This document shows positions 1 through 64,000 of a stretch of 64,000 bases of DNA, in pieces. The stretch is taken from assembly GCA_002269645.1 (NCBI GenBank), contig NIVC01001088.1:10019-74018 (forward strand), read 5' to 3'. How positions within the stretch are numbered: the first letter of the stretch is position 1; each line of letters opens with the position of its first letter. A program made the position numbers and the translations under genes. This stretch comes from Macrostomum lignano. Taxonomy: Eukaryota. The notes under the pieces were generated by a model that did not search any database, had not been told where the DNA came from, and worked only from the letters and a program-made list of their open reading frames with translations.

Positions 1-3000
1 CACATTTTTGACGAAACACAGATGGAGAGAGAGAGGGGGGGAGCTGCATCAGGAATGGAGAAGCGAAAAATCGATTGTTAGTACGTTCCCTATTCGGGTC
101 AACCCCGTGCGCAGAAACTACCGAGTGTTCCTTCTGATGAAGGAAGGAATCTCCACTCTTCTATTCGTTGGTAAACGCTTCAGGCCGTATTTGCAATACG
201 CTTTTCAAAGCTATATATGGGTTAGCTCGTATCTTCCCATCGCTAAACAACTGACTGTGTGCCAGCACTGCACCAACGCCGCGATATTGGGTTATAGTTG
301 CCCACTGACAAAGCTTCAAGGAAAAAGCGCGCAGTGTGCAGCCATCTTGCCATTTGCAGTAGTCGCCCCCCCCCCATTCACTTCACGGTGTGCTGTCGAT
401 GGAAAAGGCCCAAAGCCGCACGAAATGCTTTGGAGTGGTTGGAGGACGGGCTTATGCACAACAGCTGCTCCTACAATATTAGCTGCAGCATGCACACACG
501 CATGTAGATAGATGTGCATGAACCGAAAATGGCGATGCAACAGTTTATGTTAGTATCGGTATCAGTTGCGGATGTGACTTGGAAGAAGGCTACGATCAGG
601 CCTCGCGTGCATATCATAGGTACATGTTGCATCGATTTTTCATTTCTTTACACTCGTATTTTTTTTGCCGGCCGCGGCAAGAATCCATGATGTACGCGCT
701 CGTAAAAAAATTAATAACAATAAAGTACATACAACTGCGGCGAAACAACTGCGGAGCATCACTATTTAGGAACTTCACTTTAATCTACATGCAAATGCAC
801 TGTATACCATAAAACCCTTGGCCTGCTGAAGCAATTCTACATGTACATGCACGGTTATTTATGCGTTCGATTATCTACATATTCCAATATATGACTGCAT
901 TTTGCCCTTGAAGCAAAAAAAGTACACACAGCTTAAACTTGACTAACCGTCAAAAAATACATGTATCTTTAGAAATTGCTCTGCCAAATACCCCATTAAT
1001 GATCGATTGTTGCTTAATTTGTTACGCTGGGACAGCTTGTGTACACATGTACATGCAGTACGCGCAATTTGCATACACACCCTGATACTACATGTAGGGA
1101 CAGCTGAAACAGGTTTAAATTGTGTCGTGTATAATATCTCTCTTACTTAGTCCATGTATTCGGTACGTTTTCTTCCTTTCCTAGGAAGGATATGTATAGG
1201 GGATATATCGAATTCCACCATCATTCATATTAAAAAAAATTGGGTTATAGGGGTCAGGAACCTTTGCTATCTGGACCAGTTATTATGGCTACGCGTAGGA
1301 AGATCAAGAGCATCAAAAAGGAATGACTAATTGAGAAGAGAAATATTATTCTGCTGCATACTTAACATTTTTGGCCGTAAAAAGCAAATTCCAATGGGGT
1401 AAATATTTGTTTAGTAATCCAAGTAAGTATGCCAGAGTTAAAATGATATTCCATTGTACTATATGGTTAGTCACCCAAAAGCTAGTAAATGACGCGAGAG
1501 TCAAAATTGCAGGCCGCTTTGAGCGTGCGTGCGCACGCATGCAAGAAAATAAAGCGGGCTGCGATAGCATCGATGACATCATGACTAACAATAGTATTTG
1601 ACTATTTTCTATAACAAAGTTTACTAAAATACAGTTAAATTTGTCCAAAGTAACTTCAAATCTATTATATCTGTCGATTATTTATAAGTCTAGTACAAAA
1701 TTGTTTTAACGTTACTAGCAGCTTCATAGAAAATAGACACATTTAATTTTAAGACGGAGATTGTGTTTTATAACAACAATTTTATCCTAAAACAAATTTG
1801 GCTGTTTTGCCATTGGTTGTTTTGCCACAAACTATTTTAACTATATACATTTTTCTGTAAACCAGACCATTTGGCCCACAAACTAGTTTAGGCCTAGCTA
1901 TACTCCTATAGACCTAGGGCTAGGTCTTGCCATAGCATAGGCTGTTTTGGCCATTATAAAACTCATTGACATTAGGCCTATATAATATACAAGAAAAAAT
2001 ATTATAATTATATATGTATAATTATTAAGCTTATCTTAGGCCTATATTATAGTCCTAAGTATGTAGGGCCTACCATGCATGCAATATTTTTTTGCTCTGC
2101 ATGCATATAGGAAAGTTAGACCAAATCTATCAAGTATGCACCAATGGACAAAGGGAAGGTTGCAAGTTTAAGCATTATGAGTTTGTGACAATATAATAAA
2201 GGATTTTTTTTGCATTTTGACTTTTTATATGAGTTATATGATTGAAATGCTTCCCGTTTTGCTACCCTAAATCCATAGTCAGGAAAGGGGCACAGTGTGC
2301 ACTAGAACAATTTTTTTGGGATGATCTGTGCACCATCTATGTGCCATTTGTGCGCCATCTGTGTGCCATATCTATGCCCTTATTTTATATAATTTATGTA
2401 ATTTACATAAATTATATAGGCCCTATTTTACAACAAATTAACAAAATTCTTAGAACTCATATAGACTCAATATGCTATACTAGTTTTATGCTAATAAAGA
2501 TTCTATTCTGATTCCTTATGCACCAAAGTTGTACATAGCATTGCATATGTCAGGGACCTTATGCACTGCAATTATGTGCCGCATGCGCTAGGGACCTCAG
2601 TGTGCCGTGTGTGCTATGATTGTACGCCACATGCGCCAGGGACCTCAGTGTACACCATGATTGTGCGCCAAATACACCAAGGACCCCTTGTGTGTGCTGG
2701 AATTTTCCATGGCAAAGGCCACCTTCCTGACTATGGCCTTAAATAAATATATTTCTTTGCTTTTCAGTTAGGCTATTAAATTAACAATGTAAATTAAAAT
2801 CAAATTTAAAAATCAATCAAAAATGATAGGCCTAAGTATCATGTCATGTTTTAAAAGTACTAAAAATTTTATATGTCGTAGCTACTAAATAGCTTTGACT
2901 ATAGGGCTATATTTGGCATGTATTTGCAATTTTTTATATATAGTACTAATATACAAAACATACCAAAAAACTTTGCTAACTCCTTAATGCATGCAATGCA

Positions 3001-3699
3001 GGCAGTACTAGATTGCCTAAAGTGGGACCTTATTGCATACAAGAATTTCCCCAAAAATAGCATATTTGGGAGTATAGGACCTATATTCTATACTCTAGAT
3101 CATGTTGAGTATAGGCCCCTACATTGGAATATACAACTAAAAAAACTGCACTATATACTAACTATATACTATGCTAAATAACTATATACCAAATAAATAC
3201 CTTGATTTTTATGCCTTGAAGTTATTTTACAAAAAATGAAACAAAGAATAATATTCTATCTTATTAAAAATTTTGAAACTACAAAAACAAAGCTTTTGTA
3301 AAGATTAAGCCTAAGCCTAACAATTAATTCAAAATTAATTAGAATCAAATATATTGCCAGAATGTTAATTATAATATATTATTTTTTTATTTAGCTCTAT
3401 GTAGTCTATTATGTATTTGTATATTCTAATTTGTAGAATTTATTTATGATAAAAAAATAAGGAGTCAATATAATTTAAAAAAAAATAGATTAGGCCTAAC
3501 AATATAAATTCATATGATATATTATAAACTATGTGTACCAAAATAAGTTTTCTATTTTTTCCTTACATGCTGTGTGCCAAGGCCAAAGCAGTTTTATTCT
3601 TTGACTTATGCCATATGCCAGCATTTAGAGATTTCATATCCAAAAACAATAACAACACAACAAAATATGTTGTTAGCCAGTCAGCAGAAAACATCACAA

Positions 3700-4447
3700 A
3701 GTGCATTTTAAGGCCTGGGTGCAAATGTCAGCCACACTGCCAGCAGTGTTTAGAGTGCTAGCATCAGCTAACAGGCAATCAATTAAATGCCAAGTATATG
3801 CCTATTCCCGCTAGTAAGGTACCTGCATGATTAGCAGCAGCACCTTCTGCACTGGCTATGGGCAGTACAACCTGGCTTGGATGAAATTGCCTGCTAGCTG
3901 GAATTGCCTATGGCACAACAGTTCATTGGGACAGGATATAGGCTAGTGTGGTGATAGAGTGCTACATTTGTGACTCACTCATAGCCAATCTTGAAGGCAA
4001 TGTGTAGCAGGCCAGTGTGTACTACATCAATCATCTGTTCAAGCAAATCCATCAGTGTCCAGGTCTTGGCATTGTACAACAGGATGGTCTCAATCACCAC
4101 CTGAACCAACACTGCCTCTGGCAGTAGGCAGGGCCTCAGACTGTAGGACAACCCTCATGGAACAGAAGGCAGCCTAGGCAAGTCCATGGCAACATCATAG
4201 GTCCTCGCAAATATCAGGTACCAGACTGCCAAGGTAGACAGACTGCTGACAACATGGAAGCTTCGTCACCTGTCCTGTTGGGAAGAAAATTGCAGCCTTG
4301 ATATTGTCTAGTGCACAAAGCACAATGGTCTTCTGCATGTTGACCACCAGGCCAATGCTTGCCACAATGCTCACTAGCTAGTGCAGCTGGCTTTGGGCAC
4401 CCTTGATGGTCAAGGACAGCAGTGCAAGATCATTGGCATTTGGTGCC
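3700..4447 (-). mobile_element. Decayed non-LTR retrotransposon RT C-terminal fragment (RTE/L2-like), heavily CpG-eroded
   Basis: Manual minus-strand translation gives NANDLALLSLTIKGAQSQLH*LVSIVASIGLVVNMQKT (YADD motif region, then GLxVNxxKT), VYLGSLV, and VIETILLYNAKTWTL, which are typical LINE RT motifs. In-frame stops are present. Only 3 CpG in about 730 nt. Confidence 0.75.
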
Positions 4448-5909
4448 TTTTTGGTTGGCATCAATATCCCAAAAACAAACTTTAAAAATCTGTTTATAAC
4501 TTATACTATCAATGTTATTCCCAGACTCAATCACTTGCAATGGCTTTGTTTTCATTCAAATTGAATTAAACTTAAGCTTAAACTTTGAGCAAACTTTCAT
4601 GTTTATAATAAAATGAATGATTGTTGTAAAAGTGACTATAATTTAATTTTTTTACATAATTTTATTGTTAATATTAGGCCTATTTCTATACTGAATATGC
4701 CAAATATACCAAGTATGCTAGAAAAAAGCTATTTATACCAGAAAATTCAATGAAATCTACTGCCTTCCTGATTATATCATTTATAAACTATACTATATAT
4801 TTTGATTTATATTCATTTTGAATCAAGTTGATTAAAGAAGTTATTATGTAGTCAATTTCTTAGTTAGTCAAAACTTAGTTAAAAATATATAATGAGAAAA
4901 GGCTATAAAAGTAACTATTCATATTTATGATTTATGACTAAATTTGTTTTAGGGGCAAAGTAGTCTAGGAAAAGTCTATGATAAAATGGTTTAAGGTAAA
5001 CAACTAATTACTTTTGTTTTATAATATGATGCATTTACTAGGCTAGAGGCTTATGAATATTGCATAAAAGAAGGGTAGTAAAACAAATGTTTTTGTTTTG
5101 GCTTAGCTTTTATTTAAGAACTAAAACTATAATGTCTATCTATTATAAAGGACCTAATGAATCTATTATTTTTCAATTGATAAACTATATAATTTGATAA
5201 TCAACTGCCCTATTGAAATAAGTGGACAAAAGGCATCTGACAAGGTAAAAATTACTGTTTGAAGCTAAAATTATTGATATATTGAAATATATTGGATACT
5301 ATTTTCCATTTATACCATTTAAAACTAAAGACAATATATTTTATAGAGAAAAGATAAAGCTTGATTGATCCTTGCAAATAAACTGAATACTCTATTTGTT
5401 TAGGCCTTAGCTAATAAAAATGCAAAATAATCTATAGTAAATACCAATTTAATCAATAAGTTATTTATGCAATTATTGATATTTAAGAAATTGAAATTAG
5501 AAACAAAACAAGATCCAAGTAGACCTGTAGTATTAATCTATTTAGAGTATAGAAATATATACAAGTAAGAAGGTTTTTATATCTAATTATGTTAGGCCTC
5601 ATATGGCCAGGTTAATCCCTAGGTTGTGCCTAAGCATGTTAGGCCTATGCCTAAAAGTGAAGAAAAATAAAAAAAGAGTAATGAACTTATAAGTAATTAA
5701 AAAACAAACAAATCAAAAGAGAGCCTTATGATGATTGATGAGGCTAATAGGAAATAAGATTTAAATTGCATGCTAAGCAAAGCTATGTTGTCACAAAATG
5801 TTGATTGATTGATTGTCATTGATCTATAAAACTATTTTTTAAAGAAACTTCATTTTACTTTGCATCAATGCACATTCCAATGCTTATTATTTCATGCCAA
5901 TCAGTTGCT

Positions 5910-7726
5910 ATGGTGAAGGCTATGTTTGAGTTTTTGTCCTCGCTGGACTTGACAGTTATTAACAAGATTTACAGCAATTCTTACACAGTTACAAGTTTGT
6001 TCAGGTATGGTAATTGTATTCATTTTTTTGTAAAAAAAATTGCAGTTTATAAAATACTGTTTATTAATTGGCATTTTTAGTGAGCTCCCAACGCTAGGCA
6101 AGCACCTGCTTGTCCGACTGCTTTTTATTCCATCTGTAATACCCAAGAAAGTGGTATTGGCCTGGTTTACTAAAGAGGCCCAGCAGTCTGAACTGCCGGA
6201 GGCTTTAAAAGTGCTTGAACGGCTTAGAATATTGGAATCAGTTGACGCTGCTGGTGGGATGGCCAGTTATCGGATAAAACCAGAATTTCAGGTCAGTTCT
6301 ACTAAAGCTTACTTAGTTGCTTACTTACCAAATTTACCAAATTTAATGACTCGTCACAGAGATCTTTGTAGCTGGCGCCTCAACTGTAGCTGGCGCCTCA
6401 TCTCTGTAGCTGGGGCCTCATCTCTGTAGCTGGCGCCTCATCTGTAGCTGGCGCCTCTTCTGTAGCTGGCGCCTCATCTCTGTAGCTGGCGCCTCGTCTG
6501 TAGCTGGCGTCTCATCTGTAGCTTGCGCCTCATCTGTAGCTGGCGCATCATCTCTGTAGCTGGCGCCTCATCTCTGTAGCTTGCGCCTCATCTGTAGCTG
6601 GCATCTCATCTCTGTAGCTTGCGCCTCATCTGTAGCTGGCGCCTCATCTGTAGCTGGCGCCTCATCTGTAGCTGGCGCCTCATCTCTGTAGCTGGCGCCT
6701 CATCTCTGTAGCTTGCGCCTCATCTGTAGCTGGCGCCTCATCTGTAGCTGGCGCGTCATCTCTGTAGCTGGCGCCTCATCTCTGTAGCTTGCGCCTCATC
6801 TGTAGCTGGCGCCTCTTCTGTAGCTGCCACCACCCCCTGACCCCCTCTGTAGCTGGCGCCTCATCTCTGTAGCTGGCGCCTCATCTGTAGCTGGCGCCTC
6901 TTCTGTAGCTGGCGCCTCATCTCTGTAGCTTGCGCCTCATCTGTAGCTGCCGCCTCTTCTGTAGCGGGCGCCTCATCTCTGTAGCTTGCGCCTCATCTGT
7001 AGCTGGCGCCTCATCTGTAGCTGGCGCCTCATCTGTAGCTGGCGCCTCATCTCTGTAGCTTGCGCCTCATCTGTAGCTGGCGCCTCATCTGTAGCTGGCG
7101 CCTCATCTCTGTAGCTTGCGCCTCATCTGTAGCTGCCGCCTCCTCCGCCACCCCCTCTGTAGCTGGCGCCTTTTCTTTAGCAAAATCTGTAGCATCTGTA
7201 TTTACTTTCTAATAAATGAACTATACGCCTCCGTCTGACAAAAAACAGGCTGTACTTTCTAAACAAATTCTCTCAAACTATCCCAGGAGAGCCTCCGTCG
7301 CGGACTGCAAGGCGGCGGCCAGGCCTGGTACGAAACCGGCTCAGTAGATTCGGCTGGCAGTGACAAAGGAGGTCGCAGCATCGAACAGTTGGACCAGTTC
7401 GCCAAAGAGCACTGGGACTCTCTGCTGCAGTTCATGGTGAACTCGCGCGAACTTGAACGGGGAAAAGTTAGCAAAGCTGTTGAACAGCTCCTAGTGGACT
7501 CCGGACTGTGCGTGCCCGGCGGTGGCGGCGGCGGCGGAAGTCGCGGCAGCGGCAGCGATGAAGATGACGACGAGGATGACGACGGCGAGGGCGGCGGCGG
7601 CGGTGGCTTCACAGTCGGCGAAAGCGGCTTCCGGTTCCTGCTTTTGGATCAGGCCACTCAGGTGGGTGTCTGTCTGTCTGTCTGTCTGTCTTTCTGCCTG
7701 CCTGTCTGTTTTTCTGTCTGTCTGCC

Positions 7727-7787
<61 letters not shown>

Positions 7788-7822
7788 TTCTGCCTGCCTG
7801 TCTGTTTTTCTGTCTGTCTGCC

Positions 7823-7867
<45 letters not shown>

Positions 7868-7880
7868 TTCTGCCTGCCTA

Positions 7881-7943
<63 letters not shown>

Positions 7944-7978
7944 TTCTGCCTGCCTGTCTGTTTTTCTGTCTGTCTGCC

Positions 7979-8027
<49 letters not shown>

Positions 8028-8062
8028 TTCTGCCTGCCTGTCTGTTTTTCTGTCTGTCTGCC

Positions 8063-8103
<41 letters not shown>

Positions 8104-8114
8104 TTCTGCCTGCC

Positions 8115-8187
<73 letters not shown>

Positions 8188-8222
8188 TTCTGCCTGCCTG
8201 TCTGTTTTTCTGTCTGTCTGCC

Positions 8223-8259
<37 letters not shown>

Positions 8260-10813
8260 GCCTGCCTGTCTGTCTGCCTGCCTGTCTGTCTGTCTGTCTG
8301 TCTGCCTGTCTGTCTGTTTCCCTCTATATCAATCTGACATCTGCCTTTTTTGTGCTAATTCAGCTTTATGCCCTACCTGTCAATACCAGTGGCTTTCCTC
8401 GTCAGCTAACCAGACGCTTCGAATGTGACTCGAACCCACCCTGTACCCTCGCTCGAACCGCAGGTGCAAACCATAGTAGTACATTTTCTACGCGCAGTGC
8501 AAAAAGGCTCGGGCAAGATGGCAGGCATTGACCTGTCCGAAGCCATCAACCTGTTGTTCCAGCTGAGCTCGGCCACCCTGGGCCGCAGCTATCCAACAGC
8601 CTGCCTGCCCAGTCCCAGCCAGCAGTCCTGCCTGCGGCACTGCCGCGCTCTCGGCCTGGTGTATTGGCGCAAACGCTATCCGGGCAGATTCTACCCGACT
8701 AGGCTGGCTACCAGAGCCACTTCCGGTCGGCTGGGACTGGCCGATTCTACCGGAAGTGCTGACGGTAGCGGCGGTGGTGACGGAGGTTATCTAATTGTTG
8801 AGACAAACTTCCGGGTGTTCGCATTTACTAATTCTCCACTTCAGGTGTGTGTAGGATTTGTTTAATCTTTTTCTAATATTAATAAACCAGTGCCATTGTT
8901 ATGGACAACAATAAACAGATTGACGCTGAACTCTCTGAGAATCTAGTGAATTATCTAGCTAATGATGTAGCTAATGATGTAGCTAGTGATCTAGTTAATG
9001 ATCTAGTACTTCGGGTGTGTCATAAGTAATGTCACTGATGTGAAAACAGACGAACTTGCAATCGCAGATGAACAAAACTGTACCACTCAACAACATAGAG
9101 TCCCCCAATATCAATCACCCTCTGGCAGTGCTCATACAGCTTGTCCACCTCAGCCTGCAGGTGTTTTTCCTCCAACTGCCATAACCAGTGCAACGCAGCC
9201 TGTTTTACCTCTTCATGGTTTGCGAAACTCTTCTTGGAAAAGTCAGCCTTCAGCCATTTGAACAGGAATCTCTTGCAAAAGTTGAAGTCTGGGCTGTAGG
9301 GACTGTCAGAGAATATTCACTTGCTGTGCAGGCAGAAAATTCGAAACAGCCTTCAGGTGTGCAGCCGTGCGGTGTCCATCTGCCACAGAACCTCGTCCAG
9401 GTGACATGGATTTGACCGGAGAGTGCACCAGAGGTCCCCAGTGTGCCGGAAAAAGTCGATAAAGTACTGGCCATCGACCTTGGTGTTCGGTGGAGTTGTG
9501 CAGATGGAGACTCGTTTGTTTGGCGTGAAGGCTACCAGCAGCATGATCTTCTTGTCCGAGATGGACTTCCTAGTCACCATCGGCCTGAAGTCCCCAGCTC
9601 CCAACCAGCAGCGATTGTCTGCCTTGCTGCCCTTGCCATCCAGGTGGAGCCAGCTTTCATCCTCAGCAACCAGGCAGTTTAGGATGTCATTCAAGCCCCG
9701 GCTGCTAAACACCTTGCGGATCTGCTTGGTGCAGGCGTCTTGTCGAGATTCATGATGATTTTTGTTCGCTGCATGGACAATTTTTCATCGCGTTGCACTT
9801 GCTAAATCTGCTTGGCGTATTCTTGCGATACCTTGGGCCATAAACACCTATGCATGTCTCAAATGCACTGCTATTGCTTCACTAAGTATACTTTGCAGCT
9901 ACACTACCCACAAGTTCATGTGCCTACATATTTTAGACAGAGGCCTGCAGTGACATTATTTATGACACACCCGAAGTAAATGATGTGAATTATCTAGATA
10001 ATGATCTAGTAAATGATCTAGTGAATGATCTAGCTATTGATCCAGTTAATGATCTAGTAAATGATTCAGCTAATGATATAGTGAATATCTAGTAAATGAT
10101 CTAACTAATGATCTAGCTAATGATCTAGGGAATTATCTAGTAAATGATCTAGCTAATCATCTAGCTAATGATCCAGCTAATGGTCTAGCTAATGATATAG
10201 CTAAAGATCCAGTTAATGATCTAGCTAAGGATCCAGCTAATGGTCTAGCTAATGATCTAGCTAAGGATCCAGCTTAAAAGTCGAAATCCACTTGTTGACA
10301 TGTTTGCACAATTTGTCAAAGTTGCAGTTATTTAATTTTACGAGTACAATACGACGTAAAATGCCTCTGTCACTGCAGGTAGCTCTGGTTGCCCTATTCA
10401 CCCAGCCGCTGTACCGATTTCCCAATCTATTCTGCGGTCACATCACCCGCCAGAGCGTGGCTGACGCCCTGTCTCACGGCATCACGGCTAGGCAACTGCT
10501 GTCTTTTATGACCGCCAGCGCGCACCCGCAGCTGCGGCAGAGACAGCTGCCAACCGTGCTACCGCCCACAGTGTGCGACCAGATGTTGCTATGGGAACGC
10601 GAGCGCAATCGGTTCACTTTCACTGACAGCGTTCTGTACGAAAAGTTTGCTAATAAACGCGATTATCAAGCGGTGAAGTCGTACGCGTCCGATTGCGGCG
10701 TGCTGTTGCATAGCGTTGATGATCGAATGATTCTGGTGGTTACCAATGCCGGCCACGACGATATCTGCCGATTCTATAAGCGCTACAAGCAGGAGTCCAC
10801 CAGGGGGAACTGA
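5910..10813 (+). CDS. GTF2H4: TFIIH core subunit p52 (Tfb2). Exons 5910-6004, 6081-6291, 7287-7661, 8464-8844, 10379-10813; about 498 aa
   Basis: All introns are GT-AG with matching phases. Motifs follow p52 along its whole length: FEFLSSLD..INKIY, FSELPTLGKHLLVRLLF, LDQFAKEHWDSLLQFMV, GFRFLLLD, LLFQLSSATLGRSY, RFYPTRLA, GYLIVETNFRVFAFTNSPLQVALVALF, YRFPN, GITARQ, LPPTVCDQMLLWERERNRF. Confidence 0.94.
6366..7170. repeat. 18/20-bp minisatellite TGTAGCTGGCGCCTCATC(TC) in GTF2H4 intron 2
   Basis: About 40 tandem units visible directly. Confidence 0.95.
7666..8316. repeat. (TGTC)n microsatellite with TGCC/TTTC variants in GTF2H4 intron 3
   Basis: Visible directly; accounts for the VCLS-repeat ORFs. 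Confidence 0.97.
8945..10275. repeat. About 12-bp minisatellite AATGATCTAGCT/AATGATCTAGTA, split by the mariner insertion
   Basis: Units seen at 8945-9008 and 9977-10275. Confidence 0.9.
9009..9976 (-). mobile_element. Defective mariner (Tc1/mariner, DD34D-type) DNA transposon, 968 bp
   Basis: 29-bp TIRs CTTCGGGTGTGTCATAAGTAATGTCACTG (9009-9037) and its reverse complement at 9948-9976 (1 mismatch). TA on both sides (9007-8, 9977-8). Transposase motifs LVAEDESW, WQMDTARLH, PYSPDFN..FLFKWLK, CQRVIDIGGLYV, with frameshifts and stops. Confidence 0.93.
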
Positions 10814-10944
10814 AGCTTTGCCTTACTCTCTTTGTTTGGGATTTCTTCGAATCAGGAATGATCCCCGAAGATTCTGTGATTGTTCTACTGAAACCTCGCA
10901 AATTTTAGAAAAATCGTTATGGATTTCCGCCACGTCTTTAAACG

Positions 10945-11510
10945 GGATTGCCCCGAATCCTAAGGGATTCCCCCGAGTTCCCAATTATCCTAATAGATTG
11001 CCCTAAATCCTAAGGGATTCCCCCGAGTTCCCAATTATCCCAATAGATTGCCCTAAATCCTAAGGGATTCCCCAGAATTCCCAAGAATCCTAATGGATTG
11101 CCCCGAATCCTAAGGGATTCCCCCGAATCCTAAGGGATTCCCCCGAATCCTAAGGGATTCCCCCGAATCCTAAGGGATTCCCCGAATCCTAAGGGATTCC
11201 CCGAATCCTAAGGGATTCCCCGAATCCTAAGGGATTCCCCGAATCCTAAGGGATTCCCCCGAATCCTAAGGAATTCCCCCGAATCCTAAGGGATTCCCCC
11301 GAATCCTAAGGGATTCCCCCGAATCCTAAGGGAGTTCCCCGAATCCTAAGGGATTCCCCCGAATCCTAAGGGATTCCCCCGAATCCTAAGGGATTCCCCC
11401 GAATCCTAAGGGATTCCCCCGAATTCTAAGGGATTCCCCCGAATCCTAAGGGATTCCCCGAATCCTAAGGGATTCCCCCGAATCCTAAGGGATTCCCCCG
11501 AATCCTTAGG
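10945..11510. repeat. 19-21-bp minisatellite CCCGAATCCTAAGGGATTCC, each unit containing a GAATCC-TAAG-GGATTC hairpin
   Basis: Tandem units directly 3' of the GTF2H4 stop codon. Confidence 0.93.
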
Positions 11511-12246
11511 GTCTCCCTGGATAAAGAGTTAAATGTTTTTTCGTTTCATGCGTCTAACTAATTAAATGCATCCAATAGATGAAAAAATTCAAGCATTTAT
11601 TTTTTGTAAAAAACTGATAATATTACACAATTTATTATCAGTAATACTGTACTAATAAATGTATTACTGCTTATAATACTAAAACTGTTATTATAAAAAT
11701 ATATCATAAGTAGAGATCTTCGTCTGCATAATTTTATGACTATACTTTTTTATAACTATTTATTTTAGTTAGGGAATTTTTTCCAATTAGTACTGCTTCA
11801 GAAAGTATAGTCTAAAAATAGTAATATCCTTAAATGGCAGTAGATATTTAGCGAGCGGCTGAGTTGCATATTTGAAGTTTTTCTATTCTTTATTAAGTCT
11901 TTTAGTGTGTGCGTTTGTGGTGGGTGTGCAGTTTTTTTGGCACTGGGCCAACAACACTAGATTGCATTAGAGTTTGCTTGTTGAGTGGACCAGTCGTTCT
12001 CACGCACTTTCTCTCTGTGTGTATGTGTTATTCTCTCTCTAAAGGCCCTTTTTTCTCTCCTCTTTGGGTCATTAGGTATTACTCTGCTTTTGTATCATGC
12101 AAGCTCTTATTTGCACTCTTCTTTATCTGTTTAGCATTTGTACTGCAGATTGGTTGAGTTTAGTAATCGATATTGGAGCAATTAGTACTTGTTAGTCTTA
12201 GTGAGGGTAGGGTGTCTTATTCTGGATTTTTGCTCTTGTGTAATGA

Positions 12247-13190
12247 CGTTTCTTTTACTGTAGTTGTGTAATATCAGTTTGTTAATGATTGTAGAATATC
12301 AGATTACTGTAGTTGTGTAATATCAGATTACTGTAGTTGTGTAATATCAGGTTACTGTAGTTGTGTAATATCACATTACTGTAGTTGTGTAATATCAGTT
12401 TGTTAATGATTGTAGAATATCAGATTACTGTAGTTGTGTAATATCAGGTTACTGTAGTTGTGTAATATCAGGTTACTGTAGTTGTGTAATATCAGGTTAC
12501 TGTAGTTGTGTAATATCAGGTTACTGTAGTTGTGTAATATCAGATTACTGTAGTTGTGTAATATCAGGTTACTGTAGTTGTGTAATATCACATTACTGTA
12601 GTTGTGTAATATCAGATTACTGTAGTTGTGTAATATCAGATTACTGTAGTTGTGTAATATCACATTACTGTAGTTGTGTAATATCAGATTACTGTAGTTG
12701 TGTAATATCACATTACTGTAGTTGTGTAATATCAGATTACTGTAGTTGTGTAATATCACATTACTGTAGTTGTGTAATATCAGATTACTGTAGTTGTGTA
12801 ATATCACATTACTGTAGTTGTGTAATATCAGATTACTGTAGTTGTGTAATATCACATTACTGTAGTTGTGTAATATCAGATTACTGTAGTTGTGTAATAT
12901 CACATTACTGTAGTTGTGTAATATCACATTACTGTAGTTGTGTAATATCACATTACTGTAGTTGTGTAATATCAGATTACTGTAGTTGTGTAATATCACA
13001 TTACTGTAGTTGTGTAATATCAGATTACTGTAGTTGTGTAATATCACATTACTGTAGTTGTGTAATATCAGATTACTGTAGTTGTGTAATATCACATTAC
13101 TGTAGTTGTGTAATATCACATTACTGTAGTTGTGTAATATCACATTACTGTAGTTGTGTAATATCAGGTTACTGTAGTTGTGTAATATCA
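12247..13190. repeat. 24-bp minisatellite CAGATTACTGTAGTTGTGTAATAT, about 39 units
   Basis: Visible directly; accounts for the ILHNYSN-repeat ORF. Confidence 0.96.
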
Positions 13191-13281
13191 GGGCAGAACT
13201 GCCATCAGCTCTGGATGCAGATGCACCAGGGTAACTGCATCTCCACCTCCATCTGTTTCAGCTTCCGCAATAAAACAAAGC

Positions 13282-15213
13282 ATGAAAACTCGCAGAAAGA
13301 AGCAGCACCAGACTCCAATCGAATCGTCAAGCTCTTCATCATCGGCCTCGTCAGAATCATCGGATTTAGAATCGTTCACCTGCCCAGTCTGCCTGTCGGT
13401 GATGGTGAAGCCGGTGCTGTTGCCATGCCAACACGAGCTGTGTCTGGGCTGCCTGATGCAGGCCTGCTCAGGCGACTGGTGCAGCCTGGCCTGCCCCCTG
13501 TGCCGCCGCCGGCTGTCCGTGTGGATGCGCCGAGCTCGCAATCCGGAGCTGCTGGTCAACCAGGACAAATGGCGGCGCATTCAACAGCTGCACCCGCGGC
13601 TAGTTGAAGTTGTCGAGGCTGGCGGCAGCGCCGACAACGGGGCCGAGCGGCGTCAGCTGGCGCAGCCGGGCGAGCTGCAAGCTGAGTGGCAAGCCGCGGT
13701 GGACGCCTTGACTGCCGAGCGTCGGGCACAGCAGGCGACCGAGGAGGCGGCTTCGTTGGCGCTGATTCGCCGACTGCGCCTGGCCGAAGCTACGGCGACA
13801 GCGATGTCACCGGCGGAGCAGAGCATGGCTGAGGATATCGCTCTGGCTGACGGTGAGTGCTGTGGTGGCCTCTGAAAAATCGCCACTTCTTTGAAAAGAT
13901 TGCTCTAATCTATCACCATGAGAATTACTTTGTAAAAAATTCCCCTCCGTTAAAAACACCTCAAAATTCTCTTTTAAAAAACCGCCTTTAAAAATCGCCT
14001 CTAAAGAACCCCCCCCCCCCTAATTAAAACTCCTTTCTAAAAAATCGGCCATTAAAAATCGTCTCCTAATGAATCTCCACATAAAAAATCTCCCCCCCTA
14101 AAGAATCTCCGCAATTAAAAATCGCCCCCTAAAGAATCTTCACATTAAAAATCGCCCATAAAAATCTTCACATTAAAAATCTCCCCCTAAAAATCTCCGC
14201 AATTAAAAATTCCCGCCTTTAAGAATCTCCCCATTAAAAATCGTCTTTAAAGAATCCCAATTAAAATCGTCCCCTAAAGAATCGCCCAAATAAATTTCAC
14301 CACTAAAAATCTCCCAATTAAAAATCGCCCCCTAAAAATCTCCCAATTAAAAATCGCCCCCTAAAAATCTCCCCATTAAAACTCGCCCCCTAAAATAACC
14401 CCATTAAAAATCGCCCCTTAAGAACCCCCGCATTAAAAATCGCCCCTTAAGAACCCCCGCATTAAAAATCGCCCCTTAAGAACCCCCGCATTAAAAATCG
14501 CCCCTAAAGAATCGCCCCGAAAAGAATCGCCCTTAAAATCGCCCTTGAAAAATCGTCCCTAAAGAATCGCTCTATTAAAAATCACACCCCTCCCAGCGGC
14601 GATCCCAGACGAGCCCCAGTCCGAGCCAGGCTACCCGCTCGCCGCTCCGCCAATTCGCCGTCACGACTCCGACGAGTCTTCGGCAATTGTCGACAATCGT
14701 TGTCGCCTGTTCTCCGCCACCGCCGCCGCCTACCTGCGCTGCGACTCGGTTGACAGCATCGGGCCGGAGCTCAATCAGCATTTCCGGCCAATTCAAGCGA
14801 TGCCGCTGACGCCAACTAAGCCGGCGAATTCTACGCCGGCATCCACAGCGTCAGGATCGGCGGCTACGCCAGGCTCCGTCAGGAAAGTCGTGCACCGCCC
14901 GAAGGCTACTAAACGCCAGAGTCGCAGAGCTGCCGCGGCCGCTGCCGCCGCCGCTTTGATATCTGGCGGCGGCCGGCCTCGACGGCTGCTCCGGTCGGCC
15001 AGCGTTCAAGAAACCGCCTCGACATCGTCGACAACTTCAACGAAACCGTCGTCTCGTTGTCTGCGCAGCCAGATGTCTGTAGTGGTGGAATCGCCGGCCG
15101 CTACTGCTGGCTTAGAAGAGAGCCTGCTAGTTGAAGCCGAGAGCTGCTCTGCGGGTAGCGGCGGCTACAGCTTGCGAAAGCTTCATCAACAACAACAGAC
15201 AAAGTTTGAGTAA
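13282..15213 (+). CDS. RNF168: RNF168/RNF169-family RING E3 ubiquitin ligase. Exons 13282-13852 and 14597-15213 (3' end may splice on at 15209)
   Basis: C3HC4 RING CPVC..PCQHELCLGC..CPLCRRRLS, then LVNQDKWRRIQQ, QPGELQAEW and a UMI-like AERRAQQATEEAASLALIRRL, as in RNF168. Donor G|gtgagt at 13852 and acceptor tcccag| at 14596 are phase-compatible and give an open frame through DSVDSIGPELNQHFRPI into ORF 14800-15213. Confidence 0.78.
13940..14575. repeat. Degenerate AT/C-rich tandem repeat (ATTAAAAATCGCCCC-TAAAGAATC-like) in the RNF168-like intron
   Basis: Variable units of about 25-30 bp. Confidence 0.85.
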
Positions 15214-15319
15214 GGCTTAAATACTGCAAGTGTCCTATTCTTTCTCATTTACCCTGTCTGCAATATTTGTCTTGTGAATTACGGTTATAAATTATCTTTT
15301 AATTTTTCCACCTTACTGT

Positions 15320-15860
15320 CCTTACCCTCTTCCCTCTTAACCCTCTTCCCTCTTTACCCTCTTCCCTCCTTACCCTCTTCCCTCTTTACCCTCTTCCCTC
15401 CTTACCCTCTTCCCTCTTTACCATCTTCCCTCTTTACCATCTTCCCTCTTTACCCTCTTCCCTCTTTACCCTCTTCCCTCTTTACCATCTTCCCTCTTTA
15501 CCCTCTTCCCTCTTTACCCTCTTCCCTCTTTACCCTCTTCCCCCTTTACCCTCTTCCCTATTTACCCTCTTTACCCTCTTTACCCTCTTCCCTCCTTACC
15601 CTCTTCCCTCTTTACCCTCTTCCCTCCTTACCCTCTTCCCTCTTTACCCTCTTCCCTCTTTACCCTTTCCCCCCTTTACCCTCTTCCCTCTTTACCCTCT
15701 TTACCCTCTTTACCCTCTTTACCCTCTTCCCTCTTTACCTTCTTCCCTATTTACCCTCTTCCCTCTTTACCCTCTTCCCCTTCTTTACCGTATTCCCCCT
15801 CGTCTCTCCCCTCTGCCCTCTTCCTTCTTTACCCTCTTCCCCTCTTTGCCCTCTTCCCTT
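15320..15860. repeat. About 16-bp polypyrimidine repeat CCCTCTTCCCTCTTTA
   Basis: Visible directly. Confidence 0.93.
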
Positions 15861-16769
15861 TCTTTAATCACCCACATTTCTATCCTCTTCTGGTCTCTCA
15901 TTTTGTATTTTAAAAGTTCTCTAATAATTTCCCCTTCCACTAAGCCAACAGCAGTTAGTCTTATTTGCCAAAGGCTGCAGCACACTTCTAGTCCTCCAAA
16001 AAAAATGGCTATTGTTTTCGCTTCAACCAACATGTATTGCCGATTGTAGATATTTATTAATTGCAAAATATTTAATTTTTAATGTATTTTTTTTGTACCT
16101 GAGTATTGTATATGCTATAATTTTTATACATTTGTAACGCAATAAACAGCTTATCAATATAGTCAATATAGCTATTTAAAATTCTAATATTAATGAGCAT
16201 TTTCTAAGCTTATCAGTAGTATGTCAAGCGTGCTTTATATTTCTCTTATTTAATGAGTTTTTGAGTTTTTGTAATCTCCAGCGTTATGCTGATTTTTTCA
16301 CTTGGCCATGTATGATTTATTTAATTTACCAATGACTTAGTTGCCATGGCATCTATTATAATTTATAAAGCATTTTATTACTTAGCTCCATAGTTTAAAA
16401 GTAGATTGTTGCTTTTAATTTTGCCGTCGTGTAAACTAATTTATATATTGCTATTAGTAGTTGACTTTAAAATGTTTCTGGAACAGCTGTTTCTTTATTT
16501 AATGCTTGCTTATTTATTGATTTACTTAACTTTATTCTTTATTAATTACTTCGTAAATGATTTTGTTAGTGCTCTTTTAATTTTTTCAAGTTTTTTCTGA
16601 AATTGCCAATTACTGAAGGAGCAGCAAGGATCTCCAAATTGCCTGGCTATTGTGTAAGATTTGTTCTGGTCTCAGTTCTTTGATTTGCAAATTTGAAAAG
16701 CATTTACTTTGATATCTGGATTTTAGGGCTAAGTTGTCAGTTTTTTTCTTTTTTGAGGGTCAAGCAACT

Positions 16770-17060
16770 CCGCTTTGAGCCATGGCATCTCAGCAACTCC
16801 GCTTTGAGTCAATTGGCATCTCAGCAACTCCCCATTGAGTCAATTGGCATCTCAGCAACTCCCCATTGAGTCAATTGGCATCTCAGCAACTCCCCATTGA
16901 GTCAATTGGCATCTCAGCAACTCCCCATTCAGTCAATTGGCATCTCAGCAACTCCCCATTCAGTCAATTGGCATCTCAGCAACTCCCCATTCAGTCAATT
17001 GGCATCTCAGCAACTCCCCATTCAGTCAATTGGCATCTCAGCAACCCCCCAGAAAGCCAT
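16770..17060. repeat. 31-bp tandem repeat GAGTCAATTGGCATCTCAGCAACTCCCCATT
   Basis: About 8-9 units; ORF starts offset by 31 nt confirm the period. Confidence 0.93.
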
Positions 17061-17285
17061 GGCATCTCATACTTTATTCTATTGAAAAGTTAAGATTTAG
17101 GCTTGTTAGCAAGGGAGTAAAATCTCGATTTTTTCTTTGATGAAGACATTTATTGTAAATCCTAAATTATTGATTTGTTTCAATTATACAATTTCAGCCA
17201 GATCAAAAGACCTCTCCACTATCAGAGACAGGAGTGTGCCAGACCTATCAAAGAAACTCACCGCTGTTAAGTTGGCTGCCTCTTA

Positions 17286-18113
17286 ATGGACCAGCAGCAG
17301 CAGCAGCAGCAGCAGCAAGACTCTTCTGTTGTGTCAGATGGCGCCTCAGCCACCAGTCCGCAGCAGCCGCCAGTTACGGTGAAATGCGTGGCAGTTGGAG
17401 ATTCCTGCGTAGGCAAAACAGCCAGCCTAATCAGCTACACAACTAACGGCTTCCCCAATGCCTATACGCCAACCACATATGACACTTATTCTATTGATGT
17501 TCGCGTTGATCACCGCTGGTGCCGGGTGGCTCTGTGCGACACTCCCGGCTTGGACCATTTCGAGCAGATCCGCCCCTTAGCCTACCCGGACGCGCACGTG
17601 TTTCTGTTGTGCTTCGCAGTCGCCCAGCCGGAGTCGCTGGAGTCCTTGAAAGCCAAGTGGCTGCCGGAGCTGAATGAGCATGCTCCGGCGCACGCCGCTC
17701 GGCTGCTTATTGGTTTGAAATCCGATCAACGCGACGACGCGTCGATATTGTTAGACTTGTCGTTGAAGAATTCTGCACCGGTTAGTAAAGAGGAGGCCGA
17801 GAAGGCCTGCAGACAGCTTGGCGCACTGGAGTACATCGAGTGCAGCGCGCTGACTCAGAAATGTCTCAAAGAAGTGTTCGACACGGCCATCTGGGCCGGT
17901 TCGAGTGTTCAAGAAGCCCTGGCTACTGGGGCGGCGGCGTCCGGCAAGTCTGGCAAGTCGCGAGGCAAGAAATCCAAAAGCTCAAAGGTGAGCGACCAGA
18001 GCGGCTGCAAGTTGATGGCTAAAAGAGGCGCGGATGGCGCCAGGCAGCAGCAGCAGAAATCTTCCGGCTTGTTGCAACGACTTTTCTGCGTGGCCGATCA
18101 CTCCGCGAACTGA
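17286..18113 (+). CDS. Atypical Rho-family GTPase, RhoU/RhoV (Wrch/Chp)-like, 275 aa, single coding exon
   Basis: KCVAVGDSCVGKT, SYTTNGFP, YTPTTYD, LCDTPGLD, RPLAYPD..VFLLCF, KWLPE, Rho insert, YIECSALTQKCLKEVFDTAI. The SYTTNG, LCDT, SALTQK and FDxAI features, the N-terminal extension and the FCV-type non-CAAX end point to RhoU/V. Confidence 0.88.
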   Translation: MDQQQQQQQQQDSSVVSDGASATSPQQPPVTVKCVAVGDSCVGKTASLISYTTNGFPNAYTPTTYDTYSIDVRVDHRWCRVALCDTPGLDHFEQIRPLAYPDAHVFLLCFAVAQPESLESLKAKWLPELNEHAPAHAARLLIGLKSDQRDDASILLDLSLKNSAPVSKEEAEKACRQLGALEYIECSALTQKCLKEVFDTAIWAGSSVQEALATGAAASGKSGKSRGKKSKSSKVSDQSGCKLMAKRGADGARQQQQKSSGLLQRLFCVADHSAN

Positions 18114-18499
18114 GCGAATTAATAAATCAATTATCGATTTTTATTGCTTATCTATTTTCATTAATTAATAATAATTTATTTCTCTTCTAATTCTATTGTG
18201 CATTGTTTTTAACCTGGGTAAAAACTTGCTTTTTAAGGTTTTTTTAGCACCTGCCTTGTTGCAGAGTAACATGTAGAATGTAAAGTATTGTGTGTACTCT
18301 GAATTTTTCTCCTGCTATACATTTACGAGTCCAGAGATTTTTATTTTCTGTCTGCCTGGATCGTTAAATAATCAAATATTATTTGATTATTCCCCACATG
18401 TTGATATAATGGGCCTCGTTCTTCTTATATTAATTTTGAAGGAGTTATGAAACTTGTTGGTCAGTAAGTTACTCTTATTGCCCTTTTCCACTTTTACCC

Positions 18500-19165
18500 A
18501 TTTCCTCTTTCTCCTCTCCCGCCTTTCCCCCTCTTTCTCCTCTCCCCTCTCTTCCCCTCTCCCCTCTCCCCTCTTTTCCCCTCTCCCCCTTTCCCCTCTC
18601 CCCTCTTTCCCCCTCTTTCCCCTCTTTCCCCTCTTTTCCACTCTCCCCTCTTTTCCCTCCCCCTCTTCCCCTCTTTCCGCTCTTCCCCTCTGTCCCCTCT
18701 TCCCCCTTTTCCCCTCTTCCCCTCTTCCTCTTTTCCCCTCTTCCCCTCTTCCCCCTTTTCCCCTCTTCCCCTCTTCCCCCTTTTCCCCTCTTCCCCTCTT
18801 CCTCTTTTCCCCTCTTCCCCTCTTCCCCCTTTTCCCCTCTTCCCCTCTTCCCCCTTTTCCCCTCTTCCCCTCTAACCCTTTTTCCCCTTTTCCCCTCTAA
18901 CCCCTTTTCCCCTCTTCCCCTCTTCCCCCTTTTACCCTCTTTCCGCTCTTCCCCTCTGTCCCCTCTTCCCCCCTCTTCCCCTCTTCCCCCTTTTTCCCCG
19001 CTTTCCGCTTTTCCCCTCTGTCCCCTCTTTCCCCTTTTCCCCTCTTCCCCTCTTCCCCCTTTTCCCCTCTTTCCGCTCTTCCCCCTTTTCCCCTCTTCCC
19101 CTCTTCCCCCTTTTCCCCTCTTTCCACTCTTCCCCTCTGTCCCCTCTTTCCCCTCTTTTCGTCCT
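18500..19165. repeat. C/T low-complexity repeat (CCCCTCTT/TTCCCC); G-tract rich on the minus strand
   Basis: Visible directly. Confidence 0.92.
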
Positions 19166-19964
19166 TTCCTTTTTCCCTTGATCTTTTTTATTTTCAAAGG
19201 AATTCCTTTCTTCTCTCGTGGCTATTAAAATGATCAATTTTTATTATTGACTTTTTAAAATAAAATCGATTTGTTTAGTATCTCTTGATCATAAAACACT
19301 CAGTGATGCAATAATATAGCCCAACTTCGCGTGCTTGCATGTAAACGGAAGATGATTTGTAGCGTGTTAAAATTTTTGACCTATCAAGTATATTTTATCA
19401 TGTTTTATCGTATTGAGATGCATACATTTGTGTAAGTATTATTGTACGAGTAACAATATGCTTGTCAATGAGCTCAGTTTCACAATAAAATGTATTAATA
19501 ATGATTTAACAGTATATAAAGTTCTATAACGGAAATTGTCTTGAAAAGTGCATTGCTAATGTTCTTTTCGTAAACCCAGCCATCGTTAAAAACTTAAATA
19601 CATCGATATCCTATGCGTCAGAAATAAATTAATAAACAAACACCTACACATATTGTTTATTAGACAATTTTGTGATAATTCGAGTGTATTAATACAGTTG
19701 GTTTCCTGAACTTTTTTAGCTAATAGTTTGTAACTTTAATTAGTAAGTTTTATTATCTAAAAGTTTTGTTACTTCAGTTTTATTGCATGTTTTAATCTAT
19801 GTTATATCCACTGTGCTCACAGCTGCTCCGTGTGCTGCAAATATTACAATATAACGACTTGTATTCGTTACAATTCTCTCTAATAATACTACTGACGCCT
19901 TTCACTCAGTAGTATGATTAATAACCCACTACATTTTTGGGGAGTACAGCGAGCGGCAATATTG

Positions 19965-20010
19965 TGTCTGTCGGTCTGTCTGTCTGTCTGTCTGTCTCTG
20001 TCTGTCTGTC

Positions 20011-20097
<87 letters not shown>

Positions 20098-20156
20098 GAC
20101 TGTGTGTCTGTCTGTGTGTCTGTCTGTCTGTCTGTCTGCCTGTCTGTCTGTCTGAC

Positions 20157-20217
<61 letters not shown>

Positions 20218-20250
20218 GACTGTCTGCCTGTCTGTCTGTCTGCCTGCCTA

Positions 20251-20283
<33 letters not shown>

Positions 20284-20297
20284 GACTGTCTGTCTGC

Positions 20298-20331
<34 letters not shown>

Positions 20332-20410
20332 GTCTGTCTGTCTTTCTGTTTATCTGTCTGTCTCTCTGCCTGCCTATGTCTGTCTGTCTTAGTGTCTGTT
20401 TGTTTTTCTG
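19965..20410. repeat. (TGTC)n microsatellite
   Basis: Visible directly. Confidence 0.96.
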
Positions 20411-20904
20411 TCTGTGTGTGTGTATGTTTCGTTGATCTTCCGAAAGAACCCCAGTTGATTCAGTTGAATGTTTATTTCATCTACTATTCTCAACAGTTTT
20501 GGCTTACCAGCCGTATTCACATAGTAAAAAGATCTCCCCGAAAAATGCAGAGAAGGCATGCAGTGTTTATATATCAAATAGTATTTTATATTACATTCTG
20601 CAATTTGCGTCTAATTCCATGCAAACCTGATGCTGTTAAGCTACTGTAAGTAGTAACAAAACCAGTTTTTTTAAATGATTTTTTGTAAAACGAAATTGAA
20701 TGCATGATTTTGCTTGTTTGTTTTTCAACTACCAATCTGTTTATTTATTTAATGTATATCATAAATAAAAGCTTGTTTCAGAATTTACCGCCACTATATG
20801 TTGGCTTTTGCCTGGTGTAGCTTAATTTTAACCTGACTTCTTCACGCTCAAGAACTTAATCAAGTTTTTTATTTACTTGTCTTTTCATTGAAATTACATT
20901 TCCA

Positions 20905-21540
20905 GATCTCAGTTGCTGGGTCACCAGCTGCCCAGATCCTCAGTTGCTGGGCCAGCCTCCCAGATCCTCAGTTGCTGGGCCAGCCTCCCAGATCCTCAGT
21001 TGCTGGGCCAGCCTCCCAGATCCTCAGTTGCTGGGCCAGCCTCCCAGATCTTCAGTTGCTGGGCCAGCCTCCCAGATCCTCAGTTGCTGGGCCACCAGCC
21101 TCTCAGATCCTCAGTTGCTGGGCCAGCCTCCCAGATCCTCAGTTGCTGGGCCAGCCTCCCAGATCCTCAGTTGCTGGGCCACCAACCTCTCAGATTCTCA
21201 GTTGCTGGGCCAGCCTCCCAGATCCTCAGTTGCTGGGCCACCAGCCTCTCAGATCCTCAGTTGCTGGGCCAGCCTCCAGATCCTCAGTTGCTGGGCCAGC
21301 CTCCCATATCCTCAGTTGCTGGGCCAGCCTCCCAGATCCTCAGTTGCTGGGCCAGCCTCCCAGATCCTCAGTTGCTGGGCCACCAACCTCTCAGATCCTC
21401 AGTTGCTGGGCCACCAACCTCTCAGATCCTCAGTTGCTGAGCCAGCCTCCCAGATCCTCAGTTGCTGGGCCATCAGCCTCCCAGATCCTCAGTTGCTGGG
21501 CCATCAGCCTCCCAGATCCTCAGTTTCTGGGCCACCAGCC
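20905..21540. repeat. 28/31-bp minisatellite CAGATCCTCAGTTGCTGGGCCAGCCTCC
   Basis: About 22 units. Confidence 0.95.
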
Positions 21541-22537
21541 TCCCTCTTAGCAGGCCAGAGCTCAGATAAAGAATTTGACGCGGAATTCCTTTTGGCACAC
21601 AGCACAGTCGGAGCAGGTGAACCCAGCTCCAAATCTCTCTTATCTCTGTACTCGTACTTTATTCATCTGGAATAGCGAAATGAGCCGAGCCAGGAAGCCA
21701 TATAAATTAATTAGTATTGATTGCTTAGCTGAATAAGGCCACGGCTTTGGGAGAAGGGAGAAGGGCGGATCAGGGTTTGTTGGGGGCCGATGGGGGTCTG
21801 ATTGTAGCATCTGCAGAGACTAGTTGTTGTCCGCCCAGCAACTGCAGCCAGTATTTCATAGTTGGGAGTCTCAAATTCCCTGTCTCTCTCTCCACGCTAT
21901 GCTCTAGCTTTGGGGGGGGGTGTACTCACTCACTCGCTCGCATGTACTCTTCTCAGTCTCTGCCTTCCTCTCTGCCGGCAAATTTTATGCTGGCTATTTA
22001 ATATCAAATATAATCTATAGCTGGGATCTGTGTATTAGATATCTATAGCTGTAGCCGGGGTATAATTCAGCATCATCATATCTAAGACTCCGATTGGCTA
22101 GTTGCTGGGGGGGGGGTTGGTTGGGGACGAACTAGGGAGAAAAAAGAGCTCGTTCTTTGCAGCATCCCTGGAGTGCCATCCCAAATTTTCTTCTCTCCCT
22201 TCTACTGTAGGGGAGTAGAAGTACACTTCCCAGCTGCTCCCATCTCTCCCCAAGCCGCTATGCAGTGCATGAGACAGGCAGGCAGACATGCTGGGATAGC
22301 TGAGCTAGGGGAAGTCTGAAAGAGCTGATGAGGGGAACAGAGGGACCAGGGGTAGAGAACAGAGGAGGAGAAAGGACTGGTGGGTACGCGGATGAAATAG
22401 GTCCAGTTTTTAAAAGCAGACTTCTCACACCCCCCCCCCTCTTATGCTGTCGACGCATTTTGGCGATCCAAGCTGTTGCTTCTAAAGGCAGAGTTTTTGG
22501 CTTCTATAGCTGCTATTGAGCTTTGACTGATTAAATA

Positions 22538-25500
22538 ATGCAGCCCTGGGCCGCCGTTGTGATCTCACTGCTCACTGTGATTGTGATTGCCCTGCTGGCC
22601 TACATCATCTTGAGGATATTTTTCCCTAACCAGCTGGAGACTCTGTTCGCTATAGGAGAGGAGCGCCTCTCCCTGACTAAATCCGACAGCCGGGCCAACT
22701 ACTATGCTGCGGTGAGCTGGGGTCTGTGTAGCTGCCTCATCTGTCCATGTGCCGATCTGTCTTCATGGCTGCGCATCTATCCACCTCATCCAGCCATCCA
22801 TCTACCCATCCACCCATCCATTCCCCCATCCACCCATCCATCCTTCCACCCACCCACCCATCCATCCATCCATCCATCCCCCACCCATCCATTCCCCCAT
22901 CCACCCATCCATCCTTCCACCCACCCACCCATCCATCCATCCATCCATCCCCCACCCATCCATCCACCCATCCATCCATCCATCCCCCATCCATCCATCC
23001 ACCCATCCATCCATCCACCCGCCCATCCATCCCCCACCCATCCACCCATCCATCCACCCGCCCATCCATCCACCCGCCCATCCATCCACCCGCCCATCCA
23101 TCCCCACCCATCCATCCACCCATCCATCCATCCACCCGCCCATCCATCCCCCACCCATCCATCCACCCATCCATCCATCCACCCGCCCATCCATCCCCCA
23201 CCCATCCATCCATCCACCCGCCCATCCATTCCCCACCCATCCATCCATCCATCCACCCGCCCATCCATCCATCCATCCATCCATCCACCCGCCCATCCAT
23301 CCCCACCCATCCATCCATCTATCCACCCGCCCATCCATCCATCCATCCATCCATCCATCCACCCGCCCATCCATCCATCCATCCATCCATCCATCCCCCA
23401 CCCATCCATTCACCCATCCATCCATCCACCCGCCCATCCATCCCCCACCCATCCATCCACCCGCCCATCCATCCCCCACCCATCCATCCACCCGCCCATC
23501 CATCCCCCACCCATCCATCCACCCATCCATTCACCCGTCCACCCATCCCCCACCCATCCACCCATCCATTCAACCACCCATCCATTCAACCATCCATCCA
23601 CCCGCCCATCCATCCCCCACCCATCCATCCATCCTCCCATCCATCCACCCGTCCATCCATCCACCCGTCCATCCATCCACCCGCCCATTCATCCCCCACC
23701 CATCCATCCATCCACCCATCCATTCACCCATCCACCCATCGATCCATCCATCCATACATGCATACGTTTAGCCGATCTACCGAACAATATTTTCATCTAA
23801 TAATCCTAATTAGCAAGTGCTATTATCCCCAGCATCCAAACTGCATCATACCGTAATCATATTTCCCAAGTGCCAATTCGAGCAGTGCAAATTCAGTGGA
23901 GTGCCGGCTTTAGCGACACTCCAGAGCCGCAGGGAGAGTGCAGAGGCAGCAACATTCACCCTCTCCCCCATCAGCTGTCACTGCTGTCAGGATGCCGTCT
24001 AGCTCTGGAGCCTCTGTAATTTGATTTCCAATCCCACTTCCCTCCCGCACTGCCTGCTACTAGAGGCCTTGCATATGAGAGAAAGTGACAGCCAGTCCCG
24101 CATGGCTGAGTGACCCTCCTGACGGCTGGCATTCAGAGTCCTTGGGGGCTGCACAACACGATGGGGCTCCTGGGCCTAGGGAGAGTTTCTGCGTGCGTGA
24201 CTCTTCGCACTTTTTTGTGTCCCTTGACAGTCAGTGCAGTGCAACAACTCATAGCTGCCGCCTTAGTTCCTGTCTCTCCTCTTCATCTGACATCTCGCTG
24301 CGAGGGTTCTACATGTATTAGTGGGGAAGGTTGGCGCCCACCTTGAAGGCGCCATTTTATTCAAGTAACGCCAGCACCGTGAGGCGCCAGCATTAGAGGC
24401 GCCAGAATTAGAGGCGCCAGCACCATGAGGCGCCAGCATTAGAGGCGCCAGCACCATGAGGCGCCAATACCATGAGGCGCCAGCATTAGAGGCGCCAGCA
24501 CCATGAGGCGCCAGCATTAGAGGCGCCAGCACCATGAGGCGCCAGCATTAGAGGCGCCAGTACCATGAGGCGCCAGCATTAGAGGCGCCAGCACCATGAG
24601 GCGCCAGCATTAGAGGCGCCAGCACCATGAGGCGCCAGCATTAGAGGCGCCAGCACCATGAGGCGACAGCATTAGAGGCGCCAGCACCATGAGGCGCCAG
24701 CACCATGAGGCGCCAGCACCATGAGGCGCCAGCACCATGAGGCGCCAGCACCATGAGGCGCCAGCATTAGAGGCGCCAGCACTATGAGGCGCCAGCATTA
24801 GAGGCGCCAGCACCATGAGGCGACAGCACCAAGAGGCGCCAGCCAGGCGCCAGCACCATGAGGCGCTATATGGATGTACTTTTGTCTTGTTTACTGTCAC
24901 CATTTCAAGGACGGGAGTCGGGACGCCGATGCTGCATATCAACATGGGTTTAGGCGGCCCCTGAACCCTCACCTGGATGCACCCCATGCGAGTAGTCTAT
25001 CCGCGACTATTTAAACTCATGCAGTGGCCATCAGTCAAGACCTATAGGTGATGGTGTCTGACAGGTTGGCTATAGCCCTTGTCAGTCAAATGGAGGAAAA
25101 TCTTGATTCCAGAGCTATGTATAATTTTACTGAGAATAGACTGTGATTACGACGAACTTTGCTGAGTGACTAATAATTATCAGCGCTTTGGATTTTTCAG
25201 CATGTCATACATATGGAGACAGTATAGTAAATGTATAGTCGATATAGTATTAACTTTCAATATTTTTTTTCAATCTAGAGTTATAAAATGACCAGATTTT
25301 CAGACTAGAGTCATAAAATGACCAGATTTTCCATCTAGAGTGATAGATGGACCAGATTTTCAATAAAGAGTCATAAAATGACCAGATTTTCCATCTAGAG
25401 TGATAGATGGACCAGATTTTCAATAAAGAGTCATAAAATGACCAGATTTTCCATCTAGAGTCATAGATAGACCAGAGCTTCAATCTAGAGTCATAAAATG

Positions 25501-28500
25501 ACCAGATTTTCAATCTAGAGTCATACAATGACCAGAGCTTCAATCTAGAGTCATAAAATGACCAGATTTTCAATCTAGAGTCATAAAATGACCAGATTTT
25601 CAATCTAGAGTCATAAAATGACCAGATTTTCAATCTAGAGTCATACAAAGAATAAATTTCTAATCTAGAGTCATGCATGCAGAATGACCAGAGGTTTCCA
25701 ATTTAAAGTCATGCAATGACCAGATTTTCTATATCCAATCATTAAATGATGAGATTTCTAGTATTACCAAGTTTTTTAATTAGAAATCACTATCTAAAAT
25801 GAAACTCCTCATCTTTTAATCCTTGGAGCAGCAGCACCCGGAGACGGGCGCTCAGGTGGCGCAGACGGCGCCAATCGGGCGCCAGGGCGCCTCTGCCGGT
25901 GGCAGCTTCTCGCGGCGCGAATTCCGAGACGATGCCGTTGAGGACAGCGACACCGGGCCAGGGCGTCACAGCCCCGGAGACACCACCGGTAAGTCATTCG
26001 GGACCTGGGATGAGGGTCACATGCGGCAGAATTTAGTGTCAGCAATGGCGCCAAATTGAATTTCAAAAGTGGCGCCAAACTGGATGTCAGCTATGGTGTT
26101 AAATTAAATCTCAACAATGGCGCCGAATTAAATGCCAAAAATGGCGCCAAAATGAATGTCAATAAAAGCGCCGTACTATCCAAACCGTTTTCTTTTGTTA
26201 GAGTGTCAGTAAGGGTTAAAGCGCCAAGGGAGGCAGAGACGCAGTAGAGAGATAATGAGGGATGCGCCAAAAATCGAGTGGCGCCAAAAGACGTGTGTCA
26301 GAGTGGCGCCAAAAGACGTCTGTCAGAGTGGCGCCAAAAGATGACTGTCAGAGTGGCGCCAAAAGACGATTGTCAGAGTGGCGCCAAAAGACGACAGTCA
26401 GAGTGGCGCCAAAAGACGACTGGCAGAGTGGGACAAAAGACGACTGTCAGAGTGGCGCCAAAAGACGTGTGTCAGAGTGGCGCCAAAAGACGTCTGTCAG
26501 AGTGGCGCCAAAAGATGACTGTCAGAGTGGCGCCAAAAGACGATTGTCAGAGTGGCGCCAAAAGACGACAGTCAGAGTGGCGCCAAAAGACGACTGGCAG
26601 AGTGGGACAAAAGACGACTGTCAGAGTGGCGCCAAAAGACGTGTGTCAGAGTGGCGCCAAAAGAGGTGTGTCAGAGTGGGACAAAAGACGTGTGTCAGAG
26701 TGGCGCCAAAAGACGTGTGTCAGAGTGGCGCCAAAAGACGTGTGTCAGAGTGGTGCCAAAAGACGATTGTCAGATTGGCGCCAAAAGACGACTGTCAGAG
26801 TGGGACAAAAAAGACGACTGTCAGAGTGGCGCCAAAAGACGATTGTCAGAGTGGCGCCAAAAGACGTGTGTCAGAGTGGCGCCAAAAGACGTGTGTCAGA
26901 GTGGCGCCAAAAGACGTGTGTCAGAGTGGCGCCAAAAGACGATTGTCAGAGTGGCGCCTAAAAGACGACTGTCAGAGTGGGACAAAAAAGACGACTGTCA
27001 GAGTGGCGCCAAAAGACGATTGTCAGAGTGGCGCCAAAAGACTTGTGTCAGAGTGGCGCCAAAAGACGACTGTCAGAGTGGCGCCAAAAGACGACTGTGA
27101 TCAACTTATTAAACAGCAATAAAAAGATTCGTTCGCCCTCCGTTCATGCGCCCGCAGGCTCCGAGTACGAGCCCGGACACAACCTTCCCCGCGTTGGCTC
27201 GGCCGAGTCGCTGGCCTCGGACACATCCGTGATGGACATGCAGCCGGACGTGTCGCCAATCGGTCAGGTGGAGATCGGGCTTGAGTACGACAGGGACGTC
27301 TCCGAGCTGGTGGTGTCGCTCATCCAGGGTCGGGATCTGGCCTCCAGCGACGCCACCGGAGTCTGCGACATGGACTTCTTCGCCAGCCTGGCCGTAGTGC
27401 CCGACGTGGCCAACATGAAGTCCCAAACTAAGGTGAGCGGCTCTTGACGAAAACTACGAGCCGTAAATAGATCATTAGAATCTAGATCTATAAATCAGAT
27501 AGATCATTAGATCATTAGAGTCTAGATCTATAAACCAGATAGATCATTAGATCATTAGAATCTAGATCTATAAACCAGATAGATCATTAGAATCTAGATC
27601 TATAAACCAGATAGATCATTAGAATCTAGATCTATAAACCAGATAGATCATTAGATCATTAGAATCTAGATCTATAAACTAGATGGATCATTAGAATCTA
27701 GATCTATAAACCAGATAGATCATTAGAATCTAGATCTATAAACCAGATAGATCATTAGATCATTAGAATCTAGATCTATAAACCAGATAGATCATTAGAT
27801 CATTAGAATCTAGATCTATAAACCAGATAGATCATTAGATCATTAGAATCTAGATCTATAAACCAGATAGATCATTAGATCATTAGAATCTAGATCTATA
27901 AACCAGATAGATCATTAGATCATTAGAATCTAGATCTATAAACCAGATAGATCATTAGATCATTAGAATCTAGATCTATAAACCAGATAGATCATTAGAT
28001 CATTAGAATCTAGATCTATAAACCAGATAGATCATTAGATCATTAGAATCTAGATCTATAAACCAGATAGATCATTAGATCATTAGAATCTAGATCTATA
28101 AACTAGATAGATCATTAGAATCTAGATCTATAAACCAGATAAATCATTAGATCATTAGAATCTAGATCTATAAACTAGATGGATCATTAGAATCTAGATC
28201 TATAAACCAGATAGATCATTAGAATCTAGATCTATAAACCAGATAGATCATTAGATCATTAGAATCTAGATCTATAAACCAGATAGATCATTAGATCATT
28301 AGAATCTAGATCTATAAACCAGATAGATCATTAGATCATTAGAATCTAGATCTATAAACCAGATAGATCATTAGATCATTAGAATCTAGATCTATAAACC
28401 AGATAGATCATTAGATCATTAGAATCTAGATCTATAAACTAGATAGATCATTAGAATCTAGATCTATAAACCAGATAAATCATTAGATCATTAGAATCTA

Positions 28501-30595
28501 GATCTATAAACTAGACTATCTTCAGGAGATCGATCTTTGGGACCTAGGTCCATAGAAAACTAGACTAGACGGATTGTTAAAATCCAGTTCTACGAAAACG
28601 CATGAGGATTGATGGTGCTACAATCTGCATAGGACAGGTATAATGTTGTATGGGACAGGTTATAACCAATGTGTGAACATATCCTCAACATCGCAGGTTG
28701 TCAAGCGGAACCCCAATCCCGTATTCAAAGAGCGGTTCCTGTACAGCCTGGAGCCGCACCAGCTGGCCCAGAAGTCGCTGCAGCTGCAGATGTTCAGCGT
28801 TGACAAGTACGCCAGGCAGAAGCACATCGGCGAGACTGAAATCAGGCTCGCTGACGTGGATCTGCAGCGACCGCTTCGTCTATGGCTCAACCTGCGCGAA
28901 CTCGACCAGGTGAGCAGCTGTTTCTTTAACTGCTACCCCAACCCCAACCCCAATGACCCAATAAAAATATCAAAACAGCCGCGTGCTTTCGATCTCAACA
29001 TTGCAGAAACCGTCAGACTTTGGCGAGCTGATGTTCTCTCTCAGCTACCTGCCAACTGCCGAACGACTCACCGTGGTCATTGTGAAGGCAAAGAACTTGA
29101 AGTGGCCTCGCCAAGATCAGTCGGTTGGCGGTGAGTGTGTAACACGCGGTATTTGGCAGCACCACAAACACGAAGGCCCCGTGAGGCAGTGATCGCTTTA
29201 TTTATGCAAGTTGAAGTTAAGCCTGCGATGTACATAGAGAGCGAACGTACATTAAATCAATACGATGATTCAGCTAATTATTTGTCACGATTGCTAACAG
29301 TTCAGACTGCCTCTAAGGCAAGGAATAAAATATTACAAGTGGAGGGAGGCAGATTAACTCGATAAAATTTATTTCCAAAGATCGCAATCCCTTTGATGTG
29401 CCACGCCCTGCAGTGATTCCCCTCCAATTCCTTTGATGTACCGCCGCCCTCTAGAGATTCCCTCCAATCCTTTTGATGTACCGCCGCCCTCCAGAGATTC
29501 CCCTCCAATCCCTTTGATGTACCGCCGCCCTCCAGAGATTCCCCTCCAATCCCTTTGATGTACCGCCGCCCTCCAGAGATTCCCCTCCAATCCCTTCGAT
29601 ATGCCACCGACCTCCAGAGATTCTCAACCCCCAATCCCTTTGATGTACCGCTGCCCTCCAGAGATTCCCCTCCAATCCCTTTGATGTACCGCTGCCCTCC
29701 AGAGATTCCCCTCCAATCCCTTTGATGTACCGCTGCCCTCCAGAGATTCCCCTCCAATCCCTTTGATGTGCCGCCCTTAACCTCGTCAGGCGGACAAGCA
29801 TTTGGCACTCAATACCCATTGCAGACGTGCTGGTAAAAGTGCATCTGCTGCAGGGCGGCAAGCGGGTAGCCAAAAAGAAGACATCGGTAAAGCGCAGCGA
29901 AAGCCAGCCCACCTACAACGAGGCGATGATATTTAGTGTGTCACAGGCCTCTCTGTCGGTGAGAACTGTTTTACAATTACATGTTTATTTGCTCCAATTA
30001 GCCTTAAAATTACCATTTAAATAGCCAAATTATATACCATAATCAGCTCGATTACACTAGCTAAGCGGCTTTAGAGTTTATAAAATATAAATTGTCTGCA
30101 AATTGGACCAGACTTGAGACAGCGCACTGCACAATTGATTTATGGGTTATTATGCTGAAATAATTTTATAGGGAGACAGAGGGAGAGACAGAGGTAGAGA
30201 CATGGAGAAACATAGGGAGAGACGGAGGGAGAGACGGAGGGAGAGACGGAGGGAGAGACAATGAGAGACATGGAGAGACAGAGGGAGAGGCAATGCGAGA
30301 CAGAGGGAGAGGCAGTGCGAGACAGAGGGAGAGACAGAGGGATAGACAGAGGGAGAGACAATGAGAGACGGAGGGAGAGACGGAGGGAGACAGTACCTTC
30401 TACTCTCTCTTTCATCTCCAGTCCGTCCAGCTCCGCCTAACCGTGGCCGAATTGCGCAGCGACGGCCGGCTCAGCAGCATCGGTCACGTGATAATCGGCT
30501 CGCAGGCTGGCGGAGCCGAGCTGACGCACTGGCAGCAGATGGTCACCTCGCTGCGCAAACCCGTTGCCATGTGGCATCATTTGCGGAAGAAATGA
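22538..30595 (+). CDS. SYT12: Synaptotagmin-12-like (N-terminal TM, linker, C2A, C2B). Exons 22538-22711, 25829(or 25832/25835)-25988, 27158-27432, 28697-28909, 29007-29130, 29825-29958, 30422-30595; about 417 aa
   Basis: [25 protein letters not shown]2[34 protein letters not shown]2[68 protein letters not shown], matching Syt12 as recalled. All junctions are GT-AG and phase-consistent. Confidence 0.88.
22790..23760. repeat. (CCAT/CCAC/CCGC)n compound microsatellite in SYT12 intron 1
   Basis: Visible directly; accounts for the HPSI/MDGW ORFs. Confidence 0.96.
24370..24865. repeat. 15/16-bp alternating minisatellite GAGGCGCCAGCATTA / GAGGCGCCAGCACCAT
   Basis: Visible directly; mostly 31-bp dimers. 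Confidence 0.95.
25270..25680. repeat. 30-bp minisatellite GACCAGATTTTCAATCTAGAGTCATAAAAT
   Basis: About 13 units; 10-aa period in the antisense ORF. Confidence 0.93.
26262..27095. repeat. 25-bp minisatellite GTCAGAGTGGCGCCAAAAGACGACT in SYT12 intron 2
   Basis: About 33 units; period measured at 26821/26846/26871. Confidence 0.96.
27466..28515. repeat. 32/40-bp AT-rich minisatellite ATCTATAAACCAGATAG(ATCATTAG)1-2AATCTAG
   Basis: Visible directly in SYT12 intron 3. Confidence 0.95.
29385..29775. repeat. 41-bp minisatellite GAGATTCCCCTCCAATCCCTTTGATGTACCGCCGCCCTCCA
   Basis: About 9 units in SYT12 intron 5. Confidence 0.93.
30172..30392. repeat. GA-rich repeat (GGGAGAGACGGA-like) in SYT12 intron 6
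   Basis: Visible directly. Confidence 0.88.
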
Positions 30596-30904
30596 ATTCT
30601 AAGAAACAGCTATTTAGGCTGAGTGAGGATGGCTGGATTACCCCCATCTTATCGATCTGAGTATGCGTGAGCACGAGCAGAAAAAAGCAGATAGTGAATT
30701 CGATTAAACATGAGTAAGCTCGTCTCTTGTCTTTTCTTACACGAATGTTTCTGTTCTGGTCTGTTAATATGCTGCTCGCGTGTGTTGTTATGACCTGATA
30801 TTTATGATTCATGTTTATATACTGTTTGGATCTGTAATGTTCTGTTCTGATCTTTTATACACTTTTCTGTTTTCATTGTACTTATTTTGTATTTTTGTTG
30901 TGCT

Positions 30905-31945
30905 CCAGTCTGTAATGTACTGTTCCAGTCTGTAATGTACTGATCCAGTCTTTAATGTGTACTGTTCCAGTCTGTAATGTACTGATCCAGTCTTTAATGT
31001 GTACTGTTCCAGTCTGTAATGTACTGATCCAATCTGTAATGTACTGATCCAGTCTGTAATGTACTGATCCGATCTGTAATGTGTACTGTTCCTGTCTGTA
31101 ATGTCTACTGTTCCAGTCTGTAATGTGTACTGTTCCTGTCTGTAATGTACTGATCCAGTCTTTAATGTGTACTGTTCCAGTCTGTAATGTACTGATCCAA
31201 TCTGTAATGTACTGATCCAGTCTGTAATGTACTGATCCGATCTGTAATGTGTACTGTTCCTGTCTGTTATGTCTACTGTTCCAGTCTGTAATGTGTACTG
31301 TTCCAGTCTGTAATGTACTGATCCAATCTGTAATGTACTGATCCAGTCTGTAATGTACTGTTCCAGTCTGTAATGTGTACTGTTCCTGTCTGTAATGTCT
31401 ACTGTTCCAGTCTGTAATGTGTACTGTTCCAGTCTGTAATGTACTGTTCCAGTCTGTAATGTGTACTATTTCAGTCTGTAATGTGCACTGTTCCAGTCTG
31501 TAATGTACTGTTTCAGTCTGTAATTTTTACTATTCCAGTCTGTAATGTGTACTGTTCCAGTCTGTAATGTGTACTGTTCCAGTCTGTAATGTGTACTGTT
31601 TCAGTCTGTAATGTGTACTGTTCCAGTCTGTAATGTGTACTGTTCCAGTCTGTAATGTGTACTGTTCCAGTCTGTAATGTGTACTATTTCAGTCTGTAAT
31701 GTGCACTGTTCCAGTCTGTAATGTACTGTTTCAGTCTGTAATTTGTACTATTCCAGTCTGTAATGTGTACTGTTCCAGTCTGTAATGTGTACTGTTCCAG
31801 TCTGTAATGTGTACTGTTCCAGTCTGTAATGTGTACTGTTCCAGTCTGTAATGTGTACTGTTCCAGTCTGTAATGTACTGTTCCAGTCTGTAATGTACTG
31901 ATCCAATCTGTAATGTACTGATCCAGTCTGTAATGTACTGATCCA
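30905..31945. repeat. 20/22-bp minisatellite CCAGTCTGTAATGT(GT)ACTGTT
   Basis: About 48 units downstream of SYT12. Confidence 0.95.
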
Positions 31946-34240
31946 GCCTGTGTCTGCACTCTACTGCTCCTAACAGCATTCTTATGTCTAATCGAAAACA
32001 TGAAATTGTTTAAATTTATACTCAGTTGACATATAAACACCCGACAGTTGACATCTTGTCAAACACAAAGATACATTTAGTTGAAGACATTTATTATCTT
32101 TAGGATTAGTGATTGGCTACACAGTATAGCCGCACAGCTCAGCAAGGGGATTATAATGAACGATGGGCAAATAGAGCTTGCAAGAGACCGCGGACGGGCT
32201 TCGGCTACTCATGAATAATCCATCGGTAGAAGCATCGAAGGCTTATACATGTACATGTAGGGTAGGCTTATAGCAATTGCCCCAGGGAATTGCGCCCGGC
32301 TCTTGGCTTAGCTAGCTATGGGAAATTAGATAGCAAAGGCAGGCGCGCCGAAAGCTCAACCAAAATGCCACTGGGCCACTGCACTGTGCCCTTCGGAATA
32401 TTAAATGCAACAACGTGTCCTTCGGTCTCTTTGCTTCTTCTCTATAACGTTTCTTGTTTTTTGGGTTATTTTTTCTTAGTCTCATGTTACTAGTTTGTCT
32501 TAATATTTAAAAGCTATTTTTAATTCAAAATAGTCCGCTTTCTCATTAAAATGACACACTCCTCTTACTTGTAGTAGTGTGATACATGCGTTAATTATTT
32601 TTGTTGTTTTAATCTAATTCTTGAATTGAATTGTTCTATAATTATTCAATATTATTGACACCAGAAACAGATAATTAATTTCTTTAACTTTTAGCTTATT
32701 TTGTTGAGTCTAACCATATTAAATTTAATCTTCTGCCTATATTATATAATTGTTCTGTTTGTTGTTGGTCTCCGCGAACGCAGATTTAGAGTCTGTGTGC
32801 AAACCACACAAATGATATAATTGACTATGCTAATTAATAATTTATTCGATATGTACTGCAAAATGTTATTATGCCATGGTACATGTATGTGGTTTAGTTT
32901 AAAACATCAATTAAATTCTTAACTCATTTCAGCACTAATTGTTAGTTTTCATCATTTAGACCTACAGATTAAGTTATAGTATTTTTGCAATTCTGAATTC
33001 TGATAATGTTATACCTTCTTTCGAAACATTTCTTATTGCATTGTTCAAGCATATTTGGACCAAAGTATTTGTCCTTAATTTTAAATACATGTAATAATAG
33101 TATCTTTAATTGCTGTTGCACTGGTTTAAAATACATATTCGTTAAAAGATTGTCACTTTTTTGTTCCGGAAATTTTGTAAAGATTATAGCTATCCGAATA
33201 AAACGTAAAAGAAAAAAGAATTTGATTACTTACCAATATAGATAGTAGCTTTGGTTTTTTAACCAGTTACTGTTACTCTAATTATTTAAAACATACATTT
33301 TTATTTTTATTATCGCGTGCTTGGCATATACGAGCGTATTACGACTGAATAAATATACTTTCCTTTGTCAGTTTTATTTTCTGTTCACTTTTCGCTAACA
33401 TTTTATAGCTAATAGCTGAAAACTTTGTGCACACGTTAATATAAAGAAAGTACTATAGTATATTTTTGTTGCCAAATACATATACAGTATATATAGCTAT
33501 AGCAATGTTGTCAATGAATATATGCAATTCAGATAAACGATCAAATTTTGATGGGTCATAATTTTGTTATAGCTAAACTCTTTCGTGTTTGTGCCTGTAC
33601 TTAGCATGCGCATTTAATTTTTTTGGTTGAATTAGGCCCTGCATGGGGATGGTATATAATTGCAAAGCATCGGAGAAATACGAGTACTAATATTAAAAGT
33701 ACTATTAAAACTATTACTATTACAGTAATATTAAAATTTTCCCTATACATTTTTTGTATTGTCTAAGAATTAAAATTTGTCAAAAATCATTGCTATATTT
33801 GTGTTAATGTGTTACAGAAAAAATAAATTCCTACGTTATTCCGCTCGCTTTAATCAGTTTGATGTACGCTCGTACTCTCTACAATTTACCCAAGAAATCT
33901 GCGTTTTTATTTGTTACATTATCTGTACAAGCACTTCCAGCCATCTTGCTGTGTGATCACGACCACTCAGTCCACAGTTTCTATATGTTTAGCTGCATAT
34001 GTACAAATCATAATGTATCGAACATTCCTAAATATGTCATATCAGACCATCAAATTTAATCAATTAGCATATTCTGCTGGTACTTTAAATTTAAAACTAA
34101 TTAGAAATTAGAAAAAATAGCACTCGACACCCAAGCTCCACACTTGTCTTTTGCCACTCTAGACATATATTTGGCACTTATTCAATACATGTACTTGGCA
34201 CACGCTTTATAGATGTGATAATTGCTTGCGTTGTGGATTA

Positions 34241-35285
34241 GAACAGTAACATAGATTCTAGTAACTCGAGAGCTAAGTTCATATTAACAAAGTACTTCAA
34301 CAACAAAAAAAGATTAGCCACATTAGCAATAACAGAACCTCATTAGTTAGAAAATTTATGCTTCAATCGATAGCCATTGAGAAGGTACGCAATAGAAAAC
34401 AACTACCGCGGTCAGTAGGTGTTCAAACAGGACAATTTATTAATAAATTAACAGTCAAATAATCAGTATACTAGCGCGGCGCTCTCATGTACCAGCCGGC
34501 AGCGGCCCAGGCTCGATTCCAAGTGCAGTCACAGTATTTTTGGGGGCTAAATTGGGATCTCGGCTTGGCTCTGCTTTCGCAATTAATGCCAATTAGCTTG
34601 AGGGGCGTACATGTACGTATCCGCGCGCCTGTGTGCCTCAGGGGAGTCGGCGGAATGGGCAGTAACAATGTCTCTCGCCGATTGTGTGACAATGTCGCTT
34701 TAAGTGTTGCCAGGGTGCACGCAGCCCCGCAGTCTCTTTCATTCTCATTCGTAATCATTCTCAGTTGGGTCGGAAGTGATCCTCATTTTTTCTACTGATT
34801 GAACGTGCCATCAAAAACATGGCATCTGAGAGTGCACTTGACTGAACATCGGCAGTCAGCACTCGCTAGAGTAAGTGAAATCGGAATAGCGTATTATCCC
34901 ACAGAAGTATTTGTTTCAGCGTAATTCTTTTCAACGGCAACCCAAAATAGAACCATAATTTTTTCAAACGATTTTTGATTGTAGAAAGTAGATACTGTCA
35001 GTATAAAACAGAGCACACACTCATGTTGCACTACAGCTTTTTCGTTTTGTCATGAGTATAATTAATTTTTGGACACCCCTCGCTTGTACTAGCGTACTAG
35101 TATACCAATAGTACTGGTATAGTACTGGAGAAGTATACCAATAACTCGTATACCAATTGCGCGACGAACTTTAAACACCCAGTGGCCTACTGCTACTACA
35201 ATGGAGACTTGCCTCAGTCTCAACTCTCTTTCTTTTTTCTTCTTTAATAAGCTTGCAGTAATGCTAGAGAAACACGGATTCATTA
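34241..35285. repeat. Unclassified dispersed repeat; second, shorter copy at 40956-41185
   Basis: Shared blocks GAACAGTAACATA..AAGTTCATATTAACA, CATGAGTATAATTA.TTTTTGGACAC, GCGCGACGAACTTTAAACAC, GAGACTTGCCTCAGTCTCAACTCTCTTT and GAAACACGGAT occur in the same order in both copies. Confidence 0.75.
34475..34735 (+). mobile_element. Diverged copy of the tRNA-derived SINE at 54082
   Basis: Shares CCCAGGCTCGATTCCAAGTGCAGTCACA..TCTCGGCTTGGCTCTGCT and CGTATCCGCGCGC..CAGGGGAGTCGGCGGAATGGGCAGTAA..GCCAGGGTGCAC with the 54-kb copy. Confidence 0.8.
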
Positions 35286-35340
35286 CTAAGCGAACTATTA
35301 TTCTTAAAAAGAATAATTTTAAGAAGAAAAGCAAAGACGC

Positions 35341-35520
35341 CCAATTTGGCAACTCGGATACCCAATATGGCACTCAAACACTCACTTTGGCCCTCTGACA
35401 ACCAATTTGGCACTCTAACACTCACTTTAACCCTCTGACAACCAATTTGGCACTCTAACACTCACTTTGACACCCTGACACTCACTTTGGCACCCTGACA
35501 ACCGATTTGGCACTCTGAAA
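35341..35520. repeat. About 40-bp (2x20) tandem repeat CCAATTTGGCACTCTAACACTCACTTT..CCCTCTGACAA
   Basis: Period 40 at 35362/35402/35442. Confidence 0.85.
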
Positions 35521-36030
35521 ACCATAATTTCGCACTCGTTTTAAAAGTACCAAATTGCCTATTTCAATATCGAACTAATGGATTTAAGTTAGTGAGATAG
35601 CTGCTGTTTGCTTCCCGATTTAGGCACTAAAGCTTTACCTAAAGTCTCGAGCCTCTACTGTCGGAAGCCTTCTTAGCTCTTAGTAGAGTAGGTAGTGCTG
35701 CCACCAGTTCCTTCAGGTCTCGGCCTTCCGTGAGGTGACCTTCTCGTCGGAAAGAAAGAAACAATTCAACGAACTCAGCACCGTGTGCAGATTTGCAGCT
35801 CAACGGACAAGGAGTCTCGTCAGCAGATCCTACCGGGCTTGGTGGGTGGATGGAAAGGCTGTGTTAGCCTCTCGTAGGCTAGGAGTTGGCTTTAGATGGG
35901 TCTCAGACAGACCAATAACAGAGAGTTAAACGTACATGTACACTCAGACACAGACTCAGACGAGATTCTTAGGGAACACAAGATTGAACAAGAAGAACCT
36001 CCTTGACTGAACCAAGGGTGAGGGGTCTGC

Positions 36031-36176
36031 ATTTATAGTGGGATTCACCCCTGCCTCAACACACAAGACCTCGTGACTTTGTTCTATTTTTAGAACTGAC
36101 GTCACTGGGGTCTCCGGGCAGAGTGCACAAGGCTGTGACTCAGTGTCTATTTTTAGAAACATCAAACTATTTTTAG
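36031..36176 (-). promoter_or_regulatory. Dense promoter/enhancer motif cluster: 3x MEF2-type, CRE, AP-1, TATA; probably the U3 of an LTR-like element
   Basis: CTATTTTTAG at 36084, 36147 and 36167; TGACGTCA at 36097; TGACTCA at 36136; CTATAAAT on the minus strand at 36038-36031. Confidence 0.55.
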
Positions 36177-36285
36177 AGCGCAGAAAACGGGCAGAAAACG
36201 GGAAAGGGAGGACCGCATACAGGCAGACAAAGGGAAGGCGGGAAGCTGATCAGCGGCAGACAGCGACCCAGGGCGAGGGCGAGGG

Positions 36286-39200
36286 CTTGACTTACTTGAC
36301 TTAGCTGCAGGGCTGTCCCGGGGGGACACAGAGGGAACCCGCGAGCGCCCATTCCGCTAATCCCTGAACGGCCGACGCGTCGCTATGAACGAAGGGTTGG
36401 CGCCGCCCAAGGAGGTCCCCCAGTGTCGCCAGCAGCTATAGTACTCTCTGCAGAAAGGAGAGTTCAGCCCTGTGTGTGGCCCGAGGTAAGTGAGTCTGGC
36501 TCGCGTAAAGGCGGGACAGATGCTGACGAAATGCTCAGCGGTTTCGTCACCTGAGTTACAGAAACTACAGATGGCGTTGGTGGCGTTGCCCTGCAGGTAC
36601 TTGTGCCTAGAGAAGCAGCCGTGACTTGAGAGGGTCATGGTGGCAGCCCGGATGTCTCTGCGCGAGAGGCGCAAGAGGAGCTTCCGGAGCTGGTGAGAGG
36701 GCTGAGGGACAGCGCCTCTGGATTGCCTGCAGGTAGTGCAGTTCGCCCAAGCCGAGCGGTGCTGGGTCCTGATCCACGCGTTGATGCGCGAGTCGATGAC
36801 ACAGCCAGGAATCGGGACAAGGGGTTCGGGACCGAGAGAGGAGCCGGAGGCGCCAACTTTTGCTAAGGCGTCAGCCAACTCATTCCCTCGGATCCCCACA
36901 TGCCCCGGAACCCACTTAAGGGTGATTTTGTTGGTGGAGCCCAACATGTTGAGGAGTTGGATACGAGGACTGTAGCAGAACTGGTACTACAGCCACTGAT
37001 GGCGTGCAAGGCAGCTTGGCTGTCCGAATGGAAAATGATGTTCTTACCGGATCCGCCAGTGGCGAGAAGCTCTGCAATGCAGGAGCTGATGGCGAGAACT
37101 TCACTTTGGAAGACACTGGAGTTGACCCCAGTGTACTGAGCGTGGGTTGCGATGACCCTCCCGTTCAGGAAGATTCCAACACCAAAGCCGGTGTTGGCTG
37201 ACTGCTTAGAACCATCGGTGTAGCAGTGAAGCTCCCCATGGTTCCAGTGGTCATTGAAGGTATCGCGCGAGTCGAAAGCTACGGAGTAGCGTTGTCTCAG
37301 GTTGAGCGTTGTTGAGGCAATGCCATCGGTGAAGACGCGATTGGCCTGACACTCGTTGAGAATGTTGAGGCACAGGTCGCTATGCGGGACGAAGTTCCGC
37401 TTAGCAGGTGCCCTCATGTAAAGGAATTTGATACCGGCATCAAGTAAACGCCGCGTCGTTCTAGCCGCCTCACCCCTGATGAAGAGGTCAAGAGGCGGAA
37501 GATTAAGGAAGGCCCCCATGCCGGCAAAGGGCGTGGACCTGGTGGCGTTGCAGATAAGCCTACACGCTCTGTCCTGGATCGTGTTGAGCAAATCTGCATC
37601 GCTTTTGACCTGGGTAGCGCAACCCAGACAACCGATGCAGGTACGTAATGGCAGGTCTAACTACGGAAGTGTAGATCCACCAAAGCCGCTTTGGAGAAAG
37701 ACCCCAAGAAGTGCCAAGTGCTCGTCGGAGCTGGGCCAGGATGACTGAGGCATGCTTGGCTTTTGCTTTCACGTGGAAGGACCAGTTGAGTCGGTGGTCA
37801 AGTATGACCCCGAGACATCTGGTCTGGTGCGCGAAGGCAATATCTCTGCCGTATAACTGCAGAGGTCGTATTCCAGCGTATTCTGCTGGTGAACATAATG
37901 GCAACAGTTTTGGGCTCAGAGAGTTCCAGACCGTTGTCATTGGCCCAGGATTCTGCTTTGCGGATAAAGCTCTGCATCAGATCCCTGAGCGTGCTGAGGG
38001 ACGGCTCTGCCACAATGGCAGTGACGTCGTCAGCATACCCGACTTTGAAGACGGGATCAGGTCGGGAGTCGCCCAGAAGAGCGTCCATGACCAGGTTCCA
38101 GAGCGTCGGGGTGAGGACTTCACCTTGGGGTCCGCCCTTACAAACTTTGGCGGAGGCAGTTTGCCAAAGAAGTTGGGCAGTGACCGTAAGGTTAGAGATC
38201 ATGTACATGATCCACCGTATGAGGGTAGCGTGAGCTTTGCGGTTTTTAAGGGCCCTCTGAAACCCTTTAAAGATAACGTTGTCGAAGGCGCCAACAATCT
38301 CGAGAAAAAGAGCCAGGGCGTAACCGTCATCCATTACCGCCCGTTCAATGTACTCGACTATCGCATGCAGGGCGCTGTCAGTCGACCTCCTGGTACGGAA
38401 GGCTTGCTAGTGATTGCTGAGGTGCACTGCTGTCAGCTCGCATGAAAGCAGCCGCCAGAGAATAGGCCTCTCAGTGAGCTTAAGTATTGCTGACGTTAAG
38501 CTAATTGGCCTAAAGGCCTTGACGCTCTGGTAGTCACCCTTCCCAGGTTTGAGAATGAAGACTACCCGAGCTTCGGTCCAGCACTTGGGAACGTATCCCA
38601 TCTGGATAGAGGCCCGCATGAGATAGCGGGTGAGTCTCAAGAACGAGGGTATCTTGGCTGCTTCACGAAGAACAGGGTAGATACCATCAGGTCCAAGAGA
38701 TTTGAAGGGCTTGAAGGTTCTGACCGCACGAGCGATTAAGTCTTCAGTGATAATGCCCGCCGCTAGGGTGGCTCCATCCATCGAACGGTTGGGTTCCGAT
38801 CTAGCAGTGGGTACCCTCAGGAAGAATGTGCTGAGCATATGCTGAAGCACTTCTTCAGGGTCTTTAGTGAGAGAGCTATCATCTCTTCTGATCATGGCTA
38901 ATTTGGACATTTTTTCCATTGTAAGGGCCTTGACAAGCCTAGAAGTAGGTCTGTCTTGATCCAACTCATTGCAGAATTGGCGCCATTTACATTCCTTGGC
39001 TTTGCGCACTTCAGATTTCAAGTTGTGGGAGGCTTGTCGGAAAAGTTCCATGTCCTCTGGGTTTCCGGTCTTCATGGTACGGCGTGAAGGCTTTTGGCCT
39101 TCCGCCTGAGTTTCCCCAGCTCCGGGTTCCACCACGGCGCCGAGGTCTTGTCTTTGTATAGGCACGGACAGGGCAGGCCGCTTCATAGGCTGCAATAATG

Positions 39201-40882
39201 CAACCTGTCAGCGTCTCAGCCGCATGGTCCACATCCTCGCAGGTCTCAATCGGACGTAATTCCGTGAGTTCCTGCAGGTGCAGATCAAGGGTAGCCTTAT
39301 AGACTGCCCAATCAGTGTTGCGAATGTTACGCCTCCAAGTGATCGAGGACTGGGGTTTAGTGTCCACGATGTTAAAGGCGATAAAGCAGTGGTCAGACAG
39401 GGAGGGCTCCTCAGACCAGACTTCACTTCTCAACTCTGTCAAAGAGTTTTGGGGTAGAGAATGTGGCATCGAGGGCCTCAGTCCATCTGCCATTGTGAAA
39501 GGTAGGAGCAGGCGAATAACGTCTGGTCCAGCTGCGGTGCTCTTTGCCGAGACAAAAACCACGTAGGGTATTGTCTTTGGACGCTGGCCTTCGCGAAGAA
39601 AAAGGGCTCCGCCGAGGTCAGCATCCAAGGAGACCGTCGGCAGCCGCTGGAGCAGCTGCTGAGCATCCTTATCACTGCTAGGAGCGATAAGAACGAATGT
39701 GCTTCGCAGCACCATCCGCTCAATGCCGATGGAGATTCCCTCCTCGACAGTCCGCTCAATCAGATGGGATTCAATAGCACTCCACACTTTTTGAAGCTGA
39801 TCAGTGGTCCAGTCCTGGTCGCGACCTCGAATGATCACTCCCGGGATTTTGGCCTTGGCCTTCGCCGCAAAGGTAGCTCCCGAAGGAACCTCCTTGTTGG
39901 CAGTGGCCATTTGTTGCGCCGTGGTTTCGGCCTCAGCAGCCGCGGCAGCAGCTCCAGGGAGCGCCGCTGAACTACTGGGGCTTCCACCGGCCGGCCCGTC
40001 TGGTTGCCTTGGGACGCCAGTCGCTTCAGCGTCCGTGGTGGACGCCGCCGCTTTGCCCCCCCGCAGCTTCCTTCTTGGCCTGCCTTTTGGCGCGTCGCTT
40101 AGCGCGTTTGCGCTCGAGCCGAGCCCGCTGAGCTTCATCGGATCTGCCAGATTTGGCCGGTCCTTTAGGCTCAGAGCCCGCGGTTCCCTTTGATCTACCA
40201 GCAGAGCTGGCAGGTCTTTGGGTGTTTTGGTTTTGGTAGCTCTTGTTGGATCTGGTTGGAAGGCCAGGGCGGTCCTTCGGACTGAGGTTGGGATTTAGAA
40301 GGGTCCCCGTCCCTAGAATTAGTTTGGTTATCCATAGTCGGCTCGAAGGCCATGATAAAGATTGATGGACTACCCTCGAAGGGGCGCGGTACCCACCCGG
40401 CCGCTCCAACTGACCGGGCAGTAGGCCAAAAGAACCCTCAAGGCTGGTCCGACACCAGGAGGGAGACCGCTTGCGACCGGACTACTCCCCGGCCTTCCAG
40501 CCCATCGGCACGGTCAAACACCTTAGGTATAGAGGGTATACGTTGAGCAGTACCACGGCCTGCGGACTGGCAAGCCAGACCCGCATACACAAGTTCGGCA
40601 AAAGCCACTGGATGGGTCCCCAGCGTCGGAAGCCCAGTCTGTCCGGCAGCCCTAGGGTCTGCCTTGAACACTCGCGGGGACGAGTACCCTGGGTCGGCTC
40701 GCAAAACAGTGTGAGGGGGGGGGGTCCGCGGCTGCCAGTGGCAAATAGAGAGTGCAGACCTCCCTCCAGCCTTGACCTGCTGAAGATAGGGGCAGGCGTG
40801 GAGCATCGCAGACCTTAGCCCATAGGCCTGGTCTGTCTCATACTTCACTGGCATGCTGAATACGCCCGTGCGAGCGAGGGCG
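36286..40882 (-). mobile_element. Non-LTR retrotransposon, LOA/R1-type with RNase H; both ends present, internally deleted and frameshifted
   Basis: ORF1-like basic/gag region at 40409-39500. APE remnant SEEPSLSDH. RT motifs SLGPDGIYP, FRPISLTS, FLEIVGAFDNV, GGPQGEVLTPTLWN, GYADDV. RNase H YTDGSK and WVPGHVGIRGNELADALAK. Zinc knuckle CSFCNSGDETAEHFVSIC. Tail (TAAGTCAAG)2. 16-bp direct repeat AGGGCGAGGGCGAGGG at 36270-36285 and 40883-40898. Confidence 0.92.
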
Positions 40883-41639
40883 AGGGCGAGGGCGAGGGAA
40901 ACTGCTGACAAAGGGGGCGCCTAACACCAAACTAGCGGATCACTACATTAGTCTTGAACAGTAACATATTCTACTATAACCCGAAAGCTAAAGTTCATAT
41001 TAACAGAGTTCTCAGTCTTCATGAGTATAATTACTTTTTGGACACGGCCCTCGCAATTGTAGCACCGGCGCGACGAACTTTAAACACGTCGCAGTGGCCC
41101 GCTACAATTGAGACTTGCCTCAGTCTCAACTCTCTTTTCTTATTCTCTAATAATAACGTACCAGGCTATGGAAACACGGATCTAAGAGAACAATTTTAAG
41201 AAGCAGACAGAGACTGCAGACAGAGCACAGAGCAGAGGCTGAAGGATGTCTGTCATCTTGAGTTTTATTTATTTCTTATCTGTGATGCTACTCTATTATA
41301 ACTAAAACGTCGAGATCAAAAAAACTATCTTCGTCCTTTAAATATGAATAAAAAATTCTATTCTTAGAACTTCGTCATTTTTTCGATTCCGTAGCATCCG
41401 CATGCAGAATGGGTATAATTGCAAGACGAGGCGGCAGAAAAATGTGTGTAAAACTGCTGAGAAAGAAGCTGCGCTTTTACCTTTGAGACATCGGACTTCG
41501 TGAGTTTTATTTCTGTTCAGATGAGCAATTACAGGGATCAAGCATATTATGCATCATTATAGGGCCTAAGTGTATCAATCCCCCTATTCATTGATAGTGC
41601 CCTCCCCCCAGTATAGTGTGCCTCACTCGAGAACACGAG

Positions 41640-43020
41640 GACATTGCCCTCTTTAGTGTCTCCAAAACAGTGCCCCACTCGAGGACAGTGCCCCCAAGGA
41701 CACCCACCGAGGACAGTGACCCCCCGAGGACAGTGCCCCCCCGAGGACAGTAGTCCCCAGGATAGTGCCCCCCAGGATAGTGTCTCCAAAGACAGTGCCC
41801 CACTCGAGGACAGTGCCCCCCCCGAGGACAGTAGCCCCCAGGATAGTGTCTCCAAAACAGTGCCCCACTCGAGGACAGTGCCCCCAAGGACACCCCCGAG
41901 GACAGTGCCCCCGAGGACAGTAGTCCCCAGGATAGTGCCCCCCAGGATAGTGTCTCCAAAGACAGTGCCCCACTCGAGGACAGTGCCCCCGAGGACACCC
42001 CCCGAGGACAGTGCCCCCCCGAGGACAGTAGTCCCCAGGATAGTGTCTCCAAAGACAGTGCCCCCCTCGAGGACAGTGCCCCCGAGGACACCCCCGAGGA
42101 CAGTGCCCCCCGAGGACAGTGCCCCCCGAGGACAGTGCCCCCCCCGAGGACAGTAGTCCCCAGGACAGTGCCCCCCAGGATAGTGTCTCCAAAGACAGTG
42201 CCCCCGAGGATCCCCGAGGACAGTGCCTCCCCCCCCGAGGACAGTGCCCTCCCCCGAGGACAGTAGTCCCCAGGATAGTGCCCCCCCCAGGATAGTGTCT
42301 CCAAAGACAGTGGCTCCCCCCCCGAGGATAGTGGCTCCAGAATAGTACCGCCCAGGACAGTGCCACCCCCCCCTACGAGGACAGTGCCCCCGAGGACAGT
42401 GCCCCCCGAGGACAGTGCCTCCCGAGGACAGTGCCCCCGAGGACAGTGCCCCCCGAGGACAGTGCCCCCGAGGACAGTGCCCCCCCCCGAGGACAGTGCC
42501 CCCGAGCACAGTGCCCCCCGAGGACAGTGCCCCCGAGGACAGTGCCCCCGAGGACAGTGCCCCCCGAGGACAGAGCCCCCCGAGGACAGTAGTCCCCAGG
42601 ATAGTGCCCCCAGGATATTGTCTCCAAAGACAGTGCCCCCGAGGACACCCCCGAGGACAGTGCCCCCCCGAGGACAGTGCCCTCCCCCCGAGGACAGTAG
42701 TCCCCAGGATAGTGCCCCCCAGGATAGTGCCCCCAGGATAGTGTCTCCAAAGACAGTGCCCCCGAGGACACCCCCGAGGACAGTGCCACCCCCCCCCGAG
42801 GACAGTGCCCCCGAGGACAGTGCCCCCGAGGACAGTGGCCCCCCGAAGACAGTGCCCTCGGAATAGTTCCCCCCCCCAAAATACTGTAGTATTTCTAAAG
42901 ACAGTGGCTCCCCCCCCGAGGACAGTGGCTCCAGGATAGTACCGCCCAGGACAGTGCCCCCTCCCCCCGAGGACACCGCCCTTGAGGACAGCGCCCCCGA
43001 TGACGGTGCCTCAGGATAGT
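41640..43020. repeat. GC-rich 15-17-bp minisatellite GAGGACAGTGCCCCCC with GGATAGTGTCTCCAAA sub-blocks
   Basis: Visible directly; accounts for the GGTVLG/HCPRG ORFs. Confidence 0.94.
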
Positions 43021-43274
43021 GCTGCCTAATTAAACCTCGGAGATTGCATCGCGAAATTGGCGCTTTACTCGTACACGAGCCAAGCCATCTTGCTCGGATG
43101 GCCAGCTTCCTTTCAGAGCGTCTTTTAGAAGCAGACAAAAATATAAAAATCCACTGAAGTCCAACACACTTGTCTTTTCTATAGAAAAATGTAATTTTCT
43201 CGTTTATCTACTAATAATAACCCAAAAATAACGCCTTCTCAATACCAGGTTAAAGAAGAATAAGAAGAGCAAAG

Positions 43275-46200
43275 ATGGTGCTGGTTTGGTAAGCATTTTA
43301 TTACATTTTTGGAGCCTACAGGCAGTACAGTTCTCCATTGAGAACAGTTACCCATTGAGAACAGTTCCCATTGAGAACAGTTCCCATTGGGAACAGTTCC
43401 CCTACAGTTTTCCATTGAGAACAGCTTTCTATTAATGACAGTTCCCATTGAGAACAGTTCCCAATGAGAACAGTTCCCATTGAGAACAGTTCCCATTGGG
43501 AACAGTTCCCCTACAGTTTTGCATTGAGAACAGCTTTCTATTAATGACAGTTCCCATTGAGAACAGTTCCCATTGAGAACAGTTCCCATTGAGGACAGTT
43601 ACCCATTGAGGAGAGTTACCCATTGAGGACAGTTACCCATTGAGGACAGTTACCCATTGAGTAAAGTTCCTCATTGAGTACAGTTCCCCATTGAGTAAAG
43701 TTCCTCATTGAGTACAGTCCCCATTGTGGACAGTTCCCCATTGAGTACATGCAGTTTTCCAGGGAGAACAGTTCCTACATGTAATTTCTGATTTGTGAGC
43801 TGAATATGGCGCATCGGGATCAAACTTTCTTACAGGTTCCTGTTGGTTCTAATCCAAACATCTGGAAATCTTGCCGTTAACAGTTGCCAAAATGGAGGTA
43901 CATTCGATTATAGCACTTTCAGATGCTTCTGCACCACTGAGTTCTATGGGGAGAGTTGTGAGTCATCCTACATTGACAACGATCCGTGCTCAGATACCAG
44001 CATACCGGAGATTGCCGATTCAACGGGCTCTCATGGACCAGCCAGAACTCAGTCCTGCACAGAAACGGGTACTTGCTTTGACTTCTCCAAAATTTCAACC
44101 GGATGGTATAGGATTAACTCTCCGGCCGGGAATGCACTGACAAGCAGGTGTCCGGATACAACAAGCACCTGTGGAAGCTCCGCGCCATTCATCGTCACAA
44201 ACATCGTCCAAGAACAGAACGCCAACAGGCAACTCTATTCTGCTAAACTGTCTAAGATAGTTAGGTCCGGGCCCAACTGTTACGATTCCAGTGGCGACAA
44301 CTATCCGGTGAAAATCCTGGAATGTGGATCGTACAAACTTTACTACCTAAGACCGACAAGCTACGCTGAGCATCACTACTGCATTGGAGACAGGAAAGTG
44401 TGCGCAACTGGGTTCGTTTCAGCAGATGGCAGCGGCTACGAGCCGTGTCACGATGCCACTTCCTGCTTGCCGACGTTGAAACCTGAAGCTGCTACGTCAC
44501 CAATTCTACGACAAGTCAGAATCAATTTAAACCAATACAATTACCACAGTTACTTCAACTGCTCGTTTCAGAACGTATTTCAAGCTCCGAGCAACTTCAC
44601 GCTGGGACTTCGATACAGAGTAACTTACCGGCTGACATTTCACAATGGTACAAAAATCGATATCCCAGACTGCACGGCTGCCGATTTGAACATTGCATCG
44701 AATTCAAATGAAACAACCACAGTGTCCTGCAGGCACGACAAATTTCTTAGACCGCATTCTAACATCTACGGTGGAACGCTGGAATGCGTGCTGCAAGCGA
44801 AGTGCAACTCGGCAACCTCGAATTACATTTCCCAAGAGCTTAGCTCCGTACCGCACAGATTTGAGTTCCTATACAACCTGGTTGATCCCGACACCAATGC
44901 AACCACGTCCGTGATAACGCCTTCCAAGCCTATTCAAATATGCATTAATGTTTCGAAAGTGCCGACAGCCAGTGTAGGAAACGAGGGCGGCATTAAGTTT
45001 CGAATTACAACGCGCCGAAAAGCTCTAATTTTGAAGGACAAAATCACTATTAAGGTCAACTCGTCGATAGGAAACGAGACAGCAACTCCTTGTTCGGTAG
45101 AGTTTCCTCCTATGTTTATCGGTGCAACAAGAGCTTGCACAACGCTGACACTGATGAACGAGGACGACGATGGCTTGATTGTTGCCGGTCTCACCGAATC
45201 CCAGTGGACTTCTCAGATCGAAGTGAATGTCAGTTACTCTTCAATGGCATTAAAAGGAGTTTACACTGGAAATCGATGGGTGAAAATTCAGTCGCGCAAG
45301 CTAACCATTGATCTGAGTCCGCTATACGGGGTCGAACGCAAGGACTATTTGCACGTTTATTATGACCCCTATATCAAGCCGGCGAACTTGGATTCAGCAT
45401 ATGGATCTTTCATTTCCGGCGACCAATGCAGAGTACTGTCTTTGCTGCGACACAGTACTCTGCCATACGAAGTACAAGCGAAGGAGTGCGTCCAGAATTC
45501 GAGAAATTCATTCGCGTCGTTTGTCACTCAGTTGGCTTTAAGATACGAGAATTACGTAATTCAAACATACAGCGTAGGTGGTACATTTGCTTATACAACA
45601 AGGAAAGCAGCAGCAACTAGTGTACTGCCGCTGACTGATGACGATGTTCCCTGGGGAGTAACGATTGAAAAAGCCAAAACTGGAGTGCGGCTGAAGCTTG
45701 ACCTGTATGGCACAATAATTTACACCTGGGGCTTTCGCACCGGATCTCGAGGCTGCGCACACACCTTTATTCAGAGTCGAAAATCAATGCTTGAATTCGA
45801 TGCTACGCGGTGCTCTTCTTCACGTGCTACAACGGCTGGGTTCGATGCACTGGATACCATGGTAATCCCTGGGTTCTACGATACTCCTAGCAGAGTGGAG
45901 GGTCTCATGTACAAACCTAATGCAGCATCGTGGACAGTATCTGACACCATTGCCTTGGAAAGCACTAGAGATATGTTCTCAAACAACTTTGTACCAGATT
46001 CAGTTCCAGAGAGTCTTTTGAAGCCAGTTCAGACGCTAAATTTTTGCTCCTGCTACGACGGTGACGAATACAAACCGTTAGACCTGGCTGGTAGGTGTGT
46101 TATCAAACAAAATAAAACGATAAGCTACTCAAGAAAAAAGCGGTCAGTTCCTCGTCCTGGTCCCATCCTCTGGCAAAAAATCGCAAGAGCAGCCAGACAG

Positions 46201-46735
46201 TCAGCTCAGAGCAGCAGCACCGATACAGTTACAGCGGACAAGGCGACGCAGCACTGCAACGACCGTATTAGACAAAAGAGGCAAGATCGTCACCGAGTGT
46301 TCAAAGGCAACCGGCATCATTGGATCTATGGATTTTATATCTAAATTCAAGACTGTTTGCAGTCAATACGCTATCCAGCTAAATTCATTCAACTTGACCG
46401 AGTCTCTGTTCAACTCTTTCGCTGGCGAATGCGTCAGGAGTCTCAGCTACAACGTGTCGATTGTGCTAAACAGCAAAGCCAGCAGCATCATCCAAGACCT
46501 GGAGGCTGAGATCTGTCCCAATGGCTGCTCAGGCTATGGAATCTGCCTCTCTGGAGCTTGCCAGTGTACCGGAGGTTATTCAGGAGATGACTGCCGCGAA
46601 CTTACAGTCCAGACTGGCGAAACTGGTGGAAATAATCCTACGGACGGCGCCGGGGCCATCATTACATCATTAGCGGCTTTGATTGTAGCGCTATTCTTCG
46701 TAGCCACAAGTTGCAAAATAACTCCGATTTATTAA
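43275..46735 (+). CDS. VWDE-like secreted or GPI-anchored protein (signal peptide, EGF, uromodulin-type Cys-rich domain, VWD-like, RKKR site, EGF, hydrophobic tail). Exons 43275-43288 and 43836-46735, with a +1 frameshift near 46270
   Basis: Micro-exon ATGGTGCTGGTTTG|gtaagc joins ttacag|G in phase to give signal peptide MVLVWFLLVLIQTSG. EGF CQNGG..CFCTTEFYGESC; DPC..GWYR..CGSSAP; YYDPY at the GDPH position; CPNGCSGYGICLSGACQCTGGYSGDDC; terminal hydrophobic stretch. The two ORFs 43843-46344 and 46328-46735 overlap in different frames. Confidence 0.7.
43325..43790. repeat. 16/17-bp minisatellite CCCATTGAGAACAGTT in VWDE-like intron 1
   Basis: Visible directly. Confidence 0.92.
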
Positions 46736-47902
46736 GATTGCTATATATTAACAAAACATTTCAAAATTACTCTGCCAAAGGATTTTTATTGACAATTTTT
46801 TATATTCATATCTACTTACTCGAAACTTTACTCTCGAATTTGTTAATCTATATTTTTTTAATTTTTGTTCATAGCTGCAACAGCTAGCTTTAACCACGAG
46901 CATGTTTTTTTTCACTATATAAGTCTTTGTATATTTGTATCAGAGTTAAGTTTATTGAATAGTTCAATCGATGCTTATAGTTCAAATTTTAGCTCACTCC
47001 GTTAATTTTCGTTTTATTTTTGGTTTCTATAGCTTAGCTATTGTTACGCGTCAGAAGTTGCTTAAAATATTTATTCAGCATTCAAATTCAAATTCAAATT
47101 TTGGCTATTACCATATTTTGTATCTGCTTTTGTAGATATTCCGACCTTAGTCTGATGTTCAAGAGCGACGCTAAAATTTATCCCTGTTTATAACAAAAGT
47201 TTATAACTACTCACGATTTTTAACCGAATTTTTTAAATGCGGTTTGTTACATTAACAAAATTTACTGATTAAAAAATATACACATTGACGAGCTCGTAAA
47301 AAGGTTTTCAATTTAGCCTATTGTAAATCTTATTGGCCTTGTGTATTCTTGTGCAAACCCTTCTAACGATTTATAATTGTGACTTTAAATTACAGTAATA
47401 GAAAATATTTCAGACATAAATCTTTATTATAGTTCACCCAGCAAGCGAATTTATTTGTTTTAACAAGATAATCTTTGTTCACGGATGTTTCTAAGCACAG
47501 ACCGCTCCTGCTGCCGCTTTTGCATTTGCTGCCGGCGGCACCTTGCAAGTAGGGGAGCTGCAGGTTGTTGAAGTTGCCGCCTGCGACTGCACACCATGTG
47601 GTAGGGGTACTTGCCGCACCTGGCCACCCCGCAACCAATTAAGGTGGTCTTGTCCCATACCATCTGAGTGTAATGACCGCACACTTTTCTACAGCTCTTA
47701 CTATTGTAGTTGTAGTCTTTGTACTCGTCAAACCACAACTGCACGTTGCTGAAATCGAATTGAATGCTTATTTTTTATATAACTATAATCGTTGTTGACG
47801 TTACAGAGAAGCTACGAGGGAATTTTTTAACACTAAAAGCAAAGCCCTGAAGGCCAGCAATCCAACCTATATTATCTAACCTATAACCTATAACCTACTA
47901 AC

Positions 47903-48175
47903 CAGGAGCGTCGCTATGGATTTAATGTTGAAGGGGACAAAGCTAAAATTCTACATGTGCATGTACATTATTAAAATTCTACATGTACATTATTTTCAGA
48001 ATCGGTGTTGTCAGCGATCATTTTAGCGCCGCAGGCGCTGTTTTGTCGCCCTGAAGCAAAATTATTGATTTCCAGGTCAACAAAAGTGGGGTAGGGGACA
48101 AAGCCTTAGAATATGTCCCCCACCCATAACGTTTCTGGGGGGATCCTGTCCCCCCCCCCGGTGGCGACGCCCCTG
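47903..48175. mobile_element. hAT-type MITE, 273 bp, in a CAP gene intron
   Basis: TIRs CAGGAGCGTCGCTA and reverse complement CAGGGGCGTCGCCA (12/14). 8-bp TSD CTACTAAC / CTACTAAA (7/8). Subterminal GGGGACA motifs in both orientations. Confidence 0.8.
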
Positions 48176-48589
48176 CTACTAAACCTATAGCCTATCTAAG
48201 TTATAAGATATTCAGCCGATGTTAACTTTGATACCAAATCCCTTTAAGCCATAGCATAACCCTAACTCTCCCTTTGATGCTTGGCCCGTGGCTTTATATG
48301 TATGATAGGGTTTAGGGATTAGGGTTTAGCGCAATGCGACAACATATTTACCTTGTAAAGTCGTCACTTCTTCCGCCAGCCCAGTTCTGTCCGACCCAGC
48401 CGAATGGGGGCAACTTTCTGTCCGCCGCTGACTCGAGACCAGCCCGGCACTTCTGCACCCATTTGTTGGCGCTGGCCATGAGCCTGTCGTCCCAGACCAT
48501 TTTTGATTAATTGGAAATGAAAACAGCAACAGTTTTTTAAACTTGGGGGTTGGCGAACCATATTTAGAGAAGTGGCATTTGTGTGCATC

Positions 48590-50560
48590 GGTAGGAGTGG
48601 CAACCCATCTAGAGGAGTGGCAGCCCATCTAGAAGAGTGACAACCCATCTAGGATCGTGACAACCCATCTAGGATCGTGACAACCCATCTAGAAGAGTGA
48701 CAACCCATCTAGAAGAGTGACAACCCATCAAGGATCGTGACAATCCATCTAGAAGAGTGACAACCCATCTAGGATCGTGAAACCCATCAAGAAGAGTGAC
48801 AACCCATCTAGAAGAGTGACAACCCATCTAGAAGAGTGACAACCCATCTAGAAGAGTGACAACCCATCTAAAAGAGTAACAACCCATCTAGAGGAGTGGC
48901 AGCCCATCTAGAAGAGTGACAACCCATCTAGGATCGTGACAACCCATCTAGGATCGTGACAACCCATCAAGAAGAGTGACAACCCATCTAGAAGAGTGAC
49001 AACCCATCTAGGATCGTGACAATCCATCTAGAAGAGTGACAACCCATCTAGGATCGTGAAACCCATCAAGAAGAGTGACAACCCATCTAGAAGAGTGACA
49101 ACCCATCTAGGATCGTGACAATCCATCTAGAAGAGTGACAACCCATCTAGGATCGTGAAACCCATCAAGAAGAGTGACAACCCATCTAGAAGAGTGACAA
49201 CCCATCTAGAAGAGTGACAACCCATCTAGAAGAGTGACAACCCATCTAAAAGAGTAACAACCCATCTTGAAGAGTGGCAGCCCATTTAGAAGAGTGGTAA
49301 CCCATTTAGAAGAGTGACAACTCATTTAAAAGAGTGAAAACCCATTTAGAAAAGTGACAACCCATCTAGAAAAGTGACAACCCATCTAGAAGAGTGATAA
49401 CCCATCTAGAAGAGTGACAACCAATCTGGAAGAGTGACAACCCATCTAGAAGAGTGACAACCCATCTAGGATCGTGACAACCCATCTAGGATCGTGACAA
49501 CCCATCTAGAAGAGTGACAATCCATCTAGAAGAGTGACAACCCATCTAGGATCGTGACAATCCATCTAGAAGAGTGACAACCCATCTAGGATCGTGAAAC
49601 CCATCAAGAAGAGTGACAACCCATCTAGAAGAGTGACAACCCATCTAAAAGAGTAACAACCCATCTTGAAGAGTGGCAGCCCATTTAGAAGAGTGGTAAC
49701 CCATTTAGAAGAGTGACAACTCATTTAAAAGAGTGAAAACCCATTTAGAAAAGTGACAACCCATCTAGAAAAGTGACAACCCATCTAGAAGAGTGATAAC
49801 CCATCTAGAAGAGTGACAACCAATCTGGAAGAGTGACAACCCATCTAGAAGAGTGACAACCCATCTAGAAGATGACAACCCATCTAGAAGAGTGACTACC
49901 CATCTAGAAGAGTTACAACCCATCTTGAAGAGTGACAACGCATTTAAAAGAGTGAAAACCCATTTAGAAAAGTGACAAACCATCTAGAAAAGTGACAACC
50001 CATCTAGAAGAGTGATAACCTATCTAGAAGAGTGACAACCAATCTGGAAGAGTGACAACCCATCTAGAAGAGTGACAACCCATCTTGAAGAGTGACAACG
50101 CATTTAAAAGAGTGAAAACCCATTTAGAAAAGTGACAAACCATCTAGAAAAGTGACAACCCATCTAGAAGAGTGATAACCTATCTAGAAGAGTGACAACC
50201 AATCTGGAAGAGTGACAACCCATCTAGAAGAGTGACAACCCATCTAGAAGAGTGACAACCCATCTAGAAGAGTGACAACCCATCTAGGATCGTGAAACCC
50301 ATCAAGAAGAGTGACAACCCATCTAGAAGAGTGACAACCCATCAAGAAGAGTGACAACCCATCTAGAAGAGAGACAACCCATCTAAAAGAGTAACAACCC
50401 ATCTTGAAGAGTGGCAGCCCATTTAGAAGAGTGGTAACCCATTTAGAAGAGTGGCAACCCATCTATAACAGTGGCAACCCATTGAAAGAGGTCAAAACCA
50501 ATCTAGAGGAGTGGCAATCCATCTTAATGAGAGACAACCCATCTAGAAGAAGCAGCCCAT
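48590..50560. repeat. 20-bp minisatellite, array 1: GAAGAGTGACAACCCATCTA
   Basis: About 98 units with internal block duplications. Confidence 0.96.
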
Positions 50561-50904
50561 AGGAAGGGTTGCCACTATTCTTTTCTGGCTTGCTTCATTT
50601 GCAATATAAAGAAGTTCAGAAAATGCAGTATTGTTAATATGATTTTGTGCTGAAAGAACTAATTTTGCAAATGCATTTTGCTGTAGCAACAATTACCAGC
50701 TCCGCCATGTCTGCCGCAGGCGGCTGACCAGCGGTCTGTCCTTTAGCTGTTTGCGATCTCAGCTTATTGTGAGCGTCCACAATGGCTTGCTTTTGTTGCG
50801 GTGTCAGCGACACTAAGCTGGCTTCGCAGCATGTCGTTGTCATGAAAACCAGTAGGAGCAATGCGACTAAGTCTGTTAATCATGGTTAAGAACGATTGAT
50901 GGAG

Positions 50905-51510
50905 AAAGCTTAGGATTGGCAGCCCATCGGAAGGAGTGGAAACCCATCGGAAGGAGTGGAAACCCATCGGAAGGAGTGGAAACCCATCGGAAGGAGTGGA
51001 AACCCATCGGAAGGAGTGGCAACCCATCCAGAAGAGTGGCAACCCATCCAGAAGAGTGGCAACCCATCCAGAAGAGTGGCAACCCATCCAGAAGAGTGGC
51101 AACCCATCCAGAAGAGTGGCAACCCATCCAGAAGAGTGGCAACTCACCCGGAAGAGTGGCAACTCACCCGGAAGAGTGGCAACTCACCCGGAAGAGTGGC
51201 AACCCATCCAGAAGAGTGGCAACCCATCCAGAAGAGTGGCAACCCATCCAGAAGAGTGGCAACCCATCCAGAAGAGTCGCAACTCATCCGGAAGAGTGGC
51301 AACCCATCCAGAAGAGTGGCAACCCATCCGGAAGAGTGGCAACCCATCCAGAAGAGTGGCAACCCATCCAGAAGAGTGGCAACCCATCCAGAAGAGTGGC
51401 AACCCATCCAGAAGAGTGGCAACCCATCCAGAAGAGTGGCAGCCAATCCAGAAGAGTGGCAGCCAATCCAGAAGAGTGGCAACCCATCCAGAAGAGTGGC
51501 AGCCCAACCC
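50905..51510. repeat. 20-bp minisatellite, array 2: GAAGAGTGGCAACCCATCCA
   Basis: About 30 units. Confidence 0.96.
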
Positions 51511-52220
51511 ATCGAAAGAGTCACCACTCCTTGCCCGAAATAAATATTATCTGGGCTGTGTGGATCTGAGAATCGACGCTAAGGATTTGTCGTGCCCAAA
51601 ATCGCATACCTAATCTTTAACTTATTAATTGTGATGAGGACGCACTTTTTCCCAAATCCCGCGCTAGCACATGGGCTCTTAACTTACTTGCCTACTAACA
51701 GTGGGCAGTGGGCATTTTTATCCTTTTTCTGCGAATTTTCATAGAATCTATACTAGATATAATGTCTGGCCATACTAGTAGTCATAATAACATAGGCGCA
51801 GCTTTTTGGGTCATAAATCATCGCTTTCGAAGCTGATCTGACAGCCACCTGCGCCTCACTCAGTGTTGAAGCGGGCGCCAGATGGTCTGAGAGGATGCGG
51901 GCGGTAGCTTTTTTCTCATCATTTTGACAGGCCATCAAGATTTATGAGGTCAGAGCCTATTGTTCGGATTCACTCAAGCGTGTGACAGCTTTGACAGCTA
52001 TGCGTTTTACCCCTAAAAGTACCTTGGGATTAGCGATTAGCAATTTCTCTTCATTATCTTCACTTTCTATTTAATAAGAGCTTTCTAATGTATATTTTTT
52101 CATTAATTTCTGTCAATCCTACGCGAAAAGTCATAAATCATTTTGTTGCGATTTTGAGTGATTTATGGCCGCACCTGTCATCTTTTTACGACCCTGTGGG
52201 AACTGATAGGATCTCTCGGT

Positions 52221-52350
52221 CACGTGATTCTGGTAGCAACGAGCTTAGCCAATCAGAAAATTCGGCGCTCATTTTAACAAAACGGCTCAGCCAATCAGAA
52301 TCGACGTGTTCCGTTATAACAAACTGCGGTCCAGTTGGCGGCTATTTAAA
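52221..52350 (+). promoter_or_regulatory. Pol II promoter-like cluster: E-box, two CCAAT boxes, TATA-like element
   Basis: CACGTG at 52221; AGCCAATCAGAA at 52247 and 52289; TATTTAAA at 52343. Confidence 0.5.
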
Positions 52351-54081
52351 CCGGAGTTTTTGGCCCGCTCGGACGCAACAACAACCCCTTCTTCTTACTT
52401 TGGCTCGGGCCCAGCGCGCAACTTCTGGTTCCCGGAGCACGACCGTCGTTTCTTGATCCCGGATTGCAACTTCCCCCATCATCATCAAGGACGAGTCCCC
52501 CGGTCGACAGCAGCGAACATCCAGTTAAGAGCATCACCTGCTAGCTAACAGCGAAGATTGTGACAGCATCATCCCGAGTCTACAGCTGCAGAGCATCGAG
52601 CCGATTCGGCCACTGTGGAATACCTGGTCTCCGGCTGTTGAGTTTCTGATTGGTTGGGTGAGAGGCTACCTAGACTTGCTTGATTGGGTGATCCCTTTTC
52701 TGTCCCCTGTCGCAGTAGCTGAATTAGGCGCACACTTTTGCTCATTTTGTTCAGTAGTGCTGTTGCTGAGGCAGGAATCATTCAATAATACTGCTAGTAG
52801 TCTAAGACTCCAATTCAATCTAAAGTGTGAAGTGAACTAAGGAGAAGGTTAAATCTAACAGTTATCTTTGTCGGCTTTATTTCTTTGTTCGTCGATGGCT
52901 CAGATGAGTAGCTAAGCTAGTAGGCGCCGGTCACAGTGGACCAATGGCAAGGCAGTTCTCAGTCGACCAATCTAACAAATCAGTGAGCAAAACTGCCAAA
53001 AGTGCAGAATCGGCGCCAGAGATGTACTTTGTGCACTCTAGGGTAGCCAAGCGGCTCGGGTAAATGAATCATGCGGTCTCTGAAGTTCGAGTTAGTCTAT
53101 CATCAGCGCTATGAGAGGCTAGTTGGCGCGTTGAAGGCCAAAAGTACATATCTTCGTATTTAGCAATGTAATAGTACATGTAGCTACCCCATAGACTCGC
53201 CACCGCAAGAATCCCCTGCACAAGTCCCCTCTGTACCTGCATGGCCAACGCGATCTAGTCCCAGCAGTGTCCCTTATCATCGGCTATGACTTCGAGATTG
53301 ACAGCAAAAAGACACTAGTTGGCAGGTAAGTGCAAAGCCCCTTCTAGTCGGAAGCCCGATTTCGAGAGTCCCGGTGTGGTGAGCACGGGCTGGTGGCAGC
53401 AAGTTAGTTGATCTGCGGATTAGCTAATTTCTACTTTCAAAATTCTCCCTGCTCGTCTCTCGCTGTCCCTCTCTTAGCTATAGGACCTAGACTGCTCGCC
53501 ACACGATCAAGCTACCATGGGGCTGACCATCTGACAGGAGTGGGGGGCCAGGTCTCTAATTGATTTATTTCTGAGCCTGAGGCCCGAAGGCTTCCCTAAC
53601 AAGGAGCCCGAAGGTCGAAACCCATCAATTGCATGAATCAAAGCACAAACCTTTCATTTTACCATGAAAAATCGCGATTAATGCGTCGTTAGAGCAGCAT
53701 GTGAGGCACAAAATAGTGTGATTAGGACTTTCTCTGACACTGTTAAGAGACCCTATCACTGTTTTAGTGTTGAAAATCGTGAAATTCCTATCTCCGTAGT
53801 GTATTTTTCCGGTGAAACCTGCCTTTAAAACTATTTCTGAACACAAAGCTTTATAAATATCGATAGAGCAATAAGAAAGGCACAACATATCAAAAGATGA
53901 ACACTGGATCTGTCTCCTATCAAAAGCAATAACAATTTTTGTGCTGAAAAAAATTAAAACTTGATTAATGATTATGGTTAATTAATGGTTGTAATTAATG
54001 ATTAATGATTGAATTATGAGCATATGACAATAAAACGGGCGGTTTGGCTGTGAGATGTACACTAAAATAAACGCGTACGCA

Positions 54082-54438
54082 GGGGGGCCGTAGCCCAGCG
54101 GTAGCGCAGCTGCTCTGGTGTGCCAGCGACCCAGGCTCGATTCCAAGTGCAGTCACATTAATTTGGGGCTGAATTGGAATCTCGGCTTGGCTCTGCTCGT
54201 GCAATTAACGGCCTTGAGAGCCAACCCCCCAAGGCGCATTGAAGTGTACATGCCTAACGATAATATAAAGTTAGGGCCGCTGTACACTCCTGTGTGAGTG
54301 TGTGCCTGCGTACGTATCCGCGCGCTTGTATGCCTGCTCAGGGGAGTCGGCGGAATGGGCAGTAATGCCTCTCGCCGGTTGTGTGCCTATGTCGCTTAAA
54401 GTGCGCCAGGGTGCACACAACCCCCCTGCCTCTAAAAA
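54082..54438 (+). mobile_element. Complete tRNA-derived SINE with A tail and 13-bp TSD
   Basis: A-box TAGCCCAGCGG (54091) and B-box-like GGCTCGATTCC (54134). TSD AAACGCGTACGCA at 54069-54081 and 54439-54451. Short A-run at the 3' end. Second copy at 34475. Confidence 0.88.
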
Positions 54439-54953
54439 AAACGCGTACGCACATGATAAAAATTTGCAAGTCATATTTGATGAGCACGAGATGAATGTAC
54501 ATAGCTCAATGTACGTAACTTTTCCTGCTTTCTACTTTTATACAAATCCACAAAGTCTCTACCTAACCTCTAACTCTGATATTTCCCCCGGTTTAAAGCT
54601 ACTAACAGCTGTATAGTGTAATTTCGGCAAAACTGCTGTCGCAAATTTTCATATTGTGAAGTAGTGGATAGATGCATAAATATATCTTTATTGCATTCAT
54701 TGTCTATGGTTTGAACTTGAACTTTTCAAAAAAAGTACTCAACAAAAATACTATATAATGTTTTATGGTCTACCGAGCCTCACTGTTTATTTTGTCTATG
54801 GTCAAAAGTAGGCGCACAAATATAGGCCTATGGTTACGGCTGCTTGAGTCTGTGTAGCCACTAAAAGAGAAAGCAGCCATCTAGAAGTGAATTCGGCAAT
54901 TTGACTCAGTTTTTTTTGCACAAGGAGCAGCCCGCCTTAAGCCTTCGCCGGAA

Positions 54954-55385
54954 ATGTTCAATAACGCTTGCAGCGCTGACTGGCAACAGCAGCAGCAGCA
55001 ACAGGATCTGGTCAGCGTGAACTGGAAAGACTGCATCCACCGTTGGAAGCGAAGCCGCGAAAAGTGGCGCTCCGAGGCCCTGCGCCTGCAGAAGCAGCTC
55101 TGCGACATGACTCGCAGCGCCAACCATTGGCGCCAACAGACCGGCATAGTGCAGGCCGAATTAGCAAAAGCGAGAGGCGCCCTAATCGGCTGGCGCACAG
55201 AGGCGCTGAGAACGCGCGAACTGGTGCGCCAGTGGAAAGCGGAAGCCATCAGATGGCGGGAGCAGGCGCGCGAATGGAAACGACGCTGCTGCGAGCTGAT
55301 GGATCAGCGAGACGATCAACAGATTGCGCAACTATGCCACGACAGGTACAGCTGCGGCTACAGCCGCTGCGGCGACTACTGCTGA
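54954..55385 (+). CDS. Orphan 143-aa coiled-coil protein with Trp at every seventh-register position
   Basis: GC-rich, non-repetitive ORF with ATG and stop, set in AT-rich flanks. All 9 Trp are in one heptad position and small or hydrophobic residues occupy the +4 position. No family recognised. Confidence 0.68.
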   Translation: MFNNACSADWQQQQQQQDLVSVNWKDCIHRWKRSREKWRSEALRLQKQLCDMTRSANHWRQQTGIVQAELAKARGALIGWRTEALRTRELVRQWKAEAIRWREQAREWKRRCCELMDQRDDQQIAQLCHDRYSCGYSRCGDYC

Positions 55386-55784
55386 TGATGACTGACGCTG
55401 CCATCTACCATGTACACATTTTTCACCAAACTGTACAGCCGCAGCGCAATTTGTTGGCGATGTAAAACACACACAGACGACGCTCATTTAACTGTCAGAA
55501 ACCTGAAGTGTCGAGACATTTTTTCAATCCGATTTTTTCTTCCTTGTAAAAATTTTCGAAATGAAGTTGCTGAGTTTTTTCATTTTTCTATTTTGCTCAG
55601 CTGCATTCACTGCAGAATGTCATTTTTCCTGTTCATAACAGCAGCAGGAAGCAAAATACACACGCGCCAACTCAATGGATTGGTCCATTTTTTTCTGTAC
55701 GAACGATGAAGTTTGATAGCATTTGTAGCCGTATTGCTTAATCTTAAGGATTTACCATATGACAAAAAAGTGCAACTACCCGAT

Positions 55785-57160
55785 TTAAGAAGTGGCAACC
55801 CATCAGGAGGAGTAAAAACCCATCGAAAGGAGCGATAGCCCATCGGGAGGAGCGATAAACCACCGGGAGGAGCGATAACCCACCGGGAGGAGCGATAACC
55901 CACCGGGAGGAGCGATAACCCACCGGGAGGAGCGATAACCCACCGGGAGGAGCGATAAACCACCGGGAGGAACGATAACCCATCGGTAGGAGTGACAACC
56001 CATCGGGAGGAGTGACAACCCATCGGGAGGAATGATAACCCATCGGGAGGAGCGATAACCCATCGGGAGGAGTGACAACCCATCAGGAGGAACGATAACC
56101 CATCGGGAGGAACGATAACCCATCGGGAGGAGCGATAACCCATCGGGAGGAGCGATAACCCATCGGGAGGAGCGATAACCCATTGGGAGGAGCGATAACC
56201 CATCGGGAGGAGCGATAACCCATCGGGAGGAACGATAACCCATCGGGAGGAGCGATAACCCATCGGGAGGAGCGATAACCCATCGGGAGGAGTGACAACC
56301 CATCGGGAAGAGTGACAACCCATCGGGAGGAACGATAACCCATCGGGAGGAGCGATAACCCATCGGGAGGAGTGACAACCCATCGGAGGAGTGACAACCC
56401 ATCGGGAGGAGCGATAACCCATCGGGAGGAGTGACAACCCATCGGGAGGAGTGACAACCCATCGGGAGGAGAGACAACCCATCGGGAGGAGTGACAACCC
56501 ATCGGGAGGAGAGACAACCCATCGGGAAGAGTGACAACCCATCGGGAGGAACGATAACCCATCGGGAGGAGCGATAACCCATCGGGAGGAGTGACAACCC
56601 ATCGGGAGGAGTGACAACCCATCGGGAGGAGTGACAACCCATCGGGAGGAGTGACAACCCATCGGGAGGAGTGACAACCCATCGGGAGGAGTGACAACCC
56701 ATCGGGAGGAACGATAACCCATCGGGAGGAGCGATAACCCATCGGGAGGAGTGACAACCCATCGGGAGGAGTGACAACCCATCGGGAGGAGTGACAACCC
56801 ATCGGGAGGAGTGACAACCCATCGGGAGGAGTGACAACCCATCGGGAGGAGTGACAACCCATCGGGAGGAGTGACAACCCATCGGGAGGAGTGACAACCC
56901 ATCGGGAGGAGTGACAACCCATCGGGAGGAGTGACAACCCATCGGGAGGAGTGACAACCCATCGGGAGGAGTGACAACCCATCGGGAGGAGTGACAACCC
57001 ATCGGGAGGAGAGACAACCCATCGGGAGGAGTGACAACCCATCGGGAGGAGTGACAACCCATCGGAGGAGTGACAACCCATCGGGAGGAGTGACAACCCA
57101 TCGGGAGGAGTGACAACCCATCGGGAGGAGTGACAACCCATCTAGAGGAGTGGCAAATGG
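55785..57160. repeat. 20-bp minisatellite, array 3: GGGAGGAGTGACAACCCATC / GGGAGGAGCGATAACCCATC
   Basis: About 68 units. Confidence 0.96.
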
Positions 57161-57624
57161 AGTTTTACTCCATCAGGAGTGTCAAAATAATATAGGAATT
57201 GGTATAGTCTCACTTGTTAATTTATACAGTGCTGAAGGGTCAGAGGTATATAATTTATCAGTAAAATAAACTGAACCGCTTGTACATGTAGCTTGAGTTA
57301 TAACATTTCACAAAGCGTGTATGATTTTTAGTAGTTTGTCATATTTCCATTTTAAAGAACAATTACATGCACGAGGAAGACAGCCGAGTGCAGACATCGT
57401 CAAGTGCGATTTCACAGTACTGCTCTTTCTTTGCTAGCGTATATTTAATTTGTCCGAATAAAGTAATCTCAATACGTCGTAAGTAAAGGTAGGCAGATAC
57501 AGGGGTCGGCAAACTCCGGCCCGCTAAAATTTGAAATTTCATCATGCGAGTTGCAAACTGGCTTGCTCAAGGTTTGTGATTCTTCTCAGCGCTCTCTCTC
57601 TAATCTCCTATCTTCTCTTAAATC

Positions 57625-57890
57625 TCCTCTCCTCTCCCCTCCTCTCCTCTCCTCTGCTCTGCTCTCGTCCTCTCCTTTCCTCCTCTCTGCTCTCCTCTCC
57701 TCTCCTCTCCTCTCCTCTCCTCTCCTCTCCTCTCCTCTCCTCTCCTCTCCTCTCCTCTCCTCTCCTCTCCTCTCCTCTCCTCTCCTCTCCTCTCATCTGC
57801 TCTCCTCTCCTCTCATCTGCTCTCCTCTCCTCTCCTCTCCTCTGCTCTCCTCTGCTCTTCCCCCTCAACCTTTCCTCTCTTCCCTCTTCT
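57625..57890. repeat. (CTCCT)n microsatellite
   Basis: Visible directly. Confidence 0.95.
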
Positions 57891-58017
57891 GACCCGCACT
57901 CATGCTGCATTAGATTCCCTATTTTGGCCCACGAGATATAAAAGGTTTACCGACCCCTGAGATAGACGGATACAAGCACATTCAAGTTTTTCTAAATTTC
58001 AGATATGTTTGTCTCGA

Positions 58018-59350
58018 TCAGCCACGGACAAAGAAATCGCCGCTGCTGGCACTGCTGAGAGCGAGCGGGACTACGGCATACTCCAGCAGGTGGCACTGGC
58101 CCTGCTGCTGGCTGAAGATCACCGCCTGACAGGCGGCGCCTTGGAGGACGCACATGAACACGCACTCGCTTCGATTAGGGGCGCTGAGGGTGGAGAATTC
58201 TGACGCATTTGGTCTGTCGATGCTGACCAAGGTTCGGTTTCCAAGGACAAACAAGTTCTCATCTGCAATACGGGGGGGCATTGTGTTGAACGACTTCTGT
58301 GCGTCTCTAACCATGGACCACAGGCTTAAGCCCTCAGCTGCATGTAGATGCATCCAAAACCAACCTCTTTGCAATATTAATACATTACCCTCAATTACCC
58401 CAGCTAATGCTGGCACCCATTTTACAGCTGGGTGAACTGAAGCAATGCAGAATTGAGTGTCTCGCTCAATGGCACAAAATTGTTCCGAGTGGATCGGGAA
58501 TCGAACCTCCGACCTTACAGTCGTGAGTCCGACGCTCGAATCACTAGCCTACAACCTCTACCTACTTGAAAGGGCTTGAAAATAATTGATAAATAGTTGC
58601 AAGTCTGATTTTCAACTCGTCATATCATCGGAGCTCTGCCTGTACACTAAAGCTCAATCTCTTAGCCTTTAACTATAGCTTCCTGTAATCACCATGAACA
58701 ACTTGTTTAGTTGTTTAGTGCTTAGTACGCTTAGTACCTAGTACGCCTTGTTTAGTACGCTCTAGAGCGGTGAATGGGCTTTCACCATAGACAAAATTGG
58801 TCATGAGAAAATCCGATTTCTATAGAGAGTATACGACATGCTTATTTCTAAGAAACTACTAATCCTACTGTTAGGATTATGCTCGGTAGCTACCCAGAAA
58901 TAAATTCCTGTAAACTTACTGCCAGCATATGTCAATTTTAGCACTCGATTTCGGTAAGGACCACCACAGTTTTGAGTCCTGTTACCGGCGCAGGTGTCCC
59001 AGCATTCCCAGTCAGGAGCCGCGCTCTGCGAGCCGTAGGAGTTGCCGCAGCTGCACCAGTTTTCGCCTTGAAGCGTCATAAACTTGAAGCCGCCAAGTGA
59101 GCAGATGGTGCCGCACAGCTCATGAGTCATTTGCCAACTCGACACGAAAACGTAACTTACATCAGTACCGTCAGGCCGTATGTGTGTAACGGCCAACCCG
59201 TGTCAGGCCCAGGTTTTTCAGTTTGCATATATCTCTCACACCATTCGTGTAGTCAACAAAGCAGCCGAGATCCGTGGTCTGAAACTGCCGACAAAGAGTG
59301 ACGCAGATCAGGCTGCTCAGGATCGGGAAAATTCTATGGAGCGCCATCAT
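58018..59350 (-). CDS. Small secreted WSC-domain protein with a C-terminal PAN/apple-like domain. Exons 59350-58920 (frameshift near 59190) and 58199-58018
   Basis: Signal peptide MMALHRIFPILSSLICVTLC. WSC motifs LGCFVD..RD, MTHELCGTIC..LQGENWCSCGN..CWDTCAGNRTQNCGGPYRNRV. Phase-1 junction A|gtaagt..cag|AA. Exon 2 CVFMCV..CQAVIFS..CHLL. Confidence 0.75.
58330..58557 (-). mobile_element. tRNA-derived CORE-type SINE in the WSC gene intron (3' boundary uncertain)
   Basis: Minus strand: B-box GGTTCGATTCCC (58507-58496), then GTGCCATTGAGCGAGACACTCAATTCTGCATTGCTTCAGTTCACCCAGCTGTAAAATGGGT, resembling the MIR/CORE domain as recalled. Confidence 0.7.
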
Positions 59351-61467
59351 GGCCAAAGCTTGAATCAGATCAGAATTCGAGAAATTTGCAGAGCCCGTTC
59401 GATTCTTAATGGATTTTTTATATTGCATTTTAAATTGAAATTGTCTTTTCGCCTGTCGTTTTGGTCCACACGGCTGGGTGAATACTGATTAAAATCCATT
59501 ATCAATCGAGAAACCTTTTTGACTCAAAGCTGTCGATTTTGCAAAAACGAAAAAAGCATTTTTCAATTTTCGCAAACCTCACTGAGTTGATTTAGACGGC
59601 TATGGTGAAAAGGGTTTTTCATTCGTATCTAGGAAATATGATTTATAAAGTAAGTGCTGTAACCACGGCCTTGGCGTCTGAGTGCCTCGTCAATTAGACG
59701 GCTGCCTTGCCCCCCCCCTGGGCTCTTGTTCTCTCTAGTACACAAGATATGTGACTTGTGACCCTTGGTCGAGTGCGGCTTCTCCTGCCTCCTAGCACTG
59801 TCCACTATCACTATTATTCTATCACTCCCCTTCACCTCCATGTAAATCCCTTTATCCTCCCTATTTATTGCATCTGTGTCTCTCCCCTCGCTGTACTGTC
59901 TCATCTCTTTGCTTGCTGCACCCTTTTGCCTCTGTTACATGTGCTATGCATCCTAATACTCGTAATGCTATAATATCTTTTTACTCGAAGAAATATATTC
60001 AATACATTTAACAACGTTTTCTCGATAGCCCGCGCCGCAGTAATATGCACGCCTAGCTTGCTTAGCTTAATTCTCACGTATCATCAAATCCAATGCGCAA
60101 CTCTGACCCCTATGTCCCCAAGCTTTTCCCACCTGTTAAGTAATCCCCTATCATAAATCATTTTCGCCGCTGTGCCCCACCCCAATTTCTCATCCAATCA
60201 CAGCGAGACGTCATCAGGGTTTTTTAGTAACAGAGGTAGGAGCCCGTTTTGAGTCCTGAGCATTAAACCGTTCTTTCTTCACTTTCCTTCAATCGGACCT
60301 GTACTCGTTTTACTGTTTCCGCCCCAATTGTGCTGTTTAGTTTGTTTTCCCGCGAGACCGGACTCCGTACCCGAACCGCGGCGATCACCCCTAAGACTAA
60401 TTTAATTTCCTCCGAATACTTTCATTATTGCTCCTAGATCCTCAGGAGCTCCCCAATAGACATTCGCTAACTGTCCTTCTTCCTCTTCCCTATCTGTTGC
60501 CCACCAGTCTGGCTGACGCCCACCCCATTCCGAGACTTCCTGAATCATCCAGCGGCCACCGTGACCATCTGACGACTACTGTGCCCAAGCAGCCCTGCCC
60601 GTCAGCCGTGTCTGTTAAGTTATTTTCCTCCCTTCCTTGCGCTGTCTTTGAGTATCCTTAGTCAGGTCGTCTCCACCCCCCATTGCTCACCATTTTCTAA
60701 TATTCCTCACAGTCTGCTTGACCGGGAGTCCCGTACGTCTCATCGTTAGTGTTTTTACGGCGCGGGTGTATATGTACTCCTGCACAGGTGACTGGTGGCG
60801 GCCAGGCTTCTGACGTGTACTTTCAAAAAACTATGGGGTCCGCTGTCCAAATTAGGTATCTTGTTGGCCGCGCAACGTCGTCAGCTACCGCACCATCCAG
60901 ACATGGACAAAGTCTAGGGGACGAGGCCTGGTGGCTGTACTTTTCAGCGCCAAAGCCCAGGGATTTGCAGGTATTCTCATGCAGCTCGGGTTACGTCAGC
61001 TACATGTAGTATAATGACAGTAGTGAATCATAATTATGATTCAGAGTTTACACATGCTGAATGTAATATTGAAAAGAATCCGACACCTACAGACAAAAAC
61101 ATACATCAATGCTGATGAATGATGATATAATAAGGGCCTATAGCCAAGCTTAGACCAGAACACTTAGCTACTCAAGGCAGCTTCGTCGTTAGATGGTAGG
61201 ACGAGTAAAAGTAAAAAAGAATCAACAACTTATCATGCTTGTTCAAGTTTAGAGAAAAGTTTCCTGACTTTGATCAATATTCACAGATAAGCTTGAAATA
61301 AAATGAATTCACCAGTTGTGCTTTCGTTGGACTATCTACGCGGCTTATTGAAGCGTATCGCTTCCTTATATCGAATTTGATTCTTAGAATTATAGTTAGC
61401 TACTCGAAAAATAGTTAGTTAGTAGTTAGTAAATAAAGGTAAATATCAACATGAAGTATTATTTGAG

Positions 61468-61515
61468 TTGCCGATGCATTTCGTCCATTTGCATTAGGAC
61501 ATCGTCAGGGTCTTT
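61468..61515 (-). ncRNA. Minimal type I hammerhead ribozyme motif in the Penelope pseudo-LTR
   Basis: GACC-CTGACGA-T-GTCC(TAATGCAAAT)GGAC-GAAA-TGCA-TC-GG: full core, 4-bp stem II, palindromic mini stem III, AUC cleavage triplet, short stem I. Confidence 0.72.
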
Positions 61516-62807
61516 TTATTGAGAAACAATTTGAACGAATATTCAGTATATATAGATAGTTGAGAGTAACAAGAGTAGTTGAATTGATTTTTAATTGATG
61601 GTTTAAAACTTGTACATAGTAATCAATTTTTGATACAGTATTGGTTGGGTAAAGTGCATATCAGTTTCAAGCCAGTCCGGTCATTGACAAATCAGCTAAA
61701 AAATTCTGAGTTGACGGCTAGCCCACCCATCGCAAGTTGGTTATTTAACGTGGGCTGTTTGGTCTTAATGTACAGGGCTTCTAATAGGCAGAGCATGTGA
61801 TCTCTATTACAAAAATCAATAGCCTTAATCATTTCGTGGTGTCAGCCTCACAACAAGAATTGCAGGTTAGCAGGTGTTCGTTAATAGCAGAGTTTTTTAG
61901 CCAGTGCTCTCTGACCCTCGTGTATAAGTGTCGTTTAGTTTTTCCTATGTAGGAGATGCTCTGGTCCTCAGAGCAAACAAATTTATACACGACACCAGCC
62001 GCGAGAGGACGTGGAACACTGGATTTCAACTTGCAGACAAACTTAGCAATCTTTTCGGTGCGAAACACAACACGGATTTGAGTGTTTAAGTCTTTACGGA
62101 GCAGCTTTTCTAACTTCTTTTAAACTCTATAGAACAAACACCAAAGTAAGGCAAAGTGATCAAGGGACATTCAGAGGTGGAATCACGAACTTTCATCCGA
62201 TTAGGTTCAGTCAGTTTGTCATTGAGAAAAGAGTTGACAATTTTCATCACCAAGTTCTTAGGATAGCCATTGTAGAAAAGAGTTGACAATTTTCATCACA
62301 AAGTTCTTAGGATAGCCATTGTAGGATAGCCATTGTAGCTCTACATTGTTTCCTATGTAGAGCATCTCCTACATAGGAAAAACTAAACGACACTTATACA
62401 CGAGGGTCAGAGAGCACTGGCTAAAAAACTCTGCTATTAACGAACACCTGCTAACCTGCAATTCTTGTTGTGAGGCTGAACCACACGAAATGATAAAGGC
62501 TATTGATTTTTGTAATAGAGATCACATGCTCTGCCTATTAGAAGCCCTGTACATTAAGACCAAACAGCCCACGTTAAATAACCAACTTGCGATGGGTGGG
62601 GCTAGCCGTCAACTCAGAATTTTTTAGCTGATTTGTCAATGACCGGACTGGCTTGAAACTGATATGCACTTTACCCAACCAATACTGTATCAAAAATTGA
62701 TTACTATGTACAAGTTTTAAACCATCAATTAAAAACTCAATTCAACTACTCTTGTTACTCTCAACTATCTATATATACTGAATATTCGTTCAATTGTTTC
62801 TCAATAA

Positions 62808-62856
62808 AAAGACCCTGACGATGTCCTAATGCAAATGGACGAAATGCATCGCCAAC
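62808..62856 (+). ncRNA. Second hammerhead motif in the inverted copy; stem I weakened (GG to GC after the cleavage site)
   Basis: CTGACGA 62815-62821, GTCC/GGAC stem II, GAAA 62841-62844, TGCATC. Confidence 0.62.
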
Positions 62857-64000
62857 TCAAATAATACTTCATGTTGATATTTACCTTTATTTATCTACTC
62901 TTCATCAAGCGAGCCACTTTACCTGATTAGTAGTTAGTTTTTCGAGCAAAAAATCGTTTTTTATGAAGTCTGTGTCGGTAATGTATTAGATAGATAATTG
63001 TGTCTGTATTGTATACAACAGTATTATATACAATTGTATTCTTTTTATCGTATTTATTGGCTATTTGTTGTAGTGCCATTTTGCCATAGTGGTTCACATT
63101 TTAATTAGGTTTATCTGTGTACGTGTAAGTGTAACGTTTAGCTGCAGGCTAGGCCCATTTTTTAGGCCTACAAGTACAACTGTGAACTGTTAGCCTAACT
63201 AGAGGGCATACATCATATTATATTAGGCATAGGTCTACTTTGAATGTTACTGTGTAAATTAATTGTGCCTTCCAAGTTCCTTGGGACCTTGCTGCCTATC
63301 TTTATTTTAAATTTCAAGGACCTATCGTCCTTAGACTAGGCTAGGTCCATAGTCAGGTCAGGATTGTGACATAACATAGGCCCTTAGCTTTTGAGAGTGC
63401 AGATAGGCCTAAAGTCTCTCAATCTTTGCAAGTGTCACAATTTAGCTATGCCACTACAGATTCAAGTTAAAGAAAAATAGGGGTAGTAAGCCTAGTGTAC
63501 AAGATTGGACATATTAAAAGGCAAAGTTAGGTATTGGGCTACCCCAATTAGTTTTTTACCTTTGTTCAGAATTCCAAAAATTATCTCATTGGCATACAAG
63601 TATAAAGTAGCAACTTTAAATGTTGCTAAATAGGCCTTATATCAATTGCCTAGGAATATATTTAAAACCAAAAAACTTTCTACCTCAATAGGCCTTATAG
63701 CTATACCAAAACTCAGTTACTCAGACTCAAAATCTGCCCCAATGTGGCAATGTCTAATTCCTTAAAACTCAGACTCAAAATCTAACTTTAGATATCCTAA
63801 AATAGGCCTAGTCCTCTATTCCTAAATCATAGGCCTATATAAATACAAAAAGGTTCTAGTAGTATAGGCTACAACAGACCTAAAAATGGTTAGTAAATGT
63901 GCAGGGCCCCTCCCAATTTCTTTATAAAATAGTCACTGTTTAGTCAATTTGAATTCACGCCAAAACTAAGAAACATATTTTATTTTAATACTCATATTTT

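What the first reader, a model, noticed from the sequence alone, without database searches (positions are those of the whole stretch)
54954..55385. Orphan protein with a natural tryptophan-zipper heptad
Seen: Trp at residues 10, 24, 31, 38, 59, 80, 94, 101 and 108, all congruent to 3 mod 7. The gaps in that register are Q17, L45, M52, V66, A73, T87 and L115. The +4 register is mostly small or hydrophobic (I28, A42, L49, A56, L70, L77, A84, V91, A98, A105, C112). The motif W-[KR]-x-[EQ]-A recurs, but the DNA is not a tandem repeat, so the period is maintained at protein level. The tail is Cys/Tyr-rich (CHDRYSCGYSRCGDYC). Established: engineered Trp-zipper coiled coils form higher-order (pentameric) bundles, and Trp is rare in natural coiled-coil cores. 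Inference: a novel oligomeric fibre or tube-forming structural protein, possibly cross-linked via the tail.
Basis: partly seen in the sequence, partly recalled or inferred. Interest (0 to 1): 0.7.

Follow-up and report, generated by a model that had tools for sequence, protein, structure and literature searches.

The report
Flatworm orphan protein with tryptophan-striped helix
This is a real, selectively maintained small gene of the flatworm Macrostomum lignano, one of five paralogues, encoding a single long helix with tryptophan every seventh residue; it is an unusual natural coiled-coil design, but its function is still unknown.

Summary
The ORF at 54954..55385 (+) encodes 143 aa, and all nine Trp fall in one heptad register (chance about 3e-8). 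There is no DNA repeat underneath.

The window is Macrostomum lignano. The gene has four nucleotide-identical copies in collinear duplicated segments and four older dispersed intronless paralogues. No relative was found outside this species among 1.84 billion representative proteins.

Across the paralogues pN is 0.27 against pS 0.70. A 106-residue block has no indels, and eight of eight Trp columns are invariant against 31% of the other columns. AlphaFold2 gives one continuous helix (residues 24-136, pLDDT about 98).

The register is canonical: Trp/Leu at d, Ala/Leu at a, Lys/Arg at e, Glu/Gln at g. That favours a parallel homo-oligomeric coiled coil whose Trp layers are offset by Ala layers.

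Natural analogues exist. The phage T7 gp17 fibre rod has aromatic plus small heptads and is a trimer. The acetylcholinesterase WAT domain has a WWW helix that wraps a polyproline peptide. Neither match is significant, so these are resemblances, not membership.

The engineered pentamer needs Trp at both a and d, and the Cys/Tyr tail is poorly conserved.

The parts
54954..55385 (+). Complete intronless CDS of 143 aa plus the TGA stop; member P0001 of a five-paralogue Macrostomum lignano family
   Evidence: The ORF is nucleotide-identical in four assembly copies, L001-L004. pN is 0.27 against pS 0.70 versus the paralogues.
54984..55004 (+). Poly-Gln run (residues 11-17) in the variable N-terminal segment; the paralogues differ here by indels
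55020..55070 (+). Most conserved block, N-WKDCIHR-WKRSREK-WR (residues 23-39). It holds the first WWW triplet and seven basic residues. In all five paralogues 14 of its 17 residues are invariant (I28, R33 and E36 vary).
55023..55361 (+). Predicted single continuous alpha-helix (residues 24-136). The heptad register is unbroken: d = W/L/M, a = A/L, e = K/R, g = E/Q.
   Evidence: AlphaFold2 gives pLDDT of about 98 over residues 31-110.
55215..55292 (+). Second WWW triplet, RELVRQ-WKAEAIR-WREQARE-WKRRCC (residues 88-113). It resembles the AChE WAT helix and ends in the invariant core Cys112.
   Evidence: for the WAT resemblance; for conservation.
55335..55382 (+). Cys/Tyr-rich tail CHDRYSCGYSRCGDYC (residues 128-143); poorly conserved among the paralogues
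54794..54801 (+). GTCTATGG motif 160 nt upstream of the ATG, with a second copy at 54702-54709. A copy lies 144-190 nt upstream of three other paralogues, and P0003 has inverted pairs further upstream. It may be a shared promoter element or part of an interspersed repeat; this is tentative.

Best explanation
The ORF is a genuine protein-coding gene restricted to the Macrostomum lineage.

Its product has no signal peptide or hydrophobic segment. It is basic (pI about 9.3) and consists essentially of one helix of about 110 residues, roughly 16 nm long, with an unbroken heptad register.

Trp occupies eight of the fourteen d positions, and Leu, Met, Val, Ala or Thr occupy the other six. The adjacent a positions are mostly Ala where d is Trp and Leu where it is not. 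Position e is Lys/Arg and position g is Glu/Gln.

I infer that the helices associate in parallel and in register into a homo-oligomer, or a hetero-oligomer of paralogues. A trimer or tetramer is most likely. In this picture:
- Trp indoles in the d layers fill the space left by the Ala a layers.
- g-to-e' Glu/Gln to Lys/Arg pairs set the orientation.
- The invariant core Cys112 (an a position) and the C-terminal cysteines come close enough to allow covalent or metal cross-links.
- The near-invariant, strongly basic N-terminal WWW block (residues 23-39), conserved even at solvent-facing positions, is the likely docking site for a partner.

Shown: the gene is real, it is under selection, it is predicted as a single helix, and the heptad pattern is present and conserved.
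Inferred: orientation, oligomer number, cross-linking, and an intracellular scaffold role.
For: - Register statistics: (2.9e-8).
- Family and taxonomic restriction. Only four paralogues were found, all M. lignano, among 1.84 billion representative proteins searched exhaustively.
- Purifying selection: one search gives pN 0.27 against pS 0.70 and dN/dS of about 0.17. The ORF is 100% identical in four copies whose flanks are 96-99% identical.
- Eight of eight Trp columns are invariant against 31% of other columns, and there are no indels over 106 residues.
- A small residue follows Trp at +4 in 29 of 40 cases, against 10 of 35 after a non-Trp d residue.
- AlphaFold2 predicts a single helix over residues 24-136.
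- Paralogue gene models (BOX15_Mlig013763g1 and others) come from an annotation built from RNA-seq transcript assemblies (PMC5730564).
- The profile search against PDB sequences puts the T7 gp17 fibre rod first. Its heptads are F171, F178, F185, W199, F206, F213 and Y220, with A, S or T at +4. That rod is described as a triple-helical coiled coil (bioRxiv 10.1101/2025.10.22.683886).
Against: - No multimer prediction or experiment was possible, so orientation and stoichiometry rest on heptad rules.
- From general coiled-coil host-guest studies (my recollection, not checked here), Trp is a poor core residue in two-stranded coiled coils.
- Arg35 is an invariant residue at an a position, which is unusual for a core.
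- The conservation of surface positions in residues 23-39 suggests that partner binding matters at least as much as self-assembly.
- No expression pattern or localisation was found.
- dS is saturated, so the absolute dN/dS value is rough.
- The +4 small-residue count pools non-independent paralogues.
Confidence: 0.55

Rival explanations
1. WAT-like clamp. Each WWW triplet (residues 24-38 and 94-108) would work like the tryptophan amphiphilic tetramerisation helix of cholinesterases. Four parallel helices would wrap an antiparallel polyproline-II peptide of an unidentified proline-rich partner, with the Trp stacking on prolines and terminal Cys forming disulfides to the partner.
For: - The best PDB match of residues 88-122 is 1VZJ (the WAT/PRAD complex), E 0.056, with 11 of 24 residues identical including RQWKAE.
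- Pfam AChE_tetra matches two stretches in two members.
- hhalign gives probability 50%.
- With the Trp fixed, the remaining residues match WAT better than shuffles do: p of 3e-4 for P0001, 7e-4 for P0002 and 7e-3 for P0006.
- Cys near the C-terminus is a feature of the t-peptide (PMC1285061), and this family also has it.
Against: - The matches are below significance. Pfam scores 11.6 bits against a cut-off of 25.
- There is no cholinesterase domain.
- WAT carries seven aromatic residues, with F, M and F at +4 filling the helix-helix contacts. Here +4 is Ala, which suits a closed core.
- The Leu/Leu heptads between the triplets would close any central channel.
- No proline-rich gene is conserved next to the paralogues.
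- The protein lacks a signal peptide, whereas WAT/PRAD assembly is secretory.
Confidence: 0.15
2. Nucleic-acid-binding or other ligand-binding basic helix. The W-[KR] stripe would be a binding face (indole stacking plus Arg/Lys contacts), for example in sperm chromatin or RNA packaging. The helix could be a single alpha-helix rod or a bZIP-like basic region followed by a zipper.
For: - Net charge is about +9, pI is 9.1-10.6 in four of five paralogues, and residues 23-39 hold seven basic residues and are nearly invariant at all heptad positions.
- The protein is Cys- and Arg-rich with no signal peptide.
- AlphaFold2 also predicts single alpha-helix domains as one long helix.
Against: - A continuous a/d hydrophobic seam with period 3.5 is not a feature of single alpha-helix domains.
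- There is no bZIP or other DNA-binding Pfam hit.
- The bZIP N-x7-R signature is absent by inspection.
- P0006 is neutral (pI 7.15).
Confidence: 0.12
3. Antiparallel dimer or tetramer. Trp at d of one helix would pack against Ala at a of the partner by steric matching, helped by the near-symmetric placement of the two WWW triplets around residue 66.
For: - Positions 24, 31, 38 and 94, 101, 108 are mirror-symmetric about residue 66.
- Pairing i + j = 136 puts W24, W31, W38, W80 and W94 opposite C112, A105, A98, A56 and A42. This is my own inspection of the table.
Against: - e is almost all Lys/Arg and g is Glu/Gln. Antiparallel packing would juxtapose e with e' and g with g', giving like-charge repulsion, whereas parallel packing gives g-e' attraction.
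- There is no conserved helix breaker for a hairpin.
Confidence: 0.1
4. One reading: a pentameric or higher Trp-zipper bundle that forms fibres or tubes and is cross-linked through the Cys/Tyr tail.
For: - The engineered Trp-zipper forms a pentamer (Liu et al. 2004, PDB 1T8Z, cited in PMC4619341).
- The helix is long and the protein is Cys-rich.
Against: - Trp is only at d and alternates with Ala. The core volume per heptad is therefore close to Leu/Leu rather than Trp/Trp.
- The tail is the least conserved segment, and a stop codon precedes it in P0003.
- With no signal peptide, extracellular disulfide cross-linking is unlikely.
Confidence: 0.06
5. Spurious ORF, a transposon-derived ORF, or a relic of a DNA repeat.
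For: - The gene sits in a gene-poor stretch with no other called gene within 10 kb either side of it in the duplicate loci.
- 20-bp minisatellites flank it.
- There are no Pfam domains.
Against: - pN is far below pS across five dispersed paralogues.
- A 106-residue indel-free block is conserved.
- The copies lie in more than 20 kb of collinear duplicated segments, not in a mobile unit.
- There is no DNA repeat in the ORF.
- The paralogues are annotated from transcripts.
Confidence: 0.02

Closest known systems
Proximal rod of the bacteriophage T7 tail fibre gp17 (triple-helical coiled coil; PDB sequences 7BOZ, 7EY7 and others)
   Same: It has a heptad stripe of aromatic residues (F171, F178, F185, W199, F206, F213, Y220). 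Each is followed by Lys/Arg, then x, then Glu/Gln-like, then a small residue (A, S or T) at +4. This is the same [aromatic]-[KR]-x-[EQ]-[small] motif as W-[KR]-x-[EQ]-A here. It is the top hit of the family profile against PDB sequences.
   Different: E is 0.054, so there is no demonstrable homology, and the two come from a phage and a flatworm. The aromatic residue is mostly Phe rather than Trp. The rod is part of a 553-aa fibre protein with globular ends. According to the preprint read, the rod itself has not been resolved experimentally.
WAT (tryptophan amphiphilic tetramerisation) domain of acetylcholinesterase and butyrylcholinesterase, Pfam PF08674, PDB 1VZJ
   Same: It has three Trp at exact heptad spacing on an amphiphilic helix. 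The local sequence RQWKAE..RW......WK is shared. There is Cys near the C-terminus. The helices are parallel and form a left-handed superhelix.
   Different: WAT is a 40-residue C-terminal appendage of a secreted enzyme and needs a polyproline partner (PRAD) in the centre. It has four further aromatic residues. Here the protein is free-standing and has two triplets plus two single Trp over 15 heptads, Ala at +4, and no signal peptide. Scores are below the family threshold.
Engineered tryptophan-zipper pentamer (Liu et al. 2004, PDB 1T8Z)
   Same: Trp sits in coiled-coil core positions on a heptad repeat.
   Different: By my recollection, the designed peptide has Trp at every a and d position. 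Here Trp is at d only (eight of fourteen), with Ala or Leu at a. The pentameric state therefore cannot be carried over.

Membership tests
Canonical left-handed alpha-helical coiled coil | A long alpha-helix with an uninterrupted heptad (a-g) pattern and apolar a and d positions | tested here: met
   AlphaFold2 gives a helix over residues 24-136. Hydrophobicity periodicity peaks at 3.5 and 7. d is W/L/M/V and a is A/L/I/V in all five paralogues, with no indel over 106 residues.
Canonical left-handed alpha-helical coiled coil | Charged e and g positions able to form interhelical pairs | tested here: met
   e is K/R in 10 of 14 heptads and g is E/Q in 8 of 14.
Canonical left-handed alpha-helical coiled coil | Actual oligomerisation of two or more helices | not testable with these tools
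   Only monomer AlphaFold2 was available. The Foldseek search with the single-helix model gave no matches.
AChE_tetra / WAT domain (PF08674) | Score at or above the Pfam gathering threshold (25 bits) | tested here: not met
   The score is 11.6 bits with E 0.24. phmmer against 1VZJ gives E 0.056. hhalign gives probability 50%.
AChE_tetra / WAT domain (PF08674) | Three equally spaced (i, i+7, i+14) Trp on an amphiphilic helix | tested here: met
   W24/31/38 and W94/101/108 are invariant in all paralogues.
AChE_tetra / WAT domain (PF08674) | Location at the C-terminus of a cholinesterase catalytic domain (the T subunit) | tested here: not met
   The protein is a stand-alone 143 aa with an in-frame stop 66 nt upstream and no hydrolase domain.
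AChE_tetra / WAT domain (PF08674) | [quoted passage not shown] | tested here: inconclusive
   Only Trp is aromatic within the triplet regions, and +4 is A, I or C rather than F or M. C-terminal Cys are present but at variable positions: -1 and -5 in P0001, -1 in P0002, and -4 and -5 in P0006.
AChE_tetra / WAT domain (PF08674) | Assembly of four helices around a polyproline-II PRAD peptide | not testable with these tools
   No partner was identified. The neighbours of the paralogues are unrelated to one another.
Engineered Trp-zipper pentamer (1T8Z) | Trp at both a and d core positions | tested here: not met
   The a positions are A, L, I, V, R, T and C, and never Trp.
bZIP transcription factors | A basic-region signature next to a Leu zipper, with a Pfam bZIP hit | tested here: not met
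   There is no bZIP family among the Pfam hits at E up to 10.
Transposon or viral ORF | Lies inside a mobile unit or matches transposon or viral protein families | tested here: not met
   The four copies lie in more than 20 kb of collinear segments that are 94-99% identical. The paralogues sit among ordinary host genes such as IFRD, arrestin, dynamin and Aldedh. There is no Pfam hit.

The most novel reading that the evidence does not exclude
The family may be a natural Trp-core assembly of a kind not yet seen. One version is a free-standing, double-ended WAT-like clamp that captures polyproline-II segments of partner proteins at both ends of a 16-nm rod. The other is a higher-order Trp/Ala bundle with its own packing rules. 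Either way it would have arisen de novo in the Macrostomum lineage, converging on motifs used by cholinesterase tails and phage fibres.
Probability: 0.2. Interest if true: 0.75.

Novelty: new variant of a known kind. Interest (0 to 1): 0.5.

Why it matters
Trp is the rarest residue and is uncommon in natural coiled-coil cores. Here a natural protein keeps eight Trp at one core position over about 15 heptads, and all eight are invariant through paralogue divergence that has saturated synonymous sites. That would give protein designers and coiled-coil specialists a natural template for aromatic/small core packing. It would also provide a built-in fluorescence reporter, and it tests whether the WAT-type Trp-proline clamp exists outside cholinesterases. 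For flatworm biology it is one more lineage-restricted family, with candidate shared upstream elements, that could be tested by RNAi and transgenesis in M. lignano. It does not bear on a long-standing open question, and its function is still unknown.

Tried and rejected
- Pfam scans of the protein and of the family gave only sub-threshold coiled-coil families and AChE_tetra.
- phmmer and hmmsearch against PDB sequences gave no significant hit. The best were a designed helical repeat protein, 1VZJ and T7 gp17, all at E of about 0.01-0.06.
- Foldseek of the AlphaFold2 model against PDB gave no matches, as expected for a single helix.
- The exhaustive HMMER search of 1.84 billion representatives returned only the paralogues plus one generic coiled-coil false positive, P0005, which has no Trp stripe.
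- tblastn of the family against the window and all fetched loci found no extra copies.
- I looked for a conserved neighbouring or partner gene. Two 145-aa neighbours in L005 and L008 turned out to be unrelated.
- I looked for expression data by searching the Mlig gene ids in full texts and in the supplements of four M. lignano papers. Nothing was found, and one table was truncated in storage.
- The flanks of the paralogues are not alignable, so no retrocopy hallmarks or shared UTRs could be read apart from the GTCTATGG motif.
- I considered and rejected a minisatellite-encoded proline-rich partner. The downstream array has a 20-bp unit, which is not a multiple of 3, and it is open in several frames only because of its composition.
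- Dvir et al. 2004 (the WAT/PRAD structure paper) is not held in the library. Its content is cited through PMC1285061 and bioRxiv 431288.

Full report
**1. The observation**

The ORF at window 54954..55385 (+) is as described. It runs from ATG to TGA and encodes 143 aa. An in-frame stop lies 66 nt upstream.

All nine Trp (residues 10, 24, 31, 38, 59, 80, 94, 101, 108) fall at position 3 mod 7. The exact probability for nine residues placed at random in 143 positions is 2.9e-8. None of 400,000 random placements achieved it for period 7.

The ORF is a GC-rich island (60% against 46% for the window). Tandem Repeats Finder finds no array inside it. blastn and blastp self-comparisons find no internal repeat. 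The Cys/Tyr-rich tail is residues 128-143.

**2. Organism, copies and family**

The protein is 100% identical to genes on four contigs of the Macrostomum lignano Mlig_3_7 assembly, GCA_002269645.1. Those loci are collinear with the window over more than 20 kb at 94-99.6% identity. They are duplicated segments or haplotigs of this neopolyploid genome, not copies of a mobile element. Across the four copies the 432-nt ORF has no difference at all, while the adjacent 1 kb and 0.4 kb flanks differ by up to 4%.

Four older paralogues exist, all in M. lignano, all intronless, and all at unrelated loci among ordinary host genes:
- P0002, BOX15_Mlig013763g1, 136 aa.
- P0003, Mlig005078g1, 118 aa. A stop replaces the Glu codon at position 119, but the downstream frame still reads the conserved LMDRKDD.QI block.
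- P0006, Mlig033729g1, 156 aa.
- P0004, Mlig033173g2. It is annotated as 70 aa because of a frameshift, and the remainder is intact in another frame.

An exhaustive HMMER search of 1.84 billion representative proteins with the family profile returned only these plus one generic coiled-coil false positive. The family is an orphan at detectable similarity.

**3. Is it a real gene?**

Pairwise Nei-Gojobori estimates between the three compared paralogue lineages give pS of 0.69-0.71, which is saturated, and pN of 0.27-0.29. That corresponds to dN/dS of about 0.17.

A 106-residue block starting at NWKDC aligns in all five paralogues without a single indel. All eight Trp columns in it are invariant, against 31% of the other columns. 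Under independence that has a probability of about 8e-5.

The GenBank models named BOX15_Mlig... come from the Mlig_RNA_3_7_DV1 annotation. That annotation was built from RNA-seq transcript assemblies and TransDecoder ORFs (PMC5730564), so the paralogues have transcript support.

I could not find expression patterns. The gene ids occur neither in searchable full texts nor in the held supplements of four M. lignano papers.

**4. Anatomy**

AlphaFold2 with the five-sequence alignment predicts one uninterrupted helix over residues 24-136, with pLDDT of about 98 over residues 31-110. It adds a short N-terminal helix over the poly-Gln run, and the ends are disordered.

With Trp assigned to d, the register is canonical:
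- d = W W W L M W V A W T W W W L
- a = I R A L A T L L A V A A C
- e is K/R in 10 of 14 heptads
- g is E/Q in 8 of 14 heptads

The pattern is the same in every paralogue.

Where d is Trp, the following a residue is usually small. Pooled over paralogues this is 29 of 40 cases, against 10 of 35 after a non-Trp d residue. The paralogues are not independent, so this is a trend and not a formal test. By my own arithmetic from standard residue volumes, a Trp plus Ala heptad and a Leu plus Leu heptad have similar core volume.

The Trp are arranged as a triplet (24, 31, 38), two singles (59, 80) and a second triplet (94, 101, 108).

Residues 23-39 (NWKDCIHRWKRSREKWR) are the most conserved stretch, including at solvent-facing positions, and contain seven basic residues. 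Cys27 (a g position) and Cys112 (an a position) are invariant. Cys6 is invariant in the four paralogues that align there.

By contrast the tail after residue 128 is poorly conserved. There is no N-terminal hydrophobic segment, so no signal peptide by inspection. pI is 9.1-10.6 in four paralogues and 7.15 in P0006.

**5. How it most likely works**

The a/d seam, the e/g charges and the single long helix point to a coiled coil. Basic e and acidic or amide g positions favour a parallel, in-register arrangement through g-e' attraction. An antiparallel arrangement would put like charges opposite each other.

Trp at d alternating with Ala at a suggests a closed core. The indoles would occupy the room left by the Ala layers.

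The closest natural design found by the profile search is the proximal rod of the T7 tail fibre gp17. Its aligned segment reads F171, F178, F185, (N192), W199, F206, F213, Y220. The +4 residues are A175, A182, S189, T196, T203, A210, A217 and A224, and the flanking pattern is the same [KR]-x-[EQ]. That rod is described as a triple-helical coiled coil (bioRxiv 10.1101/2025.10.22.683886).

I therefore favour a parallel trimer, or possibly a tetramer, forming a rod of about 16 nm. In an in-register parallel bundle the invariant Cys112 residues would face each other in one a layer. With the C-terminal Cys they could give covalent or metal cross-links. The invariant basic WWW block looks like a partner-binding site.

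All of this section is inference from heptad rules and analogy. No multimer prediction was possible with the tools.

**6. The WAT resemblance**

The second triplet resembles the tryptophan amphiphilic tetramerisation helix of acetylcholinesterase:
- ELVRQWKAEAIRWREQAREWKRRC (this protein)
- EAERQWKAEFHRWSSYMVHWKNQF (WAT)

That is 11 of 24 identical, and 1VZJ is the best PDB hit for this segment at E 0.056. Pfam AChE_tetra scores 11.6 bits against a cut-off of 25. hhalign gives probability 50%.

With the three Trp held fixed, shuffling the other residues reaches the observed BLOSUM score with p of 3e-4 (P0001), 7e-4 (P0002) and 7e-3 (P0006). The first triplet is not significant.

In WAT, four parallel helices wrap an antiparallel polyproline-II peptide. 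The WWW motif stacks on the prolines, and a Cys at -4 makes disulfides.

This gives an attractive rival mechanism: a double-ended polyproline clamp. Four things argue against it:
- The +4 residues are Ala rather than the F, M and F of WAT.
- The Leu/Leu heptads between the triplets would close a central channel.
- There is no signal peptide.
- There is no cholinesterase domain.

Membership of PF08674 fails on score and on architecture. The claim that it works like WAT remains open, at roughly 15%.

**7.

The orphan status, the protein-level heptad and the idea of an oligomeric helix are supported. The specific step from the engineered Trp-zipper pentamer (PDB 1T8Z, cited in PMC4619341) to a pentamer, tube or fibre is not supported. 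By my recollection that peptide has Trp at both a and d, whereas here Trp is only at d.

It is fair to say that Trp is rare in natural cores. But natural aromatic heptad stripes exist, in WAT and in T7 gp17. Cross-linking through the tail is doubtful because the tail is the least conserved part and one paralogue has a stop before it.

None of these is met.

**8. Novelty and score**

This is a new, lineage-restricted family whose fold class (coiled coil) is known but whose core composition is unusual and strongly conserved. I class it as a new variant of a known kind.

It is a good candidate for structural work and for protein design, and it can be tested in a tractable flatworm model. With no functional or expression evidence, and with partial natural precedents, I score interest at 0.5.

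Noticed in passing
window 54794-54801 and 54702-54709 (+); L005 9811; L011 9855; L010 9857 (-); L008 8989, 9008, 9636 and 9656: An 8-mer, GTCTATGG, often in the context TTTT-GTCTATGG-YYRAAA, lies 144-252 nt upstream of the ATG in four of the five paralogue lineages. P0003 instead has two inverted pairs, at -345/-365 and -993/-1012, which look like the ends of a small repeat element. The flanks are otherwise unalignable. The window has 5 matches against 1.7 expected. This could be a shared promoter element or a piece of an interspersed repeat.
   Followed up: partly
window 48595-50550, 50917-51506 and 55791-57156: Three minisatellite arrays have related 20-bp units (GTGACAACCCATC...) in 98, 30 and 68 copies. 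They are strongly A-rich and T-poor on the + strand and open in several reading frames on the minus strand, giving spurious ORFs of 350-509 aa. They are conserved in position in the duplicate loci L001-L004.
   Followed up: partly
window 57623-57858: A (TCTCC)n microsatellite of about 47 copies with extreme GC and AT skew.
   Followed up: no
L008 and L009 10355-10453 (P0003 locus); L011 about 10195-10210 (P0004 locus): Two paralogues are disrupted in the assembly. P0003 has an in-frame stop at codon 119, with the conserved tail still readable after it, in both copies. P0004 has a frameshift after residue 66-70, with the rest of the protein intact in another frame. These may be young pseudogenes, shortened isoforms or assembly errors.
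   Followed up: partly
window 54954-55385 compared with L001 and L002: The ORF is 100% nucleotide-identical in all four copies, although the flanks of L001 and L002 differ by 1-4%. That means there are no synonymous differences either, which suggests gene conversion or constraint beyond the protein sequence.
   Followed up: partly
window 17286-18110 (+) and 7389-8528 (+): An ORF with a full Ras-family GTPase domain (E 2e-36) and an ORF fragment matching transcription factor Tfb2 (E 5e-8). These are ordinary host genes elsewhere in the window. Several other long ORFs (43843-46341, 41588-43135 and 39011-40135) have no Pfam match.
   Followed up: no
window 54125-54425 compared with 34500-34728: A short interspersed repeat, two pieces of about 90-120 bp at 86-89% identity, is shared between the region upstream of the gene and a site 20 kb away.
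   Followed up: no
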